A stretch of 64,000 bases of DNA from Candidatus Woesebacteria bacterium (GTDB taxonomy: Bacteria > Patescibacteriota > Microgenomatia > UBA1406 > HO2-37-13b), in the NCBI GenBank assembly GCA_018062135.1, contig JAGOSW010000001.1:73521-137520 (forward strand), in the 5' to 3' direction. Positions 1-64,000 of this stretch are shown here, piece after piece. The notes under the pieces are model-generated. The model did not search any database and was not told the DNA's origin. It was given only the letters and a program-made list of their open reading frames with translations. Each line of letters starts with the position of its first letter. The stretch's first letter is position 1. The position numbers and the translations under genes were made by a program.

Positions 1-17
1 TTTTTGTTTTCTTCGTA

Positions 18-731
18 TTGTGTCTGATAACTGGGCAAAGTTTTATTCTTCCGATGCATCAGTTTGTACAAATACTTTTAATATCTCTCGCTTTTAGCTA
101 TTTCGGAAACGTATTTTCATTATTAAGTATTGAACATGCACCGAATCCAGGATATCCACTTGTTATTTCTAAAAGCTACGTTGTTTTCACGACTATTATT
201 TCAATTCTCTTTCTTAATGGTGAATTTTCACTGAAGAAAACGATCGGTATTATCGTAATAGTTATTTTTTCTGCTCTGATTATGCTAGCTGACAAATCAT
301 CTAAAAAATCTAGAGACAGAAAATGGTTGCCATTAGCCTTTGGTGCATTCTTTTGTTGGGGTTTCTTGTCATTAAGTTCACGATATATGTTTGATCAAGG
401 AATAAATTTATATGTATATCTTTTTTATCTATATCTTGTCGTAACAACATGTATTATCTTAAATATTTCAAGAAAAAAAATTAACATGAAATTAATGTGG
501 GAGAACCCAATACTTTATTTGATTATTGGATTACTTTCGTTCAGTTTCAATTATTTTCAGTTTGAAGCGATAAAAACTGCGCCGAATATTGGTTATGTAA
601 ATGCTATCAATGCATCATCAATCTCGGCAGTTACACTTTTTGCCGCCCTCCTGTTTCACGACGAACTTACAAAGAGAAAATTGATAGGCGTTATAGGAGT
701 AACCTTTGGCTTGCTGATTATATTGTTATGA
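18..731 (+). CDS. EamA/DMT-family permease (true start uncertain, near window edge)
   Basis: Hydrophobic profile in two halves. The C-terminal half 'APNIGYVNAINASSISAVTLFAALLFHDELT' resembles the EamA repeat. Confidence 0.55.
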   Translation: MCLITGQSFILPMHQFVQILLISLAFSYFGNVFSLLSIEHAPNPGYPLVISKSYVVFTTIISILFLNGEFSLKKTIGIIVIVIFSALIMLADKSSKKSRDRKWLPLAFGAFFCWGFLSLSSRYMFDQGINLYVYLFYLYLVVTTCIILNISRKKINMKLMWENPILYLIIGLLSFSFNYFQFEAIKTAPNIGYVNAINASSISAVTLFAALLFHDELTKRKLIGVIGVTFGLLIILL

Positions 732-796
732 TATTAACCTATCTAGTAATTTATATGCGGCAATTCTCGAAGTATATAAATCGTTAAGAAAGTAAA

Positions 797-1942
797 ATGG
801 GTAAATTCTTTATTATCTTTTTTCTCTATCATCTTTTTCGAGCCTTCTTTATCGGAGTTACGACGCCACCTGTAGAAGGAGATAGCCTTGCATATCACAT
901 TCCAATTGCGCAAGAAATGTGGAATGGTGGACTTTTCCACCCAAAAGATATTCTTCATTTTTATCCAAGTGTCGGCGAAGCGATTCTTTCCATTTTTTAC
1001 CTCTTCCACATTCCTGCAAACATTTTCAATGTTGTAGGAACAATCTTATTGTTTCTTGCTACGAGAATTCTTGGGAAACAATCAGGTCTTAAGAATGAAT
1101 TGCCAACAATCTTTGCAGTTGCAGTATGTTTGCTGCCAATAACACTTCGATGGATTAATACCCAAGTAATAGATGTATGGCTCGCAATATTTTTTGTATG
1201 GAGTTTAGTTCTCCTTCAGAAGCCTAAAAAATCTGCAAAGTATTATCTGCTATTGGGTACGTCGCTTGGATTACTAATAGGAATAAAAAATTCTGGACCA
1301 GTCTTCGCAGCACTACTTTTAGTAGTGTATTGGGAAAAGATTAAGAGATATCTGCAACCGAAGAACGTATTTAATTTTGCTATTCCAGTAAGTATCCTTG
1401 GCATATTTTGGTATGTGCGTAATGTATTTTTAGTAGGTAATCCTTTGTACCCTCAAGCAGTTCTAGGACTTAAAGGCGCTCCGAATTGGGATATTCTTAA
1501 ATGGCGCGTTGGAGAAATTGCGATATGGTATCCGGATAAAATATTTAATGCATTAATTAGCGAATACATGGTTTGGAGTATTGCGGTTATAGTGCCATTA
1601 ATATTTATCAGATATGTTCACGATAATAGTGATATTAGAAAACTATTACTAATAGGCTATGCAAATCTATTATTCTTCTTGTTCCTACCGACGTCCCCAG
1701 AATACAGCATTATTGTTTCTAGTTTTCGTTATGCCTACCCAATGATAATTCCATTGATGTTAGTGACATTTTTTATCCTGCAAAGAATAAAGAAAGAAAA
1801 AATTATCATGCTACTTTCGTTAGCAAATATACTGTTCTTGCCAGGATATGAATATCAACCTAAGCTGCTTTTTATTTTTCTAGTAGGAGTCTTGTTATAC
1901 TTTCATAAGCATGACAAAGCTACCAACAACAGCGTCTTCTAA
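797..1942 (+). CDS. Polytopic membrane protein, candidate GT-C (ArnT/PMT-like) glycosyltransferase
   Basis: 381 aa with more than 10 predicted TM segments, overall resembling GT-C/ArnT-PMT-type membrane glycosyltransferases by eye. No specific catalytic motif was identified. Confidence 0.4.
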   Translation: MGKFFIIFFLYHLFRAFFIGVTTPPVEGDSLAYHIPIAQEMWNGGLFHPKDILHFYPSVGEAILSIFYLFHIPANIFNVVGTILLFLATRILGKQSGLKNELPTIFAVAVCLLPITLRWINTQVIDVWLAIFFVWSLVLLQKPKKSAKYYLLLGTSLGLLIGIKNSGPVFAALLLVVYWEKIKRYLQPKNVFNFAIPVSILGIFWYVRNVFLVGNPLYPQAVLGLKGAPNWDILKWRVGEIAIWYPDKIFNALISEYMVWSIAVIVPLIFIRYVHDNSDIRKLLLIGYANLLFFLFLPTSPEYSIIVSSFRYAYPMIIPLMLVTFFILQRIKKEKIIMLLSLANILFLPGYEYQPKLLFIFLVGVLLYFHKHDKATNNSVF

Positions 1943-2024
1943 ATCAATCTATAAAAATCAGTTTGTGGAAATAAAAGTAGACACCCTCTCACTTGATGGA
2001 AATTCTTCGGAATATTCAATAACA

Positions 2025-2687
2025 TTATAGCCAATCGATAGGGGCGATATTATGTTTGGCGAGATATTCGTTGCATTGACTAAAGTGATGATTGTTGTAA
2101 AAAAGTGAGACGGAATATGGTGAAGGATGGGCGGATGTCAGGACAAGATTTTCTTCTCGATCAATAACTTCTCCTTTTTTCTGTGCGTATTTTCCCCAGA
2201 GCATGTAGACAATATTCTTGCGGTCTTTATTAAGTGCGCCAATAACTGCATCGGTAAAAACTTCCCAACCTTTTCCTGCATGAGAAGCGGGTTTGCTTGC
2301 AAGAACGGTTAAGACACTGTTTAACATAAGAACGCCTTGGCTTGCCCAGCGAGTGAGATCTCCGGAAGGCAGTGGGTCAATATGTAAGTCATTGCGAATT
2401 TCTTGATAGATGTTTTTTAATGAGGGAGGAAGGCTAACGCCGTCATTGACGGAAAATGAGAGGCCATTTGCTTGTCCTTTTCCATGGTATGGATCTTGGC
2501 CGACGATAACTACTTTTACTTTATCGAATGGGCAAAGGTCGAAAGCGCGAAATACATTGGAGGATGGAGGGTAAACAGTATCTGAAAGATATTGTGAGCG
2601 AATTGTATCAGTAAGGGTATGCCAATAGGGTTTTTCAAATTCTTCTGAGAGGGCTTCTTTCCATGTGGGATCAATTTTTACGTCCAT
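2025..2687 (-). CDS. ung: Uracil-DNA glycosylase, family 1
   Basis: Motifs 'GQDPYHG', 'LLLN-like MLNSVLTV' and 'HPSPYS', with typical length of 220 aa. Confidence 0.95.
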   Translation of the reverse strand: MDVKIDPTWKEALSEEFEKPYWHTLTDTIRSQYLSDTVYPPSSNVFRAFDLCPFDKVKVVIVGQDPYHGKGQANGLSFSVNDGVSLPPSLKNIYQEIRNDLHIDPLPSGDLTRWASQGVLMLNSVLTVLASKPASHAGKGWEVFTDAVIGALNKDRKNIVYMLWGKYAQKKGEVIDREENLVLTSAHPSPYSVSLFYNNHHFSQCNEYLAKHNIAPIDWL

Positions 2688-2729
2688 AAGTTTTATAAGT
2701 AGATTTTATCATCTTATGAAGAAAAGAGC

Positions 2730-2759
2730 GGGCCCCCTCCGACGTATCGGAGGGGGCCC
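2730..2759 (-). terminator. GC-clamp hairpin terminator downstream of the GC-rich ORF
   Basis: GGGCCCCCTCCGA-cgta-TCGGAGGGGGCCC is a perfect 13-bp stem. On the minus strand it is followed by gctcttttctt. Confidence 0.6.
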
Positions 2760-2785
2760 TGCGTTGCGCGACGAGCCGAGTTGGC

Positions 2786-3328
2786 TCACCAAGGTCTGTT
2801 TGTACCGACTTCTGCCAGGAAGATCTTGACGGAATCCTGGGGGACGAGCTGTCCGGCGTATACTCCACGACCATCGGCTGACCTGAAGTACACCAGCAGA
2901 AGCGTCACACCGTCAACTTGGGTCTTGTAGGTTACCCATCGACCCATGATCCCAATTCGATACTCGTTGTTTGGACCAATGATGACGCTGCGACCACCAT
3001 AGTCAATGTCGTATCTGTACAACACGCCATTGTAGGTAAGGTTGTCTGGAATGAGCCCAGTCCACGATGGAGCCGATTCTGGGTCGATTTTCCGCATGAG
3101 GCGAATCTCGTCCAGCTCGCTTTTGCCGCCTTCGCCAAACTCATATCCAAGCCCAAGATAGTCCCATTCCCGTCGAGGCCCCAGTCCATAGATTCGATCA
3201 ATGAGCCTTGCTTCATCATCTTCGTCGAAGACTAATTCGACTTCTGTGATGAACGTCGCTGACTGCTCAGCATGGACGACGGCGACCATGCCTGCGTACC
3301 CATCGGTGATGGGAACATCGATGACCAT
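2786..3328 (-). CDS. Hypothetical protein (180 aa) encoded by a compositionally foreign, GC-rich ORF
   Basis: Long ORF with a GGAG Shine-Dalgarno 10 nt upstream. The sample line 3061-3120 has 35/60 G+C against 21/60 in native line 9421-9480. I recognise no motif. Confidence 0.7.
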   Translation of the reverse strand: MVIDVPITDGYAGMVAVVHAEQSATFITEVELVFDEDDEARLIDRIYGLGPRREWDYLGLGYEFGEGGKSELDEIRLMRKIDPESAPSWTGLIPDNLTYNGVLYRYDIDYGGRSVIIGPNNEYRIGIMGRWVTYKTQVDGVTLLLVYFRSADGRGVYAGQLVPQDSVKIFLAEVGTNRPW

Positions 3329-3384
3329 CTTTTTAGCACTCCAATCTTGTGTAGGTGCGCGCGAACGAAGCCTATATTATACCA
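3329..3384 (-). promoter_or_regulatory. Extended -10 promoter (TGGTATAAT, -10 at 3376-3381) plus about 40-nt leader with GGAG (3339-3342)
   Basis: Read on the minus strand: tttggTATAATataggcttcgttcgcgcgcacctacacaagattGGAGtgctaaaaagATG. Confidence 0.55.
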
Positions 3385-3435
3385 AACTATAGGTTATTCT
3401 TCTAACCTGAGCGCGCAAATTAGTATAATAGTCAC

Positions 3436-4491
3436 ATGAATCTTGCAGATTTTGATTACGAGCTACCACCAAGCCATATTGCAAACCAACCAACATTTCC
3501 GCGTGATGCTTCAAAATTAATGCTTATCAATAGAAAAACAAATGAGATTTCACATCATATATTTAAGGAATTGCCCGAACTCCTGGATAAAAACACCCTT
3601 CTTGTTCTTAACGATACTCGCGTGTATCCGGCACGAATTTATGGAAAAAAATCCACCGGTGGAAAAGTTGAGATGTTGCTTGTTAAGAAATTGGAAAATA
3701 ATATGTGGGAAGCTTTGACGAAACCTGGTCTTAGTGAGGGGACCATCGTGGATTTTGGTGAATTTACAATCGAAGTAATCGAAAAGCGAGAACGAACGTC
3801 ATTGATAAAACCAAATATTTCTGAAGATGAATTTTACAAAATTCTAGAAAAAACAGGCTCAATTCCCATTCCTCCCTATATTCATTCATCACTTTCAAGA
3901 GACGAATTAAAAGAAAAATACCAAACAGTATATGCAAATGAAACAGGATCAGCAGCTGCCCCAACAGCAGGATTGCATTTTACTTCTGAAGTATTTGAGG
4001 CATTACGGAAGAAAGGTATTGAAGTTGTATCGCTTACTTTACATGTCGGATTAGGAACCTTTGCACCAATTGATGATGAGAAGATAAAAGAAGGCAAGCT
4101 TCATGCTGAATATTTTGAAATCACAAAAGAAGAAGCAGAGAAAATTAATGCAGCAAAAAAATCTGGAAAGAAAATTATATCCGTCGGAACGACGACTCTT
4201 CGTGCATTAGAATCGGCGACTGATGATAATGGTTTATTGCAGCCTTTTATGGGCGAAACGACAATATTTATTAAACCGGGCTATTCGTTTCGCATGGTCG
4301 ATGGATTAATAACGAATTTTCATCTTCCAAAATCATCATTGCTTATGTTGGTATCGGCATTTTCCAGCTTTCCAAACACAGATGTTATTTTTACTGATTT
4401 TTCTCACAACGTAATTGGAAAAGCATATGAGAAAGCAATAGAAAATGACTATCGCTTTTTTTCGTTCGGCGATGCAACATTAGTACTATGA
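3436..4491 (+). CDS. queA: S-adenosylmethionine:tRNA ribosyltransferase-isomerase
   Basis: N-terminus 'LADFDYELPPSHIANQP', plus 'GSAAAPTAGLHF' and 'VGTTTLRALES' are typical of QueA. Confidence 0.95.
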   Translation: MNLADFDYELPPSHIANQPTFPRDASKLMLINRKTNEISHHIFKELPELLDKNTLLVLNDTRVYPARIYGKKSTGGKVEMLLVKKLENNMWEALTKPGLSEGTIVDFGEFTIEVIEKRERTSLIKPNISEDEFYKILEKTGSIPIPPYIHSSLSRDELKEKYQTVYANETGSAAAPTAGLHFTSEVFEALRKKGIEVVSLTLHVGLGTFAPIDDEKIKEGKLHAEYFEITKEEAEKINAAKKSGKKIISVGTTTLRALESATDDNGLLQPFMGETTIFIKPGYSFRMVDGLITNFHLPKSSLLMLVSAFSSFPNTDVIFTDFSHNVIGKAYEKAIENDYRFFSFGDATLVL

Positions 4492-5858
4492 AGAAACATT
4501 GGCATTGGATAGTTTTGGGAATTTCTATTCTCAGTTATGTTGTTGTTTTATCTTGGCTCTCAATTCTTCGTCATAATGCATTTGCGTCCGGTCTTGATCT
4601 GGGAAACATGGATCAAACAGTGTGGAATGGACTGCATGGAAGACCCTTTTCATTAACCTATGAAGGATTTAATCAACTTCGTTTTGCAGCTCACGCGGAT
4701 TTTTTTCTTATTCTCCTGAGCCCTCTGTATGTATTATGGAATAGCCCCCACACGCTTAATGTATTCGAGTCGCTATATCTTGGTCTAGGAGCTATACCAG
4801 TTTTTCTCATCGCGCGGCATCTGTTGAAAGATGTAAAACTCGCGCTCCTTTTTTCGGCAATCTATTTATTAAGTCCAGTGACGCAATGGATTGATATCTT
4901 TGATTTCCATTCTGTGTCATTTGCAGTTCCTTCATTACTTTTAGCATACTACTTTGTTCTGAAAAAGCAGTGGGGTTGGTATGGCATATCAATTTTTCTT
5001 GCTCTGCTTACGAAAGAACATATAGGTCTGCAAGTTGCAGTTTTGGGACTCATTATTGCGTTGGTTCATAAAGAAAAAAAGATGGGAGTTACCACATGCT
5101 TTTTAGGAAGTCTGTGGTTTTTTGTCATGGTCTTTGTAATTCTTCCACAGTTTAGTCTATCGGGAGAACACTGGGCATTTGCCTGGTATGATTTTGGCGC
5201 GAATATGATTAATCGCGTATTCTTTGATTCCGAGATTCGCGCATATTATGTATTGGTTCTAAAATCATTTGGCTTTCTGCCTCTACTTGGTCTTCCTTGG
5301 CTTATTCTGACGGCCCCAGATTTAGCAATAAACGTTCTTAGTTCTCATGCAGAAATGCATTCGATTAAATATCACTACACCAGCGGTCTTGTTCCTGGTC
5401 TTATGATCGCAGCGATATATGGCATGCTATTTGTAAAAAAGTTTGTAAGATTCCCAGTGGTTTCTTATGTAATTATGTTAGGTGCTTTGCTTATTGTTCT
5501 CCGTGTGAATTACCATTTCAGTCCTCTCCCAACGACTGAGTCATGTTGGTGCCAAAGTTATGAAGTCTCAGCAGATGACAAAGAATTTGAAAAAGTTCTG
5601 CAAAGTATTCCTACTTCTGCATCGGTAACGTCTTCGACAGAATTGCATGCCCATGTAACGCATCGCGAATTTGCCTATATGTTGCCGCACGCAACAGAAT
5701 CAGCAGACTTTATTGCGCTTATCGATCAGCATCGCGTTATCGATAACTATGGTCCGAAGCAATATGAATTGGACTTAGTTAAAAAACTTAATGAAGAAAA
5801 AAACTATGTGTTAGAAAAACACATCGGCCACTTCTATTTATATAAAAGATTGCAGTGA
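4488..5858 (+). CDS. DUF2079-family integral membrane protein
   Basis: Polytopic protein with 'GLDLGNMDQTVWN' near the N-terminus, characteristic of DUF2079. Its start overlaps the queA stop by 4 nt. Confidence 0.7.
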   Translation: MKKHWHWIVLGISILSYVVVLSWLSILRHNAFASGLDLGNMDQTVWNGLHGRPFSLTYEGFNQLRFAAHADFFLILLSPLYVLWNSPHTLNVFESLYLGLGAIPVFLIARHLLKDVKLALLFSAIYLLSPVTQWIDIFDFHSVSFAVPSLLLAYYFVLKKQWGWYGISIFLALLTKEHIGLQVAVLGLIIALVHKEKKMGVTTCFLGSLWFFVMVFVILPQFSLSGEHWAFAWYDFGANMINRVFFDSEIRAYYVLVLKSFGFLPLLGLPWLILTAPDLAINVLSSHAEMHSIKYHYTSGLVPGLMIAAIYGMLFVKKFVRFPVVSYVIMLGALLIVLRVNYHFSPLPTTESCWCQSYEVSADDKEFEKVLQSIPTSASVTSSTELHAHVTHREFAYMLPHATESADFIALIDQHRVIDNYGPKQYELDLVKKLNEEKNYVLEKHIGHFYLYKRLQ

Positions 5859-5869
5859 TATAATAAATC

Positions 5870-6133
5870 ATGGATACAAAAGTACTCGCAGATATAATCG
5901 GCTACCTAGCAGCTTTTATCGGATCATGTATGTTTATGCCTCAGGCATATCAAGTTTGGAAAACTAAGGACACGTCAGGTATTTCTTTCATGTCATATCT
6001 CTTACTTTTAATCGTGTCGATACTTTGGGTGATATACGGAAATCTCATGCACGCTACTCCAGTAATAATAGTTAATACAATCATCACCGTACTTAGTCTT
6101 TACATTGTGCTCATGAAGGTTCGTCATAAATAA
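5870..6133 (+). CDS. SemiSWEET / PQ-loop sugar transporter (3-TM)
   Basis: 87 aa with three TM segments and the PQ motif 'FMPQAYQVWKTKDTSGIS'. Confidence 0.85.
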   Translation: MDTKVLADIIGYLAAFIGSCMFMPQAYQVWKTKDTSGISFMSYLLLLIVSILWVIYGNLMHATPVIIVNTIITVLSLYIVLMKVRHK

Positions 6134-6135
6134 CC

Positions 6136-6351
6136 ATGAAGCCAGGAATCTATCAGCACTTCAAAGGAAAAAAATATAAAGTCCACGGACTCGTGAAACA
6201 TTCAGAAACTTTGGAGGACCTGGTCCTGTATGAAGCACTCTACGAAAATGCTTTGGGAAAAATGTGGGTGCGGCCGAAAGAAATGTTTCTTGAAGAAGTA
6301 GAAGTAGAGGGAAAAAAAGTCACCCGTTTTACATTTATTAGCGAAGAATAA
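6136..6351 (+). CDS. DUF1653 domain protein
   Basis: 'YQHFKGKKYKV...LVLYEALY...WVRPKEMF' matches the DUF1653 pattern. Confidence 0.8.
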   Translation: MKPGIYQHFKGKKYKVHGLVKHSETLEDLVLYEALYENALGKMWVRPKEMFLEEVEVEGKKVTRFTFISEE

Positions 6352-6360
6352 TTTCATTCA

Positions 6361-6942
6361 ATGAGCAGCCAATATATCGGAATTGCATCCGCTGTCTTAA
6401 ATCTAATTTCTGCTGTACCGTACGTGTATGCAATTTTCAAAGGGAAGGCCAGACCAAATCGAGTTACCTGGGTTATCTGGACATTCTTAGCATGGACTCT
6501 ACTATTTGCTTCTCTTGAAAGCGGTGCTTTTGCAACAACCTTTTGGATGGCAAGTTCGGCTTTAATTTGCACAACAATTACGATGCTATCCTTTTGGCGT
6601 GGAACATACGAGAAAGATTACATCGATATCGGGTGCTTCATATTTGGAATGATAGGGGTAGTTTTATGGAAGCTTACGAGTAATGCATCCGTGAGTGTGT
6701 ATATCGGCTCTTTTGTGGATATTATTGCGATACTACCGACGGTAAGAAAAGCGTGGAAGAATCCTGCCAGTGAACCGCGCGTTGCTTGGTCGCTCGGATT
6801 TATTGCTGCTCTATTAAATATCTTGGCTATAGATGCAATGAGACTTGTCATTATCGTGCAGCCGGTCGTAGTAGTGATCTGGCATATGATGATATTAGTG
6901 CCGTTGTATTTTAGAAAGCGAAAAAATCTATCAGTGGTATAA
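6361..6942 (+). CDS. Membrane protein with two PQ-loop-like repeats
   Basis: About 6 TM segments. Repeat 1 is 'ISAVPYVYAIFKGKARPNRVTW' and repeat 2 is 'ILPTVRKAWKNPASEPRVAW'. Confidence 0.5.
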   Translation: MSSQYIGIASAVLNLISAVPYVYAIFKGKARPNRVTWVIWTFLAWTLLFASLESGAFATTFWMASSALICTTITMLSFWRGTYEKDYIDIGCFIFGMIGVVLWKLTSNASVSVYIGSFVDIIAILPTVRKAWKNPASEPRVAWSLGFIAALLNILAIDAMRLVIIVQPVVVVIWHMMILVPLYFRKRKNLSVV

Positions 6943-6949
6943 TGCCAAT

Positions 6950-7990
6950 ATGTCGCGAACAATTCACAAAGAAGATCTTGATGCGTTTAGAAAGTTTGAT
7001 CTCCAAGAAGGCGCAAAAATTTATCGTGAATTACGCGATGAAATTAATTCAGCCGGACTTCTCAACCGCTCCTACGGCTATTACATTGTCCTAACAGCCT
7101 TTACATATATCGGATTCTTTTCCTCACTAGTCGCCATCTATCTAAGTCATAATCCAATCGTTATCACGATTCTCTCAATAATGTTTGCCGTTTTTTCAGT
7201 CCAAATATCTGGCCTCATTCATGATGCAGCCCATCGAGCCATTTTTAAATCACCAAAACTCAATGATATGTTTGGGCACTTCTTATCAGCAACAGTCGCG
7301 ACTGGGTATAGTAACTGGAGAGTCGCGCACGATAGACATCATGCAAAACCAAATCAAGATGGATTCGATCCCGATGTAGAAGTTCCTTTTAGTTTTACAC
7401 CTGAACGTTTTAAAAATAGTAAGGGGTTAGCTCGCCAAATAGGAAAATATCAAGCATATCTTTATTATCCACTTGGAACTTTAACATCACTGTCTGTTCG
7501 TTTTAAGAAAATGGTGTACTTTCAAGAAAATTGGCGTCGTGAAATATGGGGAGAAGTTCTTTTATTCATTGTCGCCATCGTATTACATTTTTCGATTCCT
7601 ATTTTCTTTTTCGGTATTGTAAAAGGCTTAGGGTTCTTAACAATCGTCACATTAGCAGAAGGATTTTACTTATTTAATGTCTTCGCGCCGAACCATAAAG
7701 GCATGCCCGAACTCGGCGACGACGTATCGCTCTCCTTTTTCGAGCAACAAGTCGTAACGGCGCGCAATGTATCTTCAAGTTCAGTCATCGACTACATTTT
7801 TCTCGGCCTGAACTTTCAAATCGAACACCACCTTTTCCCTACAGCCCCAAGAAATAAATTGCCTAAAATTGTTCCGTACGTAGAAAAGGTTTGCAAAAAG
7901 CATGGTCTTGACCATACAGAAACTAGCGCAGTAGAATCGGCTAAATTGCTTTTTAATGAAATGAAGGAAATGTCGAAAAGCTATGCGTAG
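6950..7990 (+). CDS. Membrane fatty-acid desaturase family protein
   Basis: Three His boxes, 'HDAAH', 'HDRHH' and 'QIEHHLFP', plus N-terminal TM segments. Confidence 0.9.
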   Translation: MSRTIHKEDLDAFRKFDLQEGAKIYRELRDEINSAGLLNRSYGYYIVLTAFTYIGFFSSLVAIYLSHNPIVITILSIMFAVFSVQISGLIHDAAHRAIFKSPKLNDMFGHFLSATVATGYSNWRVAHDRHHAKPNQDGFDPDVEVPFSFTPERFKNSKGLARQIGKYQAYLYYPLGTLTSLSVRFKKMVYFQENWRREIWGEVLLFIVAIVLHFSIPIFFFGIVKGLGFLTIVTLAEGFYLFNVFAPNHKGMPELGDDVSLSFFEQQVVTARNVSSSSVIDYIFLGLNFQIEHHLFPTAPRNKLPKIVPYVEKVCKKHGLDHTETSAVESAKLLFNEMKEMSKSYA

Positions 7991-7992
7991 CT

Positions 7993-8130
7993 TTACGGAT
8001 TTCTTCGAGAAGGTTGTCTGATCGCGGTGAAGACTTTCTTTCCACTAGAAAATCCTTTCATCTTCTGGTGCTTTCCAGGAATAGACTCCCTCATAAATGA
8101 ATGAATTGGATTATTTTTGTCCTTTGCCAT
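7993..8130 (-). CDS. Small basic ORF (45 aa), not in the supplied ORF track
   Basis: ATG at 8130-8128 and TAA at 7995-7993. The product is MAKDKNNPIHSFMRESIPGKHQKMKGFSSGKKVFTAIRQPSRRNP. It fills an otherwise empty 160-bp gap. Confidence 0.25.
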   Translation of the reverse strand: MAKDKNNPIHSFMRESIPGKHQKMKGFSSGKKVFTAIRQPSRRNP

Positions 8131-8152
8131 GTAAAGTATTATAATACATTAC

Positions 8153-8428
8153 ATGGACAGAAGAAAAATAGAAAATATAACTGCTTCTTTGGCGATTCTC
8201 TTGCTCTTTCTCATGACCTTTATCGGGATTCTTCTGATGGGCGATCTTTTCTTTAACTGGGACATCTTTTCTCCAGAGGTAGAAAAACTTATCGGATTCG
8301 CGATGGCCTCTTGTGGCGTCATAATATTCTCTTCGGTGTTAGTTAATGTAATGTTGAATTTAAGTATTATTGCAATAAATTCGGACGATTTCTTGGAAAT
8401 GTATGAGAGAAACCAGCGCAAAAAATAA
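8153..8428 (+). CDS. Small 2-TM membrane protein
   Basis: Two hydrophobic helices. TATAAT at 8140-8145 lies 7 nt before the ATG. Confidence 0.5.
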   Translation: MDRRKIENITASLAILLLFLMTFIGILLMGDLFFNWDIFSPEVEKLIGFAMASCGVIIFSSVLVNVMLNLSIIAINSDDFLEMYERNQRKK

Positions 8429-8954
8429 GCAACTAAATTTTAAAGGAATACTTTCGACTATTTTTCTTCTTGCTGTCTTTATTTTCTTTGCGACAATGCT
8501 GTTTGATGGACTGAATAAGTATAGAGCAGCAAAATTGTATAAAGAATATTCATCAGAGTCTCAGGTATATATGGAAAAAAATAAAGGTGGTCTTACTCAA
8601 ATTTTTGTAGACATGCAAAACACAACATGCGCTTTTACTCCCTGCGGCTCATTCGATAAAGATGAGCTAATGAATTTAATAAGTCATGATCTAAAAGATT
8701 TTAGTTCAACGGCATTCATTGCGACAAATAAAAGTGGCGTGATGATGCTTATGAATCTTTCTGGAGAAAGAGAATTGCTATTTGGAACCGATCCTATGTG
8801 GCAGAAACTTAAAGAATTGTTAGCTGGAACAAGAACAGAGCTTCCTTGGGATGATTACACATATGTTTTTGAAGGGAAAGAAGTTGTTGTGCCTTTTAAG
8901 AATGCTGATGGAAAAGTAATAGGGCTTTTAATGCGCGCTGCGGTCGCTAAGTAG
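8403..8954 (+). CDS. Membrane-anchored hypothetical protein
   Basis: N-terminal TM segment followed by a soluble domain. It overlaps the upstream ORF, which suggests an operon. Confidence 0.5.
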   Translation: MRETSAKNKQLNFKGILSTIFLLAVFIFFATMLFDGLNKYRAAKLYKEYSSESQVYMEKNKGGLTQIFVDMQNTTCAFTPCGSFDKDELMNLISHDLKDFSSTAFIATNKSGVMMLMNLSGERELLFGTDPMWQKLKELLAGTRTELPWDDYTYVFEGKEVVVPFKNADGKVIGLLMRAAVAK

Positions 8955-8973
8955 CCTTACTCACCCTAAACGC

Positions 8974-9008
8974 AAAAAACCCTCCGAATACGATAGTGCA
9001 TCGGAGGG
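8974..9008 (-). terminator. Rho-independent terminator of the RRM gene
   Basis: CCCTCCGA-13 nt-TCGGAGGG. The A-run at 8974-8979 gives a U-tract on the minus strand. Confidence 0.6.
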
Positions 9009-9032
9009 CTCCCTGCAAAATTCTAATGAGTA

Positions 9033-9407
9033 TTACTCACCAAAACCTCGGTCGTTGTCCATATCGTTTCCTCCCATGGAATTACCCATGTCAGAGTTGT
9101 TATCATCACGGTTTCCACCGCGATTATCTCCACCTCCGAAACGATTTTCACGAGGTTGTTGAGGTCGTGCATCACTTACGGTGATTGGACGTCCATCAAA
9201 GTCTTGTCCATTAAATTGGTCTTTAGCTTGATTTGCTTCTTCTTCAGAAGACATTTCAACGAAACCAAATCCTTTTGATTTTCCTGTGTATTTATCGGTT
9301 ATGACTGTTGCTGAGACGACTGTTCCTACTTGTGCAAAATGATTTCTCAATGCATCTTCGGTAGTGCCCCAAGAAAGTCCCCCGACGAATAATTTACTTG
9401 CTGCCAT
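9033..9407 (-). CDS. RRM-domain RNA-binding protein with Gly/Asn/Asp-rich tail
   Basis: RNP2 'LFVGGL' and RNP1 'KGFGFVEM'. Confidence 0.9.
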
Positions 9408-9528
9408 TAATCTTTCACCTCTCTTTCTGAAAAACGTGTGTATTTCTGTCGATCAATGCAATATTCATTTGTGGGGAATTATGATTGTCTTTTAAACAGA
9501 AGAACATATATTTAACACGTATATAGAT

Positions 9529-9556
9529 ATTATATCTGGGAAATAAGAAGTGTCAA
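9529..9556 (-). promoter_or_regulatory. Sigma70-type promoter TTGACA-16-TATAAT for the RRM gene, with a 5' UTR of about 110 nt
   Basis: Minus-strand TTGACA at 9556-9551 and TATAAT at 9534-9529. Confidence 0.6.
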
Positions 9557-9565
9557 GAGAAGAGT

Positions 9566-9607
9566 GAGATCGTCCCCCCGGCTTGTCGCCGGGGGGACGG
9601 TGATCTC
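9566..9607 (-). terminator. Long GC hairpin downstream of the GC-rich 165-aa ORF
   Basis: GAGATC-GTCCCCCCGGC-ttgtc-GCCGGGGGGAC-ggt-GATCTC. Confidence 0.6.
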
Positions 9608-9631
9608 GCACCGAACAGATGGTGGTGGCCG

Positions 9632-10129
9632 TCAGGCCGCCATGGGCGTCGAGTTCGGCAGGAACAACGGCGCGTCCTCGTCCGCGATCACGGCCTCGCT
9701 GTTGACGAAGCAGATGGCGCGACAGGACTCGATCGACGCGGCGCCGATGACTTCGTCCCAGGCCGAGGGCAGTCCGCTGACGCCACACGCCAAACGATGT
9801 CGGAAGACCCCGCCTGAGTACAAGACGTCTCCGTCCATGAGTAGGTGCGGGTAGAACCGCACGAGCTCGCGGGTGTCGCACTGCTCGCGCCAGGCCTCGA
9901 AGGCCTTCTGACGAGCGATCTCGACGTACTCCTTGCCCTCCGGGATCGCGCCGACGGTGACCTCGAAGAGGATGCGCGGCTCGAAGAGGGGCGAGGAAGG
10001 GTCGATCAGGACGACGTGGATGGCCTCCCGGCCTCCGGTCAAGTTGTTGGCCACGAAGCTGTCCAGCAGTGGCTGCGCCACGAGCCGAACGGCCTCCTCG
10101 GCCTGCTCCCTGTACAGGAAATGGGTCAT
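9632..10129 (-). CDS. GC-rich ORF, GlcG/HbpS (DUF336)-like putative haem-binding protein
   Basis: The segment 'GGVFRHRLACGVSGLPSAWDEVIGAASI' resembles the GlcG core 'GG.....GA.GVSG....QD...A'. Line 9661-9720 has 40/60 G+C. Confidence 0.6.
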   Translation of the reverse strand: MTHFLYREQAEEAVRLVAQPLLDSFVANNLTGGREAIHVVLIDPSSPLFEPRILFEVTVGAIPEGKEYVEIARQKAFEAWREQCDTRELVRFYPHLLMDGDVLYSGGVFRHRLACGVSGLPSAWDEVIGAASIESCRAICFVNSEAVIADEDAPLFLPNSTPMAA

Positions 10130-10246
10130 CGGTTTTTGCCTGTGCCTTTCTGTCTAGTGATTGTGAGGTGCGAGAAACAAGCCACTATTATACCTCAAAA
10201 GTTCAAGGAAATCAATATTATAGGACGTGTATGAGCTCAAGGTCAA
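10130..10246 (-). promoter_or_regulatory. Two candidate promoters and a leader for the 165-aa ORF
   Basis: Minus-strand TTGACC (10246-10241), 18 nt, TATAAT (10222-10217). A second GGTATAAT has its -10 at 10192-10187. GAAAGG lies upstream of the ATG. Confidence 0.5.
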
Positions 10247-10340
10247 TCCAGTTTGAGCATCGTGTAAAACTTCCTACACGTTTTATACCCATAATGGGCC
10301 ATATAGTGGGTCAATTTTTGCAAGGAGTTTCAAAGTGTAG

Positions 10341-10547
10341 TTAAGGAGTTGCTGAGAATAGAAGTGAGCCGCGGCGGTTGCCTGCCTCAACCTCAGCGCC
10401 AGGGGCATTGAGTCCGGCCTGGGCCGTCTCGACGGCATCGTCGAGCATCTCGTCAGGGTCCGTCAGCGGTTCATTCCCCGCAGCGGAAATTGCGGCAAAG
10501 AGTTCGTCAATCTCTGCTACGATAAGGCGTCTTCTTCGTCCGGGCAT
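10341..10547 (-). CDS. GC-rich ORF, small acidic protein (68 aa)
   Basis: Line 10381-10440 has 42/60 G+C. The product is Asp/Glu/Ala-rich after an N-terminal RRRR. No motif recognised. Confidence 0.5.
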   Translation of the reverse strand: MPGRRRRLIVAEIDELFAAISAAGNEPLTDPDEMLDDAVETAQAGLNAPGAEVEAGNRRGSLLFSATP

Positions 10548-10584
10548 GTCGCTCTACTTTCTACTGAAAACGACCGAATATCAG

Positions 10585-10598
10585 GTTACTATTGTAAC
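10585..10598. promoter_or_regulatory. Palindrome GTTAC-tatt-GTAAC overlapping the TACAAT -10 (10591-10596, minus) of the 68-aa ORF
   Basis: Inverted repeat read directly from the sequence. It sits between divergent promoters. Confidence 0.35.
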
Positions 10599-10631
10599 AC
10601 GGAGGTCTTTGAGGTGAGTATAATAAGATTT

Positions 10632-10754
10632 ATGGAGATCTTCGGTAAAAAGTACGACATTGGTTCGATCCTCGCACTTCTCATCATTATCCCCTTCGCA
10701 TTAGTCGCATTAGCATACGCCATCTTGTTTATTATTTTTTCTCTTGCTTTATAA
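10632..10754 (+). CDS. Leaderless 40-aa hydrophobic peptide, not in the ORF track
   Basis: TATAAT at 10619-10624 lies 7 nt before the ATG. The product is MEIFGKKYDIGSILALLIIIPFALVALAYAILFIIFSLAL. Confidence 0.35.
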   Translation: MEIFGKKYDIGSILALLIIIPFALVALAYAILFIIFSLAL

Positions 10755-10762
10755 TAACCACT

Positions 10763-11167
10763 ATGGACGATACAACGATGAATGAAGAAGAATTGAAGCA
10801 AAAATTAACTCCCGAAGAATATCACGTTTTGCGCGAGAAAGGTACAGAAGCTCCCTTTTCAGGCGAACTTGACACAGAATTTCGTGACGGCATGTATTTT
10901 TGTAAAGTGTGTGGATCAGAACTATTTTCATCAGAAACAAAATATGACGCAGGATGCGGATGGCCAAGTTTTTACGATGCTGTGAGCAAGGGAAATGTGA
11001 ATCTTTTAGAAGATAAAGCTCATGGCATGATACGAACAGAAGTGCAATGTAAAAATTGCAGCTCACATCTTGGACATGTGTTTCCAGACGGCCCAGAACC
11101 TTCAGGAAATAGATTTTGTATAAACTCCGTATCTTTGCAGTTTAAACCCTCAGAAAAAAATGGATAA
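10763..11167 (+). CDS. msrB: Peptide-methionine (R)-S-oxide reductase
   Basis: Two CxxC pairs, 'CKVCGSELF' and 'CKNCSSHLGHVF', plus 'RFCINS'. Confidence 0.95.
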   Translation: MDDTTMNEEELKQKLTPEEYHVLREKGTEAPFSGELDTEFRDGMYFCKVCGSELFSSETKYDAGCGWPSFYDAVSKGNVNLLEDKAHGMIRTEVQCKNCSSHLGHVFPDGPEPSGNRFCINSVSLQFKPSEKNG

Positions 11168-12413
11168 AGCAGGCGTACAACGCATTATTCAATCTTTAAA
11201 TTTTGATCAAGCCCATCGTAAAGAAGTCTTTTCGACACTTGAACCAATCGATCAGGCAGAAGTTGCGGACCATCTTTCTCGACACGTAATTAAAGACATC
11301 TTGTCCCAGCTTGACGATGAAGTCCTCATAAGTTTTATTGAGTACTACGATGTTAATGAGGCAACTGATCTCTTGAAATTAGTTTCTAAAGAGAAGCAAA
11401 AACGCATTGTCGGAAAGCTCCAAGATAATCTTCGAACCACCGTCGAAAATCTTTTGGAATTCGATCCACAAACTGCTGCAGGGCTTATGAATCTTGATTA
11501 TATTATTGTGGAAAAAAGGGATACGATTGCAGAAGTTGCTAAAAAGTTTAGTATTCATGAAAAGCGAACTGGACGATCGCCAGCGATTATTGTGTATCAG
11601 GATGGAAGGGTAGAAGGATATATCCCCGGTCATCAACTAGGATTTGGTAAAAAAAATGAGCTAGTTGACAAGTTTGTTAAGCGCCTCCCAACAGTAAATC
11701 AGTCTGCAAGCCATCACGAAGTTGTAGATCTTTTTAAAGCCCACCCACATTCTAAAGTCGTGGTGTTAAATCATGAAGGAAGCGTATTGGGAATAATCTA
11801 TTCTGATGATATTTTGCGCTTAATGCATGAAGAAGAATCATCTTCGCTATATGATTTCGCGGGTATTAGTGACGAAGAAAGCATTATCGACTCTGGTCTT
11901 ACTAAGGCACGATTGCGATATAAATGGCTGATTATTAACCTTGGAACGGCATTTTTAGCATCGTATGTGGTCGGTCGCTTTGAGGGGACTATTTCGAAAA
12001 ATGTATTACTCGCCGTATATATGCCAATCGTTGCGGGTATGGGAGGAAATTCGGCTACACAAACACTCGCTGTATTAGTTCGCGGGATTTCATTGCGTCA
12101 GATCGAGCTTTCAACCGCCTTACCTACACTAAAAAATGAACTTACTTCAGCACTTATAAATGGGGCGATTAACGGAGTATTAGTAGCGGGAGTAGTCATC
12201 TTGGTTAATAGAGATTATAAAATCGCTTTCATTCTTGCGATGGCGATGATAATTAATCTTCTTGTCGCAGCTTTCTTTGGAACGTTGGTACCGCTAATCA
12301 TGAAGAAGCTTGGGAAGGATCCTGCGTCGTCAGCTACAATCTTTATTACAACTGCTACGGATGTGTTGGGGTTTCTCGTATTCCTCGGTCTTGCGACGTT
12401 TATATTAATGTAA
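11160..12413 (+). CDS. mgtE: Magnesium transporter MgtE
   Basis: MgtE N-domain, a CBS pair and a C-terminal 5-TM region containing 'GMGGNSATQTLAVLVRG'. Confidence 0.95.
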   Translation: MDKAGVQRIIQSLNFDQAHRKEVFSTLEPIDQAEVADHLSRHVIKDILSQLDDEVLISFIEYYDVNEATDLLKLVSKEKQKRIVGKLQDNLRTTVENLLEFDPQTAAGLMNLDYIIVEKRDTIAEVAKKFSIHEKRTGRSPAIIVYQDGRVEGYIPGHQLGFGKKNELVDKFVKRLPTVNQSASHHEVVDLFKAHPHSKVVVLNHEGSVLGIIYSDDILRLMHEEESSSLYDFAGISDEESIIDSGLTKARLRYKWLIINLGTAFLASYVVGRFEGTISKNVLLAVYMPIVAGMGGNSATQTLAVLVRGISLRQIELSTALPTLKNELTSALINGAINGVLVAGVVILVNRDYKIAFILAMAMIINLLVAAFFGTLVPLIMKKLGKDPASSATIFITTATDVLGFLVFLGLATFILM

Positions 12414-12419
12414 CGGAGC

Positions 12420-12833
12420 TTATTGAAGTGCGTCAAAGTCTGTGAGAATTTCTTCAGCATGTTGATCTGGCGTTACTTTTGGATATTCTTTAACTATATT
12501 GCCTTGCGGGTCAATTAAAAAGCTCTTTCTTTCACCCCAGGCGTTGTACGCCTGGATTGTTGTCTTCTCAGGATCACTCAGTAAAGTAAAAGGAAGCTCA
12601 AATTTATCGGCAAACTTTCTATGCGACGTAACAGTATCTTTTGAAATGCCGACCACCTTTATACCGCGTTTCGCGAATTCGCTCGACATGTCGCGAAACG
12701 CACATGCTTCTTTTGTACAACCGGGAGTGTCGTCTTTTGGATAAAAATAGACGAGGAGCCAAGAACCTGCATAGTCCGAGAGCGTATGGATAACGTTATC
12801 TTGGTCAAGGAGTTCGAAGTTAGGTGCTTTCAC
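12420..12833 (-). CDS. bcp: Thiol peroxidase / peroxiredoxin Bcp
   Basis: 'FYPKDDTPGCTKEAC' peroxidatic Cys motif. Confidence 0.9.
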   Translation of the reverse strand: MKAPNFELLDQDNVIHTLSDYAGSWLLVYFYPKDDTPGCTKEACAFRDMSSEFAKRGIKVVGISKDTVTSHRKFADKFELPFTLLSDPEKTTIQAYNAWGERKSFLIDPQGNIVKEYPKVTPDQHAEEILTDFDALQ

Positions 12834-12862
12834 AAATCTATTATATAATAGACCAACTATTT

Positions 12863-13444
12863 ATGAACACGAGCGAAAAAGCTTTATTTGAAGGTCTTTT
12901 ACGTAGAGATGAGGCTATTTTTAGATCGTTTTATGAAGCAACTCGTGTACCTCTACATAAGTATCTTCAAAAATATTTGGATCAAGATGATGCGGAAGAA
13001 GTTCTCCACGACACGTACATTGCATTTATTGAAGGTCTTCGCAATTTTCGAGGTCAGTCTACGTTAAAAACATACATTTATTCGATTGGAAAACGTAAGG
13101 CGATTGATAAGTTGCGACGCAGAAAAGTTAAAAAAATTCTTTTTGCCTATCTCCCCGACAGTTTTATCGACTCAATTGCGAAGGTTTTTCTTAAAGATGA
13201 TATTGATAAAAAATTTCTCGCGTACCGTATTGAAAAAATACTTAATAGACTTCCGCATGATTATGCACTCATACTAAGACTAAAGTACAAAGAAGACTAT
13301 TCGGTGGTTGAAATTGCGAAAAAAATTAATGTTTCGTTTAAAACTGCTGAAAGTTTGCTTTATCGCGCCCGCAAGGCCTTTATAAAAGAATATAATATCA
13401 ATGAGCGACAAACTGTACTCACAATTAAGGAAGCACTACGATGA
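12863..13444 (+). CDS. ECF-type RNA polymerase sigma factor
   Basis: Sigma region 2 ('DAEEVLHDTYIAF') and region 4 HTH ('YSVVEIAKKINVSFKTAESLLYRARK'). The internal ATG at 12863 is preferred because it avoids overlap with bcp. Confidence 0.85.
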   Translation: MNTSEKALFEGLLRRDEAIFRSFYEATRVPLHKYLQKYLDQDDAEEVLHDTYIAFIEGLRNFRGQSTLKTYIYSIGKRKAIDKLRRRKVKKILFAYLPDSFIDSIAKVFLKDDIDKKFLAYRIEKILNRLPHDYALILRLKYKEDYSVVEIAKKINVSFKTAESLLYRARKAFIKEYNINERQTVLTIKEALR

Positions 13445-13637
13445 CGCTTTGGCTTTGGAGCCAACTCAATTTAAAAATCCTTTTCTCACGCACATCTACA
13501 AAATAGTCAGTCGTTATGTAAAGCATATGCCTTTTCGCGTGCTTGTTCCTCTATCAGTCATACTCTCATTTATGCTCTATAGCGTCTTTGGCCTCTTTAT
13601 CATTCGTGTCGTTTCCGTCTTCCAGCACGGTTTTTAA
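13401..13637 (+). CDS. Single-TM protein, candidate anti-sigma factor
   Basis: It overlaps the 3' end of the sigma gene and has one C-terminal TM helix. Confidence 0.4.
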   Translation: MSDKLYSQLRKHYDDALALEPTQFKNPFLTHIYKIVSRYVKHMPFRVLVPLSVILSFMLYSVFGLFIIRVVSVFQHGF

Positions 13638-13639
13638 CT

Positions 13640-14272
13640 ATGGAAAAAATACTCATTAGTATTATTGCCTCGACTATTCTTTTATTTCGTAATGTCTTTA
13701 GAGTTTTTAAAGATCCTTATACTGCGATGCGTGATATTGCTAGAGAAAAAGACATGCTTCAGGTAGTGTTTGTCTTGGTGATTTGCTGCGGATACTTCGC
13801 GTACGCGGCAAGTATTCGTCACCAAACACTGAATCCATTTATTGTGACTACTTCTGCGATGGCCTCATCAATTGGTTTTCTTGTAACCTTTGGATTGTCG
13901 GTCGCGTTTTTATATGTGTCGGGTCGCATGTTTCATGTGCCGCAAAAGAATGTCATTCGTAGCTTATGTAGCCTCTCAGCATACTCACTCATACCAACGC
14001 TCTTGTGGTTTTATGCTACCTCAACGCTTTTCTTACTTTTGCCACCACCGCGCCAATTGACGGCAATGGGTACTTTTTTCAGCATTGTATTCGTTACGTA
14101 CTCTCTAATTTTGCTTAATTGGCGCTTTATGTTGCTCTATATTACGATACGTTTTTCATTAAGAACATCATTTTCTACTACGATGAAAATCGCTACACTC
14201 TATCTTTTATTGATGATGCCTTACTCAATGTTGCTTTATAAAATTGGACTTTTCCGTGTCCCGTTCATCTAA
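13640..14272 (+). CDS. Polytopic membrane protein (Yip1-like topology)
   Basis: Five hydrophobic helices, in the operon with the sigma gene. Confidence 0.45.
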   Translation: MEKILISIIASTILLFRNVFRVFKDPYTAMRDIAREKDMLQVVFVLVICCGYFAYAASIRHQTLNPFIVTTSAMASSIGFLVTFGLSVAFLYVSGRMFHVPQKNVIRSLCSLSAYSLIPTLLWFYATSTLFLLLPPPRQLTAMGTFFSIVFVTYSLILLNWRFMLLYITIRFSLRTSFSTTMKIATLYLLLMMPYSMLLYKIGLFRVPFI

Positions 14273-14276
14273 AATT

Positions 14277-14999
14277 ATGAATTTGCAGTATTCGGCACCA
14301 GTCGGCATTATTTTACTCGGCGAAGCCGGGATTTTGTATGGCAAACCGGCATTAGGATCGGCACTTAACGCACAAGTTGTCGGGGCCACATCCTCACAGG
14401 ACCAGGTCCTAAAAGGATCGTGCCGTTTTTATGACATAGCCATGGAAAGCGTCTTGGACTCACTTAAAACACCGCAACCCAAAGGCCCAAAGCCAAAAGT
14501 ATCAATTGAATTGCCTCGAGGCATTCCAGAAGATTTCGAAGGGCTCGAGGCGGCAGAAATAGTCGTCACCTCAGCAATACTCTATCAATGGGTGACGAAA
14601 AAACAAGGCCCGCAGGAGGAAATTAACAATATTGCGTTTCGTGCGCATAAAAAAGTTCATCCGAAGGCATCGGGACTTTATACCTCACTTTCTTCTTTGG
14701 GGGGCCTCATTTACTATCGAAAAGAGTTTGAATTCTTAAAAGGTATTTATAAGCTTCCTTACAAAATTCCTGAAAATATCGAAAAGGAGCTCTACATAAG
14801 CTTTTCTAAAGTAGACGACGTGTATAATATAAAACCTAAGAAAGCTGATGCCATATTGTCAGAACAAGAAAAACACACGAAGCGTGCTGTTGTCGCAATT
14901 ATCAAAGAAGATGCAAAGTTATTTTTCGATCAATTGGAAGCAATGAATAAGAAAAACTACAAATTTAGCCAGTCTTTTGACGGTGTCATTAAATTGTAA
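14277..14999 (+). CDS. GHMP-kinase-like protein with degenerate ATP-binding motif
   Basis: Motif I-like 'PVGIILLGEAGILYGKPAL'. Motif II reads 'PRGIPEDFEGLEAAE' instead of PxGSGLGSSAA. 'SSLGGLIYY' is motif III-like. Confidence 0.4.
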   Translation: MNLQYSAPVGIILLGEAGILYGKPALGSALNAQVVGATSSQDQVLKGSCRFYDIAMESVLDSLKTPQPKGPKPKVSIELPRGIPEDFEGLEAAEIVVTSAILYQWVTKKQGPQEEINNIAFRAHKKVHPKASGLYTSLSSLGGLIYYRKEFEFLKGIYKLPYKIPENIEKELYISFSKVDDVYNIKPKKADAILSEQEKHTKRAVVAIIKEDAKLFFDQLEAMNKKNYKFSQSFDGVIKL

Positions 15000-15643
15000 T
15001 GTCAGCAGAAGCCCCATTGATCGACCCAGAAAAACCCTCGATTATTAACCAAGGAGTTATCGCAATTATTTTGCGCCCTTCCGATACTCAAGCTGGCGCT
15101 TATGAATACTATCTCTTAGATCATAATCATTACACACATAATGATGACGGAACACCTAAAACTATTCATGCTGGTGTGGGTCTTCTTAGTGAAACTATGC
15201 AATCTGGTGAAGACCATGGAGACTATTTATCAATAATGGCTCGTGGGTACGTCGAAGAGATTATGGGCATTGCCCTTAGTAAAAGACCGAGCGATGATGA
15301 ACTTGCTAGATTTGCAAGTTACGTTCAACTAGCCCGCAAAAGTATGGAAGAAAATTTAAGAGAAATTGGTAATTTTAATCACGATTTTAACTATCATAAC
15401 CGTGATGTATACCTTAGTGAACCAAACACTCGTGGACACATTCATGTATTTGTTGACGATAATAGGATTATGGACGTTGGCGAGATCAATAAAGAAGAAG
15501 TTGAATTTGCAGGTCATCTAGGAAGTGGAGATTTAGACCATCCATACATTCATTATCGTTCAGGTTATGATACAAAGCTATTACTACAGTCACCCGAATT
15601 AGAAGATATTTTGCGCGCAAATGATATTACAATTGGAGAATGA
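14999..15643 (+). CDS. Hypothetical protein with a divergent Nudix-like box
   Basis: 'GVGLLSE...(insertion)...RGYVEEIMGI' approximates Gx5Ex7REUxEExGU with a 9-residue insertion. Confidence 0.3.
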   Translation: MSAEAPLIDPEKPSIINQGVIAIILRPSDTQAGAYEYYLLDHNHYTHNDDGTPKTIHAGVGLLSETMQSGEDHGDYLSIMARGYVEEIMGIALSKRPSDDELARFASYVQLARKSMEENLREIGNFNHDFNYHNRDVYLSEPNTRGHIHVFVDDNRIMDVGEINKEEVEFAGHLGSGDLDHPYIHYRSGYDTKLLLQSPELEDILRANDITIGE

Positions 15644-15692
15644 TCGCATAAAAAAAGGCGACTAATACAGTATTGATTTTTTCGATATTTTT

Positions 15693-16499
15693 ATGGCAAA
15701 ACGACTCGTCTGTCTTAAGCTCGGAGGAAGCCTCATAACTGATAAAGCAAAGCCAATGGAGGCAAAGCTGAATGTTATTGAGACACTCGCTAATCAAATC
15801 GCAACCGCATTAAAAAAGGATCCTGATCTTCAAATAATTATTGGCAATGGTGCCGGCTCCTTTGGCCATTATGCCGTCATCACACATCATATGCAAAATG
15901 GCCTAAATGAGCCAGGAAAAAATATGGGTTATGCGTTGGTCCAACAAGCTGTTGCAAAGCTCAATAGATGTATAGTTGATGCGCTTCTAAAGGCAGGAGT
16001 TCCCGCAGTTTCTTATCAACCTTCGGCAACCCTTCTCGGAAAAGATGGCGCAATAAAAAACTTTCCCCTAGAATTTCTTGAAGAAGCTCTGGCGCACAAC
16101 ATTATTCCCGTCATGTACGGTGACATTATTTTTGATAAAGAAAAAGGTTCGATGATCGCCTCAACGGAGTTGCTTATTGGCGCCGCCGCAGCAGCTCTCA
16201 CGAAAAAAGGATATAAAATACATAAAGTAATTCATAACGGCGTTACGCAAGGTGTTCTTGATGCAAAGCAAAATGTGATCTCACGTATAACCAGGAAAAA
16301 TCTCGAGGATGTTAAGAAATTAATCTATGCAACAGACGGTTTCGATGTTACGGGTGGTATGTTGCACAAAATTGAAGAATCGCTCGTTCTTGCAGATCAA
16401 GGTATCCCTTCAATGATCATTAACGGAGTTTCAGAAAAAGATCTTCTTATGAAAGCCCTCCTAGACAAAGAGGTAAAAGGAACGCGCATCACTGCTTAA
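15693..16499 (+). CDS. Isopentenyl phosphate kinase (amino-acid-kinase fold)
   Basis: 'LKLGGSLITDK' and 'GNGAGSFGH' match the IPK signature. Confidence 0.75.
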   Translation: MAKRLVCLKLGGSLITDKAKPMEAKLNVIETLANQIATALKKDPDLQIIIGNGAGSFGHYAVITHHMQNGLNEPGKNMGYALVQQAVAKLNRCIVDALLKAGVPAVSYQPSATLLGKDGAIKNFPLEFLEEALAHNIIPVMYGDIIFDKEKGSMIASTELLIGAAAAALTKKGYKIHKVIHNGVTQGVLDAKQNVISRITRKNLEDVKKLIYATDGFDVTGGMLHKIEESLVLADQGIPSMIINGVSEKDLLMKALLDKEVKGTRITA

Positions 16500-16933
16500 T
16501 TGATTGGTTGAATTGATGCGCCTGGGTCATTTCCTCCTCCCGGATTAGAACCTCCAGGATTTGTACTACTACCACTATTTATTGATGGGATTTTAAATTG
16601 AAATCCACCGTTTTCAAATTTAATGGTCCCGAGGACGTTTGATGCAATGAAAGCCCAAATAGTAAGTGCGGCTACCATTATAAGAATGCCGATAATAGCA
16701 TTTAGAATTTTTCCCTGAGCTGCTGATATCTTTTCGCTATCTCCTCCAGAAGTAATCCAGTCAAGACCACCCCAAATAAGCTGAACAGCCAATATTATTC
16801 CAGCGATAGCAAAAATAAAGTTTAGACCAAAAGAAACGAGCCTTGTTATAGTTTCTGGTACTGTACCTGTATTAATTCCAGCTGGTCCTGGAGCCTTGAT
16901 TGGTTCGCCAAAAATATCATCGATACTACTCAT
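16496..16933 (-). CDS. TrbC/VirB2-like (T4SS-pilin-type) small membrane protein
   Basis: Two TM helices flank 'WGGLDWITSGGDSEKISAAQGKILNAIIGILI'. The tail is Gly/Asn/Pro-rich. Confidence 0.6.
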   Translation of the reverse strand: MSSIDDIFGEPIKAPGPAGINTGTVPETITRLVSFGLNFIFAIAGIILAVQLIWGGLDWITSGGDSEKISAAQGKILNAIIGILIMVAALTIWAFIASNVLGTIKFENGGFQFKIPSINSGSSTNPGGSNPGGGNDPGASIQPIN

Positions 16934-17232
16934 AATAAGAATGGAATTTCAAAAATTGTCGTAATTAAGCGTACTAGGAAAAAGCTAATAAATATTACTA
17001 CAATACCCAAACTTACATACAATATGGTGTTTTTTCCTGATTCAAGCTTTGCCTTATCTCCTCCTGCAGTAATAAAGAAGAAGGCGCCGCGAATTAATAC
17101 GATTAAAGCAATGAGTGTAATAACAACAAACCCGAAAGGAATAATTAAACCGAGCATTGTATTAATAGTTCCAAAACGAGCAGGAGCAAAATTGTCAGGA
17201 TTAATAAAGGGTGTAGGATTCATACTATACAT
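16930..17232 (-). CDS. TrbC/VirB2-like (T4SS-pilin-type) small membrane protein
   Basis: 'IRGAFFFITAGGDKAKLESGKNTILYVSLGIVVI' between two TM helices. It overlaps the downstream paralog by 4 nt. Confidence 0.6.
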   Translation of the reverse strand: MYSMNPTPFINPDNFAPARFGTINTMLGLIIPFGFVVITLIALIVLIRGAFFFITAGGDKAKLESGKNTILYVSLGIVVIFISFFLVRLITTIFEIPFLL

Positions 17233-17273
17233 GAGTGTAGTATATTTTGCGTGTATAATCTAGTCATACAAAT

Positions 17274-17969
17274 ATGGCAGATCGCGTACCACAACACGTA
17301 GCAATAATCCTTGATGGAAATCGTCGCTGGGCAAAATCGCAGGGAAAGAATGTCATAGAAGGCCATAAAGCTGGTGCAGAAAATGTATTAAAGATGATTC
17401 GCCACCTTTATAAGCGCAATATACACACAATAACTCTTTGGGTTTTTTCTACAGAAAATTGGACTAGAGATCAGCTACAGGTTCAGGCCCTCATGATGCT
17501 CTTTCAACAACTTGCGGACCCATATTTTAAAGAAGCCATAGAACAAAAAGCCCGCATTATTCATATTGGAAGGCGTGATCGTATACCACAAGGACTTCGC
17601 AAAAAAATTGAACAATACGAGCAGGATTCTGCTCATTTTACTGACCACGGGCTTAATATCGCTTTAGATTATGGCGGTCGTGATGATGTACTTCGTGCAA
17701 TACGCAAACTCGTTGAGCAGGGAGTTGATCCAGAAACTATAACTGAGGAATCGTTTAATAATTATCTCGATACAAAAGGCCAAAAATATCCAGAACCAGA
17801 CATAATTATTCGTACAGGGGGAGAAAATCGTATGTCGGGATTTATGATATGGCAAGGTGTGTATGCTGAATATTTTTTCCCGAAAAAATTCTTACCTGAG
17901 ATGACAACAGATGACCTAGATGCTATACTCGATGAGTATAAGAATCGCGATAGACGATTTGGAAAATAA
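17274..17969 (+). CDS. uppS: Undecaprenyl-diphosphate synthase (cis-prenyltransferase)
   Basis: 'HVAIILDGNRRWA', 'FSTENW' and 'IRTGGENRMSGFMIWQ'. Confidence 0.95.
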   Translation: MADRVPQHVAIILDGNRRWAKSQGKNVIEGHKAGAENVLKMIRHLYKRNIHTITLWVFSTENWTRDQLQVQALMMLFQQLADPYFKEAIEQKARIIHIGRRDRIPQGLRKKIEQYEQDSAHFTDHGLNIALDYGGRDDVLRAIRKLVEQGVDPETITEESFNNYLDTKGQKYPEPDIIIRTGGENRMSGFMIWQGVYAEYFFPKKFLPEMTTDDLDAILDEYKNRDRRFGK

Positions 17970-17984
17970 CCTAAGTTACGGCAT

Positions 17985-19025
17985 ATGTACGACCCGCACT
18001 ATACCATCACTAACAATATTCTAAAAAACATCGGCATTATAGAAGCTGCTCGTGAGGTTATAGCAGATGCGCCACTTCTCCCGTTGTGGGAAAAAAGGTT
18101 CAGAGATGATGCGGTTATCCGTACTGCACATCATGGCACACATATTGAAGGAAACAGGCTAAACCTTACTGAAGCGCAAGATGTGCTTTTAGGAAAAGAT
18201 GTCGTTGGAAGGGCGCGCGATGTTCAAGAGGTTATTAACTATAGAAGAACACTGCAAGTTATTGAAGAAGAGTCACGTAAAGATTTACAGCGAATTACAG
18301 AAGGAACTATTAAGAAGCTCCATAAGTCGGTTGTTGATGGCATTTTATTGCCTGAGCAGATTGGGGAATATCGTACAAAGCAAGTTGTTATAAAAAATAG
18401 TGAAACAGGTGAAGTTACGTTTAGGCCTTCACCTCCGGTTGAAGTGCCGTTTTTAATGCGCGAATTTCTTTATTGGCTTAATAAGTCTGATGCGGATATT
18501 CACCCAATATTAAAGGCGGCGATTGCGCACCATGAGTTGGTACGCATTCACCCATTTATTGATGGTAATGGACGTGTGGGAAGGGCTCTTTCAACGCTCA
18601 TTCTTTTCTTAGAAAAATATGACATTCGCCAATTTTTTTCGCTTGAAGAATATTACGATAAAGATGCGGTCACCTATTATGAGCATTTGCAAAAGGCGAA
18701 CGCTGGCGATATGACCGCATGGCTCGAATATTTTGTGCTGGGTGTGGCGATTGAATTCGAGCGGATTAAAAAGAAAATCTTAAAATTATCAAAAGACACG
18801 TATCTTAAAGAAAAACTAGGAGGGCGCCAAGTCTTTCTTTCAGAGCGCCAGACAAAGATAATCGAGTATATCCAAAGTATTGGATATATGCAGAATCAGA
18901 TGTTTGGGGAGGTTGTTGACGATGTGTCTGAAGATACAGTTTTGCGTGATTTGACTGATCTTATTGAAAAAGGAATTGTGAAGAAAGTTGGGAAGACTAA
19001 AGCTTCACGGTATGTTATGGTTTAG
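17985..19025 (+). CDS. Fic-family protein with C-terminal winged-helix
   Basis: Fic motif 'HPFIDGNGRVGR'. An N-terminal 'HIEGN' inhibitory-helix-like segment is present. Confidence 0.9.
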   Translation: MYDPHYTITNNILKNIGIIEAAREVIADAPLLPLWEKRFRDDAVIRTAHHGTHIEGNRLNLTEAQDVLLGKDVVGRARDVQEVINYRRTLQVIEEESRKDLQRITEGTIKKLHKSVVDGILLPEQIGEYRTKQVVIKNSETGEVTFRPSPPVEVPFLMREFLYWLNKSDADIHPILKAAIAHHELVRIHPFIDGNGRVGRALSTLILFLEKYDIRQFFSLEEYYDKDAVTYYEHLQKANAGDMTAWLEYFVLGVAIEFERIKKKILKLSKDTYLKEKLGGRQVFLSERQTKIIEYIQSIGYMQNQMFGEVVDDVSEDTVLRDLTDLIEKGIVKKVGKTKASRYVMV

Positions 19026-19027
19026 GT

Positions 19028-19118
19028 AACTAGCGATGTAGCTTCACACTCGACTCTCCGTGAAGGCTAGTCGTTGCTGCCTTCAAGTCGGTCTTCGTCG
19101 CGAATCTACATCGTAGTT
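19028..19118. other. Structured 91-nt intergenic element (long imperfect hairpin)
   Basis: Outer stem 19028-19041 / 19106-19118 has 13 bp and one bulge. Inner stems are 19051-55/19086-90 and 19062-67/19079-84. An alternative hairpin is 19042-47/19060-65. Confidence 0.35.
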
Positions 19119-19145
19119 TATAATACATAAAGTTGATTCTTATCT

Positions 19146-20915
19146 ATGAAATTTAAAGAACTTGCTGAATACTTTCACAAAATAGAACAAACTGCTTCGC
19201 GTAACGAAATGACGCAGATTCTTGCGGATCTATTTAATGAAATCCAGGTGGATGAGTTTGATAAGGTACTCTATTTGCTTCAAGGGAGACTCGCCCCACA
19301 ATATGTAAAAATCGATTTTGGGTTGGGAGAGAAAATGGTTGTAAGGGCGGCTACTGAAGCGCTGCAGCTTGATAAGAAGCTCTTTTTTGAGAGGTTTCAA
19401 CGGGAGGGCGATGCAGGTCGGGCTGTTGAGTATTTTAAAAAGACTATTGTCAGCATGCATGAGCGCGACATGACAATTACAGAAGTGTTTAACAAGTTAG
19501 AGGAATTAGCGAAATCAGGGGGCGAAGGTTCGCAAGAAAGAAAACTATCGATTTTAGCGGAGCTTATTCAAACCCTTGATGGACTGTCCGCAAGATTTGT
19601 CGTACGCATACCAACAAATACACTACGATTAGGCTTCTCTGATATGACAATTCTTGATGCATTTTCATGGATGTTAAAGGGAGATAAAAGCCTCCGGCCG
19701 GCAATTGAAGCGGCTTACCTGGTGCGGCCGGACCTCGGTTATATTGGCGTTACGCTAAAGAAAAGCGGCGAAAAAGGCGTAACGCATGTGACGCCGACTG
19801 TATTTACTCCTATTTTAATGATGCGCGCGCAGCGCGTCGGCGTTATTGACGAAATTTTCGACAAAATACAAGATGGCCTTGTGGAGCCAAAATATGATGG
19901 TTTTCGTCTACAAATTCATAAAAAAGGCGAAAAGGTAACACTTTTTTCGCGCGGACTTGAAGATGTGACATATATGTATCCCGATATTGTAGCGGGGATT
20001 CAAAAAGAAATAAAAGCGGACGCTGCGATTATCGAAGGTGAAGCCATTGGCTTCGATCCCTATACAGGCAGTTTTCTTCCCTTTCAAGAAACGGTCCAAC
20101 GTAAACGAAAATATAATATTGATGAAAAAGCGCTCGAAATCCCTTTACGTATGTTTGTCTTCGAGCTCCTCCATTGCGACGGCGATTCTCTTCTTACAGA
20201 ACCGCTTCATGTGCGGCTAGATAAGCTTCGATCCATCACAAAATTAACAGGAGACATATTCAAAGACACACTAATTCTCTCGATACAGGACATTTTAAAT
20301 GATAAAGAACATCTGGAAATAACTTTTGACGATGCGCTTTCTAAAGGTCTTGAAGGCCTCATGATTAAAAAAAGCGACGGTCTTTATAAGCCAGGCGCTC
20401 GCGGATTTAACTGGATTAAATATAAGCGAAGCCAATCGACAAAAATTGATGACACGATTGATTGCGTCGTAATGGGTTATGACAAGGGAAAAGGAAAGCG
20501 CACAGGATTTGGCATTGGCGCATTTTTGGTAGGTATTTATGATAAAAAAAAGGATATGTTTGAAACAGTCGCAAAAATAGGTACAGGTCTTTCTGACGAT
20601 GAATGGCGAGAAATGCATGAACGATGCAGTAAAATTATCAGCGATCATAAACCCGCTCTATATGATGTTGATACAATGATGAATGTTGATGTGTGGGTTC
20701 TTCCAAACATTGTCGTAGAAATTAAAGCAGATGAAATTACTCGCTCATCAGTTCATACTGCGGGTCGCTTATTAAAAGAATCAAAATCAGGAAAAGCATT
20801 TGATGTTGATGAACCTGGGTATGCTCTACGTTTTCCTCGACTCACACGTTTTCGCGATGATAAAAAACCTGAGGATGCCACCACAATTAAAGAAGTCAAA
20901 GAATTAGTCCGTTAG
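19146..20915 (+). CDS. ATP-dependent DNA ligase, three-domain Lig1/archaeal-like
   Basis: Adenylation motif I 'EPKYDGFRLQIH', plus an N-terminal DNA-binding domain and a C-terminal OB domain ('RFPRLTRFRDDK'). Confidence 0.9.
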   Translation: MKFKELAEYFHKIEQTASRNEMTQILADLFNEIQVDEFDKVLYLLQGRLAPQYVKIDFGLGEKMVVRAATEALQLDKKLFFERFQREGDAGRAVEYFKKTIVSMHERDMTITEVFNKLEELAKSGGEGSQERKLSILAELIQTLDGLSARFVVRIPTNTLRLGFSDMTILDAFSWMLKGDKSLRPAIEAAYLVRPDLGYIGVTLKKSGEKGVTHVTPTVFTPILMMRAQRVGVIDEIFDKIQDGLVEPKYDGFRLQIHKKGEKVTLFSRGLEDVTYMYPDIVAGIQKEIKADAAIIEGEAIGFDPYTGSFLPFQETVQRKRKYNIDEKALEIPLRMFVFELLHCDGDSLLTEPLHVRLDKLRSITKLTGDIFKDTLILSIQDILNDKEHLEITFDDALSKGLEGLMIKKSDGLYKPGARGFNWIKYKRSQSTKIDDTIDCVVMGYDKGKGKRTGFGIGAFLVGIYDKKKDMFETVAKIGTGLSDDEWREMHERCSKIISDHKPALYDVDTMMNVDVWVLPNIVVEIKADEITRSSVHTAGRLLKESKSGKAFDVDEPGYALRFPRLTRFRDDKKPEDATTIKEVKELVR

Positions 20916-22298
20916 AAGAGAGAAAAATTCATTCTTAATCTTCAAGTCAACTTCATCAAATGAAATATCTGGAACGTTTTTCATAGTTGGTTTGTATGCT
21001 TCGATATTTTTTTTGAGCGCCTCATCTATTTTTGCTGAATTTTTCATAACATAGCTTCGTCGTACTATATAAGCCAGTCCTTGGGATTGTAAGTAGGCCC
21101 CACGAGTAAGTTGGTCGATGTTTGAAGCAATAATTATTGAGCGTGGATATTTTTTGCTTGTATGATAATAATCAAGCAATGCTAAAAATGTTCCGGCGCC
21201 CCCATGATGTATAACATATTGCGCGCCATCTATATATGAGCTTAGCTCAACAAACCTATGTATATCTAAGCGAGGATCATTGATAATTTTTTGCAACTCT
21301 TCTACCCCAACAATATTTCCGGTTGTTACAACTATTTTTTCCTCAAAATACCGTAAGGCAAAACGTATTGTCGCGACCAATGTCTCTTTATCTGTTGTAC
21401 CGCCCATTGTAATGAAAATATGATTCTTGTGTGTGTGGGCAGTTTTGTCTTTCGCCACTGCTGCAAGTTTAATAAGTGGTGGTCCAATAATAATGTCATT
21501 TTTATTGAACTTATTCTTTAGCGGTACAGTAACATTCGGAAAATCAAGTATAAAATGATAGCCATTTTTCATATCATTGGTATGGAGAAGGTCAAAAAGA
21601 CTCATTTTTTTTATGTCGTCACGTTTCAACTTATTGGAAAGGCCCATGACGCATATGTATGACCCAAAATTAAGTACGCTTAAAAGCGATGATGTTATAA
21701 AATGAGAGCTCTTTGTTGCTCGTAAGAAGTCATTTACTTTTTCTGTGATGAAGTTTTCTGGCATTTGGATTGGCAGATTGTCGTGGTCTATCTTATCAAA
21801 TATCATATAACCATTTAGAGAAGAAATGACAATAGGATCATATGATGATCCATTCTCCTTCTCATCATGTAAATACATGCGCAGTGCATACATAAAATGA
21901 AAGTTTGTGTCGCACAGGATGATATCAGGCTTTTCTTTTTTGAGAAGCTCATAAAGCTTTTTTACATATAAAACTGCCTCGGGGCCCGTCATAAGCTTAT
22001 AAGCGAGACCGAGGTCAAGACTGTCCGATAGTTCTAATGCATTCTTCATAAGTTTCTCGGTAGGGAGTTTGAAGTAAGACACGTTTCGAGTTCCTAAATA
22101 TTCCTTAACAATTTTATCGGTCGCATCGCCCGATATAAAAGTAAATTCCATACCTTCACTGCGTGGGTCGTCGTATAGTAGTTTTACTATGTGTGCAAGT
22201 CTCGTAGCGTGTGCGAGGCCAACATCAATGGGACTAGCTAGGATTTTAAGGGGAGTATTATTTTGCATGATATCTCTTCTCAAGAGTTTTGAAAACAC
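20904..22298 (-). CDS. GT1/GT28-type (MGT-like) glycosyltransferase
   Basis: C-terminal nucleotide-sugar motif 'HHGGAGT'. The 3' end overlaps the ligase 3' end by 12 nt. Confidence 0.65.
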   Translation of the reverse strand: MFSKLLRRDIMQNNTPLKILASPIDVGLAHATRLAHIVKLLYDDPRSEGMEFTFISGDATDKIVKEYLGTRNVSYFKLPTEKLMKNALELSDSLDLGLAYKLMTGPEAVLYVKKLYELLKKEKPDIILCDTNFHFMYALRMYLHDEKENGSSYDPIVISSLNGYMIFDKIDHDNLPIQMPENFITEKVNDFLRATKSSHFITSSLLSVLNFGSYICVMGLSNKLKRDDIKKMSLFDLLHTNDMKNGYHFILDFPNVTVPLKNKFNKNDIIIGPPLIKLAAVAKDKTAHTHKNHIFITMGGTTDKETLVATIRFALRYFEEKIVVTTGNIVGVEELQKIINDPRLDIHRFVELSSYIDGAQYVIHHGGAGTFLALLDYYHTSKKYPRSIIIASNIDQLTRGAYLQSQGLAYIVRRSYVMKNSAKIDEALKKNIEAYKPTMKNVPDISFDEVDLKIKNEFFSLLTD

Positions 22299-22989
22299 GC
22301 GGTCCTAAGAAAATTTTATTATCAGCGAGTTCATAAGAAACAATACCGGCAGCAGCCAGAAATGACATATTTAAGTAACCTTTCTCTCTAAATCTTCTTA
22401 AAGAAATATAGTATTTCGGGAAAAATAAGTAGGTAAATTCACCACCCAAAAGAGTATTTTTTTTCACAAAATCATAGTCCTCAAAATATTTAAGACGAGG
22501 ATTAAATAATTTCTTAATTTTGTCTTTTTTTATTGCGATAAGGCATCCATGCTGGACTATATAAAAGACCTGTGACCATATATGCATATAAATATTGAAC
22601 GATTGCACAAAAAACTTTTCGAGCTTATTTTTTTCCTGAATATCACTTCTAAAGATCGCGATATCAAATCGTTTTATCTTGGTTTGGCGAATAAAACTAC
22701 TTATGAAGTTTTTGGGCAATACAGTGTCCGCATCGAGGATTAAGAGCCAGTCGCCTTTGGCATTTTTAATTCCTAAGTTGCGCTGAACAGATACATTCTT
22801 TACCTTTGAGGTCAAAATGCGTAAGTCAAGCTCTTTTGTATACGGAGTAATTTTTTGTACGGTTTTATCTTCTGATACACCATCAACAACAATGACTTCA
22901 AAATTCTTATTCGTTTGAAGTATCAAAGAATCAAGGAGGTGTGGCAGGTACTCCTCCTCATTATAGCTTGGTATAATGATGGAAATCAT
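22258..22989 (-). CDS. Family 2 glycosyltransferase
   Basis: 'ISIIIPSYNEEEYL' and 'LDADT' (DxD). Confidence 0.85.
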   Translation of the reverse strand: MISIIIPSYNEEEYLPHLLDSLILQTNKNFEVIVVDGVSEDKTVQKITPYTKELDLRILTSKVKNVSVQRNLGIKNAKGDWLLILDADTVLPKNFISSFIRQTKIKRFDIAIFRSDIQEKNKLEKFFVQSFNIYMHIWSQVFYIVQHGCLIAIKKDKIKKLFNPRLKYFEDYDFVKKNTLLGGEFTYLFFPKYYISLRRFREKGYLNMSFLAAAGIVSYELADNKIFLGPRVFKTLEKRYHAK

Positions 22990-22998
22990 ATTTTTTGT

Positions 22999-23907
22999 AT
23001 GGATGTTAACAGCAATTATATCAATTTTGTCTCTATTGTCATTATTAGCTATGATCCGACCGTAGCACAGCTAAAAAAAACACTCTCAGTGCTTCTAAAA
23101 CAGTCATACAGAAACTTTGAGGTTATCCTTGTAGATTCTGGAAAGGAAGAGCTTTCTACGCAATTATTGAAGACCACACTGCACAATACGACTATCTCTC
23201 ATACATCTATCGCTTTAAAGCCAAAAGGCACGCGATTTAACTATGCACATGCCTATAACGTTGGTATTCGTAAGTCAAAAGGCGATATTATTATTCGTCT
23301 TAGCGGCGATGCCGTTCCAATAGGCTCTCTCTGGATTAAGAGATGTGTTGAGTTAATGCAAAACAAAGAAATCGGCATCATATCAGGCATGGATATTATT
23401 AAAAACCAATTAAGTCTTGATACATATCTCCTTTCTGCTGTGTATGAGCGAGTTAAAAATACTGCCTTTCAACCAAAAAATAGAAATGTAATAAAAAACA
23501 TTCCGCTCATTAATGGTCCATGCATGGTTATTCGACGATCTATATGGACACGCCATAAGTTTAATGAGACATGGTTATGGGGTGAGGAGCTTGAATTTGG
23601 CGCCTGGGCGCTGAGAAATGGGTACTACTTGCTCTTTGATCCTCGTGTGCGAATTCTTCATTCACATAGACTCGAAACTGCGGAGGCGGTACAAAGAATA
23701 GGCTCTGATGCGCTCATGATCTATAAGGCGAAGAAGTTATTCCAAGACCAAGCAATTTTGGCAATGCAATCTATGTTAAAAAGCAGTTTGGAAGTTCCTT
23801 TTGCTCAAATTGAGAGAGGCAGACAATATTACTTGCATAATGGATCTGCCGAGAAATTTAGGAAATATATGAAAGAATTAACAAAACTTAAGAAGTTTTT
23901 TTCTTGA
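22999..23907 (+). CDS. Family 2 glycosyltransferase
   Basis: 'VSIVIISYD', 'RLSGDA' and a GT-A fold pattern. The internal ATG at 22999 is preferred over 22915. Confidence 0.8.
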   Translation: MDVNSNYINFVSIVIISYDPTVAQLKKTLSVLLKQSYRNFEVILVDSGKEELSTQLLKTTLHNTTISHTSIALKPKGTRFNYAHAYNVGIRKSKGDIIIRLSGDAVPIGSLWIKRCVELMQNKEIGIISGMDIIKNQLSLDTYLLSAVYERVKNTAFQPKNRNVIKNIPLINGPCMVIRRSIWTRHKFNETWLWGEELEFGAWALRNGYYLLFDPRVRILHSHRLETAEAVQRIGSDALMIYKAKKLFQDQAILAMQSMLKSSLEVPFAQIERGRQYYLHNGSAEKFRKYMKELTKLKKFFS

Positions 23908-24427
23908 AGAGCATCTTCTTAAACGACTGAAGAATTTGCTTTATGTTTCTCCCGCGTCTTTTCCAAAAGGATGGGAAATAGATAATATTTAAGAAAATGA
24001 GCGAAATGATAATAATAGCGTCATAAGATATTCGGGACCAGTACTTATCTTCTAAGAACAACCACAACGCAAACTCATCGAATGTAAGCCCAAGTCCAAT
24101 TCCGTAAACTATCGCAGTAATGCGATGAACGCGTTGTCTCAAGTCATAAAGTGCAACAAAACCGCAAATGGCTAAAAGTACAATGCCGATATTTAGATGA
24201 TGAACATGAATGCCTCTAATTTTTATTGATTCGATGAATATCGGAGAAGAAAGAATGTCTTGGTGAGTTAGGTATACATAGGTTCTTGCAATAGCAAACG
24301 ATGTCAAGAATGAAGTGAATATAATAAATGGTATATCCTCCATTCTGGACATTAATACTCGGGTAAGAAATTTATCTATTCTATCTGGAAGCTTCATAAG
24401 TAAGTGAGTATTGTACAAAACTTTCAA
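23888..24427 (-). CDS. Polytopic membrane protein, unknown function
   Basis: Four to five TM helices. Confidence 0.5.
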   Translation of the reverse strand: MKVLYNTHLLMKLPDRIDKFLTRVLMSRMEDIPFIIFTSFLTSFAIARTYVYLTHQDILSSPIFIESIKIRGIHVHHLNIGIVLLAICGFVALYDLRQRVHRITAIVYGIGLGLTFDEFALWLFLEDKYWSRISYDAIIIISLIFLNIIYFPSFWKRRGRNIKQILQSFKKMLFKKKTS

Positions 24428-24514
24428 TTCTAATGAAATAAGTATCTTAAATAGTTATCCACATGTATTCTAAAAATAATAAGTGGCTCTGCAATGGGCT
24501 AATTAAGTAATATA

Positions 24515-24536
24515 AATTATAGGATATCCTATAATT
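24515..24536. promoter_or_regulatory. Perfect 22-bp palindrome AATTATAGGATATCCTATAATT (candidate operator)
   Basis: Self-complementarity checked base by base. It lies 22 nt upstream of a -35 box. Confidence 0.4.
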
Positions 24537-24558
24537 AACATGTAAATAACTATGGGAC

Positions 24559-24587
24559 TTGACAAAGAATATTGGCTTGTTTAGACT
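24559..24587 (+). promoter_or_regulatory. Sigma70-type promoter TTGACA-17-TAGACT
   Basis: TTGACA at 24559-24564 and TAGACT at 24582-24587. Confidence 0.5.
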
Positions 24588-24599
24588 AAAGACTGAAGT

Positions 24600-24746
24600 A
24601 TGGAAAAAGTTAATGTAACAATACAATCGCGCATTGCAGATCTCTTAAATAAGGATAGGGTTAAGATGGTTGATTTCACAAAAGGTCAATTTGATGCAAT
24701 TAAGAGGAAGAAGCTAAGAATGCCTATTGAACTATATCAATTGTAG
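24600..24746 (+). CDS. Small ORF (48 aa), not in the ORF track
   Basis: The product is MEKVNVTIQSRIADLLNKDRVKMVDFTKGQFDAIKRKKLRMPIELYQL. It starts 12 nt after the promoter -10. Confidence 0.3.
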   Translation: MEKVNVTIQSRIADLLNKDRVKMVDFTKGQFDAIKRKKLRMPIELYQL

Positions 24747-24765
24747 TACTTTGGGGCTCTGGGAT

Positions 24766-24819
24766 AAAAAAAGAGCATCACTACCGTTCGGTTAAGGTTC
24801 GACGTGTAGTCATGCCCTC
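24766..24819 (-). terminator. Terminator of the YYY membrane-protein gene
   Basis: On the minus strand: GAGGGCATGACTAC...GTAGTGATGCTC followed by TTTTTTT. Confidence 0.5.
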
Positions 24820-24869
24820 TTATGGGTCTCCGAGGATCGGAGTTACTTAATACAGTATCAGAAAATATA

Positions 24870-27011
24870 TCACCTGTCAAGGGTGATTTTGTATATGTGT
24901 GAAGCTCCTGATTTGGTTGTGAATAATAGCTGTCCCAGAGCCCCAAACTTAGTTTCGCTAAGTTGAGGATATTTCTCTTTTTCATTAGGCCCAACGACCA
25001 CATATTCGACCCCATATTTCTTCAATAAAATGCCTGTAGCTGCCTTATCGCTGCTCTGATAGATGTTTTGGATGTCTGGAATGAGTTTTCCTACGGCATC
25101 AGACGATCCGCGCCATAGCCATTCATGTACCCACCACCCTGCAACGGTAGGCAATCCTGTGTATGCAGAGATAACATTGTAGTCAGTGTAGGAATCGCCT
25201 TGTGCTTCCAGTATTGTAGGTTGTCCTTTGACAGATGTATTAAAAAATTGAACGATCTCTGCGTTCTCAGGGAATGTCGTTGTAAGCCATTGTGTGCCTT
25301 CTAGTGATGTTGTTTCTTTATTTCCGTAGTAGGAATGTATTGCGAAAGAAGGATAAAGGGCAATAAGTAGGAATAAAGGCACACCTAAGATAAAGTAAAC
25401 GACAGAAAGTATGCCCTTCTCATTCTTAAATAACTCTTTAAAAGACGCAAAAGTATAGGCTGAGGCAAGGCTCATCATCATAAAAGCTTGATAACCAAGC
25501 TTAAACATCGTATTTGCGCGGAAATGTGAAGGATATATGTCTTTTGCATACGCAAATTCTGGAATTGCTATTAATAATGTTCCAAAGGCAAAGAGCATGA
25601 GTGCAAAGTAATCAGCTGATCGTATAGATTTTTTTAACGAAGGTAGTAGTTTTAAGCCAAAAAATACGAAATTGAACCAGAAAAATCCCCATAGCGTTAC
25701 AAGCATCCACCAAGGCGAAACCTGACAATTTCCAGCTTCAAATAAGAACGGGCCGAACTTTTTCATATCGGTAAGAAATGCCGGAGCACAGTTAATCCCC
25801 ACTCCCGTAGCAAAAGGCTCAAAATTCATGGTGAACGGTAGGCTGAAGATAATAAATGAGCCAACCAATAATGCCATGTATATAAAGAAATCACGGGAAA
25901 GCTTAAATACAACAAAAAACAAAACGCTTGTCAGAATGAGGTAAATTGGCGCGTCAAATGCGTTAGTCATGTAATGAATCGAAATCATAAAGCCGAAAAG
26001 AAGAGCGTATACCCAGTCAGGAATGTGCTCATCTTTTTTTGTACTCCCATCGAAAAAGAGCCATAACAGAGCGAGCATAAGCAGGACAAATGGAATGTCA
26101 TAGACATGGCCGTGCAAATCGGCAACTACATATGAATAAAGCGGAAATTCATGAATAGTCAATGGAATAAAACGCGTTGCGTTTGGGTACCAGTAATTTT
26201 CAGACAATCGATCGAATGATGCTTTAGGTGTCGCAAGGTCTTTTAGCTCATATTTCGGCTTAAGTTCCCAAATAGCTACAGGCTTATCGTTAGGGTAGCC
26301 TTCTGTTAATGAGTAAGCAGTATGCAAATTTCCACCTAAATTGACCAAGAACATGGCCAGCACCGCGGTGAGGAAAGCCAATTTTAAGTTTTTCTTAAAT
26401 CCAACGTACGCAAGATTGAGACCAAGTGAAAAGCTTTGTGTAATACCAAACGCAAATATTGAGGCAAGAATTAAATTATATGATATTTGGGCAGGAATAT
26501 TAGATAATCTTGTCAGAACGGCCCCTGTAATATGGCCAAAGTAATAATAGTTGATCGACTTTCCCGCAAGCCACATATCCTTTGGAGGAAAATATTCTCC
26601 TCGTAGTGCGGAATTTGTAAATCCAAAATCCATAAATTTTTCAAGCCCGCGAATTGAAGGTTCTTGGCCTCGTACATACGCCCAAGTAAAAATAGCTATT
26701 AAAAACAGAACTTCTTCTAAAAGCCAGATCGGTGTGATCTTGAACTCATCTTTAGTTTTTTTGAATACGTAGAAATTAAATGCTCCTGCTGCTATTAATA
26801 TGAGGAAAAGAGTTGTCGAGGTAAAAGGAAGAATCTTAAATGTTCCAAGGATAAATGTGGCGTATGTTATGCATAAAATACCAATGATTTTTGAAAATGC
26901 ATACCCTTGGTCATAAAATCGTCTAAAAAGTAATCGGGTTGTTGGAAGAAAAAGTATGCCAACTAAACTTAAGACAGCATACCACCAAAAGGTTACCACG
27001 TGCCATTCCAT
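24870..27011 (-). CDS. DUF2298 / 'YYY' large integral membrane protein
   Basis: 713 aa with about 20 TM segments and the signature 'KSINYYYFGH'. Confidence 0.8.
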   Translation of the reverse strand: MEWHVVTFWWYAVLSLVGILFLPTTRLLFRRFYDQGYAFSKIIGILCITYATFILGTFKILPFTSTTLFLILIAAGAFNFYVFKKTKDEFKITPIWLLEEVLFLIAIFTWAYVRGQEPSIRGLEKFMDFGFTNSALRGEYFPPKDMWLAGKSINYYYFGHITGAVLTRLSNIPAQISYNLILASIFAFGITQSFSLGLNLAYVGFKKNLKLAFLTAVLAMFLVNLGGNLHTAYSLTEGYPNDKPVAIWELKPKYELKDLATPKASFDRLSENYWYPNATRFIPLTIHEFPLYSYVVADLHGHVYDIPFVLLMLALLWLFFDGSTKKDEHIPDWVYALLFGFMISIHYMTNAFDAPIYLILTSVLFFVVFKLSRDFFIYMALLVGSFIIFSLPFTMNFEPFATGVGINCAPAFLTDMKKFGPFLFEAGNCQVSPWWMLVTLWGFFWFNFVFFGLKLLPSLKKSIRSADYFALMLFAFGTLLIAIPEFAYAKDIYPSHFRANTMFKLGYQAFMMMSLASAYTFASFKELFKNEKGILSVVYFILGVPLFLLIALYPSFAIHSYYGNKETTSLEGTQWLTTTFPENAEIVQFFNTSVKGQPTILEAQGDSYTDYNVISAYTGLPTVAGWWVHEWLWRGSSDAVGKLIPDIQNIYQSSDKAATGILLKKYGVEYVVVGPNEKEKYPQLSETKFGALGQLLFTTKSGASHIYKITLDR

Positions 27012-27070
27012 GGTGTAAAGATATAGCTTTTAGATTGAATTTGCAAGCTATATTTGCTATAGTTGCCGGT

Positions 27071-29173
27071 ATGCAGAAGACGTTTGTGCCGTCAGAATGG
27101 GAAGAAAAATTATACTCACAATGGGAGCGTGACGGTGTTTTTACCGCTAAAGTCGATCCAAAAAAAGAACCATTTTCAATTATTCTACCTCCTCCGAATG
27201 CGAATGCAGATCTTCATGTCGGCCACGCAATGTATGTATATGAAGATATTATGATTCGCTACCATAAGCTCCAGGGCAAGGAAGTTTTGTGGCTTCCTGG
27301 AGCTGATCATGCTGGCTTTGAGACACAATATGTGTACGAAAAACATCTAGCAAAGCAAGATAAAAGCCGCTTCGACTTTCCTCGAGACGAACTATATAAA
27401 GATATTTGGAACTTTGTAATGCAAAATCGCGAAACGATGGAAAATCAGCTACGAAAACTGGGTTTCGCGCTTGATTGGGAGAAGAAAAAGTTCACTCTTG
27501 ATGAGGATGTTGTTGCAATTGTGTACACGACTTTTGAACGCATGTTTAATGAGGGGTTAATTTATCGTGACAAAAAACTCGTGAATTATTGTACGCATGA
27601 CGGCACTTCCTTCTCCGATTTGGAAGTCGTATATAAAGATGAAACGGTTCCACTTTACTATATGAAGTACGGTCCCTTTGAATTAGCGACTGTTCGCCCT
27701 GAGACAAAATTCGGTGATACTGCTGTGGCAGTTCACCCAACTGACAAGCGCTACATAGAATATATTGGCAAAGAAATTGAGGTCGAAGGGCTTCTCGGGA
27801 CGTTCACTATAAAAGTCATCTCTGACGAAGCAGTCGATCCAAAATTTGGTACCGGGGTTGTAAAGGTTACGCCAGCACATGATTTCAATGATTATGAAAT
27901 GGCGAAGCGTCACAATCTCCCACTTAAACAGGTCATAGGATTTGATGGGCGATTAAATGAACACACAGGGCCATACAAAGGGATGAAAGTAGCCGCCGCG
28001 CGAGCCAAAGTTGTAGAAGATTTGAAAGCTAAAGGACTTATCACGAAAGTTAACGAAGCATATGAACATCGTGTACCAACGTGTTATAAGTGCGGCAGAG
28101 TTATTGAGCCACTTCCAAAAGAACAGTGGTTTGTTAAAGTTCGCCCATTGACTGAAAAAGCAATGGAAGCTGTTGAAAAAGGCGAAATAGAAGTACACCC
28201 AAAGCGATTTAAGAAAATTCTCTATGATTGGCTTGATCGCTTCCATGACTGGAATATTTCTAGGCAAATCGTTTGGGGTATTCGTATTCCCGCATATCAA
28301 TGTGGCTCTGATCATAGTGAAAAAGGCTGGTTTGTATCGACGGAGCAGCCTAAGGAATGTTTGAAGTGTGGAAAAGACTGCGGATTTAAACAAGACGAAG
28401 ACACGTTTGACACATGGTTTTCATCGTCACAATGGCCAATGATCACATTGAAAACCCAGAAAGATAAAGAACTCTACGATTATTTTTATCCCACAACTGT
28501 TATGGAAACGGGTTACGATATTCTCCCTGTGTGGGTAACTCGCATGATTATGATGGGGATTTTTGTGACGGGCAAAGTTCCATTCAAACACGTGTATCTC
28601 CATGGTATGGTGCGCGATAAGAAAGGTCTCAAAATGAGTAAAAGTAAGGGAAATGTAGTAAATCCGCTCGTAATGATCGATAAATTTGGCGCGGACGCGC
28701 TTCGCGCGACTCTAGTATTTCAGACCACTCCAGGGGGCGACGTAAGTTTTGCCGAGGATAAGATTATCGGCATGCGAAATTTCGCGAACAAAATCTGGAA
28801 CATCGGTCGCTTATTAAAAATGAGTGAAGAAGAAGGGAAAAAGGATGAAAGCGATCCTTCATCAGAAGATAAAAAGGCTTTAGAAGAGCTCAATATAGCG
28901 CACGCAGCCCTCGAAAAATCTGTTCACAAAAGTATGAACAGCTACGAATTTGCGCGTGCATTTGATGATTTATACGAATTCGTGTGGCACGAATTCGCAG
29001 ATATTTACATTGAGCGGTTGAAAGAAGCGGTCCGATCTGGTAATATAAAGGTTCTTGAGGAGATGAAAAAAGTCTTTTCTACGGACCTCAAGCTTCTTCA
29101 TCCATTTATGCCATTTGTTACGGAGGCAATATGGAAGGAATTGAACGGAGAAGATACATCAGTTTTTGATTAA
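27071..29173 (+). CDS. valS: Valine--tRNA ligase (short form lacking the long C-terminal coiled coil)
   Basis: '[11 protein letters not shown]' (HIGH), 'KMSKSKGN' (KMSKS) and an editing domain. The ATG at 27071 is preferred. Confidence 0.95.
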
Positions 29174-29177
29174 AAAC

Positions 29178-29315
29178 ATGCCAAAAAGAACTTATCAACC
29201 AAAAAAACTAAAGCGCCTTAGAAAGCACGGTTTTTTGACAAAAAATAGCACAGCAGATGGAAGAGCCACTCTAAAAAGACGACGTCTTAAGGGCAGGGTT
29301 CAAATTGCTCTTTAA
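29178..29315 (+). CDS. rpmH: 50S ribosomal protein L34
   Basis: [45 protein letters not shown]. It falls below the ORF-track length cutoff. Confidence 0.9.
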
Positions 29316-29320
29316 ATATC

Positions 29321-30148
29321 ATGGGAATTGGAGCTTTATATAATCTACTTTTAGTTAATCCAACGATTAATTTCTTACTTTTATTTCTTTTTATATTTTC
29401 TACATGGCAGATTCCTGGTTCACTTGGTTGGGCAATCATTGCCTTAACAGCCTCTATTCGACTTCTTCTTAATCCATTATTCGCGAAGCAAATGAAAACA
29501 GCTAGAGATATTGAAATGCTTCGTCCAAAACTTGCTGCTCTTAACGATAAGCATAAAAATGATAAGCAGCAGCTTCAAAAAGAACAGCTTAAACTTTATC
29601 AAGATCATGGCATTAATCCTGCTTCGGGTTGTGTGACGGGTTTAATCCAGATGCCAGTATTTATTGCGCTGTATCATGTTCTCCAACTTTTCTTAACAAA
29701 TCCTGATGTTTCTAAAATAGTTTCTGAGGTTAATGCTGTTGCCTATACAGATCTCATAAAAATAACAACGATTGATCCTATGTTCTTTGGGTTTAACCTT
29801 GCTGCTAACCCTTCACAATTTCAAAAGCTGGGTTGGTATTACCTTATTATTCCTGTCGTGACAGCGATATTACAGTACTACCAAATTAGTATGCAATCTC
29901 CTACGGTATCAACACCAAAAAAAGTTGAAGATAACAGTAGTAAGAAAAAAGGTGATAAAAAAGATGAAAAAGATTCTGGCGAAGATATGCAAGTCGCCAT
30001 GGCGAAACAAATGAAGATAATGTTCCCACTTATGATTGGGTATTTCTCTTATGTCTTCCCTGTTGGTTTAGCACTGTATTGGAATATTTTCTCGTTATTC
30101 AGCATTATTACAAGTAGAAAAGGAAAAACATGGACCACACAGAAGTAA
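29321..30148 (+). CDS. yidC: Membrane protein insertase YidC/Oxa1 (short form)
   Basis: Five TM segments, 'LLNPLFAKQMK' and 'GINPASGC', in the conserved position after rpmH. Confidence 0.9.
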   Translation: MGIGALYNLLLVNPTINFLLLFLFIFSTWQIPGSLGWAIIALTASIRLLLNPLFAKQMKTARDIEMLRPKLAALNDKHKNDKQQLQKEQLKLYQDHGINPASGCVTGLIQMPVFIALYHVLQLFLTNPDVSKIVSEVNAVAYTDLIKITTIDPMFFGFNLAANPSQFQKLGWYYLIIPVVTAILQYYQISMQSPTVSTPKKVEDNSSKKKGDKKDEKDSGEDMQVAMAKQMKIMFPLMIGYFSYVFPVGLALYWNIFSLFSIITSRKGKTWTTQK

Positions 30149-30588
30149 TAAAGAAACTTACCACAGAGCTCTTAGACCAACTTGGATTTAAGGCAGAAGT
30201 TGAGATAAAGCTTGAAGGCACGATGTATCATATTCATTTTAGAACTGAAGAAGATGCGTCGCTCCTTATTGGTAAGCATTCACGTATGCTGGCTTCATTA
30301 CAACGCGTTCTTTCAGCTATGCTTTTCCAAAAAATTGGTGAAAAAGTTGATGTGCTCCTTGATGTAAATGATTATCGTGAAGCACAGAAAGAACGCCTAA
30401 TAGGTATTGCGAATAATGTTGCCCAGCGTGTTCTTGAAGAAAAGAGAGATTCAAAGCTTTCCTCTTTCTCAGCATATGAGCGACGAATAATTCATGAACA
30501 TATCGCTGAAAACTACCAGTCTCTCGAATCCTTCTCTGAAGGTGAAGGCGAAGATCGCTACTTGGTCATTGCGCAGAAAAAATCCTAA
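30130..30588 (+). CDS. jag: Jag/KhpB-like KH + R3H RNA-binding protein
   Basis: KH-like 'LIGKHSRMLASLQ' and R3H 'ERRIIHEHI', in the position after yidC. Confidence 0.8.
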   Translation: MDHTEVIKKLTTELLDQLGFKAEVEIKLEGTMYHIHFRTEEDASLLIGKHSRMLASLQRVLSAMLFQKIGEKVDVLLDVNDYREAQKERLIGIANNVAQRVLEEKRDSKLSSFSAYERRIIHEHIAENYQSLESFSEGEGEDRYLVIAQKKS

Positions 30589-30692
30589 AAATATCTCCTG
30601 ATCCTTGAATTAGGCTTAGCAAATCCCTATACTCTATTCCATATCTTTATGTGTTTCATGTGGTATAATACTATAAGTCGTAACTTTTAACG

Positions 30693-30920
30693 ATGAAGGC
30701 TATACAGTATCAACATAAGAACGTACTGTTTACACTATTGGCCTTAGGCGCGGTCTTTTTACTGGCTCCTTTTCTTCTTACCTTCGACTCTCTCTATTAC
30801 ATGATCGTTCGTCCCTCATGTTTACAATGTGGCGCACTTCCAGAATTTTTACGTAGTCAATCGCTCACAGCAGCAATGTTGTCGTCACTCAATGTTTATC
30901 AGTTTCCGGCGAAAAAATAA
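30693..30920 (+). CDS. Small membrane protein (75 aa)
   Basis: One TM helix. TGGTATAAT at 30661-30669 lies upstream. Its stop overlaps the next ATG (TAATG). Confidence 0.45.
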   Translation: MKAIQYQHKNVLFTLLALGAVFLLAPFLLTFDSLYYMIVRPSCLQCGALPEFLRSQSLTAAMLSSLNVYQFPAKK

Positions 30921-33900
30921 TGGCTAGTCCTGAACAAGGAGGAAATCCGGAAACACCACTCCAGCGAAAAATTCGTGAAACCCGTGAGTTTATTCGCCGT
31001 TTACTGGGTCAAGTAGATGCTGATCCGCAAAAAACTGACGCGCAAAAAAAACAAGAGAAAGAAAGCATGGCCAGAACATCGCAAGATGAATTAAAGAGAA
31101 AAGTAAGTGACTACGAGAAAATTCCTGAAAGTCAGAGAGATGATGACAAAATTGAGGAAGACATGCTTACTCATGTAAATGAATTGGCAGAATTGGTTAA
31201 GAATAAAGTTGTCCCCCATGTGCCAGAGATTACTGAAGCTGTCGTTATTGCTCTTGCGACGAAGAAATTCGATAAGAAAAAAGCACTATTAATAGGATCA
31301 ATTGTAGGCGAAATTGTGGATTCTCCAGAATTTAAGTCAGTCGCAAATCGTGGTATTGATGAAGTGCGGGGGAGTTTGAAGAATCTGGCATCTCGATTGC
31401 GTGGTGAGGGGCATGGTGATATGGCGGATACAATTGATGGTGAAGTTGCAGCTTCAGAGCCTCCTAAGGAGCCACCTAAGCCTCCAGAGGGACCACCGGG
31501 AGGACCGCCAGGAGCACCAGAAAGACGCGAAGATGAAGAAGACGATGATCGCGAAGACATCGAAAAATATTTAAACAAGCATTATCACCAATTAAAAGCA
31601 ACGAGAGACGCCAGTGGAAATATTATAGAAGGCACTGAAAACTGGCTTGATATCGAAACTCAAAAAAAAGGCGGATACTATGGACTTACTCAGGAGCTGC
31701 AAAGAAGTTTGCTGGGCGCGGCAATTATTCGCCAGATTGATCTGACGCGCCGCCAAAGAGTTGTACTTCGTGCATTTGATGGCGGCGATGAATTTAGAAC
31801 ATATTTTAGAGCCACGCGCGAAATGCTTGCCGATAAGGCAACTGAGGCAGGTAAGCCGACTTCTCCTGACGATATTTCTATTAATACTGCGTATAAAGCC
31901 ATGAGTAATGATGTTAAAGATATCGTCAGAGAATTCTTATCGACACTCAGTGGGACCGTTGATCAATCAAGTCAAAAAGAGACGCAATATATAGGTATGC
32001 TGGTTGAGCGTATTTCGCGCAACATCAGAACAGAAATAGCAGGCGACACTGAGATGGATGTTCCAGGGAAGATTAAATTAGAAGGTACAGATGCGCTCTT
32101 ACCTTCTGATAAACAGACGGAGTCAAATAGAGGTCCAGGCAAAGATGGAATGTTAATCGGTGGTATGAATGAATATCTTGTACCTCGTAATGTAGAAGTT
32201 TCGATGAGCGAGGCGCTTGTTGATGACCTTGCGTCCACTATAACTAAATTGCAAAAGATTACTGTTGGCTTCCATAATGCTCGTACTTTTGCTTATTCTG
32301 GCGGTAGCCATAAAGATTTCGGTGAACAGCTTAAGAAAGATGGTGTTAAGCCAGCAGATTTGGTTTGGACCTTTAAAAAAGAAGAAGATGTAAATTTAGG
32401 TTACAACTTACTTATTCAGAGTCTCCAACAACTAAAGTCGCAGACTGCTAGGACTGTCACAGAGCGCTATGGCTCAATGTCTAAAGTCGGAGGCCTTACG
32501 GAAGCTGAATATCGCGCCTGGATTCAGATGCTCGCGTTGGATGATGACTATAGAAAAGCTGAATCTGATCATAAACTCGCCCAAGATGCACAAGACAGTA
32601 TTCGTGAGAAGAAGAATAAAAAAGCTATGGACCGCATAAAGCAAAAGAAATTGCGTGCTATTAAAATGGCAAGTGGTATCGCATGGGGACATAGTCGAGA
32701 AGCTTGGGGTGTGCTTCTCGATGCGAAGCTACTTGTAAAGAGAAGTGGAAAAGGTACTGAAGATGAACCATTTACTATTGGTCAACATTATGGCGGCTCA
32801 CAATCATCTGGAATTGAGAAAATGCTTGCAGAACTTCATCCGGAGATGCTTGACGATCGCTGGGGAAGAGATAAAATTGCACCGATTTGGATGTTGTATC
32901 AACCGAGAGATCTTGAGGCCGCGGATACTGGGTGGAAGAGCAGCGAACCATTTTCACATACACGCATTTACGATCTATATGATCAAAACCAGAAAGCTTT
33001 TTACAGTGGGCGTTCTGATGACCTTGCTGACTTTGATGATGAGTATATAACCGTTCAGGAGTTTGCAAATGTGACTTCGCTCCATATGCTACGACGTGAA
33101 AGCTGGCGCCTTCGTCAATATGATCTATATTCAGATAGATATGCGAAAGAAGCAGAAGATAAAGGCCTGCAAGGAATGAAAAAACACGAGTATATGACTA
33201 AGCGCCTCATGATACGAGGCGGTCCTCGCTTAGTAAAAATGTACATAGATAAGAATGTGAAGGATTTGATGAAAGATGATAAAAAAATGGATCGAAAGCA
33301 CGTACGGAGACTTGAGAAGGCAAGTAAAGCTGAAGAAGCAGAAGAAAAAACAGGTATGGAAACTAATGGTCGGCGCAAGGCGCAAGCAGAAGGTCGAGCG
33401 GCTAAACAACACGGCCTTGAGACATATTATGAAAAATTCATATTTGATGATCTGTCGAAGCGTTTCGCGACGAGTTTAATCGGTTTTGAACAACCACGAT
33501 ACATGCCACAGAACGAGAATACGCTTTATACTGCACTTAATTCTTATGTAGAGAAAATTCCCTTCTTTCAAGATCTTCCAGCAAATGTATTGCAGACAGA
33601 GATTTATCCTGTATATATTGATGCAATACATACGATAGAGCGGAACAAATGGGAAAAGTATACAAAAAGTAAAGACGGCGATACGGAAGCACAAATAAAA
33701 CGCCAGCTCGAGGATCCACAAGATCTTACGGATGCTGACTTTGATGATCCGGATATTAAATCTAAATTAAGAACGCACTATAAACTTAATCAAGAGCGCA
33801 TTGGAGAGATTACTGACGATAAACATAAACTTAATGCTGATTTTGAAGAATATTATGAATCCCTAAAAGGTTTCCATAGAAAATTATTGCAAGAGCGCGA

Positions 33901-34843
33901 TAAAGATAGGTATAACAGAGTATCAATTCGCAAAAGAAAGAAAGAGACCTTGGCAAAGCGCTATGCACATATGCTGGCAATTGATCAGGGCGGTATAAAT
34001 CAAGCAATGGGTGGTTCGTACTTTGATTTTTCACTCGAAGTACAACAGGGTGGTATTGACGCAGTCAATAGATTGAGTTCAGATGTAAATAAATCAGCAG
34101 AAATGACAGAGGCGTGGGAAAAGCTTACTGGCGATGGGGGTGCTCTAGAGAAATTTGCGCAGAGTGCTGCTGAGGAGGAAGATGATATTCATAGCGGTGC
34201 TAAATCAATAGCTGAAGCCGTTGCGGGTATTGTTAAATATCCCTACTCGTTTAGTCCTGACCAAGGTAACGAATATAAGGTACGTCATGAAATCTTTTGG
34301 GGTCGTGCATTTGCTCGTCCGGAAGCTTTTAAAGGCCTTTTTGGACCAATGCACGAAATTAATTGGAAGAATTTAAGAGGTGGCCAATCGAGTCTTTTTG
34401 CTGAATATTATCAAAAGGTTCTTGGACGAACTGATGTAACCACACTTGATTCAGATCAAATTCGTATTATGTTAAATACCATGGAGCATGAATTGCGCAT
34501 ACCACCTAAGAAGTTAGAAGTGGCTGAATATGAAAGCGTGGCCGACATGAATATTGCTCGTCGATATTTACGTAATGCAGAAGATGCAATGCGACATATT
34601 CCATTAGTTGGTCCTACTTTACGTGGAGTATTACGTTCCACGACGAGTATGTTTACTGAGGCGGGGGTTAAAAAATATCGTACACATGAATATAACCAGA
34701 ATATGGCGTTACGCGAGTTAGGTGCTCGAAAGCGAGATATAATTCGCGAAAAGGCAATATCAGTAGATTCATTAATAATGCTTTTTGCAGGATTACTTGC
34801 TTATGGGAAAGCCGCCGATGAGGCAAATAATAAAAAACATTAG
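30920..34843 (+). CDS. Giant charged protein (1307 aa), unknown function, C-terminal hydrophobic anchor
   Basis: Uninterrupted ORF, Lys/Glu/Asp/Arg-rich, with the Pro/Gly tract 'EPPKEPPKPPEGPPGGPPGAP' followed by an acidic run. The C-terminus contains 'LIMLFAGLLAYG'. Confidence 0.8.
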   Translation: MASPEQGGNPETPLQRKIRETREFIRRLLGQVDADPQKTDAQKKQEKESMARTSQDELKRKVSDYEKIPESQRDDDKIEEDMLTHVNELAELVKNKVVPHVPEITEAVVIALATKKFDKKKALLIGSIVGEIVDSPEFKSVANRGIDEVRGSLKNLASRLRGEGHGDMADTIDGEVAASEPPKEPPKPPEGPPGGPPGAPERREDEEDDDREDIEKYLNKHYHQLKATRDASGNIIEGTENWLDIETQKKGGYYGLTQELQRSLLGAAIIRQIDLTRRQRVVLRAFDGGDEFRTYFRATREMLADKATEAGKPTSPDDISINTAYKAMSNDVKDIVREFLSTLSGTVDQSSQKETQYIGMLVERISRNIRTEIAGDTEMDVPGKIKLEGTDALLPSDKQTESNRGPGKDGMLIGGMNEYLVPRNVEVSMSEALVDDLASTITKLQKITVGFHNARTFAYSGGSHKDFGEQLKKDGVKPADLVWTFKKEEDVNLGYNLLIQSLQQLKSQTARTVTERYGSMSKVGGLTEAEYRAWIQMLALDDDYRKAESDHKLAQDAQDSIREKKNKKAMDRIKQKKLRAIKMASGIAWGHSREAWGVLLDAKLLVKRSGKGTEDEPFTIGQHYGGSQSSGIEKMLAELHPEMLDDRWGRDKIAPIWMLYQPRDLEAADTGWKSSEPFSHTRIYDLYDQNQKAFYSGRSDDLADFDDEYITVQEFANVTSLHMLRRESWRLRQYDLYSDRYAKEAEDKGLQGMKKHEYMTKRLMIRGGPRLVKMYIDKNVKDLMKDDKKMDRKHVRRLEKASKAEEAEEKTGMETNGRRKAQAEGRAAKQHGLETYYEKFIFDDLSKRFATSLIGFEQPRYMPQNENTLYTALNSYVEKIPFFQDLPANVLQTEIYPVYIDAIHTIERNKWEKYTKSKDGDTEAQIKRQLEDPQDLTDADFDDPDIKSKLRTHYKLNQERIGEITDDKHKLNADFEEYYESLKGFHRKLLQERDKDRYNRVSIRKRKKETLAKRYAHMLAIDQGGINQAMGGSYFDFSLEVQQGGIDAVNRLSSDVNKSAEMTEAWEKLTGDGGALEKFAQSAAEEEDDIHSGAKSIAEAVAGIVKYPYSFSPDQGNEYKVRHEIFWGRAFARPEAFKGLFGPMHEINWKNLRGGQSSLFAEYYQKVLGRTDVTTLDSDQIRIMLNTMEHELRIPPKKLEVAEYESVADMNIARRYLRNAEDAMRHIPLVGPTLRGVLRSTTSMFTEAGVKKYRTHEYNQNMALRELGARKRDIIREKAISVDSLIMLFAGLLAYGKAADEANNKKH

Positions 34844-34865
34844 CAAATCAACTTTTTGGTATAGT

Positions 34866-35684
34866 ATGGATATGATTCGCAGAGCTATTCTAGTCATTAT
34901 TGCGTTATTTGTAATTCTTGGTACTCCTTCACAAGTCCATGCCTTTGGGGCGGATATAGACATAAGTAGAACGATACCAGGGATTAATTGTGGCCTTCCA
35001 GGTTTGGAATCAAACCCAAAAGCGGCACAATGTTGTTATTATGCTCCATTTAAATCCATCGACAAAGTACCTTGGATTATAGAAAAAATTGGAGGTATCG
35101 GTTTACCTCTGTTGCCGAATCCGTTAAAAGCTTGGAATAGAACCAGAGAATCACTACTTAAAACCCAAGAGGAACATGCCTCAAAAAGACCGTGTGAAGT
35201 AGGGTTTCCTAAGCCCGATGGCATATCGCCCTCAGATCCTGCTTGCCGTTGCGAAATTCCACCCGATGGAGTGAGAGAAAATCTTGTTGCACTTTGTCGA
35301 GATCGATTTGATCCGGTAAAGAGAGGAAAAGGCGTAGTGCTTTCAAGTAATGAAATTTCGCGTTTGAATGCCGAAAAAGATGAGTGTATGAGGTGCGGAA
35401 GAGATAATGGATATTATAGCGCAATTGGTTGTGTCCGTTTTAGTCTTACCGACTTCATTACGCGCTGGGTATTTGGTTTTGGCGTCGGCGTTGCCGGTCT
35501 TTTTGCTTTGGGATGTATAATATTGGCTGCTATAAAGATTCAACTATCACAAGGGCAAGCAGAAACTGTGCAGCAGTCAAGAGAAATGATGACTTCCTGC
35601 ATACTTGGATTACTACTTATCGTATTCTCAGTATTCCTCTTGAATTTTGTAGGGGTGACCATACTTCCTGGATTATTCTTATAG
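34866..35684 (+). CDS. Secreted Cys-rich protein fused to a TrbC/VirB2-like pilin C-terminus
   Basis: Signal peptide 'MDMIRRAILVIIALFVILGTPSQVHA', 14 Cys in total with 12 in the mature ectodomain (after signal-peptide cleavage, before the first C-terminal TM helix), and the C-terminal '...AAIKIQLSQGQAETVQQSREMMTSCILGLLLIVF' between two TM helices. Confidence 0.6.
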   Translation: MDMIRRAILVIIALFVILGTPSQVHAFGADIDISRTIPGINCGLPGLESNPKAAQCCYYAPFKSIDKVPWIIEKIGGIGLPLLPNPLKAWNRTRESLLKTQEEHASKRPCEVGFPKPDGISPSDPACRCEIPPDGVRENLVALCRDRFDPVKRGKGVVLSSNEISRLNAEKDECMRCGRDNGYYSAIGCVRFSLTDFITRWVFGFGVGVAGLFALGCIILAAIKIQLSQGQAETVQQSREMMTSCILGLLLIVFSVFLLNFVGVTILPGLFL

Positions 35685-35685
35685 A

Positions 35686-37332
35686 TCAGTGCGTGCTCCC
35701 AGCACTTTTAGCAGCTTTAAAAATTCCACGATCGAGTAATTTACCTAACGGTGATGTTTTGCCCACCAGTTCGCTTAATACTATAAGTCCTTTCGGTTTA
35801 GTAAACATAGCCTTAACAGGCTCAGATGTGCCTTGGAAGAATGTTCCTAAGCTCAAAGCCGGCACCGACATAGTTTGCGTATTGAGTTTTTCTTTTACTA
35901 ATTTAATAAGATCGGGCATTGTCCATAAAATACCAAATGAAACTATCACTCCAAGGTTTTCGGGGTTTATTGAAGCTACGAAGGGCAAAGAAAGAAGTTG
36001 TCCATTTGAAATGGCATTATTAAATGCCCCACTAAGCAGGAATATGGTGATCATAAGGGGGAATGTTAAAAGCTCTACACATATTGTCTGGATCCATGGA
36101 ATGAATACATTTGATCCAGGTAAAGCCTCACCAACTAAAATAAGCGGAGAAAGCATAACGTAAAACAACAACTTAATGTACGTTCTGAACGTTAATATTA
36201 GTAGTCGCATAAAAACCCAGAGGACCGAGAGAGCAATTACTAATCCGAGAAGAATAACAGGGAGCGCATACATGATTTTACCTATAGGCTCAATTAACAA
36301 GATCATTACCATAATAAAAATGATCATTGGAATAGTTGGTGTTTGCCAGCCTACCGTAAAAAACCCAAGTTTTCCACCTATCCATGCAAAAAGCATGATT
36401 CCTAATATGTTTCCGCTTATATGCGTAATAAAAATACGTATAGTATCACCAAACATGCCAAGGAGTGCGTAAGGTAAGTTGTAAACTAGATTTATAACAG
36501 CGTACACGCCACCACTAATACTTCCCTCATAATTACCGATTCCTAAGTTGAGTAAATCAATAGTTGACGGGCTTACATAGCGATCAAGCATAGTTGACAA
36601 TGTAAGATCGGGGCTTATGAGTGGTCCAAAGGTCACAATAATAATACCTGTCATAATATACATGACGTCAACCATAAATCCTGCGATAGCAAAGGAAAAG
36701 TTAATGAGTATCATGGTAATAATAATTTTTGGCAAAGCGTTCTCGAGTTTTATTGCATGTTGTGGATCCATTCGTGTACGGAACATGATCATAAATCCAC
36801 TGATAATCATTGCTAAAGCAATTATCAAGAAAGCAATATCACGAAGTTTTTTCCAAATATGAATAAATGGTGCTAGTCCTGCGAATCCAAGTCCTTCAGC
36901 AGCATATGAATCTGGAACAAATCCCGCCTCATCAAGAGAATGAAGAACATAGTATGAGCCTAATGCTGGAGGGTTAGAATAAGGTGTGGCGATAAGTCCA
37001 CCAATCTTACCCATAACACTTTTGTCAAAATTTTCTGTTGAAAAAGTGTCGTAGTTTGAATCGCATACCATACCAAACATTGCACAATATACGTCCTTTG
37101 ATGTGGTGAGTATTCTTTTTTCCATTTCATTTGCCGGCTTTGCATTATCGTACATTCCCCCAAATGTTTTTTGCTGGGCTATGAGTTTTTCTTCTGGTCT
37201 TTTTACTTCAATGTCGTAAGGAGAGGTTAACTGAGCGAAGAGTGCAAAAGCACCAAAGATCACAAATCCAAGGAGTATTGAATTTCGAACTCCCTTTTTA
37301 AATGACACAAATTTAGAAAGCAAGCTTTGCAT
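35686..37332 (-). CDS. Large polytopic membrane protein (VirB6/TrbL-like topology, unverified)
   Basis: 548 aa. An N-terminal TM segment and an ectodomain of about 130 aa are followed by at least 8 TM helices. Confidence 0.45.
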   Translation of the reverse strand: MQSLLSKFVSFKKGVRNSILLGFVIFGAFALFAQLTSPYDIEVKRPEEKLIAQQKTFGGMYDNAKPANEMEKRILTTSKDVYCAMFGMVCDSNYDTFSTENFDKSVMGKIGGLIATPYSNPPALGSYYVLHSLDEAGFVPDSYAAEGLGFAGLAPFIHIWKKLRDIAFLIIALAMIISGFMIMFRTRMDPQHAIKLENALPKIIITMILINFSFAIAGFMVDVMYIMTGIIIVTFGPLISPDLTLSTMLDRYVSPSTIDLLNLGIGNYEGSISGGVYAVINLVYNLPYALLGMFGDTIRIFITHISGNILGIMLFAWIGGKLGFFTVGWQTPTIPMIIFIMVMILLIEPIGKIMYALPVILLGLVIALSVLWVFMRLLILTFRTYIKLLFYVMLSPLILVGEALPGSNVFIPWIQTICVELLTFPLMITIFLLSGAFNNAISNGQLLSLPFVASINPENLGVIVSFGILWTMPDLIKLVKEKLNTQTMSVPALSLGTFFQGTSEPVKAMFTKPKGLIVLSELVGKTSPLGKLLDRGIFKAAKSAGSTH

Positions 37333-37373
37333 TACTATTCATTCTAAAGGAAATGTATGAGGGTGTGCAAGCT

Positions 37374-37838
37374 CTAACGATATTCGATAAGTAGGCCAGC
37401 AGCCTGGGTAGGAGAAAGGCCTAATTCAATCAGCCATTCATTAAGTTTAGCTTCTGAGAGAGCTCTATCTTGGCCTTTTATGGTAGCAATGAACGAAAAA
37501 TCTGGATTCCCTTCAGGTCGCATCTTTCCATCGATGCGGAAATACTGATTTTCAAAGGGAATTTTATTGTACAGATAGATATCTGGGTAGTCTTGTCTTT
37601 GGCCTTGGTCAACCTCTTCATCAATATCAATGGGATCAGCCGGCCCATCTTGCTGAGGTGTTTCTGTAATGTTTGGATTTGTTGAGCCAGTACTACCTTC
37701 TATGATTGGTGGGTTTTGGCTGTCTAGAGGCTTTTCAGAAGATACGTTTCTATTCAGTGAGAATACAAAGGCACCAATAAGAATGATAAGTAAAATACCT
37801 GAACTTAAAAGTAAGCCGATTAATATTCTGTTTCTCAT
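37374..37838 (-). CDS. Membrane-anchored hypothetical protein (154 aa)
   Basis: An N-terminal TM helix, a Pro/Asp-rich linker and a small globular C-terminus. Confidence 0.5.
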   Translation of the reverse strand: MRNRILIGLLLSSGILLIILIGAFVFSLNRNVSSEKPLDSQNPPIIEGSTGSTNPNITETPQQDGPADPIDIDEEVDQGQRQDYPDIYLYNKIPFENQYFRIDGKMRPEGNPDFSFIATIKGQDRALSEAKLNEWLIELGLSPTQAAGLLIEYR

Positions 37839-37850
37839 ATGGTGTATATT

Positions 37851-39347
37851 TTATCTTTTTCTAAGCCAGCCTGCAAAGTTGCGTTCATTTCTTTCCTGGC
37901 CAATTTGATATGTTCTTTTTCGAACACAGCCCCAGCATGGGTGCCTTGTACCATCTGGAAAGACTTCGAGGAAGTTCGCTTCCATAACGGTAAATGCGCT
38001 TGAATTGCTCTCAACTATGTACGCAACATGTCCCCATGGCATTCCTGGTGCCTTATTCCATACGGCAATATCATTAGGAGCGGCAGGTTGTGTCCTTGAG
38101 TCAATAAGTAGGTACGCGTTGTTGCTTGTTGCGCGCTGATATGCATGGCCTCCAGGACCGTTGTAGGAGTTGCCAGATGCCGCTGCTACAGCTGCTTCTG
38201 TGAAGCCAACACATTGCAGTCGCTCGTAATTTGTTGCACTTGTGACAATTTCATCTTTTGTTTGTTTGTCGTTTTGTGATTTGCTAAAAGCAGCCATGCA
38301 CTGTGCTGCGTTATAGTTGGAAACAAGGCCATTTTCGACTACTTGACCATAATCATAATTTGGGAATTTGCAGTTTGCTCTTATAAAATCAACTAAATCC
38401 ACAACTTCCTGAGCATCGCTGTTACTTACGGGTGGAAGCGGTGCCGGCGGTTGTGATGGATTTCCTCCACCTGGGTTACCTGGCTGCACATTTTGTGGTG
38501 GCTTTATTGGTGGTACGGGATCGCCAATGGTTGTTCCTGGTTCACATGGTTCACAAAAAGAACCAGCACCCCAACTGCATTGGACGCCACTTCCTGGAGC
38601 CGCACAGACACCATGCTTATGACACACACGTGTTCCTGCTTGATCTCCCTGGCCACATGATTCTCTATAGGGTTCGCTACATGATTGCCCAGTTGTTTTA
38701 CAAAGACCGTCTGAGCCGCCCCCGCCTGGTTCACCTGGCTGCGTAGGATCTTCAGGATTCTCATCGACCTCTTCTTCGTCTCCGTCAGTCAAGCTTAAAA
38801 TACTCTTTAAAGTTTTGTTAATAAGATCAGAAATTTCACTTGCAGAATCTATGCGCGAAGCACCACCACTCCTTAAGTTATCTGTGCACTCGGTAGAGGT
38901 TGAATGTACTATCTTGCCTACAGACTGTCCATCACGCAGCACATCGAGCTCAATACGGCCACAATTTACACTTTGGTGCGTAATTTTCGCGGCAGTTTCT
39001 TTTGCGTTAATAGTGACGCTACCCGTTCCAACTTCATAAAAGTAATCATCTTGCATTCCTTGGATACAGGGAGTGTTAATGCCTTGTTTTAGGCACCATC
39101 TTGCGGTATAGGTTAGTATTATGGGGCTACTTGGCGCTCTATCAGTCTGTCCAATCATCTTCCATTCCCATGTTTCATTTGTCGAAAGAGGGTCGCGAAC
39201 ATTCGTTAGAGTAACTTTAAGCGCTTCATCACCGGCTCGTGCTCCTGTAAGGTTTTTTTGCACATAGGTATAGACAGCAATAAGAAGACTGATTAAAAAT
39301 ATAATAATGAAAGGTAAAGCGGTACGAAGTATTTTCTTATTATTCAT
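37851..39347 (-). CDS. Membrane-anchored protein with Cys/Pro-rich linker and C-terminal CHAP peptidoglycan hydrolase domain
   Basis: CHAP catalytic pattern 'LQCVGFTEAAV' (Cys) ... 'WGHVAYIVE' (His). Confidence 0.7.
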   Translation of the reverse strand: MNNKKILRTALPFIIIFLISLLIAVYTYVQKNLTGARAGDEALKVTLTNVRDPLSTNETWEWKMIGQTDRAPSSPIILTYTARWCLKQGINTPCIQGMQDDYFYEVGTGSVTINAKETAAKITHQSVNCGRIELDVLRDGQSVGKIVHSTSTECTDNLRSGGASRIDSASEISDLINKTLKSILSLTDGDEEEVDENPEDPTQPGEPGGGGSDGLCKTTGQSCSEPYRESCGQGDQAGTRVCHKHGVCAAPGSGVQCSWGAGSFCEPCEPGTTIGDPVPPIKPPQNVQPGNPGGGNPSQPPAPLPPVSNSDAQEVVDLVDFIRANCKFPNYDYGQVVENGLVSNYNAAQCMAAFSKSQNDKQTKDEIVTSATNYERLQCVGFTEAAVAAASGNSYNGPGGHAYQRATSNNAYLLIDSRTQPAAPNDIAVWNKAPGMPWGHVAYIVESNSSAFTVMEANFLEVFPDGTRHPCWGCVRKRTYQIGQERNERNFAGWLRKR

Positions 39348-39366
39348 GCCTATCTAGCATTATACG

Positions 39367-40086
39367 TCACGCGGCCTTTTTTGCCCAATAAGAATTGGCA
39401 TCATAAAGACTCTCGAATGTTCCAGCGTCTATCCAAAAGCCAAGCTCAGCCCATCGAAGTTGTCCGGCTTCAATGTAAAAGTTATTGACGTCTGTAATTT
39501 CGAGTTCGCCTCTTTTAGAAGGTTCGCATTTTTTTACAAAGTCGAAAACTTTATTATCGTATATATAGAGCCCAGTAACAGCAAAGTCTGATGGAGGATT
39601 TTCAGGTTTTTCAATTATCTCAGCGATTTTCGAAGGATCATTAGGGTCAAATCGGGGTACTCCAAACCGCTCTGGGTTTTTTACCTTATGTAAAAATATC
39701 ATTGCCCCTTCTGAAAAGGATTTTACAGATTCAGAAATATCTTCATCGGTTGTATTGTCGCCAAGGATAACTGCAAGTGGCTCGCCGTCAGCAAAGTCTT
39801 CTGCGAGAGCGAGGGCATCAGCAATACCACCCTTCGGATTTTCTTGATAGGCATATTCGAGATGGTCAAGGCCAAGTTCTTTACCGTTTTTAAGAACACC
39901 GATAAAATGGCCAGCATGTGGTCCGGAAGTAATAATAAGTACTTCTTTAACTCCTGCGTTGACAAGTGTTTGGATAGGATAAAAAATCATTGGCTTATCG
40001 TATACGGGGAGAAGATGCTTATTTGTTGCGTATGTAAGTGGATACAGTCGTGTTGCTAAACCGCCAGCGAGTATTACACCTTTCAT
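39367..40086 (-). CDS. Sugar-1-phosphate nucleotidylyltransferase (glucose-1-phosphate thymidylyl/uridylyl type, short form)
   Basis: 'MKGVILAGGLATRLYPLTYATNKHLLPV'. Confidence 0.85.
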   Translation of the reverse strand: MKGVILAGGLATRLYPLTYATNKHLLPVYDKPMIFYPIQTLVNAGVKEVLIITSGPHAGHFIGVLKNGKELGLDHLEYAYQENPKGGIADALALAEDFADGEPLAVILGDNTTDEDISESVKSFSEGAMIFLHKVKNPERFGVPRFDPNDPSKIAEIIEKPENPPSDFAVTGLYIYDNKVFDFVKKCEPSKRGELEITDVNNFYIEAGQLRWAELGFWIDAGTFESLYDANSYWAKKAA

Positions 40087-40095
40087 ATTGATTTT

Positions 40096-40380
40096 TTATA
40101 TTAATAACGATCGGAGCAGAAGCATTGCTAGAGCTCCAATCAATATATATTCTAACACAATTTTAAGATGTAGCGACTGATCCCGAGCGTGATGGATAAT
40201 TCCCCACATAACGTAGTAGGCAACAAAGAAGAAACTGACAATGAGTTGCTTCTGGTGTTCGCCCTTAAAAAGTGAAAGGAAGACCAAATAACATATTGCT
40301 GAAACAATAAGGAGTAAATATTCAGCGATATGATGAGCTGCATCATTTTCGATTTTTTTAAATATTGACCAGCGTTTCAT
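40096..40380 (-). CDS. Small 3-TM membrane protein
   Basis: The internal ATG at 40380 abuts the upstream stop. The product is hydrophobic. Confidence 0.4.
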   Translation of the reverse strand: MKRWSIFKKIENDAAHHIAEYLLLIVSAICYLVFLSLFKGEHQKQLIVSFFFVAYYVMWGIIHHARDQSLHLKIVLEYILIGALAMLLLRSLLI

Positions 40381-40382
40381 AG

Positions 40383-41297
40383 TTATAAAATGACTCCTGA
40401 GCGAACAATGAGTAATGCTAATGCTATTGAGCCCAGAAAGAGCCAATGTGCAAGATTTTTTCCACTCATACGAACAATTTTCAGTCTTACTGCGAAAAAG
40501 AGATCAACTCCTAATATAAGCAGGAGCAATCCAATTATTGTGAGCGATGAATTAAGTGAGAACGACTCAAGACTAAGTACACCAGCTTTTTGAATAGGAA
40601 GAGCCTCTTTTGCCTCTGCTTTTATGGGTTTTTGTTCAAGAACTTTTTCTAAGTCCTTCTCCGGCACGGCAGGATTCTCAGGAATTTCAGCGGCTTCTGC
40701 TATGGGGATTGCCTGTGCTTGGACTTGGGATAAAACTGGTTTACCAAACAGTTGAACAACAAGCGTCGTTTCTTCGTTCTGCAAAACCCCATTCGTTACG
40801 CAAAAACCTACATCGTCATATTCTGGGCGCATGATATTTGCGCGATGCGTAGGGGAATTCATCCATCCTTGAACTACCGCATCGCTAAAAAGAAATCCCT
40901 GGGCAAGATTTTCACCGGCATATTCGTATTGATACCCGCTCTGCTTAATAAAATGCCAAGGAGCGGTGCCGTCGCCTGGTCGATAATGTGCCCAGTAATT
41001 ATAGGTAAACATGTCTTGTCCTTTGTTACACGCCGCAGCCGCAAGTTTGTCGTTATAATGCAGCGGCGGAAGGCCCTGATTCGTTCTTTCCTGATTTGTT
41101 TTTTCAAGTAATTTTTCGATTGTTATGTCGGTTGCATAGCCGAGTAATTTTCCTGGCCAAAGGTAGCCAACAGTATTTATCGATATGGCAATCATAAGAA
41201 AGAACATAAGCATATCAAGATGAAGTCCTTTAGCTCTAAAGTTATTATGATGCGAGGGAATAAAAAATTTATGTAATATTTTTCCTATTTGTTTCAT
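40383..41297 (-). CDS. CAP/SCP (YkwD-like) domain protein with N- and C-terminal TM anchors
   Basis: 'QERTNQGLPPLHYNDKLAAAA', 'YAGENLAQGF' and 'WMNSPTHRANI'. Confidence 0.8.
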   Translation of the reverse strand: MKQIGKILHKFFIPSHHNNFRAKGLHLDMLMFFLMIAISINTVGYLWPGKLLGYATDITIEKLLEKTNQERTNQGLPPLHYNDKLAAAACNKGQDMFTYNYWAHYRPGDGTAPWHFIKQSGYQYEYAGENLAQGFLFSDAVVQGWMNSPTHRANIMRPEYDDVGFCVTNGVLQNEETTLVVQLFGKPVLSQVQAQAIPIAEAAEIPENPAVPEKDLEKVLEQKPIKAEAKEALPIQKAGVLSLESFSLNSSLTIIGLLLLILGVDLFFAVRLKIVRMSGKNLAHWLFLGSIALALLIVRSGVIL

Positions 41298-41320
41298 AGT
41301 GTCGTTATGTATTTACTATA

Positions 41321-41710
41321 TCACATCCTTTTTTTTGAGGCAGGTCTCTGTCGTGTGTGATAGATAATATAGAGCACGAGTGTAATGCCGAGAGCATCAA
41401 TGAATACGTCACGTGGCGTGCCACCTCGCGTTGGAATAAAAATTTGATGCAGCTCATCTGAGGCACCATAAAGTACGCTGAAAACCCAAGAAAGTCTTAT
41501 AGCATTATAAAAGTTTTGTGTAACTGTGTTGTACAATGCATTGAATAGAAGCAGTGCCAACAATCCATACTCAGCCATGTGTAAGGTTTTAAAGATCAAG
41601 AAGTCTTCAAGAATTTCGCCAGTTGCAGTAAATTGGGGTTTTGAGGATAGGTAAAAAATAATCCCCATCCAAATCAGTGGTGGTGCCCAATATATAATTT
41701 TTTTAATCAT
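41321..41710 (-). CDS. VanZ-like membrane protein
   Basis: Four TM segments and 'GASDELHQIFIPTRGGTPRDVFIDALG'. Confidence 0.75.
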   Translation of the reverse strand: MIKKIIYWAPPLIWMGIIFYLSSKPQFTATGEILEDFLIFKTLHMAEYGLLALLLFNALYNTVTQNFYNAIRLSWVFSVLYGASDELHQIFIPTRGGTPRDVFIDALGITLVLYIIYHTRQRPASKKRM

Positions 41711-42365
41711 AACGAATACGCTTTATGATTAGGTATACCAAAAAAACACACTGAATAAAAGAAAAGATCCCTATAGGCACTAATGAGGAAACTAAAGCTG
41801 ATGATGTGGGTTGTGGTTGTGGTGTGATGAGGGCCTTTGTAGGAGTTGACATCTTTATTTCAGAAGAAATCTGTTCGGATAGTGAGTGTTTTTTATTAAA
41901 TTCTATGGGTGCTAGGAGATTTTTCTTTTCAGATGTAGGTACAATTTTAATTGTTGGTGATGGTGTTGGCGTAGCCTCATGTAATATATTTGTAGGCGAC
42001 GCTGTTGGTGCTTCACAGAGATTGGCTATCTCATAAGTCGGAAGAACATTTATAATCCAAACATTATTGCACCGGGAGTAACTCTTTCCTTGCTGAATTG
42101 TTTCGTAGGTTATTGTTTCGATAATAATGCCGTCTTTCTCGAGAATTACCGTGTCGCCACCATTATTAAGAATTGCGGAAGCGGTGGCTACTACATATGT
42201 GTGCGCAGGAAGTATGTCTTTATTAATTTTTAAGACCTTACTCGTTACATCGTAAAGCTTTAAACGAGATGTCGATATGCTTTCTGATCCACCATTATAA
42301 ACTTCCACCCACTCAAATCCTTCTTCTGGGTTCGGATGAATTTCACTTACAGTGATATCTGCCAT
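41703..42365 (-). CDS. Lamin-tail-domain (LTD) protein with C-terminal TM anchor
   Basis: 'ISEIHPNPEEGFEWVEVYN' is typical of LTD. Confidence 0.7.
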   Translation of the reverse strand: MADITVSEIHPNPEEGFEWVEVYNGGSESISTSRLKLYDVTSKVLKINKDILPAHTYVVATASAILNNGGDTVILEKDGIIIETITYETIQQGKSYSRCNNVWIINVLPTYEIANLCEAPTASPTNILHEATPTPSPTIKIVPTSEKKNLLAPIEFNKKHSLSEQISSEIKMSTPTKALITPQPQPTSSALVSSLVPIGIFSFIQCVFLVYLIIKRIRYD

Positions 42366-42412
42366 ATAGACGGCATCTTACTAAAGAGAAATTAAAGAAG
42401 TCTTATGCGGTC

Positions 42413-43309
42413 TTACTTAATATATTTTGAAGTTGCGAGGTAGTTTCCGATAAATCCAATTGCAGCGCCAAAAAATATGATGAGTCCATAAGATAGGACA
42501 ATAAATTCTAGGCTTGGCGGGAAAACGAAGATATTAAATTGTTCTAAATTCGCAATGCTGAGCTTTGGAATACCGGTTAAATACGTCTTAAGGAATGGTT
42601 GGAAGTAAAAGAAGATGCCATAAAATAGCACAAATGCCACGGTTCCGCTCAAAAATCCAAAAATCATTCCCTCATTAATGAATGGTCGACGAATGTATCT
42701 TTTTGAGGCTCCAATGAGCTGTAGCACCTCGATCTCTTCTCTCTTGAGCGATATTTTGAACGCTGTAGTTGTTATTAAAACGGTGACCGTTATCGTGAAG
42801 AGTAGGAGTAAGAGTGCTATTGTCACCTGGCGTAATATATTAGTTAGAGCCACTAGGCGGTCTACAATGCTTTTTTGATAATTGACTTCGTCGACAAGCG
42901 GTTGATTTTGTAAAAACTCGGCAAGCTCAGATAAATATACTGGCTTCGTAGCAAAAATTTCTAATGAAGCGGGAAGAATATTGGCAGAAACCATTTCGAG
43001 CAAAAGAGGATTATCCTGGTTTAGATCCTTGTATATTTTTAACGCTGCATTTTGCGACACATAAATAACTGATGAGGTTTTTCCTGTTTTCTCAATCTGC
43101 TCTTTTAGTGTAATTATTTCATCTTCTTTCGCCTTAACGTCGAAATAAGCGATAACCTGAGGCCGTGTTTCTACATATGAAAGCATGCCATGGAAGAATG
43201 AAATTATCGTAAAGAAGAAAAGCGCGAGAAAAAGAGTAAAAAAGAGAATCAAAAAAGAACCAAGTGATTGGTACGGTGTCCTTTTTATTGATGTAATAAA
43301 GTCTCTCAT
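42413..43309 (-). CDS. ftsX: Cell-division ABC transporter permease-like protein FtsX
   Basis: Four-TM FtsX topology immediately after ftsE, with a 4-nt overlap. Confidence 0.85.
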   Translation of the reverse strand: MRDFITSIKRTPYQSLGSFLILFFTLFLALFFFTIISFFHGMLSYVETRPQVIAYFDVKAKEDEIITLKEQIEKTGKTSSVIYVSQNAALKIYKDLNQDNPLLLEMVSANILPASLEIFATKPVYLSELAEFLQNQPLVDEVNYQKSIVDRLVALTNILRQVTIALLLLLFTITVTVLITTTAFKISLKREEIEVLQLIGASKRYIRRPFINEGMIFGFLSGTVAFVLFYGIFFYFQPFLKTYLTGIPKLSIANLEQFNIFVFPPSLEFIVLSYGLIIFFGAAIGFIGNYLATSKYIK

Positions 43310-43989
43310 AATTCGTACTTACCTTCCCGTTTATCTTTTGTAATCTTCCCGTCATTAAGTGTTATGACGCGTTTTTTAAAGCTATTAACGATATCTACAT
43401 TATGTGTAGCAATAAGAATTGTTTTGTTCCCTTCAAGTTTCTTAAATATTTTCATAATTTCCCATGTTGTCTTTGGGTCAAGGTTGCCTGTTGGTTCATC
43501 TGCGAGAATAATATTTCTATCTCCGATAATAGCGCGCGCTATTGCGACGCGCTGGAGTTCTCCGGCAGATAGCTGGACTGGGAACATAAATTTTTTACTA
43601 GACAATCCGACTAGTTCGAGCGCTTCATCAACCTCAGATTTAATGCGGTCTTTTGGAGCATCGGTTACTTTAAGAGAGATTGCAATGTTTTCTACGATGT
43701 TCTTGTCGAAAAGAAGTTTAAAGTCTTGAAAAACAACTCCTATCGATTGTCGCAGTCTTAATTTCTCTGCTTCACTAAACTTTTTTTGAGTAATTTCTTG
43801 ATCGTTGATAAGTATGGTGCCGCTTGTCGGTATTAATTGACGAAGTATCATTTTAAGAATTGTGGTTTTACCAGCACCAGAAGGGCCTACTAGAAAAATA
43901 AAATCATTGTCTTCCACTTGGAATGTGGCGTTGTTGAGGGCAATAGTGCCTGTTGAGTACGTTTTGGTGACGTCATTGAATACGATCAT
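43306..43989 (-). CDS. ftsE: Cell-division ATP-binding protein FtsE
   Basis: Walker A 'GPSGAGKTT', signature 'LSAGELQR' and Walker B 'ILADEP'. Confidence 0.95.
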   Translation of the reverse strand: MIVFNDVTKTYSTGTIALNNATFQVEDNDFIFLVGPSGAGKTTILKMILRQLIPTSGTILINDQEITQKKFSEAEKLRLRQSIGVVFQDFKLLFDKNIVENIAISLKVTDAPKDRIKSEVDEALELVGLSSKKFMFPVQLSAGELQRVAIARAIIGDRNIILADEPTGNLDPKTTWEIMKIFKKLEGNKTILIATHNVDIVNSFKKRVITLNDGKITKDKREGKYEL

Positions 43990-43994
43990 GGTGA

Positions 43995-44504
43995 TTATTT
44001 TAGAACTTCGACATATCCAACATCCATGAGCCAGGCAACGTTCTGTGAAGAGAATGTCTCGCCATAAACTCGTACTTTCTTGCCCACATACTCAGAAAGG
44101 TCGACTGTACTAGAAGTTAGGTATGCAGTCTGATCTTCTCCTCCCGGACGGATTAACTTAAAACTGCCTTCTCCACTTTTGTCGCCACCTTCTTGTATCT
44201 CGCCTTCAGCGGAATCTTTAAACGTCTTTTTATCTACGATTCCTGCGGTTTCTTTTACATCACCTTTGCTCTCAGAATTTGCAGTTTGCGACTCACTACT
44301 TCCGGAACCGGTAGCTTTATTGAGATAACTAAGTCCAAAGCCCGATACGATGCCTAGGACAACGACTAAACCAAGAATTGAGAAGGTTTTTTTAAGTGTC
44401 ATATCTTCTAACGGTTGATCAACTGATAGTTTATGAATTATATTTTCAGAATCAGGCTGGACCAATTGTGTCTTAGCCGTATTCTCGACAGGTTTCATAT
44501 TCAA
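43995..44504 (-). CDS. Membrane-anchored hypothetical protein
   Basis: One TM segment, a Ser/Gly/Glu-rich linker and a small C-terminal beta domain. Confidence 0.5.
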   Translation of the reverse strand: MNMKPVENTAKTQLVQPDSENIIHKLSVDQPLEDMTLKKTFSILGLVVVLGIVSGFGLSYLNKATGSGSSESQTANSESKGDVKETAGIVDKKTFKDSAEGEIQEGGDKSGEGSFKLIRPGGEDQTAYLTSSTVDLSEYVGKKVRVYGETFSSQNVAWLMDVGYVEVLK

Positions 44505-44544
44505 AGAATACCAGAATACGGTATAAAATTAAACGGCAATTCTT

Positions 44545-45558
44545 TTAGTTAGCACGTAAAGAAGCTTCAATAAATTCATCGAGATAGCCATCGAGGACAA
44601 TGTCTGGATTTTTATCCTCGTGGTTTGTGCGGAGATCTTTAATAAGTTTGTAAGGATGCAGCACATAAGATCTAATTTGGAGCCCCCAGGAAGCCTGCTT
44701 TGGCCCTTTAAACGTTTCTATTTTTTTATCTCGTCTTTCTTGTTCGAGTATCCACAATTTTCCGCGCAACATTTCAAGCGCAATCTCTCTATTCTGCTCC
44801 TGCTTGCGCTCTTTTTGGCAGGTTACCATGATGCCAGAAGGCGCATGAATAAGGCGGACGGCTGTTGAAACTTTGTTAACATTTTGTCCGCCGTGGCCTC
44901 CTGATCTAAAGAACTGCCACTCTAAATCTTCGTCATTGATATGAATTTCTTTATCTTCAATGACGGGAATAACTTCAACAAGCGCGAAGGATGTTTGCCT
45001 TAAACCATTTGCGTTAAACGGGGATTGGCGCACAAGACGATGCACACCAGCTTCATTTTTCATGTAGCCGAACACAAAAGGCCCTTTTACTTTCATAATG
45101 ACGGTTTTTAAGCCAGCTTCTTCGCCATCAATCATATCGAGGACTTCATAGGTATATCCTTTCTGATCAAAATAGCGTGTGTACATGCGATATAACATAG
45201 AAGTCCAGTCCATAGCTTCGGTTCCACCTTGACCCGCATGAATCCCTACAAGCGCATGCTTTTTATCGTATGGACCAGAGAGGAAAAGACGAATTTCGTA
45301 GTCGCGAATTATCTTTTTAAGCTCGTCATAATGCTTTTCTTCGAAAAGAAGCTGCATCATTTCAGCATCATCAATGTCCTTCTTCAAATTTGATATTTCT
45401 TGTGATACTTCGTTCGCTTCTTCGTAATTTGTCCAGAATGCATCGTCGTATGTTTTTGTCTCCAAGTCTTTTAATCGTGTTTTAAGATTAGAAACACTTA
45501 TTTTCTCTAAGAGCGCGTTGAGACGGCTTTCTAAATCCTGAATATCGTGATCTTCCAT
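44545..45558 (-). CDS. prfB: Peptide chain release factor 2 (no programmed frameshift seen)
   Basis: 'SPF' tripeptide ('RQSPFNA') and 'SGGHGGQNVNKV'. Confidence 0.9.
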   Translation of the reverse strand: MEDHDIQDLESRLNALLEKISVSNLKTRLKDLETKTYDDAFWTNYEEANEVSQEISNLKKDIDDAEMMQLLFEEKHYDELKKIIRDYEIRLFLSGPYDKKHALVGIHAGQGGTEAMDWTSMLYRMYTRYFDQKGYTYEVLDMIDGEEAGLKTVIMKVKGPFVFGYMKNEAGVHRLVRQSPFNANGLRQTSFALVEVIPVIEDKEIHINDEDLEWQFFRSGGHGGQNVNKVSTAVRLIHAPSGIMVTCQKERKQEQNREIALEMLRGKLWILEQERRDKKIETFKGPKQASWGLQIRSYVLHPYKLIKDLRTNHEDKNPDIVLDGYLDEFIEASLRAN

Positions 45559-45591
45559 ATAGGCTATTATAACTGCTGAAGCGAAAGAAGC

Positions 45592-47061
45592 TTACTGAAT
45601 ATCTGCGCCAATAATAAACACTGCATCTGCGGTATCTTCTTCATCAAGATCGCCCGCTGTTTTTATTGTTGCAAAGTCCTTCAAATCTTCCTTAAGAAGG
45701 GTAAAGGCATCCTTTTTGTCTGTCTTGACTTGAATTTCTGATGTTTCATAATCAAAATTATCAGCATTAGCGGTAATGACATCGGTGTAACCAGCCTCTT
45801 GAAGCGTGCTCTTAATTTCTGATGCCTTACCTTTTACACCAGAACCATTCAATATTTTGATCTTAATATCTTCTCTTGCTATAGCGGGAGTGGGCTCAGG
45901 TTCTTCGGTTGGCACTGGGCTTGGTGAAATTTCAGCCTTTTTTTCATCTGCTTTCTGCGGGAAGGGTAACTGGAATTTTAGATTTGAAACATTCATATTT
46001 GAAAAGCCAAAGATTAGACCGAATGATATTGCAAAAGACGCAAGGAACATGCCGATTGTTTTTAAGCTGAAGATTTCTGACATAAATGACATATTAACTG
46101 ATGGTGCTCCTATTCTTTTCATGGAAGCCGGTGTGAGATTGGTCTTCATGAGGCTAAATTCTTTATTTTCTTGTGCAAAAATAAACGCTCCAAAACACAC
46201 ATCATAATCAAGCACAGGAAAAATAGTCGTGGAATTTGCGACAATAAGCTTTAAATAATCTTGATAGAAATTGTCCACAATTTTTTCCAACGGATTTGTC
46301 CACGCGCCAACATCTTTAGTAAATAAGTCTTGGCGCACTTTTTTAGATTCAGCTCCAGATAAAATAAGGCGATTAATTTTTGTATCCTCTTTATTAAGTT
46401 CGTCGATTTTCTTCTTTATCGCAGGCTTAATATCATCTCCAAATGCGAAACGCTCTGCTTCGACGAGGCCGAGCGAGTCGAATAGGTAGCCGAACGAATC
46501 TACTTCTCTATAGACTCCATAGATAATTTTTTCCTTTTTATCTTTGCGTAGTGTTTTCTCAAAAAGTTTGTAGTAGGCGAGAGTTTCAGGGATTATTTTA
46601 GTAAGTTTAAGTTGTAGAAGCTTGTAGACTTGCTGATACTCTAAGTACGCCTCTTTCTTTATTGAGTAAAAAAGTACAACAGTCTCTTGTTCCTGTCGGG
46701 TAATAATAAAATCTGCCTGTTCAGATTCGATAGAAATCTGAAGTTCCGCTCTAACTTTATCTTTAATGAACGGCATAATCGCCGTTTCTGAGATATCAGC
46801 AGGTATATTAAAACGGCCATACGTAAATACTTCTTGGGGTAAGATGAGCGTAACCTCTTTATCATTAACTGGCGTAGGCTGGGCATTAGTTAATCCCTCC
46901 TTTATGGCGCTCGCCACAAGATCAATGCTCGACATCGCGCCGTTAACAATCAAATCATTTGAGTGTGTTTTAGCGAAAAGAGTGGGGTTAAACTGCCCAA
47001 GAATAGTTTTGGATAGGCTCAGCAACTTAATAGAATGCTTCCCTATATACAAATAGATCAT
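45592..47061 (-). CDS. Bitopic protein: PilM/FtsA-like N-terminal region, TM segment, C-terminal LytR_C domain
   Basis: The C-terminus 'IKILNGSGVKGKASEIKSTLQEAGYTDV...' is LytR_C-like. The N-terminal assignment is weak. Confidence 0.5.
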   Translation of the reverse strand: MIYLYIGKHSIKLLSLSKTILGQFNPTLFAKTHSNDLIVNGAMSSIDLVASAIKEGLTNAQPTPVNDKEVTLILPQEVFTYGRFNIPADISETAIMPFIKDKVRAELQISIESEQADFIITRQEQETVVLFYSIKKEAYLEYQQVYKLLQLKLTKIIPETLAYYKLFEKTLRKDKKEKIIYGVYREVDSFGYLFDSLGLVEAERFAFGDDIKPAIKKKIDELNKEDTKINRLILSGAESKKVRQDLFTKDVGAWTNPLEKIVDNFYQDYLKLIVANSTTIFPVLDYDVCFGAFIFAQENKEFSLMKTNLTPASMKRIGAPSVNMSFMSEIFSLKTIGMFLASFAISFGLIFGFSNMNVSNLKFQLPFPQKADEKKAEISPSPVPTEEPEPTPAIAREDIKIKILNGSGVKGKASEIKSTLQEAGYTDVITANADNFDYETSEIQVKTDKKDAFTLLKEDLKDFATIKTAGDLDEEDTADAVFIIGADIQ

Positions 47062-47114
47062 AATTACATCTTACGAACTACGAAAACAAAATACAAGGCT
47101 TATTTAACAGAAGG

Positions 47115-47864
47115 CTACACGCGGAAAAAGGTCCCAACAAGATAAGCTACGCCAGCGGAAATTGATCCGATAAAAACTGTTTCCCCAATTGAGCGTAAGA
47201 AACCCTGTCTCGCAACCTTCCATCTAAGAAATCCAAGAAGGATAAGTGCAACAAAAGCAAATATCAACGACAACGTAAACTCATTTCCAAGATATCCTTT
47301 AAATAAAACGTACGGTACAAGCGGTGTTAATCCAAATATCATAAATGAGGCTGCTGTAATAATGCCCGTAATTAATGGGTTTTCTCCTAATGGATTTTGC
47401 ATTTCAAGTTCTTCCTTCATCATAAATTCCGTCCAATACTCTTTATTGGTTGCGTAGAGAAGTGTAAGCTTTTCAGCTTGCTCCGGAGTAAAGCCCTTGC
47501 CCATCAACATCTGTCGAGTCTCCTCTTTCTCAAATTCAGTATTGTGCTCAATCTCGTGTCGTTCTTTTGCTTGCTCTTTTTTATACACATCCTGGTTTGC
47601 GCGAACCGAAAGGAAATTGCCTAAGCCCATAGAACTTGCATCTGCAAAAAGATTAGCAAATCCAAAAAGTAGCACAGTAAGTGTGGGGAGGGCCGGGTCA
47701 GCAATGCCACCCTGAGCACCAGAAAAGCCTGCCACAACAGCAAAAGTCGTAATAATACCATCTATCCCACCGTACACAATTTCTTTTAAATACGTTGAAA
47801 ACGGTGATATCGCATGCTCTTGTTTAAGATGTTGTTCTAGTAATGCTTTCGCGTTATTTTTCAT
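47115..47864 (-). CDS. VIT1/CCC1-family iron/manganese transporter
   Basis: 'EIVYGGIDGIITTFAVVAGFSGA' plus C-terminal TM helices. Confidence 0.85.
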   Translation of the reverse strand: MKNNAKALLEQHLKQEHAISPFSTYLKEIVYGGIDGIITTFAVVAGFSGAQGGIADPALPTLTVLLFGFANLFADASSMGLGNFLSVRANQDVYKKEQAKERHEIEHNTEFEKEETRQMLMGKGFTPEQAEKLTLLYATNKEYWTEFMMKEELEMQNPLGENPLITGIITAASFMIFGLTPLVPYVLFKGYLGNEFTLSLIFAFVALILLGFLRWKVARQGFLRSIGETVFIGSISAGVAYLVGTFFRV

Positions 47865-47876
47865 ACAAACTTAATA

Positions 47877-48065
47877 TTATCGTGAAAATCTATCATTGCA
47901 TACATAATAAATGACTAAGAGTATCATTGGGGTTGTTGTGGCTAGTGTTATGTACTCATTCATCGATCCACCCCTGCCTTTAACAATATTATCAAGCGCA
48001 GACCAGTTAAGGATCAAAATACCGCATGTTAATACTGCGACGAGAGTAATTTTTATATACCCCAT
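47877..48065 (-). CDS. Small 2-TM protein (62 aa, 3' part of the 218-aa track ORF)
   Basis: Only the part that is not antisense to the GT2 gene looks protein-like. Confidence 0.3.
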   Translation of the reverse strand: MGYIKITLVAVLTCGILILNWSALDNIVKGRGGSMNEYITLATTTPMILLVIYYVCNDRFSR

Positions 48066-48099
48066 ACCGTATATTGTATCGTACAATTGATCGAATAAT

Positions 48100-48786
48100 A
48101 TGAGTTCAAGAATACAATTCAGTTGTATCATTCCTTGTTTTAACGAGGCGCCCCGAGTGCGATCTGTATTACGTACTGTCACAAAGGTAAAAACAATAGA
48201 TGAGATAATTTGTGTTGATGATGGATCATCAGATGGTACTGATGATATCATCGCTAATGAGTTTCCTAAAATTCGACTAATTAAGCTAAAGGAGAATAGC
48301 GGTAAAAGCAATGCAATCAGCAAGGGGCTACTTGCTGCAAAAGGAAAATACATCGTACTAGTTGACGCTGATTTAAAAGGATTAAAAAGCAGAGAATTAC
48401 AGAATGCTGTAGAAGTTATGCGTGGCGATATGTATGACATGATTGTAATGCGTAGAACTATGCATCCATATATTGTCAAGTTACTCCGTGGTGATATTCT
48501 CATTCCTGGTGAAAGAATAGTGCGAAAAACCATATTGGCTGAAGTATTAAATAAAAATGTAAATGGTTTTCAGATTGAGGCTGCTCTCAATCGTTATTCG
48601 TTAGAAAAATCTTTGCGTACAGGATGGATGCCTAATTCGGCGCTTAGTGTGCCTTGGATAGTAAAAGTTAGTTTTATGAAGGGAATACATAAGGACGTAT
48701 TAATGTTTTACGATCTTTATCGCTTCTTGGGTCTTAAAGGTATTGTGCAACAGTACTTGTACTTTTGTAGGGATCGCGCTGAATAA
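48100..48786 (+). CDS. Family 2 glycosyltransferase (polyprenol-phosphate sugar transferase-like)
   Basis: 'FSCIIPCFNE', 'VDDGSSDGT' and 'VDADL'. Confidence 0.8.
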   Translation: MSSRIQFSCIIPCFNEAPRVRSVLRTVTKVKTIDEIICVDDGSSDGTDDIIANEFPKIRLIKLKENSGKSNAISKGLLAAKGKYIVLVDADLKGLKSRELQNAVEVMRGDMYDMIVMRRTMHPYIVKLLRGDILIPGERIVRKTILAEVLNKNVNGFQIEAALNRYSLEKSLRTGWMPNSALSVPWIVKVSFMKGIHKDVLMFYDLYRFLGLKGIVQQYLYFCRDRAE

Positions 48787-48827
48787 TTCTGTATAATAAA
48801 ATTACAGAGCGGAAGGGGGTGAAAAGT

Positions 48828-49037
48828 ATGAAAAACATGCACACACTTACATACCTGCTCATGGTTGTAGGAGCACTTAATTGGGGTCTAGTTGGCCTCT
48901 TCGATTTTAACCTCGTAAACACATTAGTTGGTTCAATGCCTATGCTTGAGAAATTAGTTTATATTCTCGTTGGTCTTTCCGCGGCTTATGAACTCGCAAT
49001 GCACAAGCAAATTTGCAAACTTTGTGGAGGTAAATAA
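48828..49037 (+). CDS. DUF378 small membrane protein
   Basis: 'VGALNWGLVGLFDFNLV'. A strong SD, GGAAGGGGG, lies upstream of the ATG at 48828. Confidence 0.75.
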   Translation: MKNMHTLTYLLMVVGALNWGLVGLFDFNLVNTLVGSMPMLEKLVYILVGLSAAYELAMHKQICKLCGGK

Positions 49038-49066
49038 GTAATTTATGAAGTTATACGTGTAAGGAG

Positions 49067-49098
49067 GTGCTGGGCGCAATCTCAGCACTTTCTTTTGT
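49067..49098. terminator. Hairpin GTGCTG-10 nt-CAGCAC followed by a T-rich run, between convergent genes
   Basis: Read directly from 49067-49072 and 49083-49088, followed by tttcttttgtt. Confidence 0.5.
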
Positions 49099-49109
49099 TG
49101 TCTTAGTTC

Positions 49110-50273
49110 TTAATCTACGAGAATATCCCTGTGCTTTAGGAGTACAAAAAGAATAAATACGGTCATTATCATACCTAGTCCAAACCCAAAGCTTACTGCT
49201 GAATATTTGTCCATAATAACCCCAAGTGGATAAGCAAGAATAAGATAAGGAATTCTCTCAAGCATATAAAACGTTGATATAGTGGTTGCTCGGTACCTTG
49301 AATCAATATTTTTGTTGAGAACACTAGACACAACATTGTTATAGCAGCCACCAGATGAAGCGCGAACAATATTTGAAAATCCCGCTAAGAATTTTGTGAG
49401 AATTGGTGTCACTATGTATGTGCTATAACCAATCATCGCCAATGATACAACACTAGGCATAGATCCAAACCTGCGAGAAATGTAAGGCGTAAACTGTGAT
49501 GCCGCTGCTGATACTAAGAAGATTATTGACATAAGTATGCCAATTTCTTTCGCTGTGTAGCCAAATTCAACTAATACAATGTCACTTACCGCTTCATAGC
49601 TGACCACAAATAGAATTCCCAGACAAAGCAAAAATAGAACGCGTTTCTTGATTTTTTTAACTGAAAAAAGCTGGCCAAAGCCACTGAATAATTGTTTTTT
49701 ATATGCACTGAATGAAAAGGTATAGGAATCAACTTTTGGTTCTACTAAGAAAAGGCAAAGTATTAAAGCAATAATTTGGAATCCTGCGAGAGCAAAAAAT
49801 GGAAGGCGCACGTCAATTGTGTAAAAATATCCTCCTAGTATCGCAGCGATAGCAGTCGCAATAAGCTGTATTGAAGTTGTATGTGCGATAACCTTATCAA
49901 ACCTATCTTCTTTGCCCCTTTCTTTTAATGAATCATAGATAAGCGATTCCATTGTCCCTGAAAAAAGTGCTCCTCCGATTGTCATAATAAAAACAGCTAA
50001 TCCAATTTGGCCAAACGATACAGCAAAGCCCATGAGAATATTCCCTGCTGCACGAAAAATAAATGATGCGATAAGTGTCACCTTTTTCCCAAGTAGATCT
50101 GCAATTGCGCCAGTAGGAATTTCAGCCGTTATCGAAGTAAAAATCATTATTGACTCGATAATGCCGATGCCTGCATAGTTTGTAAATCTGAGATAGTAAA
50201 AAACCCAAATTGGTATCCAAAACAATGATGAATTTAAGAAGTTAATCGCATAGCTAAGTTTGATATTTCGCAT
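49110..50273 (-). CDS. MFS transporter
   Basis: 12-TM profile, 387 aa. Confidence 0.8.
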   Translation of the reverse strand: MRNIKLSYAINFLNSSLFWIPIWVFYYLRFTNYAGIGIIESIMIFTSITAEIPTGAIADLLGKKVTLIASFIFRAAGNILMGFAVSFGQIGLAVFIMTIGGALFSGTMESLIYDSLKERGKEDRFDKVIAHTTSIQLIATAIAAILGGYFYTIDVRLPFFALAGFQIIALILCLFLVEPKVDSYTFSFSAYKKQLFSGFGQLFSVKKIKKRVLFLLCLGILFVVSYEAVSDIVLVEFGYTAKEIGILMSIIFLVSAAASQFTPYISRRFGSMPSVVSLAMIGYSTYIVTPILTKFLAGFSNIVRASSGGCYNNVVSSVLNKNIDSRYRATTISTFYMLERIPYLILAYPLGVIMDKYSAVSFGFGLGMIMTVFILFVLLKHRDILVD

Positions 50274-50290
50274 GTTTTTTTGGTGATTGA

Positions 50291-50722
50291 CTATCGAAGT
50301 CGTTTAGCCATTACGATATGTGGGATACCGACTTCTTCAAATACTTCTCCTTCTTGAGTATAGCCGAGTTTTTCGTAAAAGTTTTTCACGTGTGTTTGGG
50401 CGTCCAGATAAAGTTCTTCTACTTCAAGATCTTGCAAATGATCATGGATAGCCATCATAAGTTCTTTTCCAACACCACTCCCTCTGTGTTCAGGAATAAC
50501 TGAAACTCTCTCAACTTTCGCGCGTTTTTTGTGATCTGGGAATCTCACACGTGCAGCTCCAATAGGTTTTTCTTCATATGCGACAAAATGCATTGCACTA
50601 TCATCATTTTCATCAAAATCGGATGCCTGATCTATGCACTGTTCGATTTGAAAGACTAATCTGCGGACAGATTTTGCATCTTCGATTTCTTCTGGAGTAG
50701 TTGCGTGTTTTATTGTGCGCAT
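50291..50722 (-). CDS. GNAT-family N-acetyltransferase
   Basis: Motif A 'RGSGVGKELM'. Confidence 0.9.
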   Translation of the reverse strand: MRTIKHATTPEEIEDAKSVRRLVFQIEQCIDQASDFDENDDSAMHFVAYEEKPIGAARVRFPDHKKRAKVERVSVIPEHRGSGVGKELMMAIHDHLQDLEVEELYLDAQTHVKNFYEKLGYTQEGEVFEEVGIPHIVMAKRLR

Positions 50723-50725
50723 ATA

Positions 50726-51463
50726 TTACTTAATGAAACAAAGCAGTATAAGCCCTGCTATAGCTACAAAATAAGGAATCAAAATCTTCCATCTTTTTCC
50801 TTGCCAAGCATGATCAAAAGTTTTGCTTTTAAATTTTCCTGGTACACGTCCTTTAATAATTTTTTTGTAAAATTCAGAGATTATTCTTTCGCCTCCGCCA
50901 ATTGCAAATATAAAATACTTCCCCGGCACTACTGGGTAAAAAACCGATATCGCAATGCCAACTATCGTGGCCACAATAGGACTGCGAAAAAATTTAACTT
51001 TATCGAACCCTTCATAAGGTGCGTCCTTAAACATGCCTCCAAGAGCAATAGCCAACCCTACGAAAAAAGGTGTCACGAGATTGTTAATTCCTTGCGGCAG
51101 GTCAATTACAGCGACCAAGAGAATGTGTAAGAGGAGAAGCGATGCTCCAACGAAGTATCCAGTAAACTTGTTTAGATTTAAATTAAGATTTGTAGGAATG
51201 GCGTACTTACTTTGATCTTCGTTTCTTATAAATGCTTTGTAAATTTCAGTTGATGCACGTTCAAGGCCTATAACTACGAGCGAGACTATAAACAGAGGCA
51301 TAAAGGGATCATTGGTATAGACGAGGATGCTCCAGAATAGTCCAAACAGCAAACTCCTTATAACTTTACGTACTTCGAATTTCTCAACAAGTAGATCCCC
51401 ATAGACTCCCCACAGAATCATAATTGTGGTCCCGAGCAGACCTGCGAGAATGTAGGAAATCAT
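50726..51463 (-). CDS. Polytopic membrane protein, unknown function
   Basis: About 7 TM helices. Confidence 0.5.
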   Translation of the reverse strand: MISYILAGLLGTTIMILWGVYGDLLVEKFEVRKVIRSLLFGLFWSILVYTNDPFMPLFIVSLVVIGLERASTEIYKAFIRNEDQSKYAIPTNLNLNLNKFTGYFVGASLLLLHILLVAVIDLPQGINNLVTPFFVGLAIALGGMFKDAPYEGFDKVKFFRSPIVATIVGIAISVFYPVVPGKYFIFAIGGGERIISEFYKKIIKGRVPGKFKSKTFDHAWQGKRWKILIPYFVAIAGLILLCFIK

Positions 51464-51536
51464 AGCACCATAGTATCAAATCGATCAACTTGCAGCAAAC
51501 TATATTTGTATACTTGGTTAAGGATTGGTAAATACT

Positions 51537-51698
51537 ATGAGTAACAATACATCGGATTTAAGTGATTTAATGCAAAAGTATAAGACTTCGATGTCGCAGC
51601 TCTTGCTGGAAAGAAATAAGATCATTGCAAATATTGAACAAAAACAATTGGTCTCAAATATTCGCAATAAATTACAACTGCTTAATCGAGGAAAGTAA
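51537..51698 (+). CDS. Small helical ORF (53 aa), not in the ORF track
   Basis: MSNNTSDLSDLMQKYKTSMSQLLLERNKIIANIEQKQLVSNIRNKLQLLNRGK. It ends 6 nt before the next ATG. Confidence 0.3.
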   Translation: MSNNTSDLSDLMQKYKTSMSQLLLERNKIIANIEQKQLVSNIRNKLQLLNRGK

Positions 51699-51704
51699 GA
51701 TTTT

Positions 51705-52673
51705 ATGTTTAAAGAAGACATAGATAGGCCTTTGTTATCTTCCGAGGAACTCAAAGACAACGATCTTGCTGTAGAATCCGCTCCAGTTCCGGTTGCTGAT
51801 TTAGTCGAAAGTATTAAAGCAGATGTAGCAAGAGTCTTGTCAGGGGATAGTGCAGATCCCGCATTGGCGAACAATCGTGACCAAATTATCGATCTTGCCG
51901 AATCTACCATTGGAGAACTAGATACATTGGTTAATGAAGGTAATACTGTCGTAGACGCTGAGCCATCTACACAGCCCTTGCGGATAGAATTGAACAGGTG
52001 GAGAAATTGGGAATTTGCGCAGTGGAGTGGAAATGGTGCAATTGAGAGACTATTGAAGGGAGAAATAACCATAGATGAATTAGTGGGTACGGAACTGAGT
52101 CCCGAATTCGAAGCGCTCACTCATCAGATAAGACCCTTGAAAATTGAAGTAGACTCTTTATTTGCGTTAACAGAAGAGGGAGAGCTGCACTATCAGGTTA
52201 CACCATCGATAGGAAACGAACATTCAGTAAGTACATCATTTGTTGATCCTCCTGAAGGGGTAAAGCTGTTTGATGTTCACAATCACCCTATAAATGGAGC
52301 AAGAACATATCCTTTTTTCTCCAATCCTGATTTTAAAGGTATTTTATGCAATCCATCAAAACTAAGTCCGTGGAGCTATCTGGCAAGGACCGTAGTTTTT
52401 AGTGATGGTGTAGCTATTGTGGTAGCAACTCCAGAAACTCGTCGGATTGTCGAAGAAATGAGTGGAGATGATGATGAGAGTTACTGGTCGAGGCGGTATA
52501 TGCTCGATCAAAGCCTGCGAGATTCTGCCATATGGCCTGAGCCAGAAGAGGATGCTGCGAGGCAACAGTATAATATTGATGTGTGTCGAGAATTTGGTAT
52601 GGGTTTATTTCTGGTGCCAAAAGGAGAGAGAAAAATACAGGCGCTTTACGTGCCGGAGCAAACTAGTTCCTAA
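51705..52673 (+). CDS. Hypothetical protein with a JAB/MPN (RadC-like) metal motif in the C-terminal half
   Basis: 'VHNHPINGARTYPFFSNPD' approximates HxHx7SxxD with a 4-residue insertion. Confidence 0.4.
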   Translation: MFKEDIDRPLLSSEELKDNDLAVESAPVPVADLVESIKADVARVLSGDSADPALANNRDQIIDLAESTIGELDTLVNEGNTVVDAEPSTQPLRIELNRWRNWEFAQWSGNGAIERLLKGEITIDELVGTELSPEFEALTHQIRPLKIEVDSLFALTEEGELHYQVTPSIGNEHSVSTSFVDPPEGVKLFDVHNHPINGARTYPFFSNPDFKGILCNPSKLSPWSYLARTVVFSDGVAIVVATPETRRIVEEMSGDDDESYWSRRYMLDQSLRDSAIWPEPEEDAARQQYNIDVCREFGMGLFLVPKGERKIQALYVPEQTSS

Positions 52674-52830
52674 TTCCTAATACTGAGCCGAGTAATGCGA
52701 GTATAAGTACAAGTGTAAAAAACATAACACCCATCAGGAGCTGACCAAATAAATTATATAGAACTACTGCAAGTGCTCTTTTCCAGAGTTTATCCGAAAC
52801 AAGCCAACCCTTGTATGAATGTGTGTCCAT
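52663..52830 (-). CDS. Small membrane protein (55 aa from an internal ATG)
   Basis: A C-terminal TM helix. It follows the GNAT gene. Confidence 0.3.
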   Translation of the reverse strand: MDTHSYKGWLVSDKLWKRALAVVLYNLFGQLLMGVMFFTLVLILALLGSVLGIRN

Positions 52831-52852
52831 ATAAAGTATTGTACCACGCGCT

Positions 52853-53359
52853 TTATAGCAACTTACCAAAAGCAATGAGCTCATCTTTTGAAGCATCCTC
52901 TAGCTCAACAAAACCCAATTTACGTGGGACACTCAATGAAGCAATTTTTTCTGGATTAACACGAATGACTGCACGATTATGATCATGCGTCTTCAGAAAT
53001 TGCATAATCAACTCAACTGCCTCAACTGCATAATTTTTTCCTCTAGCTTCGGGGTAAATTCCATAGGAAATATTCACATCACCTTCTTGAGTAGTAAAAG
53101 CTGCTGGATCAATTGGACGTGCTTCTACCATCCCGACAAGCGTTCCTGATGTATCAACAATAGCAAAATTGAACACAGGTCCACCAACTGCCCAAGAATC
53201 AGCATTTCTTTGAATCCAGGTTGTGACGCTTTCAAGAGTACTCTTTCCACCACTTAGCCATTTCTCAATTTCTTGATCTTCATGCGTTAAGTGATATTCA
53301 GCATCAGCTAAAGTAAAAGGGCGGAGGGTGATATTTCCATTTGTGAGTTCAACTTTCAT
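52853..53359 (-). CDS. GNAT-family acetyltransferase (RimJ/RimL-like)
   Basis: 'ITLRPFTLADAE' start and 'ARGKNYAVEAV' motif A. Confidence 0.85.
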   Translation of the reverse strand: MKVELTNGNITLRPFTLADAEYHLTHEDQEIEKWLSGGKSTLESVTTWIQRNADSWAVGGPVFNFAIVDTSGTLVGMVEARPIDPAAFTTQEGDVNISYGIYPEARGKNYAVEAVELIMQFLKTHDHNRAVIRVNPEKIASLSVPRKLGFVELEDASKDELIAFGKLL

Positions 53360-53406
53360 GTTTCAAGTATATACTAAGCCTGTGTTGGCTGAATATGTGG
53401 AAAGAA

Positions 53407-53637
53407 TTACAAGTTCCTTTCAAATTCATCTTTACTCATGTCGGCTTGGCGTAGGATACTACCAAATGTTCCTTTAGCAATCATTTTATGATCGGGTACA
53501 ATCACCGTAATAACCTTCCTTTTAAAAGTACGTCGCAATTTGATGTGGCTTCCTTTTTGCGATACTTTTTCAAATCCTGCTTTCTTAAGAGCTTTTAAAA
53601 CAGTTTTTGCGGAGTACAGATCAGGCATATCGAACAT
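53407..53637 (-). CDS. hicA: HicA mRNA-interferase toxin
   Basis: 'KALKKAGFEKVSQKGSHIKL...VIVPDH...KGTFGSILRQA'. Confidence 0.85.
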   Translation of the reverse strand: MFDMPDLYSAKTVLKALKKAGFEKVSQKGSHIKLRRTFKRKVITVIVPDHKMIAKGTFGSILRQADMSKDEFERNL

Positions 53638-53857
53638 CTAATTTTTCCAACGATACGTCCTGATAAGTTTCGCTATAATTTGAGGTTGAATTGTCTTCAA
53701 AATACAACTCTAGTGCCTCTTTTAAGTTATTGAGAGCGTCTATTTTTGTTTTACCCTGACTTGCAACTTCAACTTCTACAGCTTTTGCAATGTATAAGTC
53801 ATTTTCTTTCCACGAAAGGGCTGATATTTTTCGAAACAAATTGTTTACTTTTGTCAT
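53621..53857 (-). CDS. hicB: HicB-like antitoxin (short form)
   Basis: It lies upstream of hicA and overlaps it. 'VASQGKTKIDALNNLKEALELYFE' is HicB-like. Confidence 0.65.
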   Translation of the reverse strand: MTKVNNLFRKISALSWKENDLYIAKAVEVEVASQGKTKIDALNNLKEALELYFEDNSTSNYSETYQDVSLEKLDVRYA

Positions 53858-53863
53858 GAACAT

Positions 53864-53891
53864 ATTATACCTGTAAAGGTTACAGGGTGAA
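53864..53891 (-). promoter_or_regulatory. hicBA promoter with palindromic operator in the spacer
   Basis: Minus-strand TTCACC (53891-53886), 16 nt, TATAAT (53869-53864). The spacer contains CCTGTAA-agg-TTACAGG (53870-53886). Confidence 0.45.
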
Positions 53892-53944
53892 AATTAAGAA
53901 AATATTAAGCGGTTGAGCGTAGCATATATTGAACTTAAAGTGTG

Positions 53945-54027
<83 letters not shown>

Positions 54028-54075
54028 TATCGCTGTTTATTGCAAAGCAGCAAGCAAAATTATAGCATAAGAAGT

Positions 54076-55074
54076 ATGAATGTTGGATTCTTCGAAGTAA
54101 ACGAATGGGAAATTCCGATAATTAAGAAGCATTTTCCCCATGCGCTTATATCAGCAGATAAACTTCTCCCAGAGAATGCAAAGAAATACGCTCATTTAGA
54201 GGCAATATCGACGTTTATATATTCACAGTTAAACTCATCAGTTCTTGTGCAGTTTCCTCGCCTCAAGTGTATCGCAACACGCTCAACAGGATATGACCAT
54301 ATCGACATAAAATATTGTGCGCGCAACGATATAGCCGTTTCTAACGTTCCGCGTTATGGCGATCGTACAGTCGCTGAGTTCGCATTTGCTCTATTGTTAT
54401 CTTTGACACGAAGAATTTATGAATCCGTCGCAATGACAAAGTTAGGTAGTTTTGATAACGATAATTTTACAGGTATTGATCTTCACAATAAGACCCTGGG
54501 CATAGTGGGTTTTGGGAAAATCGGCCAAGAAGTAGCCAAAATAGCCAAAGGCTTTGAGATGAAAATCATTGTGTATAATCGAAGCCATGATCAAGCGCTT
54601 GAAAAAGAGCTTGGATTTAAGTACGTCGAACTCGATTATCTGCTTAAACATGCCGACGTAGTCACGCTTCATCTGCCTCTTATGCCTGAAACAACGCATA
54701 TCATTAACAAGAAAAATATTCTTGAGATGAAAAAAGGCGTATACCTTATCAATACAGCTCGAGGAGGCTTGATAGAAACAGAAGCCCTTCTCATTGGCCT
54801 AGAGAAAGGTATTATAGCTGGTGTCGGACTTGATGTTCTCGAAGAAGAAGCCGCTCTAAGTGAGGAGGCCGAGCTCATCTCAGCAGAATTTAGGAAAAAA
54901 GTTGATCTCCAAACACTCGTTATGGACCATGTCCTTGTGAGACATCCTAAAGTTATTGTAACACCACATAACGCATTTAATAGCAAAGAAGCAATTCACA
55001 CAATACTTTTAACGACACTTCAGAATATAACCGCACATAATGAAGGAACTCCCCAGAACACCGTTTCAGTTTAA
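54076..55074 (+). CDS. D-isomer-specific 2-hydroxyacid dehydrogenase
   Basis: NAD-binding 'GIVGFGKIGQEVAK' and a catalytic His region 'VTPHNAF'. The ATG at 54076 avoids the tRNA. Confidence 0.9.
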   Translation: MNVGFFEVNEWEIPIIKKHFPHALISADKLLPENAKKYAHLEAISTFIYSQLNSSVLVQFPRLKCIATRSTGYDHIDIKYCARNDIAVSNVPRYGDRTVAEFAFALLLSLTRRIYESVAMTKLGSFDNDNFTGIDLHNKTLGIVGFGKIGQEVAKIAKGFEMKIIVYNRSHDQALEKELGFKYVELDYLLKHADVVTLHLPLMPETTHIINKKNILEMKKGVYLINTARGGLIETEALLIGLEKGIIAGVGLDVLEEEAALSEEAELISAEFRKKVDLQTLVMDHVLVRHPKVIVTPHNAFNSKEAIHTILLTTLQNITAHNEGTPQNTVSV

Positions 55075-55107
55075 TTTTTCTCTATGCTGTGCTACAATTG
55101 CCATACT

Positions 55108-56259
55108 ATGACAGTTGTAAAAAGCGAATTTTTCTTAGCATTAAACCAGGTCGCGACAGAGAGGGGAATTTCTCCTCAGGATGTTGTTGACTCAATAAAA
55201 GCAGCCGTTTTGGCAGCGTATCTTAAAGATTACGGAAAGAAACAAAATGCTGATGAAGAAGAGCCGACAGAGGAAGTCGAACATAATCTTGAAGTAAAGC
55301 TCAATCAAGACAGTGGCGAAATGCATATTTTCGAAGAAGATAAAGATATTACTCCTCCGGGATTTGGCCGTATAGCAGCTCAAACTGCTCGTCAGGTCAT
55401 TCTCCAACAGATCCGCGAAGCTGAAAAACGACATATAGTTGAGCACTATACTGGCCAAGTCGGCACAATGATTCGCGGACGCGTTATACGCTTTGAAGGA
55501 CGCTTTGTTTCGTTTGATATTGGAAAAGCAGAAGGAATCCTTCCTGTTGAAGAGCAAATCAGAAATGAGCAATATCGTTTAAACGACACACTTACCGTCT
55601 ATATTAAAGAAATTAAAGAAGATCATTTTGGCAATTCACGCATTATTCTTTCACGATCACATCCTAATTTAGTAAGCGAACTCTTTGCGAAAGAAGTCCC
55701 AGAAATCGCCAGTGGAACGGTAAAAATATACCGAGTCGTTCGTGAGCCAGGTGATCGTACAAAAATAGCAGTGCATTCTGATCAAAATGGGGTCGATCCT
55801 GTTGGTGCATGTGTCGGTCAAAAAGGAATTCGCGTTAAATCTGTTACCGATGAACTCGGAGGCAATGAAAAAATCGATATTATTCAATACAGCGAAGACG
55901 AAGAAACATTCATTCGTGAAGCTCTTTCTCCAGCAACCGTTGAATCGATCGTCCTAGACAAGAAAAATAAAAGAGCTGAGATTAAGGTTACCGAAGAACA
56001 AGCTCCTCTCGCAATTGGTCGAGGTGGCGTTAATGTCAATTTAGCCTCAAAACTTGTTGATTATGAACTAGATATAATTCAAATTCAAACAGCTGCTAAG
56101 CCAGAAGCTGAGGTAGAGGCAAAGCCTGAGGAGGTTGTTGAGCCTGAAGCTGAAGAGGTTGTCGCCGAAGTCGAAGAAGTAGTCGCTGAAGAAGAAGCTC
56201 CCGCTGAATCTCCCGTTGCAACAGATACAGAACCAGCATCAGAAACTGAGGCTGCGTAA
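55108..56259 (+). CDS. nusA: Transcription termination/antitermination factor NusA with acidic C-terminal tail
   Basis: N-terminal, S1 and two KH domains ('GACVGQKGIRV', 'AIGRGGVNVNLA'). Confidence 0.95.
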   Translation: MTVVKSEFFLALNQVATERGISPQDVVDSIKAAVLAAYLKDYGKKQNADEEEPTEEVEHNLEVKLNQDSGEMHIFEEDKDITPPGFGRIAAQTARQVILQQIREAEKRHIVEHYTGQVGTMIRGRVIRFEGRFVSFDIGKAEGILPVEEQIRNEQYRLNDTLTVYIKEIKEDHFGNSRIILSRSHPNLVSELFAKEVPEIASGTVKIYRVVREPGDRTKIAVHSDQNGVDPVGACVGQKGIRVKSVTDELGGNEKIDIIQYSEDEETFIREALSPATVESIVLDKKNKRAEIKVTEEQAPLAIGRGGVNVNLASKLVDYELDIIQIQTAAKPEAEVEAKPEEVVEPEAEEVVAEVEEVVAEEEAPAESPVATDTEPASETEAA

Positions 56260-56282
56260 TCAATTAACGAGCTAAAGCTATT

Positions 56283-57728
56283 ATGTCAAAGCAATACAGA
56301 CCACCAGTTGTTGTCGTATTAGGCCATGTTGATCATGGAAAGACGACTTTGCTCGACTATATCCGCAAAACAACAGTAACAGCACGCGAAGCGGGCGGCA
56401 TTACCCAGTCTATTGGTGCGTACGAGGCAGAAACAGCGATTAAAGGCTACCATACAAACAAAATTACCTTCATTGATACTCCAGGCCATGAGGCCTTCAC
56501 AAAGCTCCGCATGCGCGGCGCGCAGGCAGCAGATATCGCTATTCTGATCGTTGACGCAACTTCTTCTGTAATGCCGCAGACAATTGAGTCAATAACGCAT
56601 ATTCAACAAGCTGAAATCCCATTTATCGTCGCCATGAATAAAATTGACCTGCAAACGGCGAATTCTTCGCGCGTAAAGCAGGACCTCGCAAAGCATGGCG
56701 TTCAGGTAGAAGGTTTTGGCGGAACAGTCACAGAAGTCGAAATATCCGCAAAAACAGGCGCAGGAATTAACGATTTATTAGAAGGTGTCTTATACATAGC
56801 CTCAGAAAAGAATCTTACATATGATGACGCTGCAGATCTCGACGCTTTTGTTATAGAAACCCGCCAAGAAAAATCAGGCATAACGGCCTCATGTATCATA
56901 AAAAATGGTGTGCTTCGTGTTGGCGAAACCGTATATGCAGGTTCAAAAGAAGCAAAAATTAGATCACTCATGTCAGACAAAGGTGCACTTGTTAAAGAAG
57001 TCCGACCTTCAATGCCATTTATATTGTCTGGGTTTAAAGAAACACCAGATGTCGGTGTTCTTCTCTCGCGAGTACGTCCTGAACATGTAGATGAAGTAAA
57101 AGAAGCAGCGGTTGATCATGATTTTGCTGGTTTTTTTGAAGAAGAAGGAAAGAAGCTTCATCTCATTATTAAGGCTGATTCTCAAGGTGTTCTCGATGCC
57201 CTACTTCCAAGTCTTGAAAAAAGTGAGTCTATAAATATTGTTTTCTCAGGAATTGGCGATCTTACAAACTCCGACGTATTTTTAGCTAAGGTTTCTAAGG
57301 CGGTGGTCATAGGATTTAATGTAAAACCGACGAAGCAAATCGAGTATGTTGCGCGTCAAGAAAAGGTAGTCATAAAGACCTATAATATAATCTATAAACT
57401 CTTAGAAGAGCTTCATGAGGTTTCAGATTTACTTAAAGAGCGTGAGGACAAGGAAAAGTCCTTCAAAGGTGAGGCAAAAATTACTACCATCTTTACTATT
57501 GATGGAAGTAAAATCGCAGGCGTTAAAGTCATTAAAGGCCGTCTTGACGTGCACGATCGCGTTGAGGTCTTCAGAGAAAATCGTTCACAAGGAGAATCCG
57601 TACTCACTACCATTAAACAGCGCGCCAAGACAGTCAAAGAAGTAAAGAAAGATGATGAGGCTGGGCTCCTTTTTGACCCCCAACTTGACATAATGCAGGG
57701 TGATGTGATAAAATCTTATAGTATATGA
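56283..57728 (+). CDS. infB: Translation initiation factor IF-2, short form starting at the G domain
   Basis: '[20 protein letters not shown]', 'DTPGHEAF' and 'NKID'. Confidence 0.95.
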
Positions 57729-58735
57729 GAAAAACCGCAGAGTCTGCGCGTATAGCGCAGATTTTTAATGAGAAGCAATCGATCTCGATCTGCCTTCCAC
57801 AAAATCCAAATCTCGATGCAGTCGCTTCTGCGACGGCTCTTTATTTTACATTGCTTAACATGGGTAAGCAGGTAAGTATTACTGCTCCAGAAGAAGTAAA
57901 TCCTCAGTTTGGCCTCATAGGACAAGATAAAATTCAAACTCAGCTTTCGTCAGAAGGAAACACACTTGTTGTCTCGTTTCCTTACACAGAAGGTGCAGTT
58001 GATAAAGTTACCTACAACATTGAAGGTGATCATTTTAACCTTATTATTCAACCTAAAGAAGGAATGGACAAGCTTAACCACGAAAAAGTTAAATTTAACT
58101 ATAGTGGTGGCCGTCCTGATGTTATTGTGACTGTATATACACCGACTCTTAACGCCTTAGGAAATCTCTACAATAATCAAAAAGATAAATTTAGTGGTGT
58201 AGAGATTATTAATATTGACCGACATTTTACGAATAATAACTATGGTACGGTCAATGTTGTAGATAAAAAAGCAGCTTCAATGTCTGAAATAATGACCGAT
58301 TTGCTGCGCAGTTTGAACGCAAAAATTGATAAAGATACAGCCACAAACTTATATACTGGTATTACTTCAGCTACAAATAACTTTACCGCTCACGCAGTTT
58401 CTGCTCAAACATTTGAATCGAGCGCATTCCTTTTAAATAGTGGCGCTGTTAAAAAGGTTGCACCCATTGCTCCTATAGCGCCCGTAGCACCGAATATGAA
58501 CGGCTTCGCTGCTCCACAGCAGCCACAAATGCCACAGCAGCCACAACCTGTTCAACAACCAATTCAACAGCCCCAAGTTGTTCAGCAACCTCAAGTTGAG
58601 GCGCCAGAATTCCAGCCTCAATCTGCTCCTGAAGATCAGGAAGAAGTTCAACCTGGAACTGCTGAGCGAAAAGAAGGTTCGACCTCACAAAGCTGGTTGA
58701 AACCTAAAATCTTTGAAGGCTCCAACTTAATTTAA
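57725..58735 (+). CDS. DHH-family-like protein with degenerate catalytic motifs and a Gln/Pro-rich tail
   Basis: 'PQNPNLDAVAS' replaces HxxPDGDAxGS and 'INIDRH' replaces DHH. The tail contains 'QQPQMPQQPQPVQQPIQQPQVVQQPQ'. Confidence 0.6.
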   Translation: MRKTAESARIAQIFNEKQSISICLPQNPNLDAVASATALYFTLLNMGKQVSITAPEEVNPQFGLIGQDKIQTQLSSEGNTLVVSFPYTEGAVDKVTYNIEGDHFNLIIQPKEGMDKLNHEKVKFNYSGGRPDVIVTVYTPTLNALGNLYNNQKDKFSGVEIINIDRHFTNNNYGTVNVVDKKAASMSEIMTDLLRSLNAKIDKDTATNLYTGITSATNNFTAHAVSAQTFESSAFLLNSGAVKKVAPIAPIAPVAPNMNGFAAPQQPQMPQQPQPVQQPIQQPQVVQQPQVEAPEFQPQSAPEDQEEVQPGTAERKEGSTSQSWLKPKIFEGSNLI

Positions 58736-58767
58736 ACTTAATCTTCTTCTGCTATACTAATAGCGCT

Positions 58768-59880
58768 ATGACAATTGAACTCTTTTTAGGTATTGCTATT
58801 GGTGCCGTCGCCGCTTTTATTATCTTCCAACTTCTATTCGGACGCAAAAAAGACGAAGGAATGTCTGAGGAGCTTGAAAAAAAGCTTACAGAGATGTTTC
58901 CGAAGGTTCTGCAGAATGCGAGTGAACAGTTAATTTCTCTTGCAAATGAGAAGCTAGGCGCTGAGAAGAAAGAAATAAAGACTGACCTAGATAATAAGCG
59001 CCTAATGATTGAGAAGCTTGTTGAGGGGATTCAGAAGGATATGAATGAGCGCGAGCGGACAGCCCAATCTATTCTTCAGCAAATAAAGGATCACGAAAAA
59101 ATTACGAAGGAATTATCGACGACAACTGATAGCTTGCGCAAAGTTTTAACAAATAATCAGCTCAGAGGTCAATTTGGTGAACAAGTTGCTGAAGATCTGC
59201 TAAAAATGGCTGGTTTTGTTAAAGGCGTTGACTTTGAATACAATAAGGCGCAATCATCTACTTCTACGCGTCCTGACTTCGCTATTTTCCTTCCTGATAA
59301 GACGCGCATTAATATTGATGTGAAATTTCCGTACGCAAACCTCCAAAAAGCCGCAGAAACCGATGATCGTGCTCTAAAAGAGCAGCTTTATAAGGAGTTT
59401 GCGAAGGATGTGCGTACAAAAATAACCCAAATAAGTACGCGCGACTATATAAATCCGGAGGACAATACGGTAGATTTTGTCATTTTGTTTGTCCCAAACG
59501 AGATGATTTTCTCTTACATTTATGAAAAAATGTCTGATATTTGGACAGAAGCAATGGTTAAAAAGGTCGTCCTAGCAGGCCCATTCAGTTTTACGGCAAT
59601 TTTAAGAATGATTCGCCAAGCGCACGATAATTTTGTCTATCAAAAAAATATTCATAAGATCGTCGGTCATATTAAAGAATTTGAGAAACAGTTTGAAATG
59701 TATAGTGAAGAGTTTGGAAGCATGGGAAGGCAGATTCAGACGCTCTCAAACACCTATCAAAAAGTTGATATTACGCGCACGCGCCAACTGACAAAAGTCG
59801 TAGAAAAAATTAAGCTAGAAAGCAATTCGGATGATACGCCGCTCATTGCGAAGCCTATCGACACGACGACTATACTTTAA
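58768..59880 (+). CDS. rmuC: DNA recombination protein RmuC
   Basis: An N-terminal TM segment and coiled coil, then a nuclease-like core 'RPDFAIFLP...IDVKFP'. Confidence 0.9.
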   Translation: MTIELFLGIAIGAVAAFIIFQLLFGRKKDEGMSEELEKKLTEMFPKVLQNASEQLISLANEKLGAEKKEIKTDLDNKRLMIEKLVEGIQKDMNERERTAQSILQQIKDHEKITKELSTTTDSLRKVLTNNQLRGQFGEQVAEDLLKMAGFVKGVDFEYNKAQSSTSTRPDFAIFLPDKTRINIDVKFPYANLQKAAETDDRALKEQLYKEFAKDVRTKITQISTRDYINPEDNTVDFVILFVPNEMIFSYIYEKMSDIWTEAMVKKVVLAGPFSFTAILRMIRQAHDNFVYQKNIHKIVGHIKEFEKQFEMYSEEFGSMGRQIQTLSNTYQKVDITRTRQLTKVVEKIKLESNSDDTPLIAKPIDTTTIL

Positions 59881-59905
59881 TTACATCTGACGGTATAATA
59901 TTCAC

Positions 59906-60457
59906 ATGAGAAAATTAACGGTAAGCGACATTCTCCCGGATTATCAAGAAAAAGTTTCTAAGCAGTCTTATTCAATAAAAGACACAATTGACGGCGTAAA
60001 AATAATTGATAGGCCAATTTTTTCAACACAGGACGGCATGTTTGAAGAAATCGTGCGTCTTTCTGAAGACGGCTCATTCCCTGAACTGCCAGATTTTAAG
60101 CCACTCCAGGTAAACCGCTCTGTTCTTTTGCCAGGCAGTATAAAAGCATGGCACTTACACTATAACCAGGAAGATATTTGGTATGTGCCACCACAAGACT
60201 ATCTTCTTCTTGGTCTTTGGGACCTCAGAGTTGAATCGCCAACAGCTGGAAAGTCTCTGAAGATTGCAATGGGTGCGGGCAGATCAAGACTTGTATATAT
60301 TCCGCGCGGTGTCGCACATGGAGGCGCCAACTTCTCAAGTGAGCCATCTGTCGTTTTCTACTTCGTAAATCAACATTTCAATCCTGAAATGCCTGATGAA
60401 GAGCGACTTGAGTGGAATCTTCTTGGTGATGATTTTTGGGTTCCTGAGAAGGGATAA
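59906..60457 (+). CDS. RmlC-like cupin (dTDP-4-dehydrorhamnose 3,5-epimerase family)
   Basis: 'IDGVKII...', 'IKAWHLH' and 'YIPRGVAHG'. Confidence 0.7.
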   Translation: MRKLTVSDILPDYQEKVSKQSYSIKDTIDGVKIIDRPIFSTQDGMFEEIVRLSEDGSFPELPDFKPLQVNRSVLLPGSIKAWHLHYNQEDIWYVPPQDYLLLGLWDLRVESPTAGKSLKIAMGAGRSRLVYIPRGVAHGGANFSSEPSVVFYFVNQHFNPEMPDEERLEWNLLGDDFWVPEKG

Positions 60458-60479
60458 TCAACTGCTTCTTAAATCTTTT

Positions 60480-60815
60480 TTATTTTACTATCCACACTAG
60501 GAAAGAATTTACTATTGAGAGCACTAGAGCAAAGAGAATTGCGTGCCAAAAATTAGGCACATTAAAGCCGTCAACAATATTGCTTGCGAGAAGGATAAAA
60601 AGTCCATTAATCACAAATGTAAATAATCCAAGTGTTATTACATTGATGGGAAGGGTAAATATGAGCACAATTGGCTTAATAAACATATTGATACCCGCCA
60701 ATACTATAGCAACAAGCAATGCCGTCGTAAGATTAGCTAATTCGACACCAGGAAGAATTTGAGCTGTAAGAAAGATCGCTATTGCATTTACGATGAGCTT
60801 GATGAGTATAATCAT
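60480..60815 (-). CDS. YvlD/DUF360 (phage-holin-4_2-like) membrane protein
   Basis: 'NAIAIFLTAQILPGVEL...' with four TM helices. The start could instead be 60827. Confidence 0.7.
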   Translation of the reverse strand: MIILIKLIVNAIAIFLTAQILPGVELANLTTALLVAIVLAGINMFIKPIVLIFTLPINVITLGLFTFVINGLFILLASNIVDGFNVPNFWHAILFALVLSIVNSFLVWIVK

Positions 60816-60860
60816 GCTAGCTTCCATAATACTGAATATGATATTATATTGCAAGAATCT

Positions 60861-61484
60861 ATGAAGAAATTGATGACCTTAGAATATGTAATCGCTGCGG
60901 TGCTCATTGTCTCCGGCATGTTTATGATGTTGAATGGCTATAAAACCGTCGCTCTCCACATGGAACAAGGTAAGACACAGCCATACATTACTAACTTTAA
61001 GCATGCAGATAAAGTTATTGTCGCAAATCTCCCTACCGCAAAGCCAAAAGTTGATAAGCTTTCTGTGAAAGTTGACCAAGTAGTCTTTGAAAAGGTTTAT
61101 ACAACTAGCTTTCAGAATTTTACTGATCTATCAGATGTGACCATTGGAAAAGATATGGATGGACATATTACAGATGGTAAAACTAGCTCGACGATAAAAA
61201 CACAATACGATCCAGTGTTAAAACAATTTAAATTGTATGGCACCTTTACTCATATGCCAAAGCTTCGCGAAGGCTTTTACTATGAGGGTTGGGTTGTTCG
61301 CAAGGAGCCATTTAGTATGTATAGCGTTGGAAAAGTAATGGTTATTGATGAAGAGATGACAAGTGTGTACGTTACGGAAACAGATCTGACCGATCACACA
61401 ATGTTCATTCTAACGCTTGAGCATAATGATGGAAACCCAAATCCTGAAGTACAGATTCTGGAAGGGGAATTCAAAAAACTATGA
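60861..61484 (+). CDS. Membrane-anchored protein with RskA-like (anti-sigma-K C-terminal) domain
   Basis: One TM segment. The C-terminus 'YYEGWVV...MFILTLEHNDGNPNPEVQILEG' resembles RskA_C. Confidence 0.4.
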   Translation: MKKLMTLEYVIAAVLIVSGMFMMLNGYKTVALHMEQGKTQPYITNFKHADKVIVANLPTAKPKVDKLSVKVDQVVFEKVYTTSFQNFTDLSDVTIGKDMDGHITDGKTSSTIKTQYDPVLKQFKLYGTFTHMPKLREGFYYEGWVVRKEPFSMYSVGKVMVIDEEMTSVYVTETDLTDHTMFILTLEHNDGNPNPEVQILEGEFKKL

Positions 61485-63196
61485 TCCTTGTTGCATTCGC
61501 CTTTTTAGCAGGTCTTGTAACAATTCTTTCGCCTTGCATTCTTCCTATTTTGCCAATAGTTTTATCGGGATCACTGCAAAGTGGTAAAAGTCGTCCGCTA
61601 GGGGTAATTACGGGTTTTATTGCAAGCTTCACCTTTTTCGCAGTATTTTCATTTTCTTTAGCGAATGCGTTTGGTTTTTCAACAGAAATCTTAAGAAACT
61701 TTGCCGTTGTCTTGTTGATTTTATTTGGACTAGCGACGTTTACTCCAAAACTACAGCTTTTTCTTGAAAATATTACATCGCGTTTTAGCTCTTTAGGACA
61801 AGGAAAAAAGAGAACAGGATTTAGTGGCGGTTTTATCTTAGGGATAACATTGGGGCTCATTTGGACGCCATGTGTAGGTCCAATATTAGCGTCGGTTTTA
61901 ACTCTTGCAGCAACAAGTACTATTACATTCCAATTAATTTTAATCACTTTTTCATATTCCTTAGGAACCGCAATTCCCTTATTCTTTATTGCGTATGGTG
62001 GAAAAAGAGCCCTTACAACACTTCCCTTCTTTAAAAAGAATGCAGAAAAAATTCAGAAAACATTTGGCGTTTTAATTATTCTCACTGCGTTTTTAATATT
62101 CTTTAATCTTGATAGAAAATTTCAGACATATATTCTTGACGTATTCCCTATGTATGGGGAAGGGCTTACAGCATTTGAGAATAACGAGAAAGTCGAAAGT
62201 GAGCTGAATAAATTAAAAAATAATGATGGCGGATTTATGGATGGAGTTCTTTCTCAGAAAACACCAGCACCGAATAGGGATTTTATTGGTGCAACAAGGT
62301 GGTTGCAATCGGAACCTTTAACACTTGACGCGCTTAAGGGTAAAGTGGTGCTTGTCGATTTTTGGACATATACCTGCATAAATTGTATTCGCACCTTTCC
62401 ACACCTAACTGGATGGTATGAAAAATATAAAGATGATGGATTAGTAATTATTGGTGTGCATACACCTGAGTTTGAATTTGAGAAAAATCAAAAGAATGTT
62501 CTAAATGCGCTTGAAGAGTATGGCATTACATATCCAGTCGTTCAGGATAACGATTATAAGATTTGGAACAGCTATAGTAATCGCTACTGGCCAGCGCATT
62601 ATCTAATCGATAAGGATGGAAACATTCGTTATACCCACTTTGGAGAGGGTGAATATGAAAAAACGGAAAAGGTTATCCAAGAATTGCTGAGAGAATCAGG
62701 GAAGGATGTTGATACAGACATATTAGACTTGGAGAATTATGCGCCGACAATGCGTAATACGCCGGAAACATATTTAGGATATGGAAGAATGGAGCGTTTT
62801 GCTTCACCGGAGAAAATTCTGAGTGATATAAATGCAAAGTATTCAGTTCCATCACTCATTGAATCGGATTTTTTCGCATATGGAGGAGTATGGAATATTA
62901 CAGATGAATACTCGGAATCTTCAAAAAATGCAGTTATTGATTTGTCGTTTAAAGCGAAAGAGGTATTTCTTGTGATGCGACCAAAAGATCTCAAGAAACC
63001 AGGGGAAGCCATAATTTTAATTGATGGAAAGCCAATTTCAGCTAGTGAAGCTGGTGTAGATGTGAACAATGGCATAGTGAATATTGATCAAGATAGATTA
63101 TATAAGCTAATTAAATTTGGTGAGCAAAAACCTTCGCGTGTTACAATTCAGTTCAATGATGCAGAAATCCAAGTCTTTGCCTTCACCTTTGGTTAA
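61481..63196 (+). CDS. DipZ-like thiol:disulfide interchange protein (CcdA/DsbD TM domain + thioredoxin-like domain)
   Basis: 'LSPCILPILP' and 'TPCVGPIL' TM cysteines, and the thioredoxin 'WTYTCINC' motif. Confidence 0.85.
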   Translation: MILVAFAFLAGLVTILSPCILPILPIVLSGSLQSGKSRPLGVITGFIASFTFFAVFSFSLANAFGFSTEILRNFAVVLLILFGLATFTPKLQLFLENITSRFSSLGQGKKRTGFSGGFILGITLGLIWTPCVGPILASVLTLAATSTITFQLILITFSYSLGTAIPLFFIAYGGKRALTTLPFFKKNAEKIQKTFGVLIILTAFLIFFNLDRKFQTYILDVFPMYGEGLTAFENNEKVESELNKLKNNDGGFMDGVLSQKTPAPNRDFIGATRWLQSEPLTLDALKGKVVLVDFWTYTCINCIRTFPHLTGWYEKYKDDGLVIIGVHTPEFEFEKNQKNVLNALEEYGITYPVVQDNDYKIWNSYSNRYWPAHYLIDKDGNIRYTHFGEGEYEKTEKVIQELLRESGKDVDTDILDLENYAPTMRNTPETYLGYGRMERFASPEKILSDINAKYSVPSLIESDFFAYGGVWNITDEYSESSKNAVIDLSFKAKEVFLVMRPKDLKKPGEAIILIDGKPISASEAGVDVNNGIVNIDQDRLYKLIKFGEQKPSRVTIQFNDAEIQVFAFTFG

Positions 63197-63947
63197 ACCT
63201 CTCTATAAACGTGCCGGAATTTCCCCTCTGGAAGCGATCGATGAATTTAGATTGCAACATCCAGAATTAAAGGACCAAAAGATAAGTTATGCTGGGAGGC
63301 TTGATCCGATGGCCGACGGTGTTCTTATTTTGCTTATTGGGTCGGCCAATAAAGAACGCGAAAATTTCTTACATCTCGATAAGTCGTATCGTGTTGAGAT
63401 GCTTTTTGGCGTCTCAACAGATAGCTACGATGTGCTGGGAATTCCACAAGAAGTATCGCCGAGAGATATTCAGAAAGAAGAGCTTGAAAAAGCCTTAAAA
63501 GGTTTTGAAGGCGTTATTACACAGAAATTTCCTCCCTATTCTTCAAAACCAGTGAATGGAAAGCCGCTTTATTACTGGGCACGACAGGGTAAATTGAATG
63601 AGATAGTTGTGCCCGAAAAAGAGAGAACAATTTATCGCATCGAATTAGTGACGATGAGAAAAATAAAAGGAGATGAAATTCTTAACGATGTTATAGAGCG
63701 CATTAGCAAGGTAAAAGGCGATTTTAGGCAAGAAGAAATCAATAAAGCATGGGAAAAAATGAAGCCGCGACTCGATGAGCAGGAATTTCTTATCGCTACC
63801 ATTGTCGTAGACGGTTCTTCTGGCCTTTACATGCGCCAGTTGGCATTCGACATAGGTTTGTCATTAGATACGCCTGCGCATGCCTATAAGATTACTAGGA
63901 CACGCGCAGGGGCATATTCTATGAACGATTTGGACATTACTTTATAG
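63156..63947 (+). CDS. truB: tRNA pseudouridine-55 synthase TruB
   Basis: 'YAGRLDPMADGVLILLIG' contains the catalytic Asp motif. The exact start is uncertain. Confidence 0.9.
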   Translation: MMQKSKSLPSPLVKPLYKRAGISPLEAIDEFRLQHPELKDQKISYAGRLDPMADGVLILLIGSANKERENFLHLDKSYRVEMLFGVSTDSYDVLGIPQEVSPRDIQKEELEKALKGFEGVITQKFPPYSSKPVNGKPLYYWARQGKLNEIVVPEKERTIYRIELVTMRKIKGDEILNDVIERISKVKGDFRQEEINKAWEKMKPRLDEQEFLIATIVVDGSSGLYMRQLAFDIGLSLDTPAHAYKITRTRAGAYSMNDLDITL

Positions 63948-64000
63948 TTGTGACGAGTCTTGGTCCAAAGTAAACGTAATCGTCACATTTATTGACTCAT

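Follow-up and report, generated by a model that had tools for sequence, protein, structure and literature searches.

The genome is that of a CPR bacterium (Microgenomates), and the window, meaning the whole 64-kb stretch of DNA that was analysed, carries two convergent gene sets, here called A to C and D to F. All six open reading frames of the original prediction were found at their coordinates, both in the ORF list and in the sequence. On the plus strand, A (30693-30920) encodes 75 aa and B (30920-34843) encodes 1307 aa; the A stop and the B start share one base in TAATG at 30918-30922, the overlap through which translational coupling had been claimed. C is open from TTG 34785 to 35684, with its likely true start at ATG 34866. 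On the minus strand lie D (35686-37332, 548 aa), E (37374-37838, 154 aa), and F (37851-39347, 498 aa). By hydropathy, A, E, and F each have 1 transmembrane (TM) helix and B has none; C has 2 TM helices at its C-terminus in addition to a signal peptide, and D has at least 7.

Sequence inspection, a promoter scan, and alignment of upstream regions delimited a conserved non-coding block ahead of A (30596-30680, plus strand). The scan placed a promoter-like TTGAAT-17-TATACT at 30605-30633. The TGGTATAAT box predicted at 30661-30669 is present there as an extended -10 element and runs on as ACTATAAGT. TG(G/T)TATAATACTATAAGT was invariant in the aligned upstream regions of five loci, despite encoded proteins that were only 59-88% identical. 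At the convergent junction (35682-35688), the C stop codon TAG (35682-35684) is separated from the D stop TCA (35686-35688) by one A, the single-nucleotide gap that had been described. Such tight convergence of C and D is the rule, with a median gap of 15 nt in 74 loci and several overlapping pairs. The accompanying statement that no terminator is possible at the junction was inferred. Folding of the junction gave no significant hairpin (z of -0.16 and +1.18), and terminator-like sites were no more numerous than in shuffled sequence. Given neither unusual folding nor an excess of terminator sites, it is therefore plausible, judging from the sequence, that the C and D transcripts overlap in antisense.

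Relatives of D were found in at least 543 species-representative genomes (Microgenomates/Roizmanbacteria), and the same gene order was present in hundreds of ultra-small CPR (Microgenomates) bacteria. In the fetched loci, the recurring arrangement was E-D facing C and the giant, with the hydrolase beside E and A ahead of the giant; downstream of C came a giant of 1100-1400 aa, and upstream of D lay an anchor protein of the E type together with a peptidoglycan hydrolase. D was convergent with a C-type gene in about 74 of 82 loci. Co-occurrence and synteny of the six genes, on which the original prediction had been staked, were kept in these independent loci, so the arrangement is above chance. 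The six-gene cluster is a real, deeply conserved module. Its flanks are housekeeping genes, namely leuS, rpmH, yidC, and jag, and an NTP transferase gene, ftsEX, and prfA.

From ATG 34866, C (34866-35684, plus strand) is a 272-aa product that begins with a Sec-type signal peptide (MDMIRRAILVIIALFVILGTPSQVHA/FG), continues with an ectodomain of about 170 aa containing 10 invariant cysteines, and ends in a VirB2/T4SS_pilin-type hairpin. The hairpin consists of a TM helix, a charged loop (QxSQGxxE), and a second TM helix, and both hairpin and loop are invariant in the family. C of the window scored 19.5 bits against T4SS_pilin (Pfam PF18895; E 1e-3), short of the 26.6-bit cut-off. The same profile was matched by 42 of 43 C-family members (best 1.4e-7), in support of the claim that C is a secreted Cys-rich protein with a VirB2-type pilin module at its end. 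Searches with phmmer connected C to its positional equivalents in distant loci (E 1e-25 to 1e-34). Two small VirB2-like pilin paralogs that had been reported elsewhere in the window (16496-17232, minus strand) proved real, one of 145 aa (16496-16933; PF18895, 32.9 bits) and one of 100 aa (16930-17232), and the C-family HMM recognised them with E values of 4e-7 and 1.5e-6. This pair adjoins an amino-acid-kinase gene, as in other Microgenomates, and in three loci the pilin and kinase pair is separated from F-E-D by only one ClpB-like gene. These small paralogs probably serve as the module's major pilins.

D (35686-37332) has a TM helix at its N-terminus, after which about 110 aa form a helical domain on the outside that includes two conserved cysteines (C83 and C90); 6 or more additional TM helices and a cytoplasmic tail follow. 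Its family numbered 87 word-index homologs and 6142 representative clusters at E<=1e-3. There was neither a Pfam nor a PDB sequence match, including by PDB profile search. An AF2 model of D (pLDDT 85.2, pTM 0.72) was compared by Foldseek with 350,542 PDB chains, and the best seven were VirB6 (TrwI) chains and DotA (R388 TrwI/VirB6 8rtd_L, 8rt9_F, and 7o3v_F/G/J; DotA 9ngy), with probabilities of 0.6-0.92, E values of 0.13-0.36, and TM-scores of at most 0.36, below significance. D had been called VirB6/TrbL-like. That description is weakly supported: the top structural matches are VirB6 chains and DotA (E about 0.1), but Pfam TrbL matched 0 of 73 D-family members, and neither PrgH nor TcpH was matched in hhalign comparisons. 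On the strength of the model, D is a candidate VirB6-like pilin-assembly platform. Independently of each other, two gene arrangements link D to pilins: D converges on C, and at another locus a D homolog adjoins an array of 9 pilin-like genes.

E (37374-37838) is anchored by an N-terminal TM helix, from which a Pro/Thr-rich linker leads to a small orphan domain (about 70 aa); E had no Pfam or PDB match. It was joined by hhalign to proteins of 135-170 aa at the same position in distant loci (probability 97, E 6e-11), and its domain recurs at the N-terminus of many neighbouring hydrolases. In F (37851-39347), a TM helix is followed by an unrecognised domain of about 160 aa, then by a linker rich in Gly, Pro, and Cys, and at the C-terminus by a CHAP domain at residues 372-458 (PF05257, 32.9 bits against a cut-off of 26); F also matched PHROGs endolysin families (E 4e-6). 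Elsewhere, the hydrolase slot was occupied by Peptidase_C39_2 (C39-like) in 12 of 22 cases, CHAP in 4, and M15_4, M74, or SLT in others. That the slot always holds some wall hydrolase is consistent with the proposed anchored CHAP hydrolase of VirB1-like role, and the variation amounts to non-orthologous replacement, as among VirB1-type enzymes.

A (30693-30920) has one TM helix followed by a conserved FD..Y....RPxCLxCG, a CxxC. The A-family HMM matched in 32 loci, on the strand of the giant, mostly within about 150 nt upstream of it and in a few cases up to 2 kb away. A had no Pfam or NCBIfam match and, in hhalign, none to PrgI, TcpD, or TcpE. B (30920-34843) is highly charged (16% K+R, 17% D+E). 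It has a PPKPPEGPPGGPPG linker at about residue 190, and its extreme C-terminus carries the only conserved hydrophobic stretch, together with a Lys-rich tail. The giant had been said to have no recognisable counterpart, and profile, database, and structure searches bore this out. Pfam, NCBIfam, PADLOC, PHROGs, and PDB gave no match, B contained no Walker A motif, and an AF2 model of residues 230-1307 (pLDDT 57.6) showed helices only and returned only non-significant helical-repeat matches in Foldseek. Just 8 sequence-level relatives were found among 5.8 billion proteins. Positional equivalents of 1025-1425 aa occupy 59 loci and fall into several subfamilies, which hhalign joined at probabilities of 99.7-100 (E 5e-27 to 1e-75). 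B is a fast-evolving orphan family, and the protein is cytoplasmic and all-helical, with its C-terminal hydrophobic stretch as a tail anchor.

The system closest to the module was the T4SS of Patescibacteria (Southlakia epibionticum SEML1_0006-0019, Wang et al. 2023, PMC10633639; survey by Quinonero-Coronel et al. 2025, PMC12102498). Both are chromosomal, belong to a monoderm CPR host, and have no relaxase. Both also include several divergent PF18895 VirB2-like pilins, a polytopic VirB6-like protein beside pilin genes, clustered wall hydrolases, and very large helical (ARM-like) proteins of unknown function. The essential T4SS of S. epibionticum has a VirB6-like gene beside a pilin array (PMC10633639, Table S2), which the D-pilin adjacency of the module mirrors. 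In Microgenomatia, VirB2 arrays are abundant, T4SS genes are dispersed, and VirB6 homologues are reported to be "scarce", "suggesting extreme sequence divergence" (PMC12102498). In contrast to the Patescibacteria T4SS, the module was found to have no VirB4, TrsD, or PrgI in or near it (with PrgI and TrsD sought in part of the small ORFs), its D is about 550 aa instead of about 1000 aa and is missed by VirB6 profiles, one of its pilins carries the fused domain of 10 invariant cysteines, no counterpart has been described for A, B, or E, and the location is beside jag-yidC-rpmH-leuS, not directly after dnaA-dnaN-recF.

More distant systems shared fewer features. The Gram-negative VirB6/VirB2/VirB5 stalk (R388 TrwI; 7o3v, 8rt9, 8rtd), the best, weak structural match of D, likewise has a polytopic platform that recruits two-helix membrane pilins, and the exposed head of VirB5 would parallel the head of C. 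However, D has no sequence similarity to it, the module has no outer-membrane complex and its platform is encoded away from the ATPase, and C, as a pilin fusion, differs from VirB5, which is a soluble protein of its own. Gram-positive MPF-FATA systems (pCF10 Prg/Pcf, pCW3 Tcp) are monoderm and possess an anchored CHAP/lysozyme-type VirB1 analogue and a polytopic VirB6 analogue, but have no pilin and always include VirB4, a coupling protein, and a relaxase. Profiles of A, B, C, D, and E had no hhalign match to PrgD, PrgH, PrgI, PrgJ, PrgK, PrgL, PcfC, or TcpA-H, and the A, B, and E families matched none of the T4SS proteins compared. The pilin-like conjugal transfer protein of Mycoplasma ICEs (NF045849, Mbov_0395 family), a VirB2-like protein in another wall-less or monoderm lineage, weakly matched the C hairpin (E 0.013; 15.2 bits, far under the cut-off of 40), but has no Cys-rich head and an ICE context.

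The module is best read as the pilin/VirB6-like half of the T4SS-like system of Patescibacteria, with VirB4 encoded elsewhere. It looks like a branch of type IV secretion-like machinery that is undescribed and lacks an ATPase; in CPR bacteria such machinery is thought to be used on hosts. In our estimate, the chances are even that the cluster is the Microgenomates form of the membrane and surface half of a pilus or contact apparatus that is of Patescibacteria type and derived from a T4SS. In such an apparatus, F would open peptidoglycan locally with its anchored CHAP domain, a role suggested by the constant presence of a hydrolase in its slot. D, with a predicted fold nearest VirB6, would be the membrane platform that gathers VirB2-like pilins. 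C would be exported by Sec/YidC and held in the membrane by its VirB2-like hairpin with the disulfide-rich head outside; its architecture would suit a specialised (tip, cap, or base) pilin or an adhesin, and the small pilins at 16.5-17.2 kb would be the bulk subunits. E may tether the hydrolase or the wall to the platform, and A and B, on or at the cytoplasmic face, could be a lineage-specific scaffold or regulator. More speculatively, the CxxC of A could serve the numerous cysteines that C, D, and F carry outside the cytoplasm. The VirB4/TrsD energy source would be encoded elsewhere in the genome, where present at all. The module is chromosomal and vertically inherited, not a conjugative element.

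Walker A motifs occurred in only four ORFs of at least 150 aa in the 64 kb, which were FtsE, IF2, a DsbD fusion, and a 241-aa ORF (60759-61484) known by its Walker A motif and outside the family-library searches. This direct check of ORFs of at least 150 aa showed no secretion ATPase, and the original statement that the window has no VirB4, VirD4, VirB11, or relaxase was supported. More than 85 contexts were examined over 10 kb to either side, and neither VirB4 nor another secretion ATPase was found in any of them; VirB4 was absent from the whole 31.5-kb module contig of a genome that has VirB4 elsewhere. Because VirB4, the protein that defines a T4SS, was never nearby in these contexts, the module may or may not be part of one. 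It could instead be an autonomous CPR-specific envelope or attachment machine, independent of VirB4 and borrowing only the VirB2-like hairpin, although we consider this rather unlikely. D would then be a platform of a separate kind, for assembly or insertion, C a hairpin-held disulfide-rich adhesin, and B, possibly with a ClpB-like AAA+ protein in other lineages, a cytoplasmic scaffold or energy coupling. Three orphan families, including the always present giant, the lack of sequence similarity between D and VirB6, and a ClpB-like AAA+ gene adjoining the module in 38 loci are in keeping with such a machine. ClpB, however, is a chaperone with housekeeping duties, and in the window lineage its gene does not adjoin the module; the best structural matches of D are still VirB6 and DotA. 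No VirB4 was detected in 3 of 12 module-bearing genomes cross-checked in Table S1 of PMC12102498, but all three are draft MAGs (including the closest named relative, Microgenomates OLB23), and the 9 with VirB4 are about the phylum-wide rate of 80%. Moreover, the PF18895 pilins of Saccharibacteria sit in an essential T4SS cluster that contains VirB4.

The module could also be a cell-wall growth or division complex and not a filament, made up of a hydrolase with its anchor, a polytopic protein in the membrane, and a scaffold in the cytoplasm, which we regard as improbable. The module is next to yidC-jag (KhpB/EloR-type regulator) at a vertically inherited, core-genome site among housekeeping genes, always with a wall hydrolase, and in the window lineage FtsX and FtsE follow 3-4.6 kb downstream; FtsEX was not adjacent to the module in the other lineages examined, however. 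The CHAP domain of F is weakly PcsB-like (NF046104, E 0.0015), but at 17.8 bits against a cut-off of 450. Membership of C in a pilin family also argues against a wall complex, as does D, which in Foldseek had no match to SEDS, MurJ, or GT-C folds and had MATE-type matches with probabilities of at most 0.04, compared to 0.8-0.92 for VirB6. Finally, a pilin-like protein with a CHAP hydrolase is typical of conjugative elements, and CHAP matches phage endolysin families, but a remnant or cargo of a conjugative element, prophage, or defence island is very improbable and effectively refuted, because the module has no relaxase, coupling protein, integrase, or VirB4, no PADLOC match, only CHAP/endolysin matches in PHROGs, a normal G+C like that of its housekeeping flanks, and the same chromosomal neighbours in genomes whose proteins are only about 30% identical.

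The six-gene module is real, widespread and unannotated, and its recognisable parts point to a T4SS-like pilus system of Patescibacteria. A large part of bacterial diversity belongs to the CPR/Patescibacteria, whose way of life seems to be attachment to other microbes. The only CPR member examined genetically to date needs a T4SS-like system and VirB2-like pilins for growth. Wang et al. (2023, PMC10633639) determined that a T4SS-like cluster of Southlakia epibionticum is essential for epibiotic growth; the cluster (Table S2 of that study) encodes lysozyme/peptidase proteins, VirB4, PrgI, an NTF2 protein, six PF18895 pilins, and two roughly 1000-aa proteins annotated with VirB6-like and ARM-like regions. 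Quinonero-Coronel et al. (2025, PMC12102498) identified VirB4 in 2417 of 3035 Patescibacteria genomes and placed it next to MPF-FATA systems. In Microgenomatia, the authors noted that VirB6 homologues were 'scarce … suggesting extreme sequence divergence', that VirB3 mostly lay away from virB4, and that arrays of VirB2 were abundant. Because the neighbourhoods in that survey were centred on virB4, a module encoded away from virB4 would go unprofiled. No description of the A-B-C / D-E-F module was found in the literature.

Three genes of the module (A, B and C) lie on the plus strand and converge on three others (D, E and F) on the minus strand. ORF calling of the window located all six where they had been predicted: A, a small transmembrane (TM) protein of 75 aa, at 30693-30920; B, a giant protein of 1307 aa, at 30920-34843; C, a Cys-rich pilin fusion, in a frame open from TTG 34785 to 35684; D, a polytopic protein of 548 aa, at 35686-37332; E, an anchored protein of 154 aa, at 37374-37838; and F, a CHAP hydrolase of 498 aa, at 37851-39347. 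The sole correction concerns C, which most probably starts at ATG 34866; with this start, C is a 272-aa product whose Sec signal peptide (…TPSQVHA/FG) is of the classic kind. By simple hydropathy, A, E and F each have 1 TM segment and D has at least 7, C has a signal peptide and two C-terminal TM segments, and B has none, with a short hydrophobic stretch only at its extreme end. The raw sequence likewise contained the TGGTATAAT box expected at 30661-30669, the coupling of A to B, in which stop and start overlap by 1 base (TAATG), and the convergent C/D junction, which reads TAG, A, TCA at 35682-35688. A terminator scan and folding of the junction revealed no hairpin or terminator above shuffled background, and a junction that is tight in most loci and has no terminator-like structure would fit antisense overlap of the two transcripts. 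Between jag and A, a non-coding block (30596-30680) is nearly invariant among relatives whose proteins are only 59-88% identical. Two promoter-like elements lie in the block, with a conserved ACTATAAGT following the -10, and its sequence suggests a putative regulated promoter or leader.

A word-index search returned 87 relatives of D, of which the named ones were Microgenomates, Roizmanbacteria and 'Patescibacteria group' MAGs. Chromosome OZ246401.1 encodes a D with 62% identity to that of the window. With the D profile, an exhaustive HMMER search of 1.84 billion representative proteins yielded 6142 clusters at E<=1e-3, and at least 543 species-representative GTDB genomes encode a D relative. 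Many MAG records (those of loci L001 and L011-L013, and many more) bear the title 'uncultured Gammaproteobacteria bacterium' over gene content that is plainly Microgenomates/CPR; the title is evidently a placeholder and unfit for taxonomy. ORFs were called in 80 fetched loci and were then searched with profiles of all six proteins. Convergence of D with a C-type gene was seen in 74 of 82 D-bearing loci, with a median stop-to-stop gap of 15 nt and several pairs overlapping. After C, on the same strand, comes a protein of 1025-1425 aa (59 distinct full-length examples), and an A-family protein (65-80 aa) lies upstream of this giant on the same strand in 32 loci, mostly within approximately 150 nt. 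D is preceded by an anchored protein of 135-170 aa, and that one by a larger anchored protein. The flanks are housekeeping genes that are themselves syntenic: leuS, rpmH, yidC and jag on one side and, on the other, an NTP-transferase gene, a CAP-domain gene, ftsX, ftsE and prfA in the lineage of the window, or a ClpB-like gene, small pilins, an amino-acid kinase gene and recF in other lineages. The original prediction had named loss of synteny, or membership of the products in unrelated, well-known families, as evidence against it; neither was found, and the six-gene layout recurred across loci. Some Roizmanbacteria-type loci have extra genes between the giant and jag (L008, 16396-17888), including one for a 116-125-aa protein that ends, as the giant does, in a hydrophobic stretch and a Gly/Lys tail.

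The alignment of the C family (43 members) has a signal peptide, an ectodomain with ten invariant cysteines, and an almost invariant hairpin made up of FGxGIGLAGGxALLCIIYAAF, xMQxSQGNPEKxKKAQE and xTSCIMGLMLIIFSVFILRLIGV, in that order. C itself has a signal peptide ending VHA/F, TM segments at approximately 197-225 and 246-268, and the invariant loop Q226-S228-G230-E233, and thus has the layout of VirB2/TrbC pilins, namely a signal peptide, two hydrophobic helices and a short charged loop. The predicted pilin module is supported through its relatives: C of the window scored 19.5-19.7 bits against PF18895 (T4SS_pilin), under the cut-off of 26.6, but 42 of the 43 family members matched this model at E<=0.01 (best 1.4e-7). 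The alignment and these matches indicate that C is a VirB2-type pilin module with a disulfide-rich head. Two pilin paralogs had also been proposed at 16496-17232 on the minus strand; the first (16496-16933) passed the PF18895 cut-off with 32.9 bits, and the C-family profile matched both (E 4e-7 and 1.5e-6). A type IV pilus (T4P/T2SS-type) was rejected. C has an ordinary Sec signal peptide and its hydrophobic module is C-terminal rather than N-terminal, no ORF in the window has a PilB/PilT-type Walker A, and no PilC/GspF was among the Foldseek matches of D. Comparison of the A, C, D and E profiles with pCF10/pCW3 transfer proteins by hhalign gave no match.

In other Microgenomates, an amino-acid kinase gene and two small pilin genes lie one ClpB-like gene away from F-E-D. 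In the lineage of the window, about 13 kb separates this trio (15693-17232) from the module (30661-39347), a difference that indicates rearrangement; the spacer encodes UppS, a Fic/DOC-HTH protein, an ATP-dependent DNA ligase, glycosyltransferases, DUF2298, LeuRS, YidC and Jag. The Fic/DOC-domain protein (17985-19025), which adjoins UppS and the pilin pair, has a C-terminal DeoR-type HTH.

The AlphaFold model of D, built from a 73-sequence alignment, was confident (pLDDT 85.2, pTM 0.72). When 350,542 PDB chains were searched with Foldseek, its seven best matches were R388 TrwI/VirB6 chains (8rtd, 8rt9, 7o3v) and Legionella DotA. These matches were weak (probability 0.6-0.92, E 0.13-0.36, target-normalised TM-score 0.27-0.36), and transporter folds scored far lower (probability <=0.04). 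TrbL (PF04610) matched 0 of the 73 family members at E<=1, the D profile found nothing among PDB sequences, and hhalign of D with PrgH and TcpH gave probabilities below 1%. The description of D as 'VirB6/TrbL-like' holds for topology but not for sequence or profile similarity, and the fold match is weak. With at least 7 TM helices, D is polytopic by a threshold of 5 or more, and its gene adjoins pilin genes, converging with C in 74 loci. A divergent homolog of D (family HMM E 3e-114) at another locus, L173 (1111-16113), is located beside an array of nine pilin-like genes, and the flanking proteins of 1141 and 1370 aa have no Pfam match and no detectable relation to the B family. This is the layout of the VirB6-like gene and pilin array of S. 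epibionticum, and it gives independent contextual support for a VirB6-like reading of D. Two Kaiserbacteria loci, L141 (4191-6386) and L153 (3616-5982), encode proteins of 731-788 aa between ksgA and rpsL that match the D profile weakly but genuinely (whole-sequence E about 1e-8 when only these two were searched, about 2-4e-5 among the locus ORFs). These proteins may be a bridge from D to the VirB6-like proteins of other CPR classes; since neither they nor their neighbours have Pfam domains, they provide no bridge from D to VirB6 or VirB4.

The membrane-anchored CHAP hydrolase was recovered as predicted, with F scoring 32.9 bits for PF05257 (Pfam cut-off 26) and having one TM segment. Among 22 examples, the position of F was occupied by Peptidase_C39_2 (12), CHAP (4), M15_4, M74 or SLT enzymes, always an anchored wall hydrolase. 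Such variety is expected of an accessory 'hole-cutting' enzyme that undergoes non-orthologous replacement, and F has the predicted peptidoglycan-hydrolase domain, encoded with the machine, of a VirB1-type protein. The identification of F as PcsB of an FtsEX-PcsB system was rejected (NF046104, 17.8 bits where the cut-off is 450, with the match confined to the CHAP part). In 38 loci, a ClpB/ClpC-like AAA+ gene divergently adjoins the hydrolase position; its products range from 576 to 1610 aa and all 38 have Walker A. Examples are found at L008 5373-8393, L009 2854-7686 (1610 aa, which implies extra domains), L010 4268-7093 and L062 5837-8710. This neighbor could reflect plain housekeeping synteny or be a functional partner.

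No match to A, B, D or E was found in Pfam or NCBIfam. A has a TM segment followed by a conserved FD..Y…RPxCLxCG motif, and its comparison with VirB3/PrgI gave no Pfam/NCBIfam match and an hhalign probability of 1% against PrgI. The small anchored proteins that take the place of E in distant loci are its homologs (hhalign probability 97, E 6e-11), and the 70-aa domain of E also occurs at the N-terminus of many of the hydrolases; E had no Pfam or PDB match. Compared with VirB8-like proteins (NTF2 fold; PrgL, TcpC), E has the TM anchor, but its domain is only about 70 aa and hhalign aligned the TM segment alone.

B was described originally as having no recognised counterpart, and every comparison agreed. 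Only eight sequence-level relatives were found in 5.8 billion proteins, and repeating the word-index search with the alignment of the family gave one more. The positional equivalents of B form four groups that phmmer did not join; hhalign did join them (probability 99.7-100, E 5e-27 to 1e-75), which indicates one fast-evolving, always-present family. B has no signal peptide, Walker motif or TM helix, and its C-terminus consists of a short conserved hydrophobic segment and then a Lys-rich tail, features that indicate a cytoplasmic, tail-anchored protein. Pfam, NCBIfam, PADLOC, PHROGs, phmmer against the PDB, and a 59-sequence profile against the PDB yielded nothing for B, and its profiles matched none of the large pCF10/pCW3 (Prg/Pcf/Tcp) transfer proteins, including VirB4 and VirD4, by hhalign. 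An AF2 model of residues 230-1307 (8 sequences) was of low confidence (pLDDT 57.6) and entirely helical; its likeness in Foldseek to FANCI, karyopherins and nucleoporins was non-significant and was dismissed as generic helical-repeat noise from a poor model.

A secretion ATPase had been stated to be absent from the window, and the Pfam and Walker A surveys concurred. The Pfam scan of large ORFs returned housekeeping functions only and no VirB4-like ORF, and Walker A occurred in only four ORFs of at least 150 aa, namely FtsE, IF2, a DsbD fusion and a 241-aa ORF (60759-61484) that the family-library scans did not cover. The other loci examined had no VirB4 up to 10 kb from the module. Cross-checking against Table S1 of PMC12102498 placed VirB4 in 9 of 12 module-bearing genomes, all draft MAGs, a proportion that equals the phylum base rate (80%) and so neither proves nor disproves dependence on VirB4. 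The table has no VirB4 for three of the genomes: UTCPR1, GW2011_GWC2_34_23 and Microgenomates OLB23, which among named genomes is the one closest to the window. Roizmanbacteria GW2011_GWA2_35_19 has VirB4, yet its 31.5-kb contig with the module, which starts with rpoB-rpoC and extends to leuS, carries no VirB4 gene along its entire length.

The observations behind the original claim of a T4SS-related apparatus stand, and its interpretation stands in part: the pilin and hydrolase components were recovered, and no VirB4 was detected nearby. We propose that F would open the wall, that D would be a VirB6-like platform for the pilins, that C may be a specialised tip, base or adhesin pilin, that E would tether the hydrolase, and that A and B may form a lineage-specific cytoplasmic or membrane scaffold. 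Energy would come from a VirB4 encoded elsewhere. We give this mechanism as a whole about an even chance of being correct. The module is a concrete candidate for the platform missing in Microgenomatia, where the 2025 survey saw almost no VirB6 and scattered T4SS genes, and the Cys-rich pilin C could be the host-contact piece. A, B and E are three conserved, unannotated families found in hundreds of species, and the module offers defined targets for complex structure prediction, cryo-ET interpretation and surface proteomics. It also raises the question of a VirB2/VirB6-type assembly that works apart from, or without, VirB4.

The main rival explanation is an autonomous machine that uses no VirB4. 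In its favour are the three orphan families, the genomes with no VirB4 and the finding that VirB4 was never close by; we consider it unlikely. Also improbable in our estimation is a previously undescribed, self-contained Microgenomates envelope machine without a VirB4-type ATPase, in which the giant B family, possibly with a ClpB-like AAA+ partner, would drive or organise a disulfide-rich pilin fusion and a VirB6-like platform; if true, the surface filament or host-contact structure that it builds would arise in a way unlike that of any known secretion or pilus system. A role in wall growth or division would make use of the same hydrolase, fits the data worse, and is doubtful. Mobile-element origin, a worse fit as well, is very improbable, as the module is conserved and chromosomal and not a mobile element: its G+C content is unremarkable, its synteny is conserved, and searches for mobile-element, prophage or defence genes gave no PADLOC matches and, in PHROGs, only endolysin families over the CHAP domain. 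A prophage and a defence system were rejected as well.

Extracytoplasmic cysteines are unusually abundant in the module: C has 10 that are invariant and D two that are conserved, the linker of F is Cys-rich, and A has a CxxC. The window also encodes a DsbD-TM/thioredoxin fusion (61481-63196). Together these hint at dedicated disulfide chemistry in a CPR bacterium, and A, through its CxxC, may serve the numerous cysteines that C, D (C83, C90) and F have on the outside. Elsewhere in the window, a listed 381-aa ORF (53929-55074) begins over an opposite-strand tRNA-Tyr gene (53944-54027); given this overlap, the true start of the gene that precedes nusA must lie further in.
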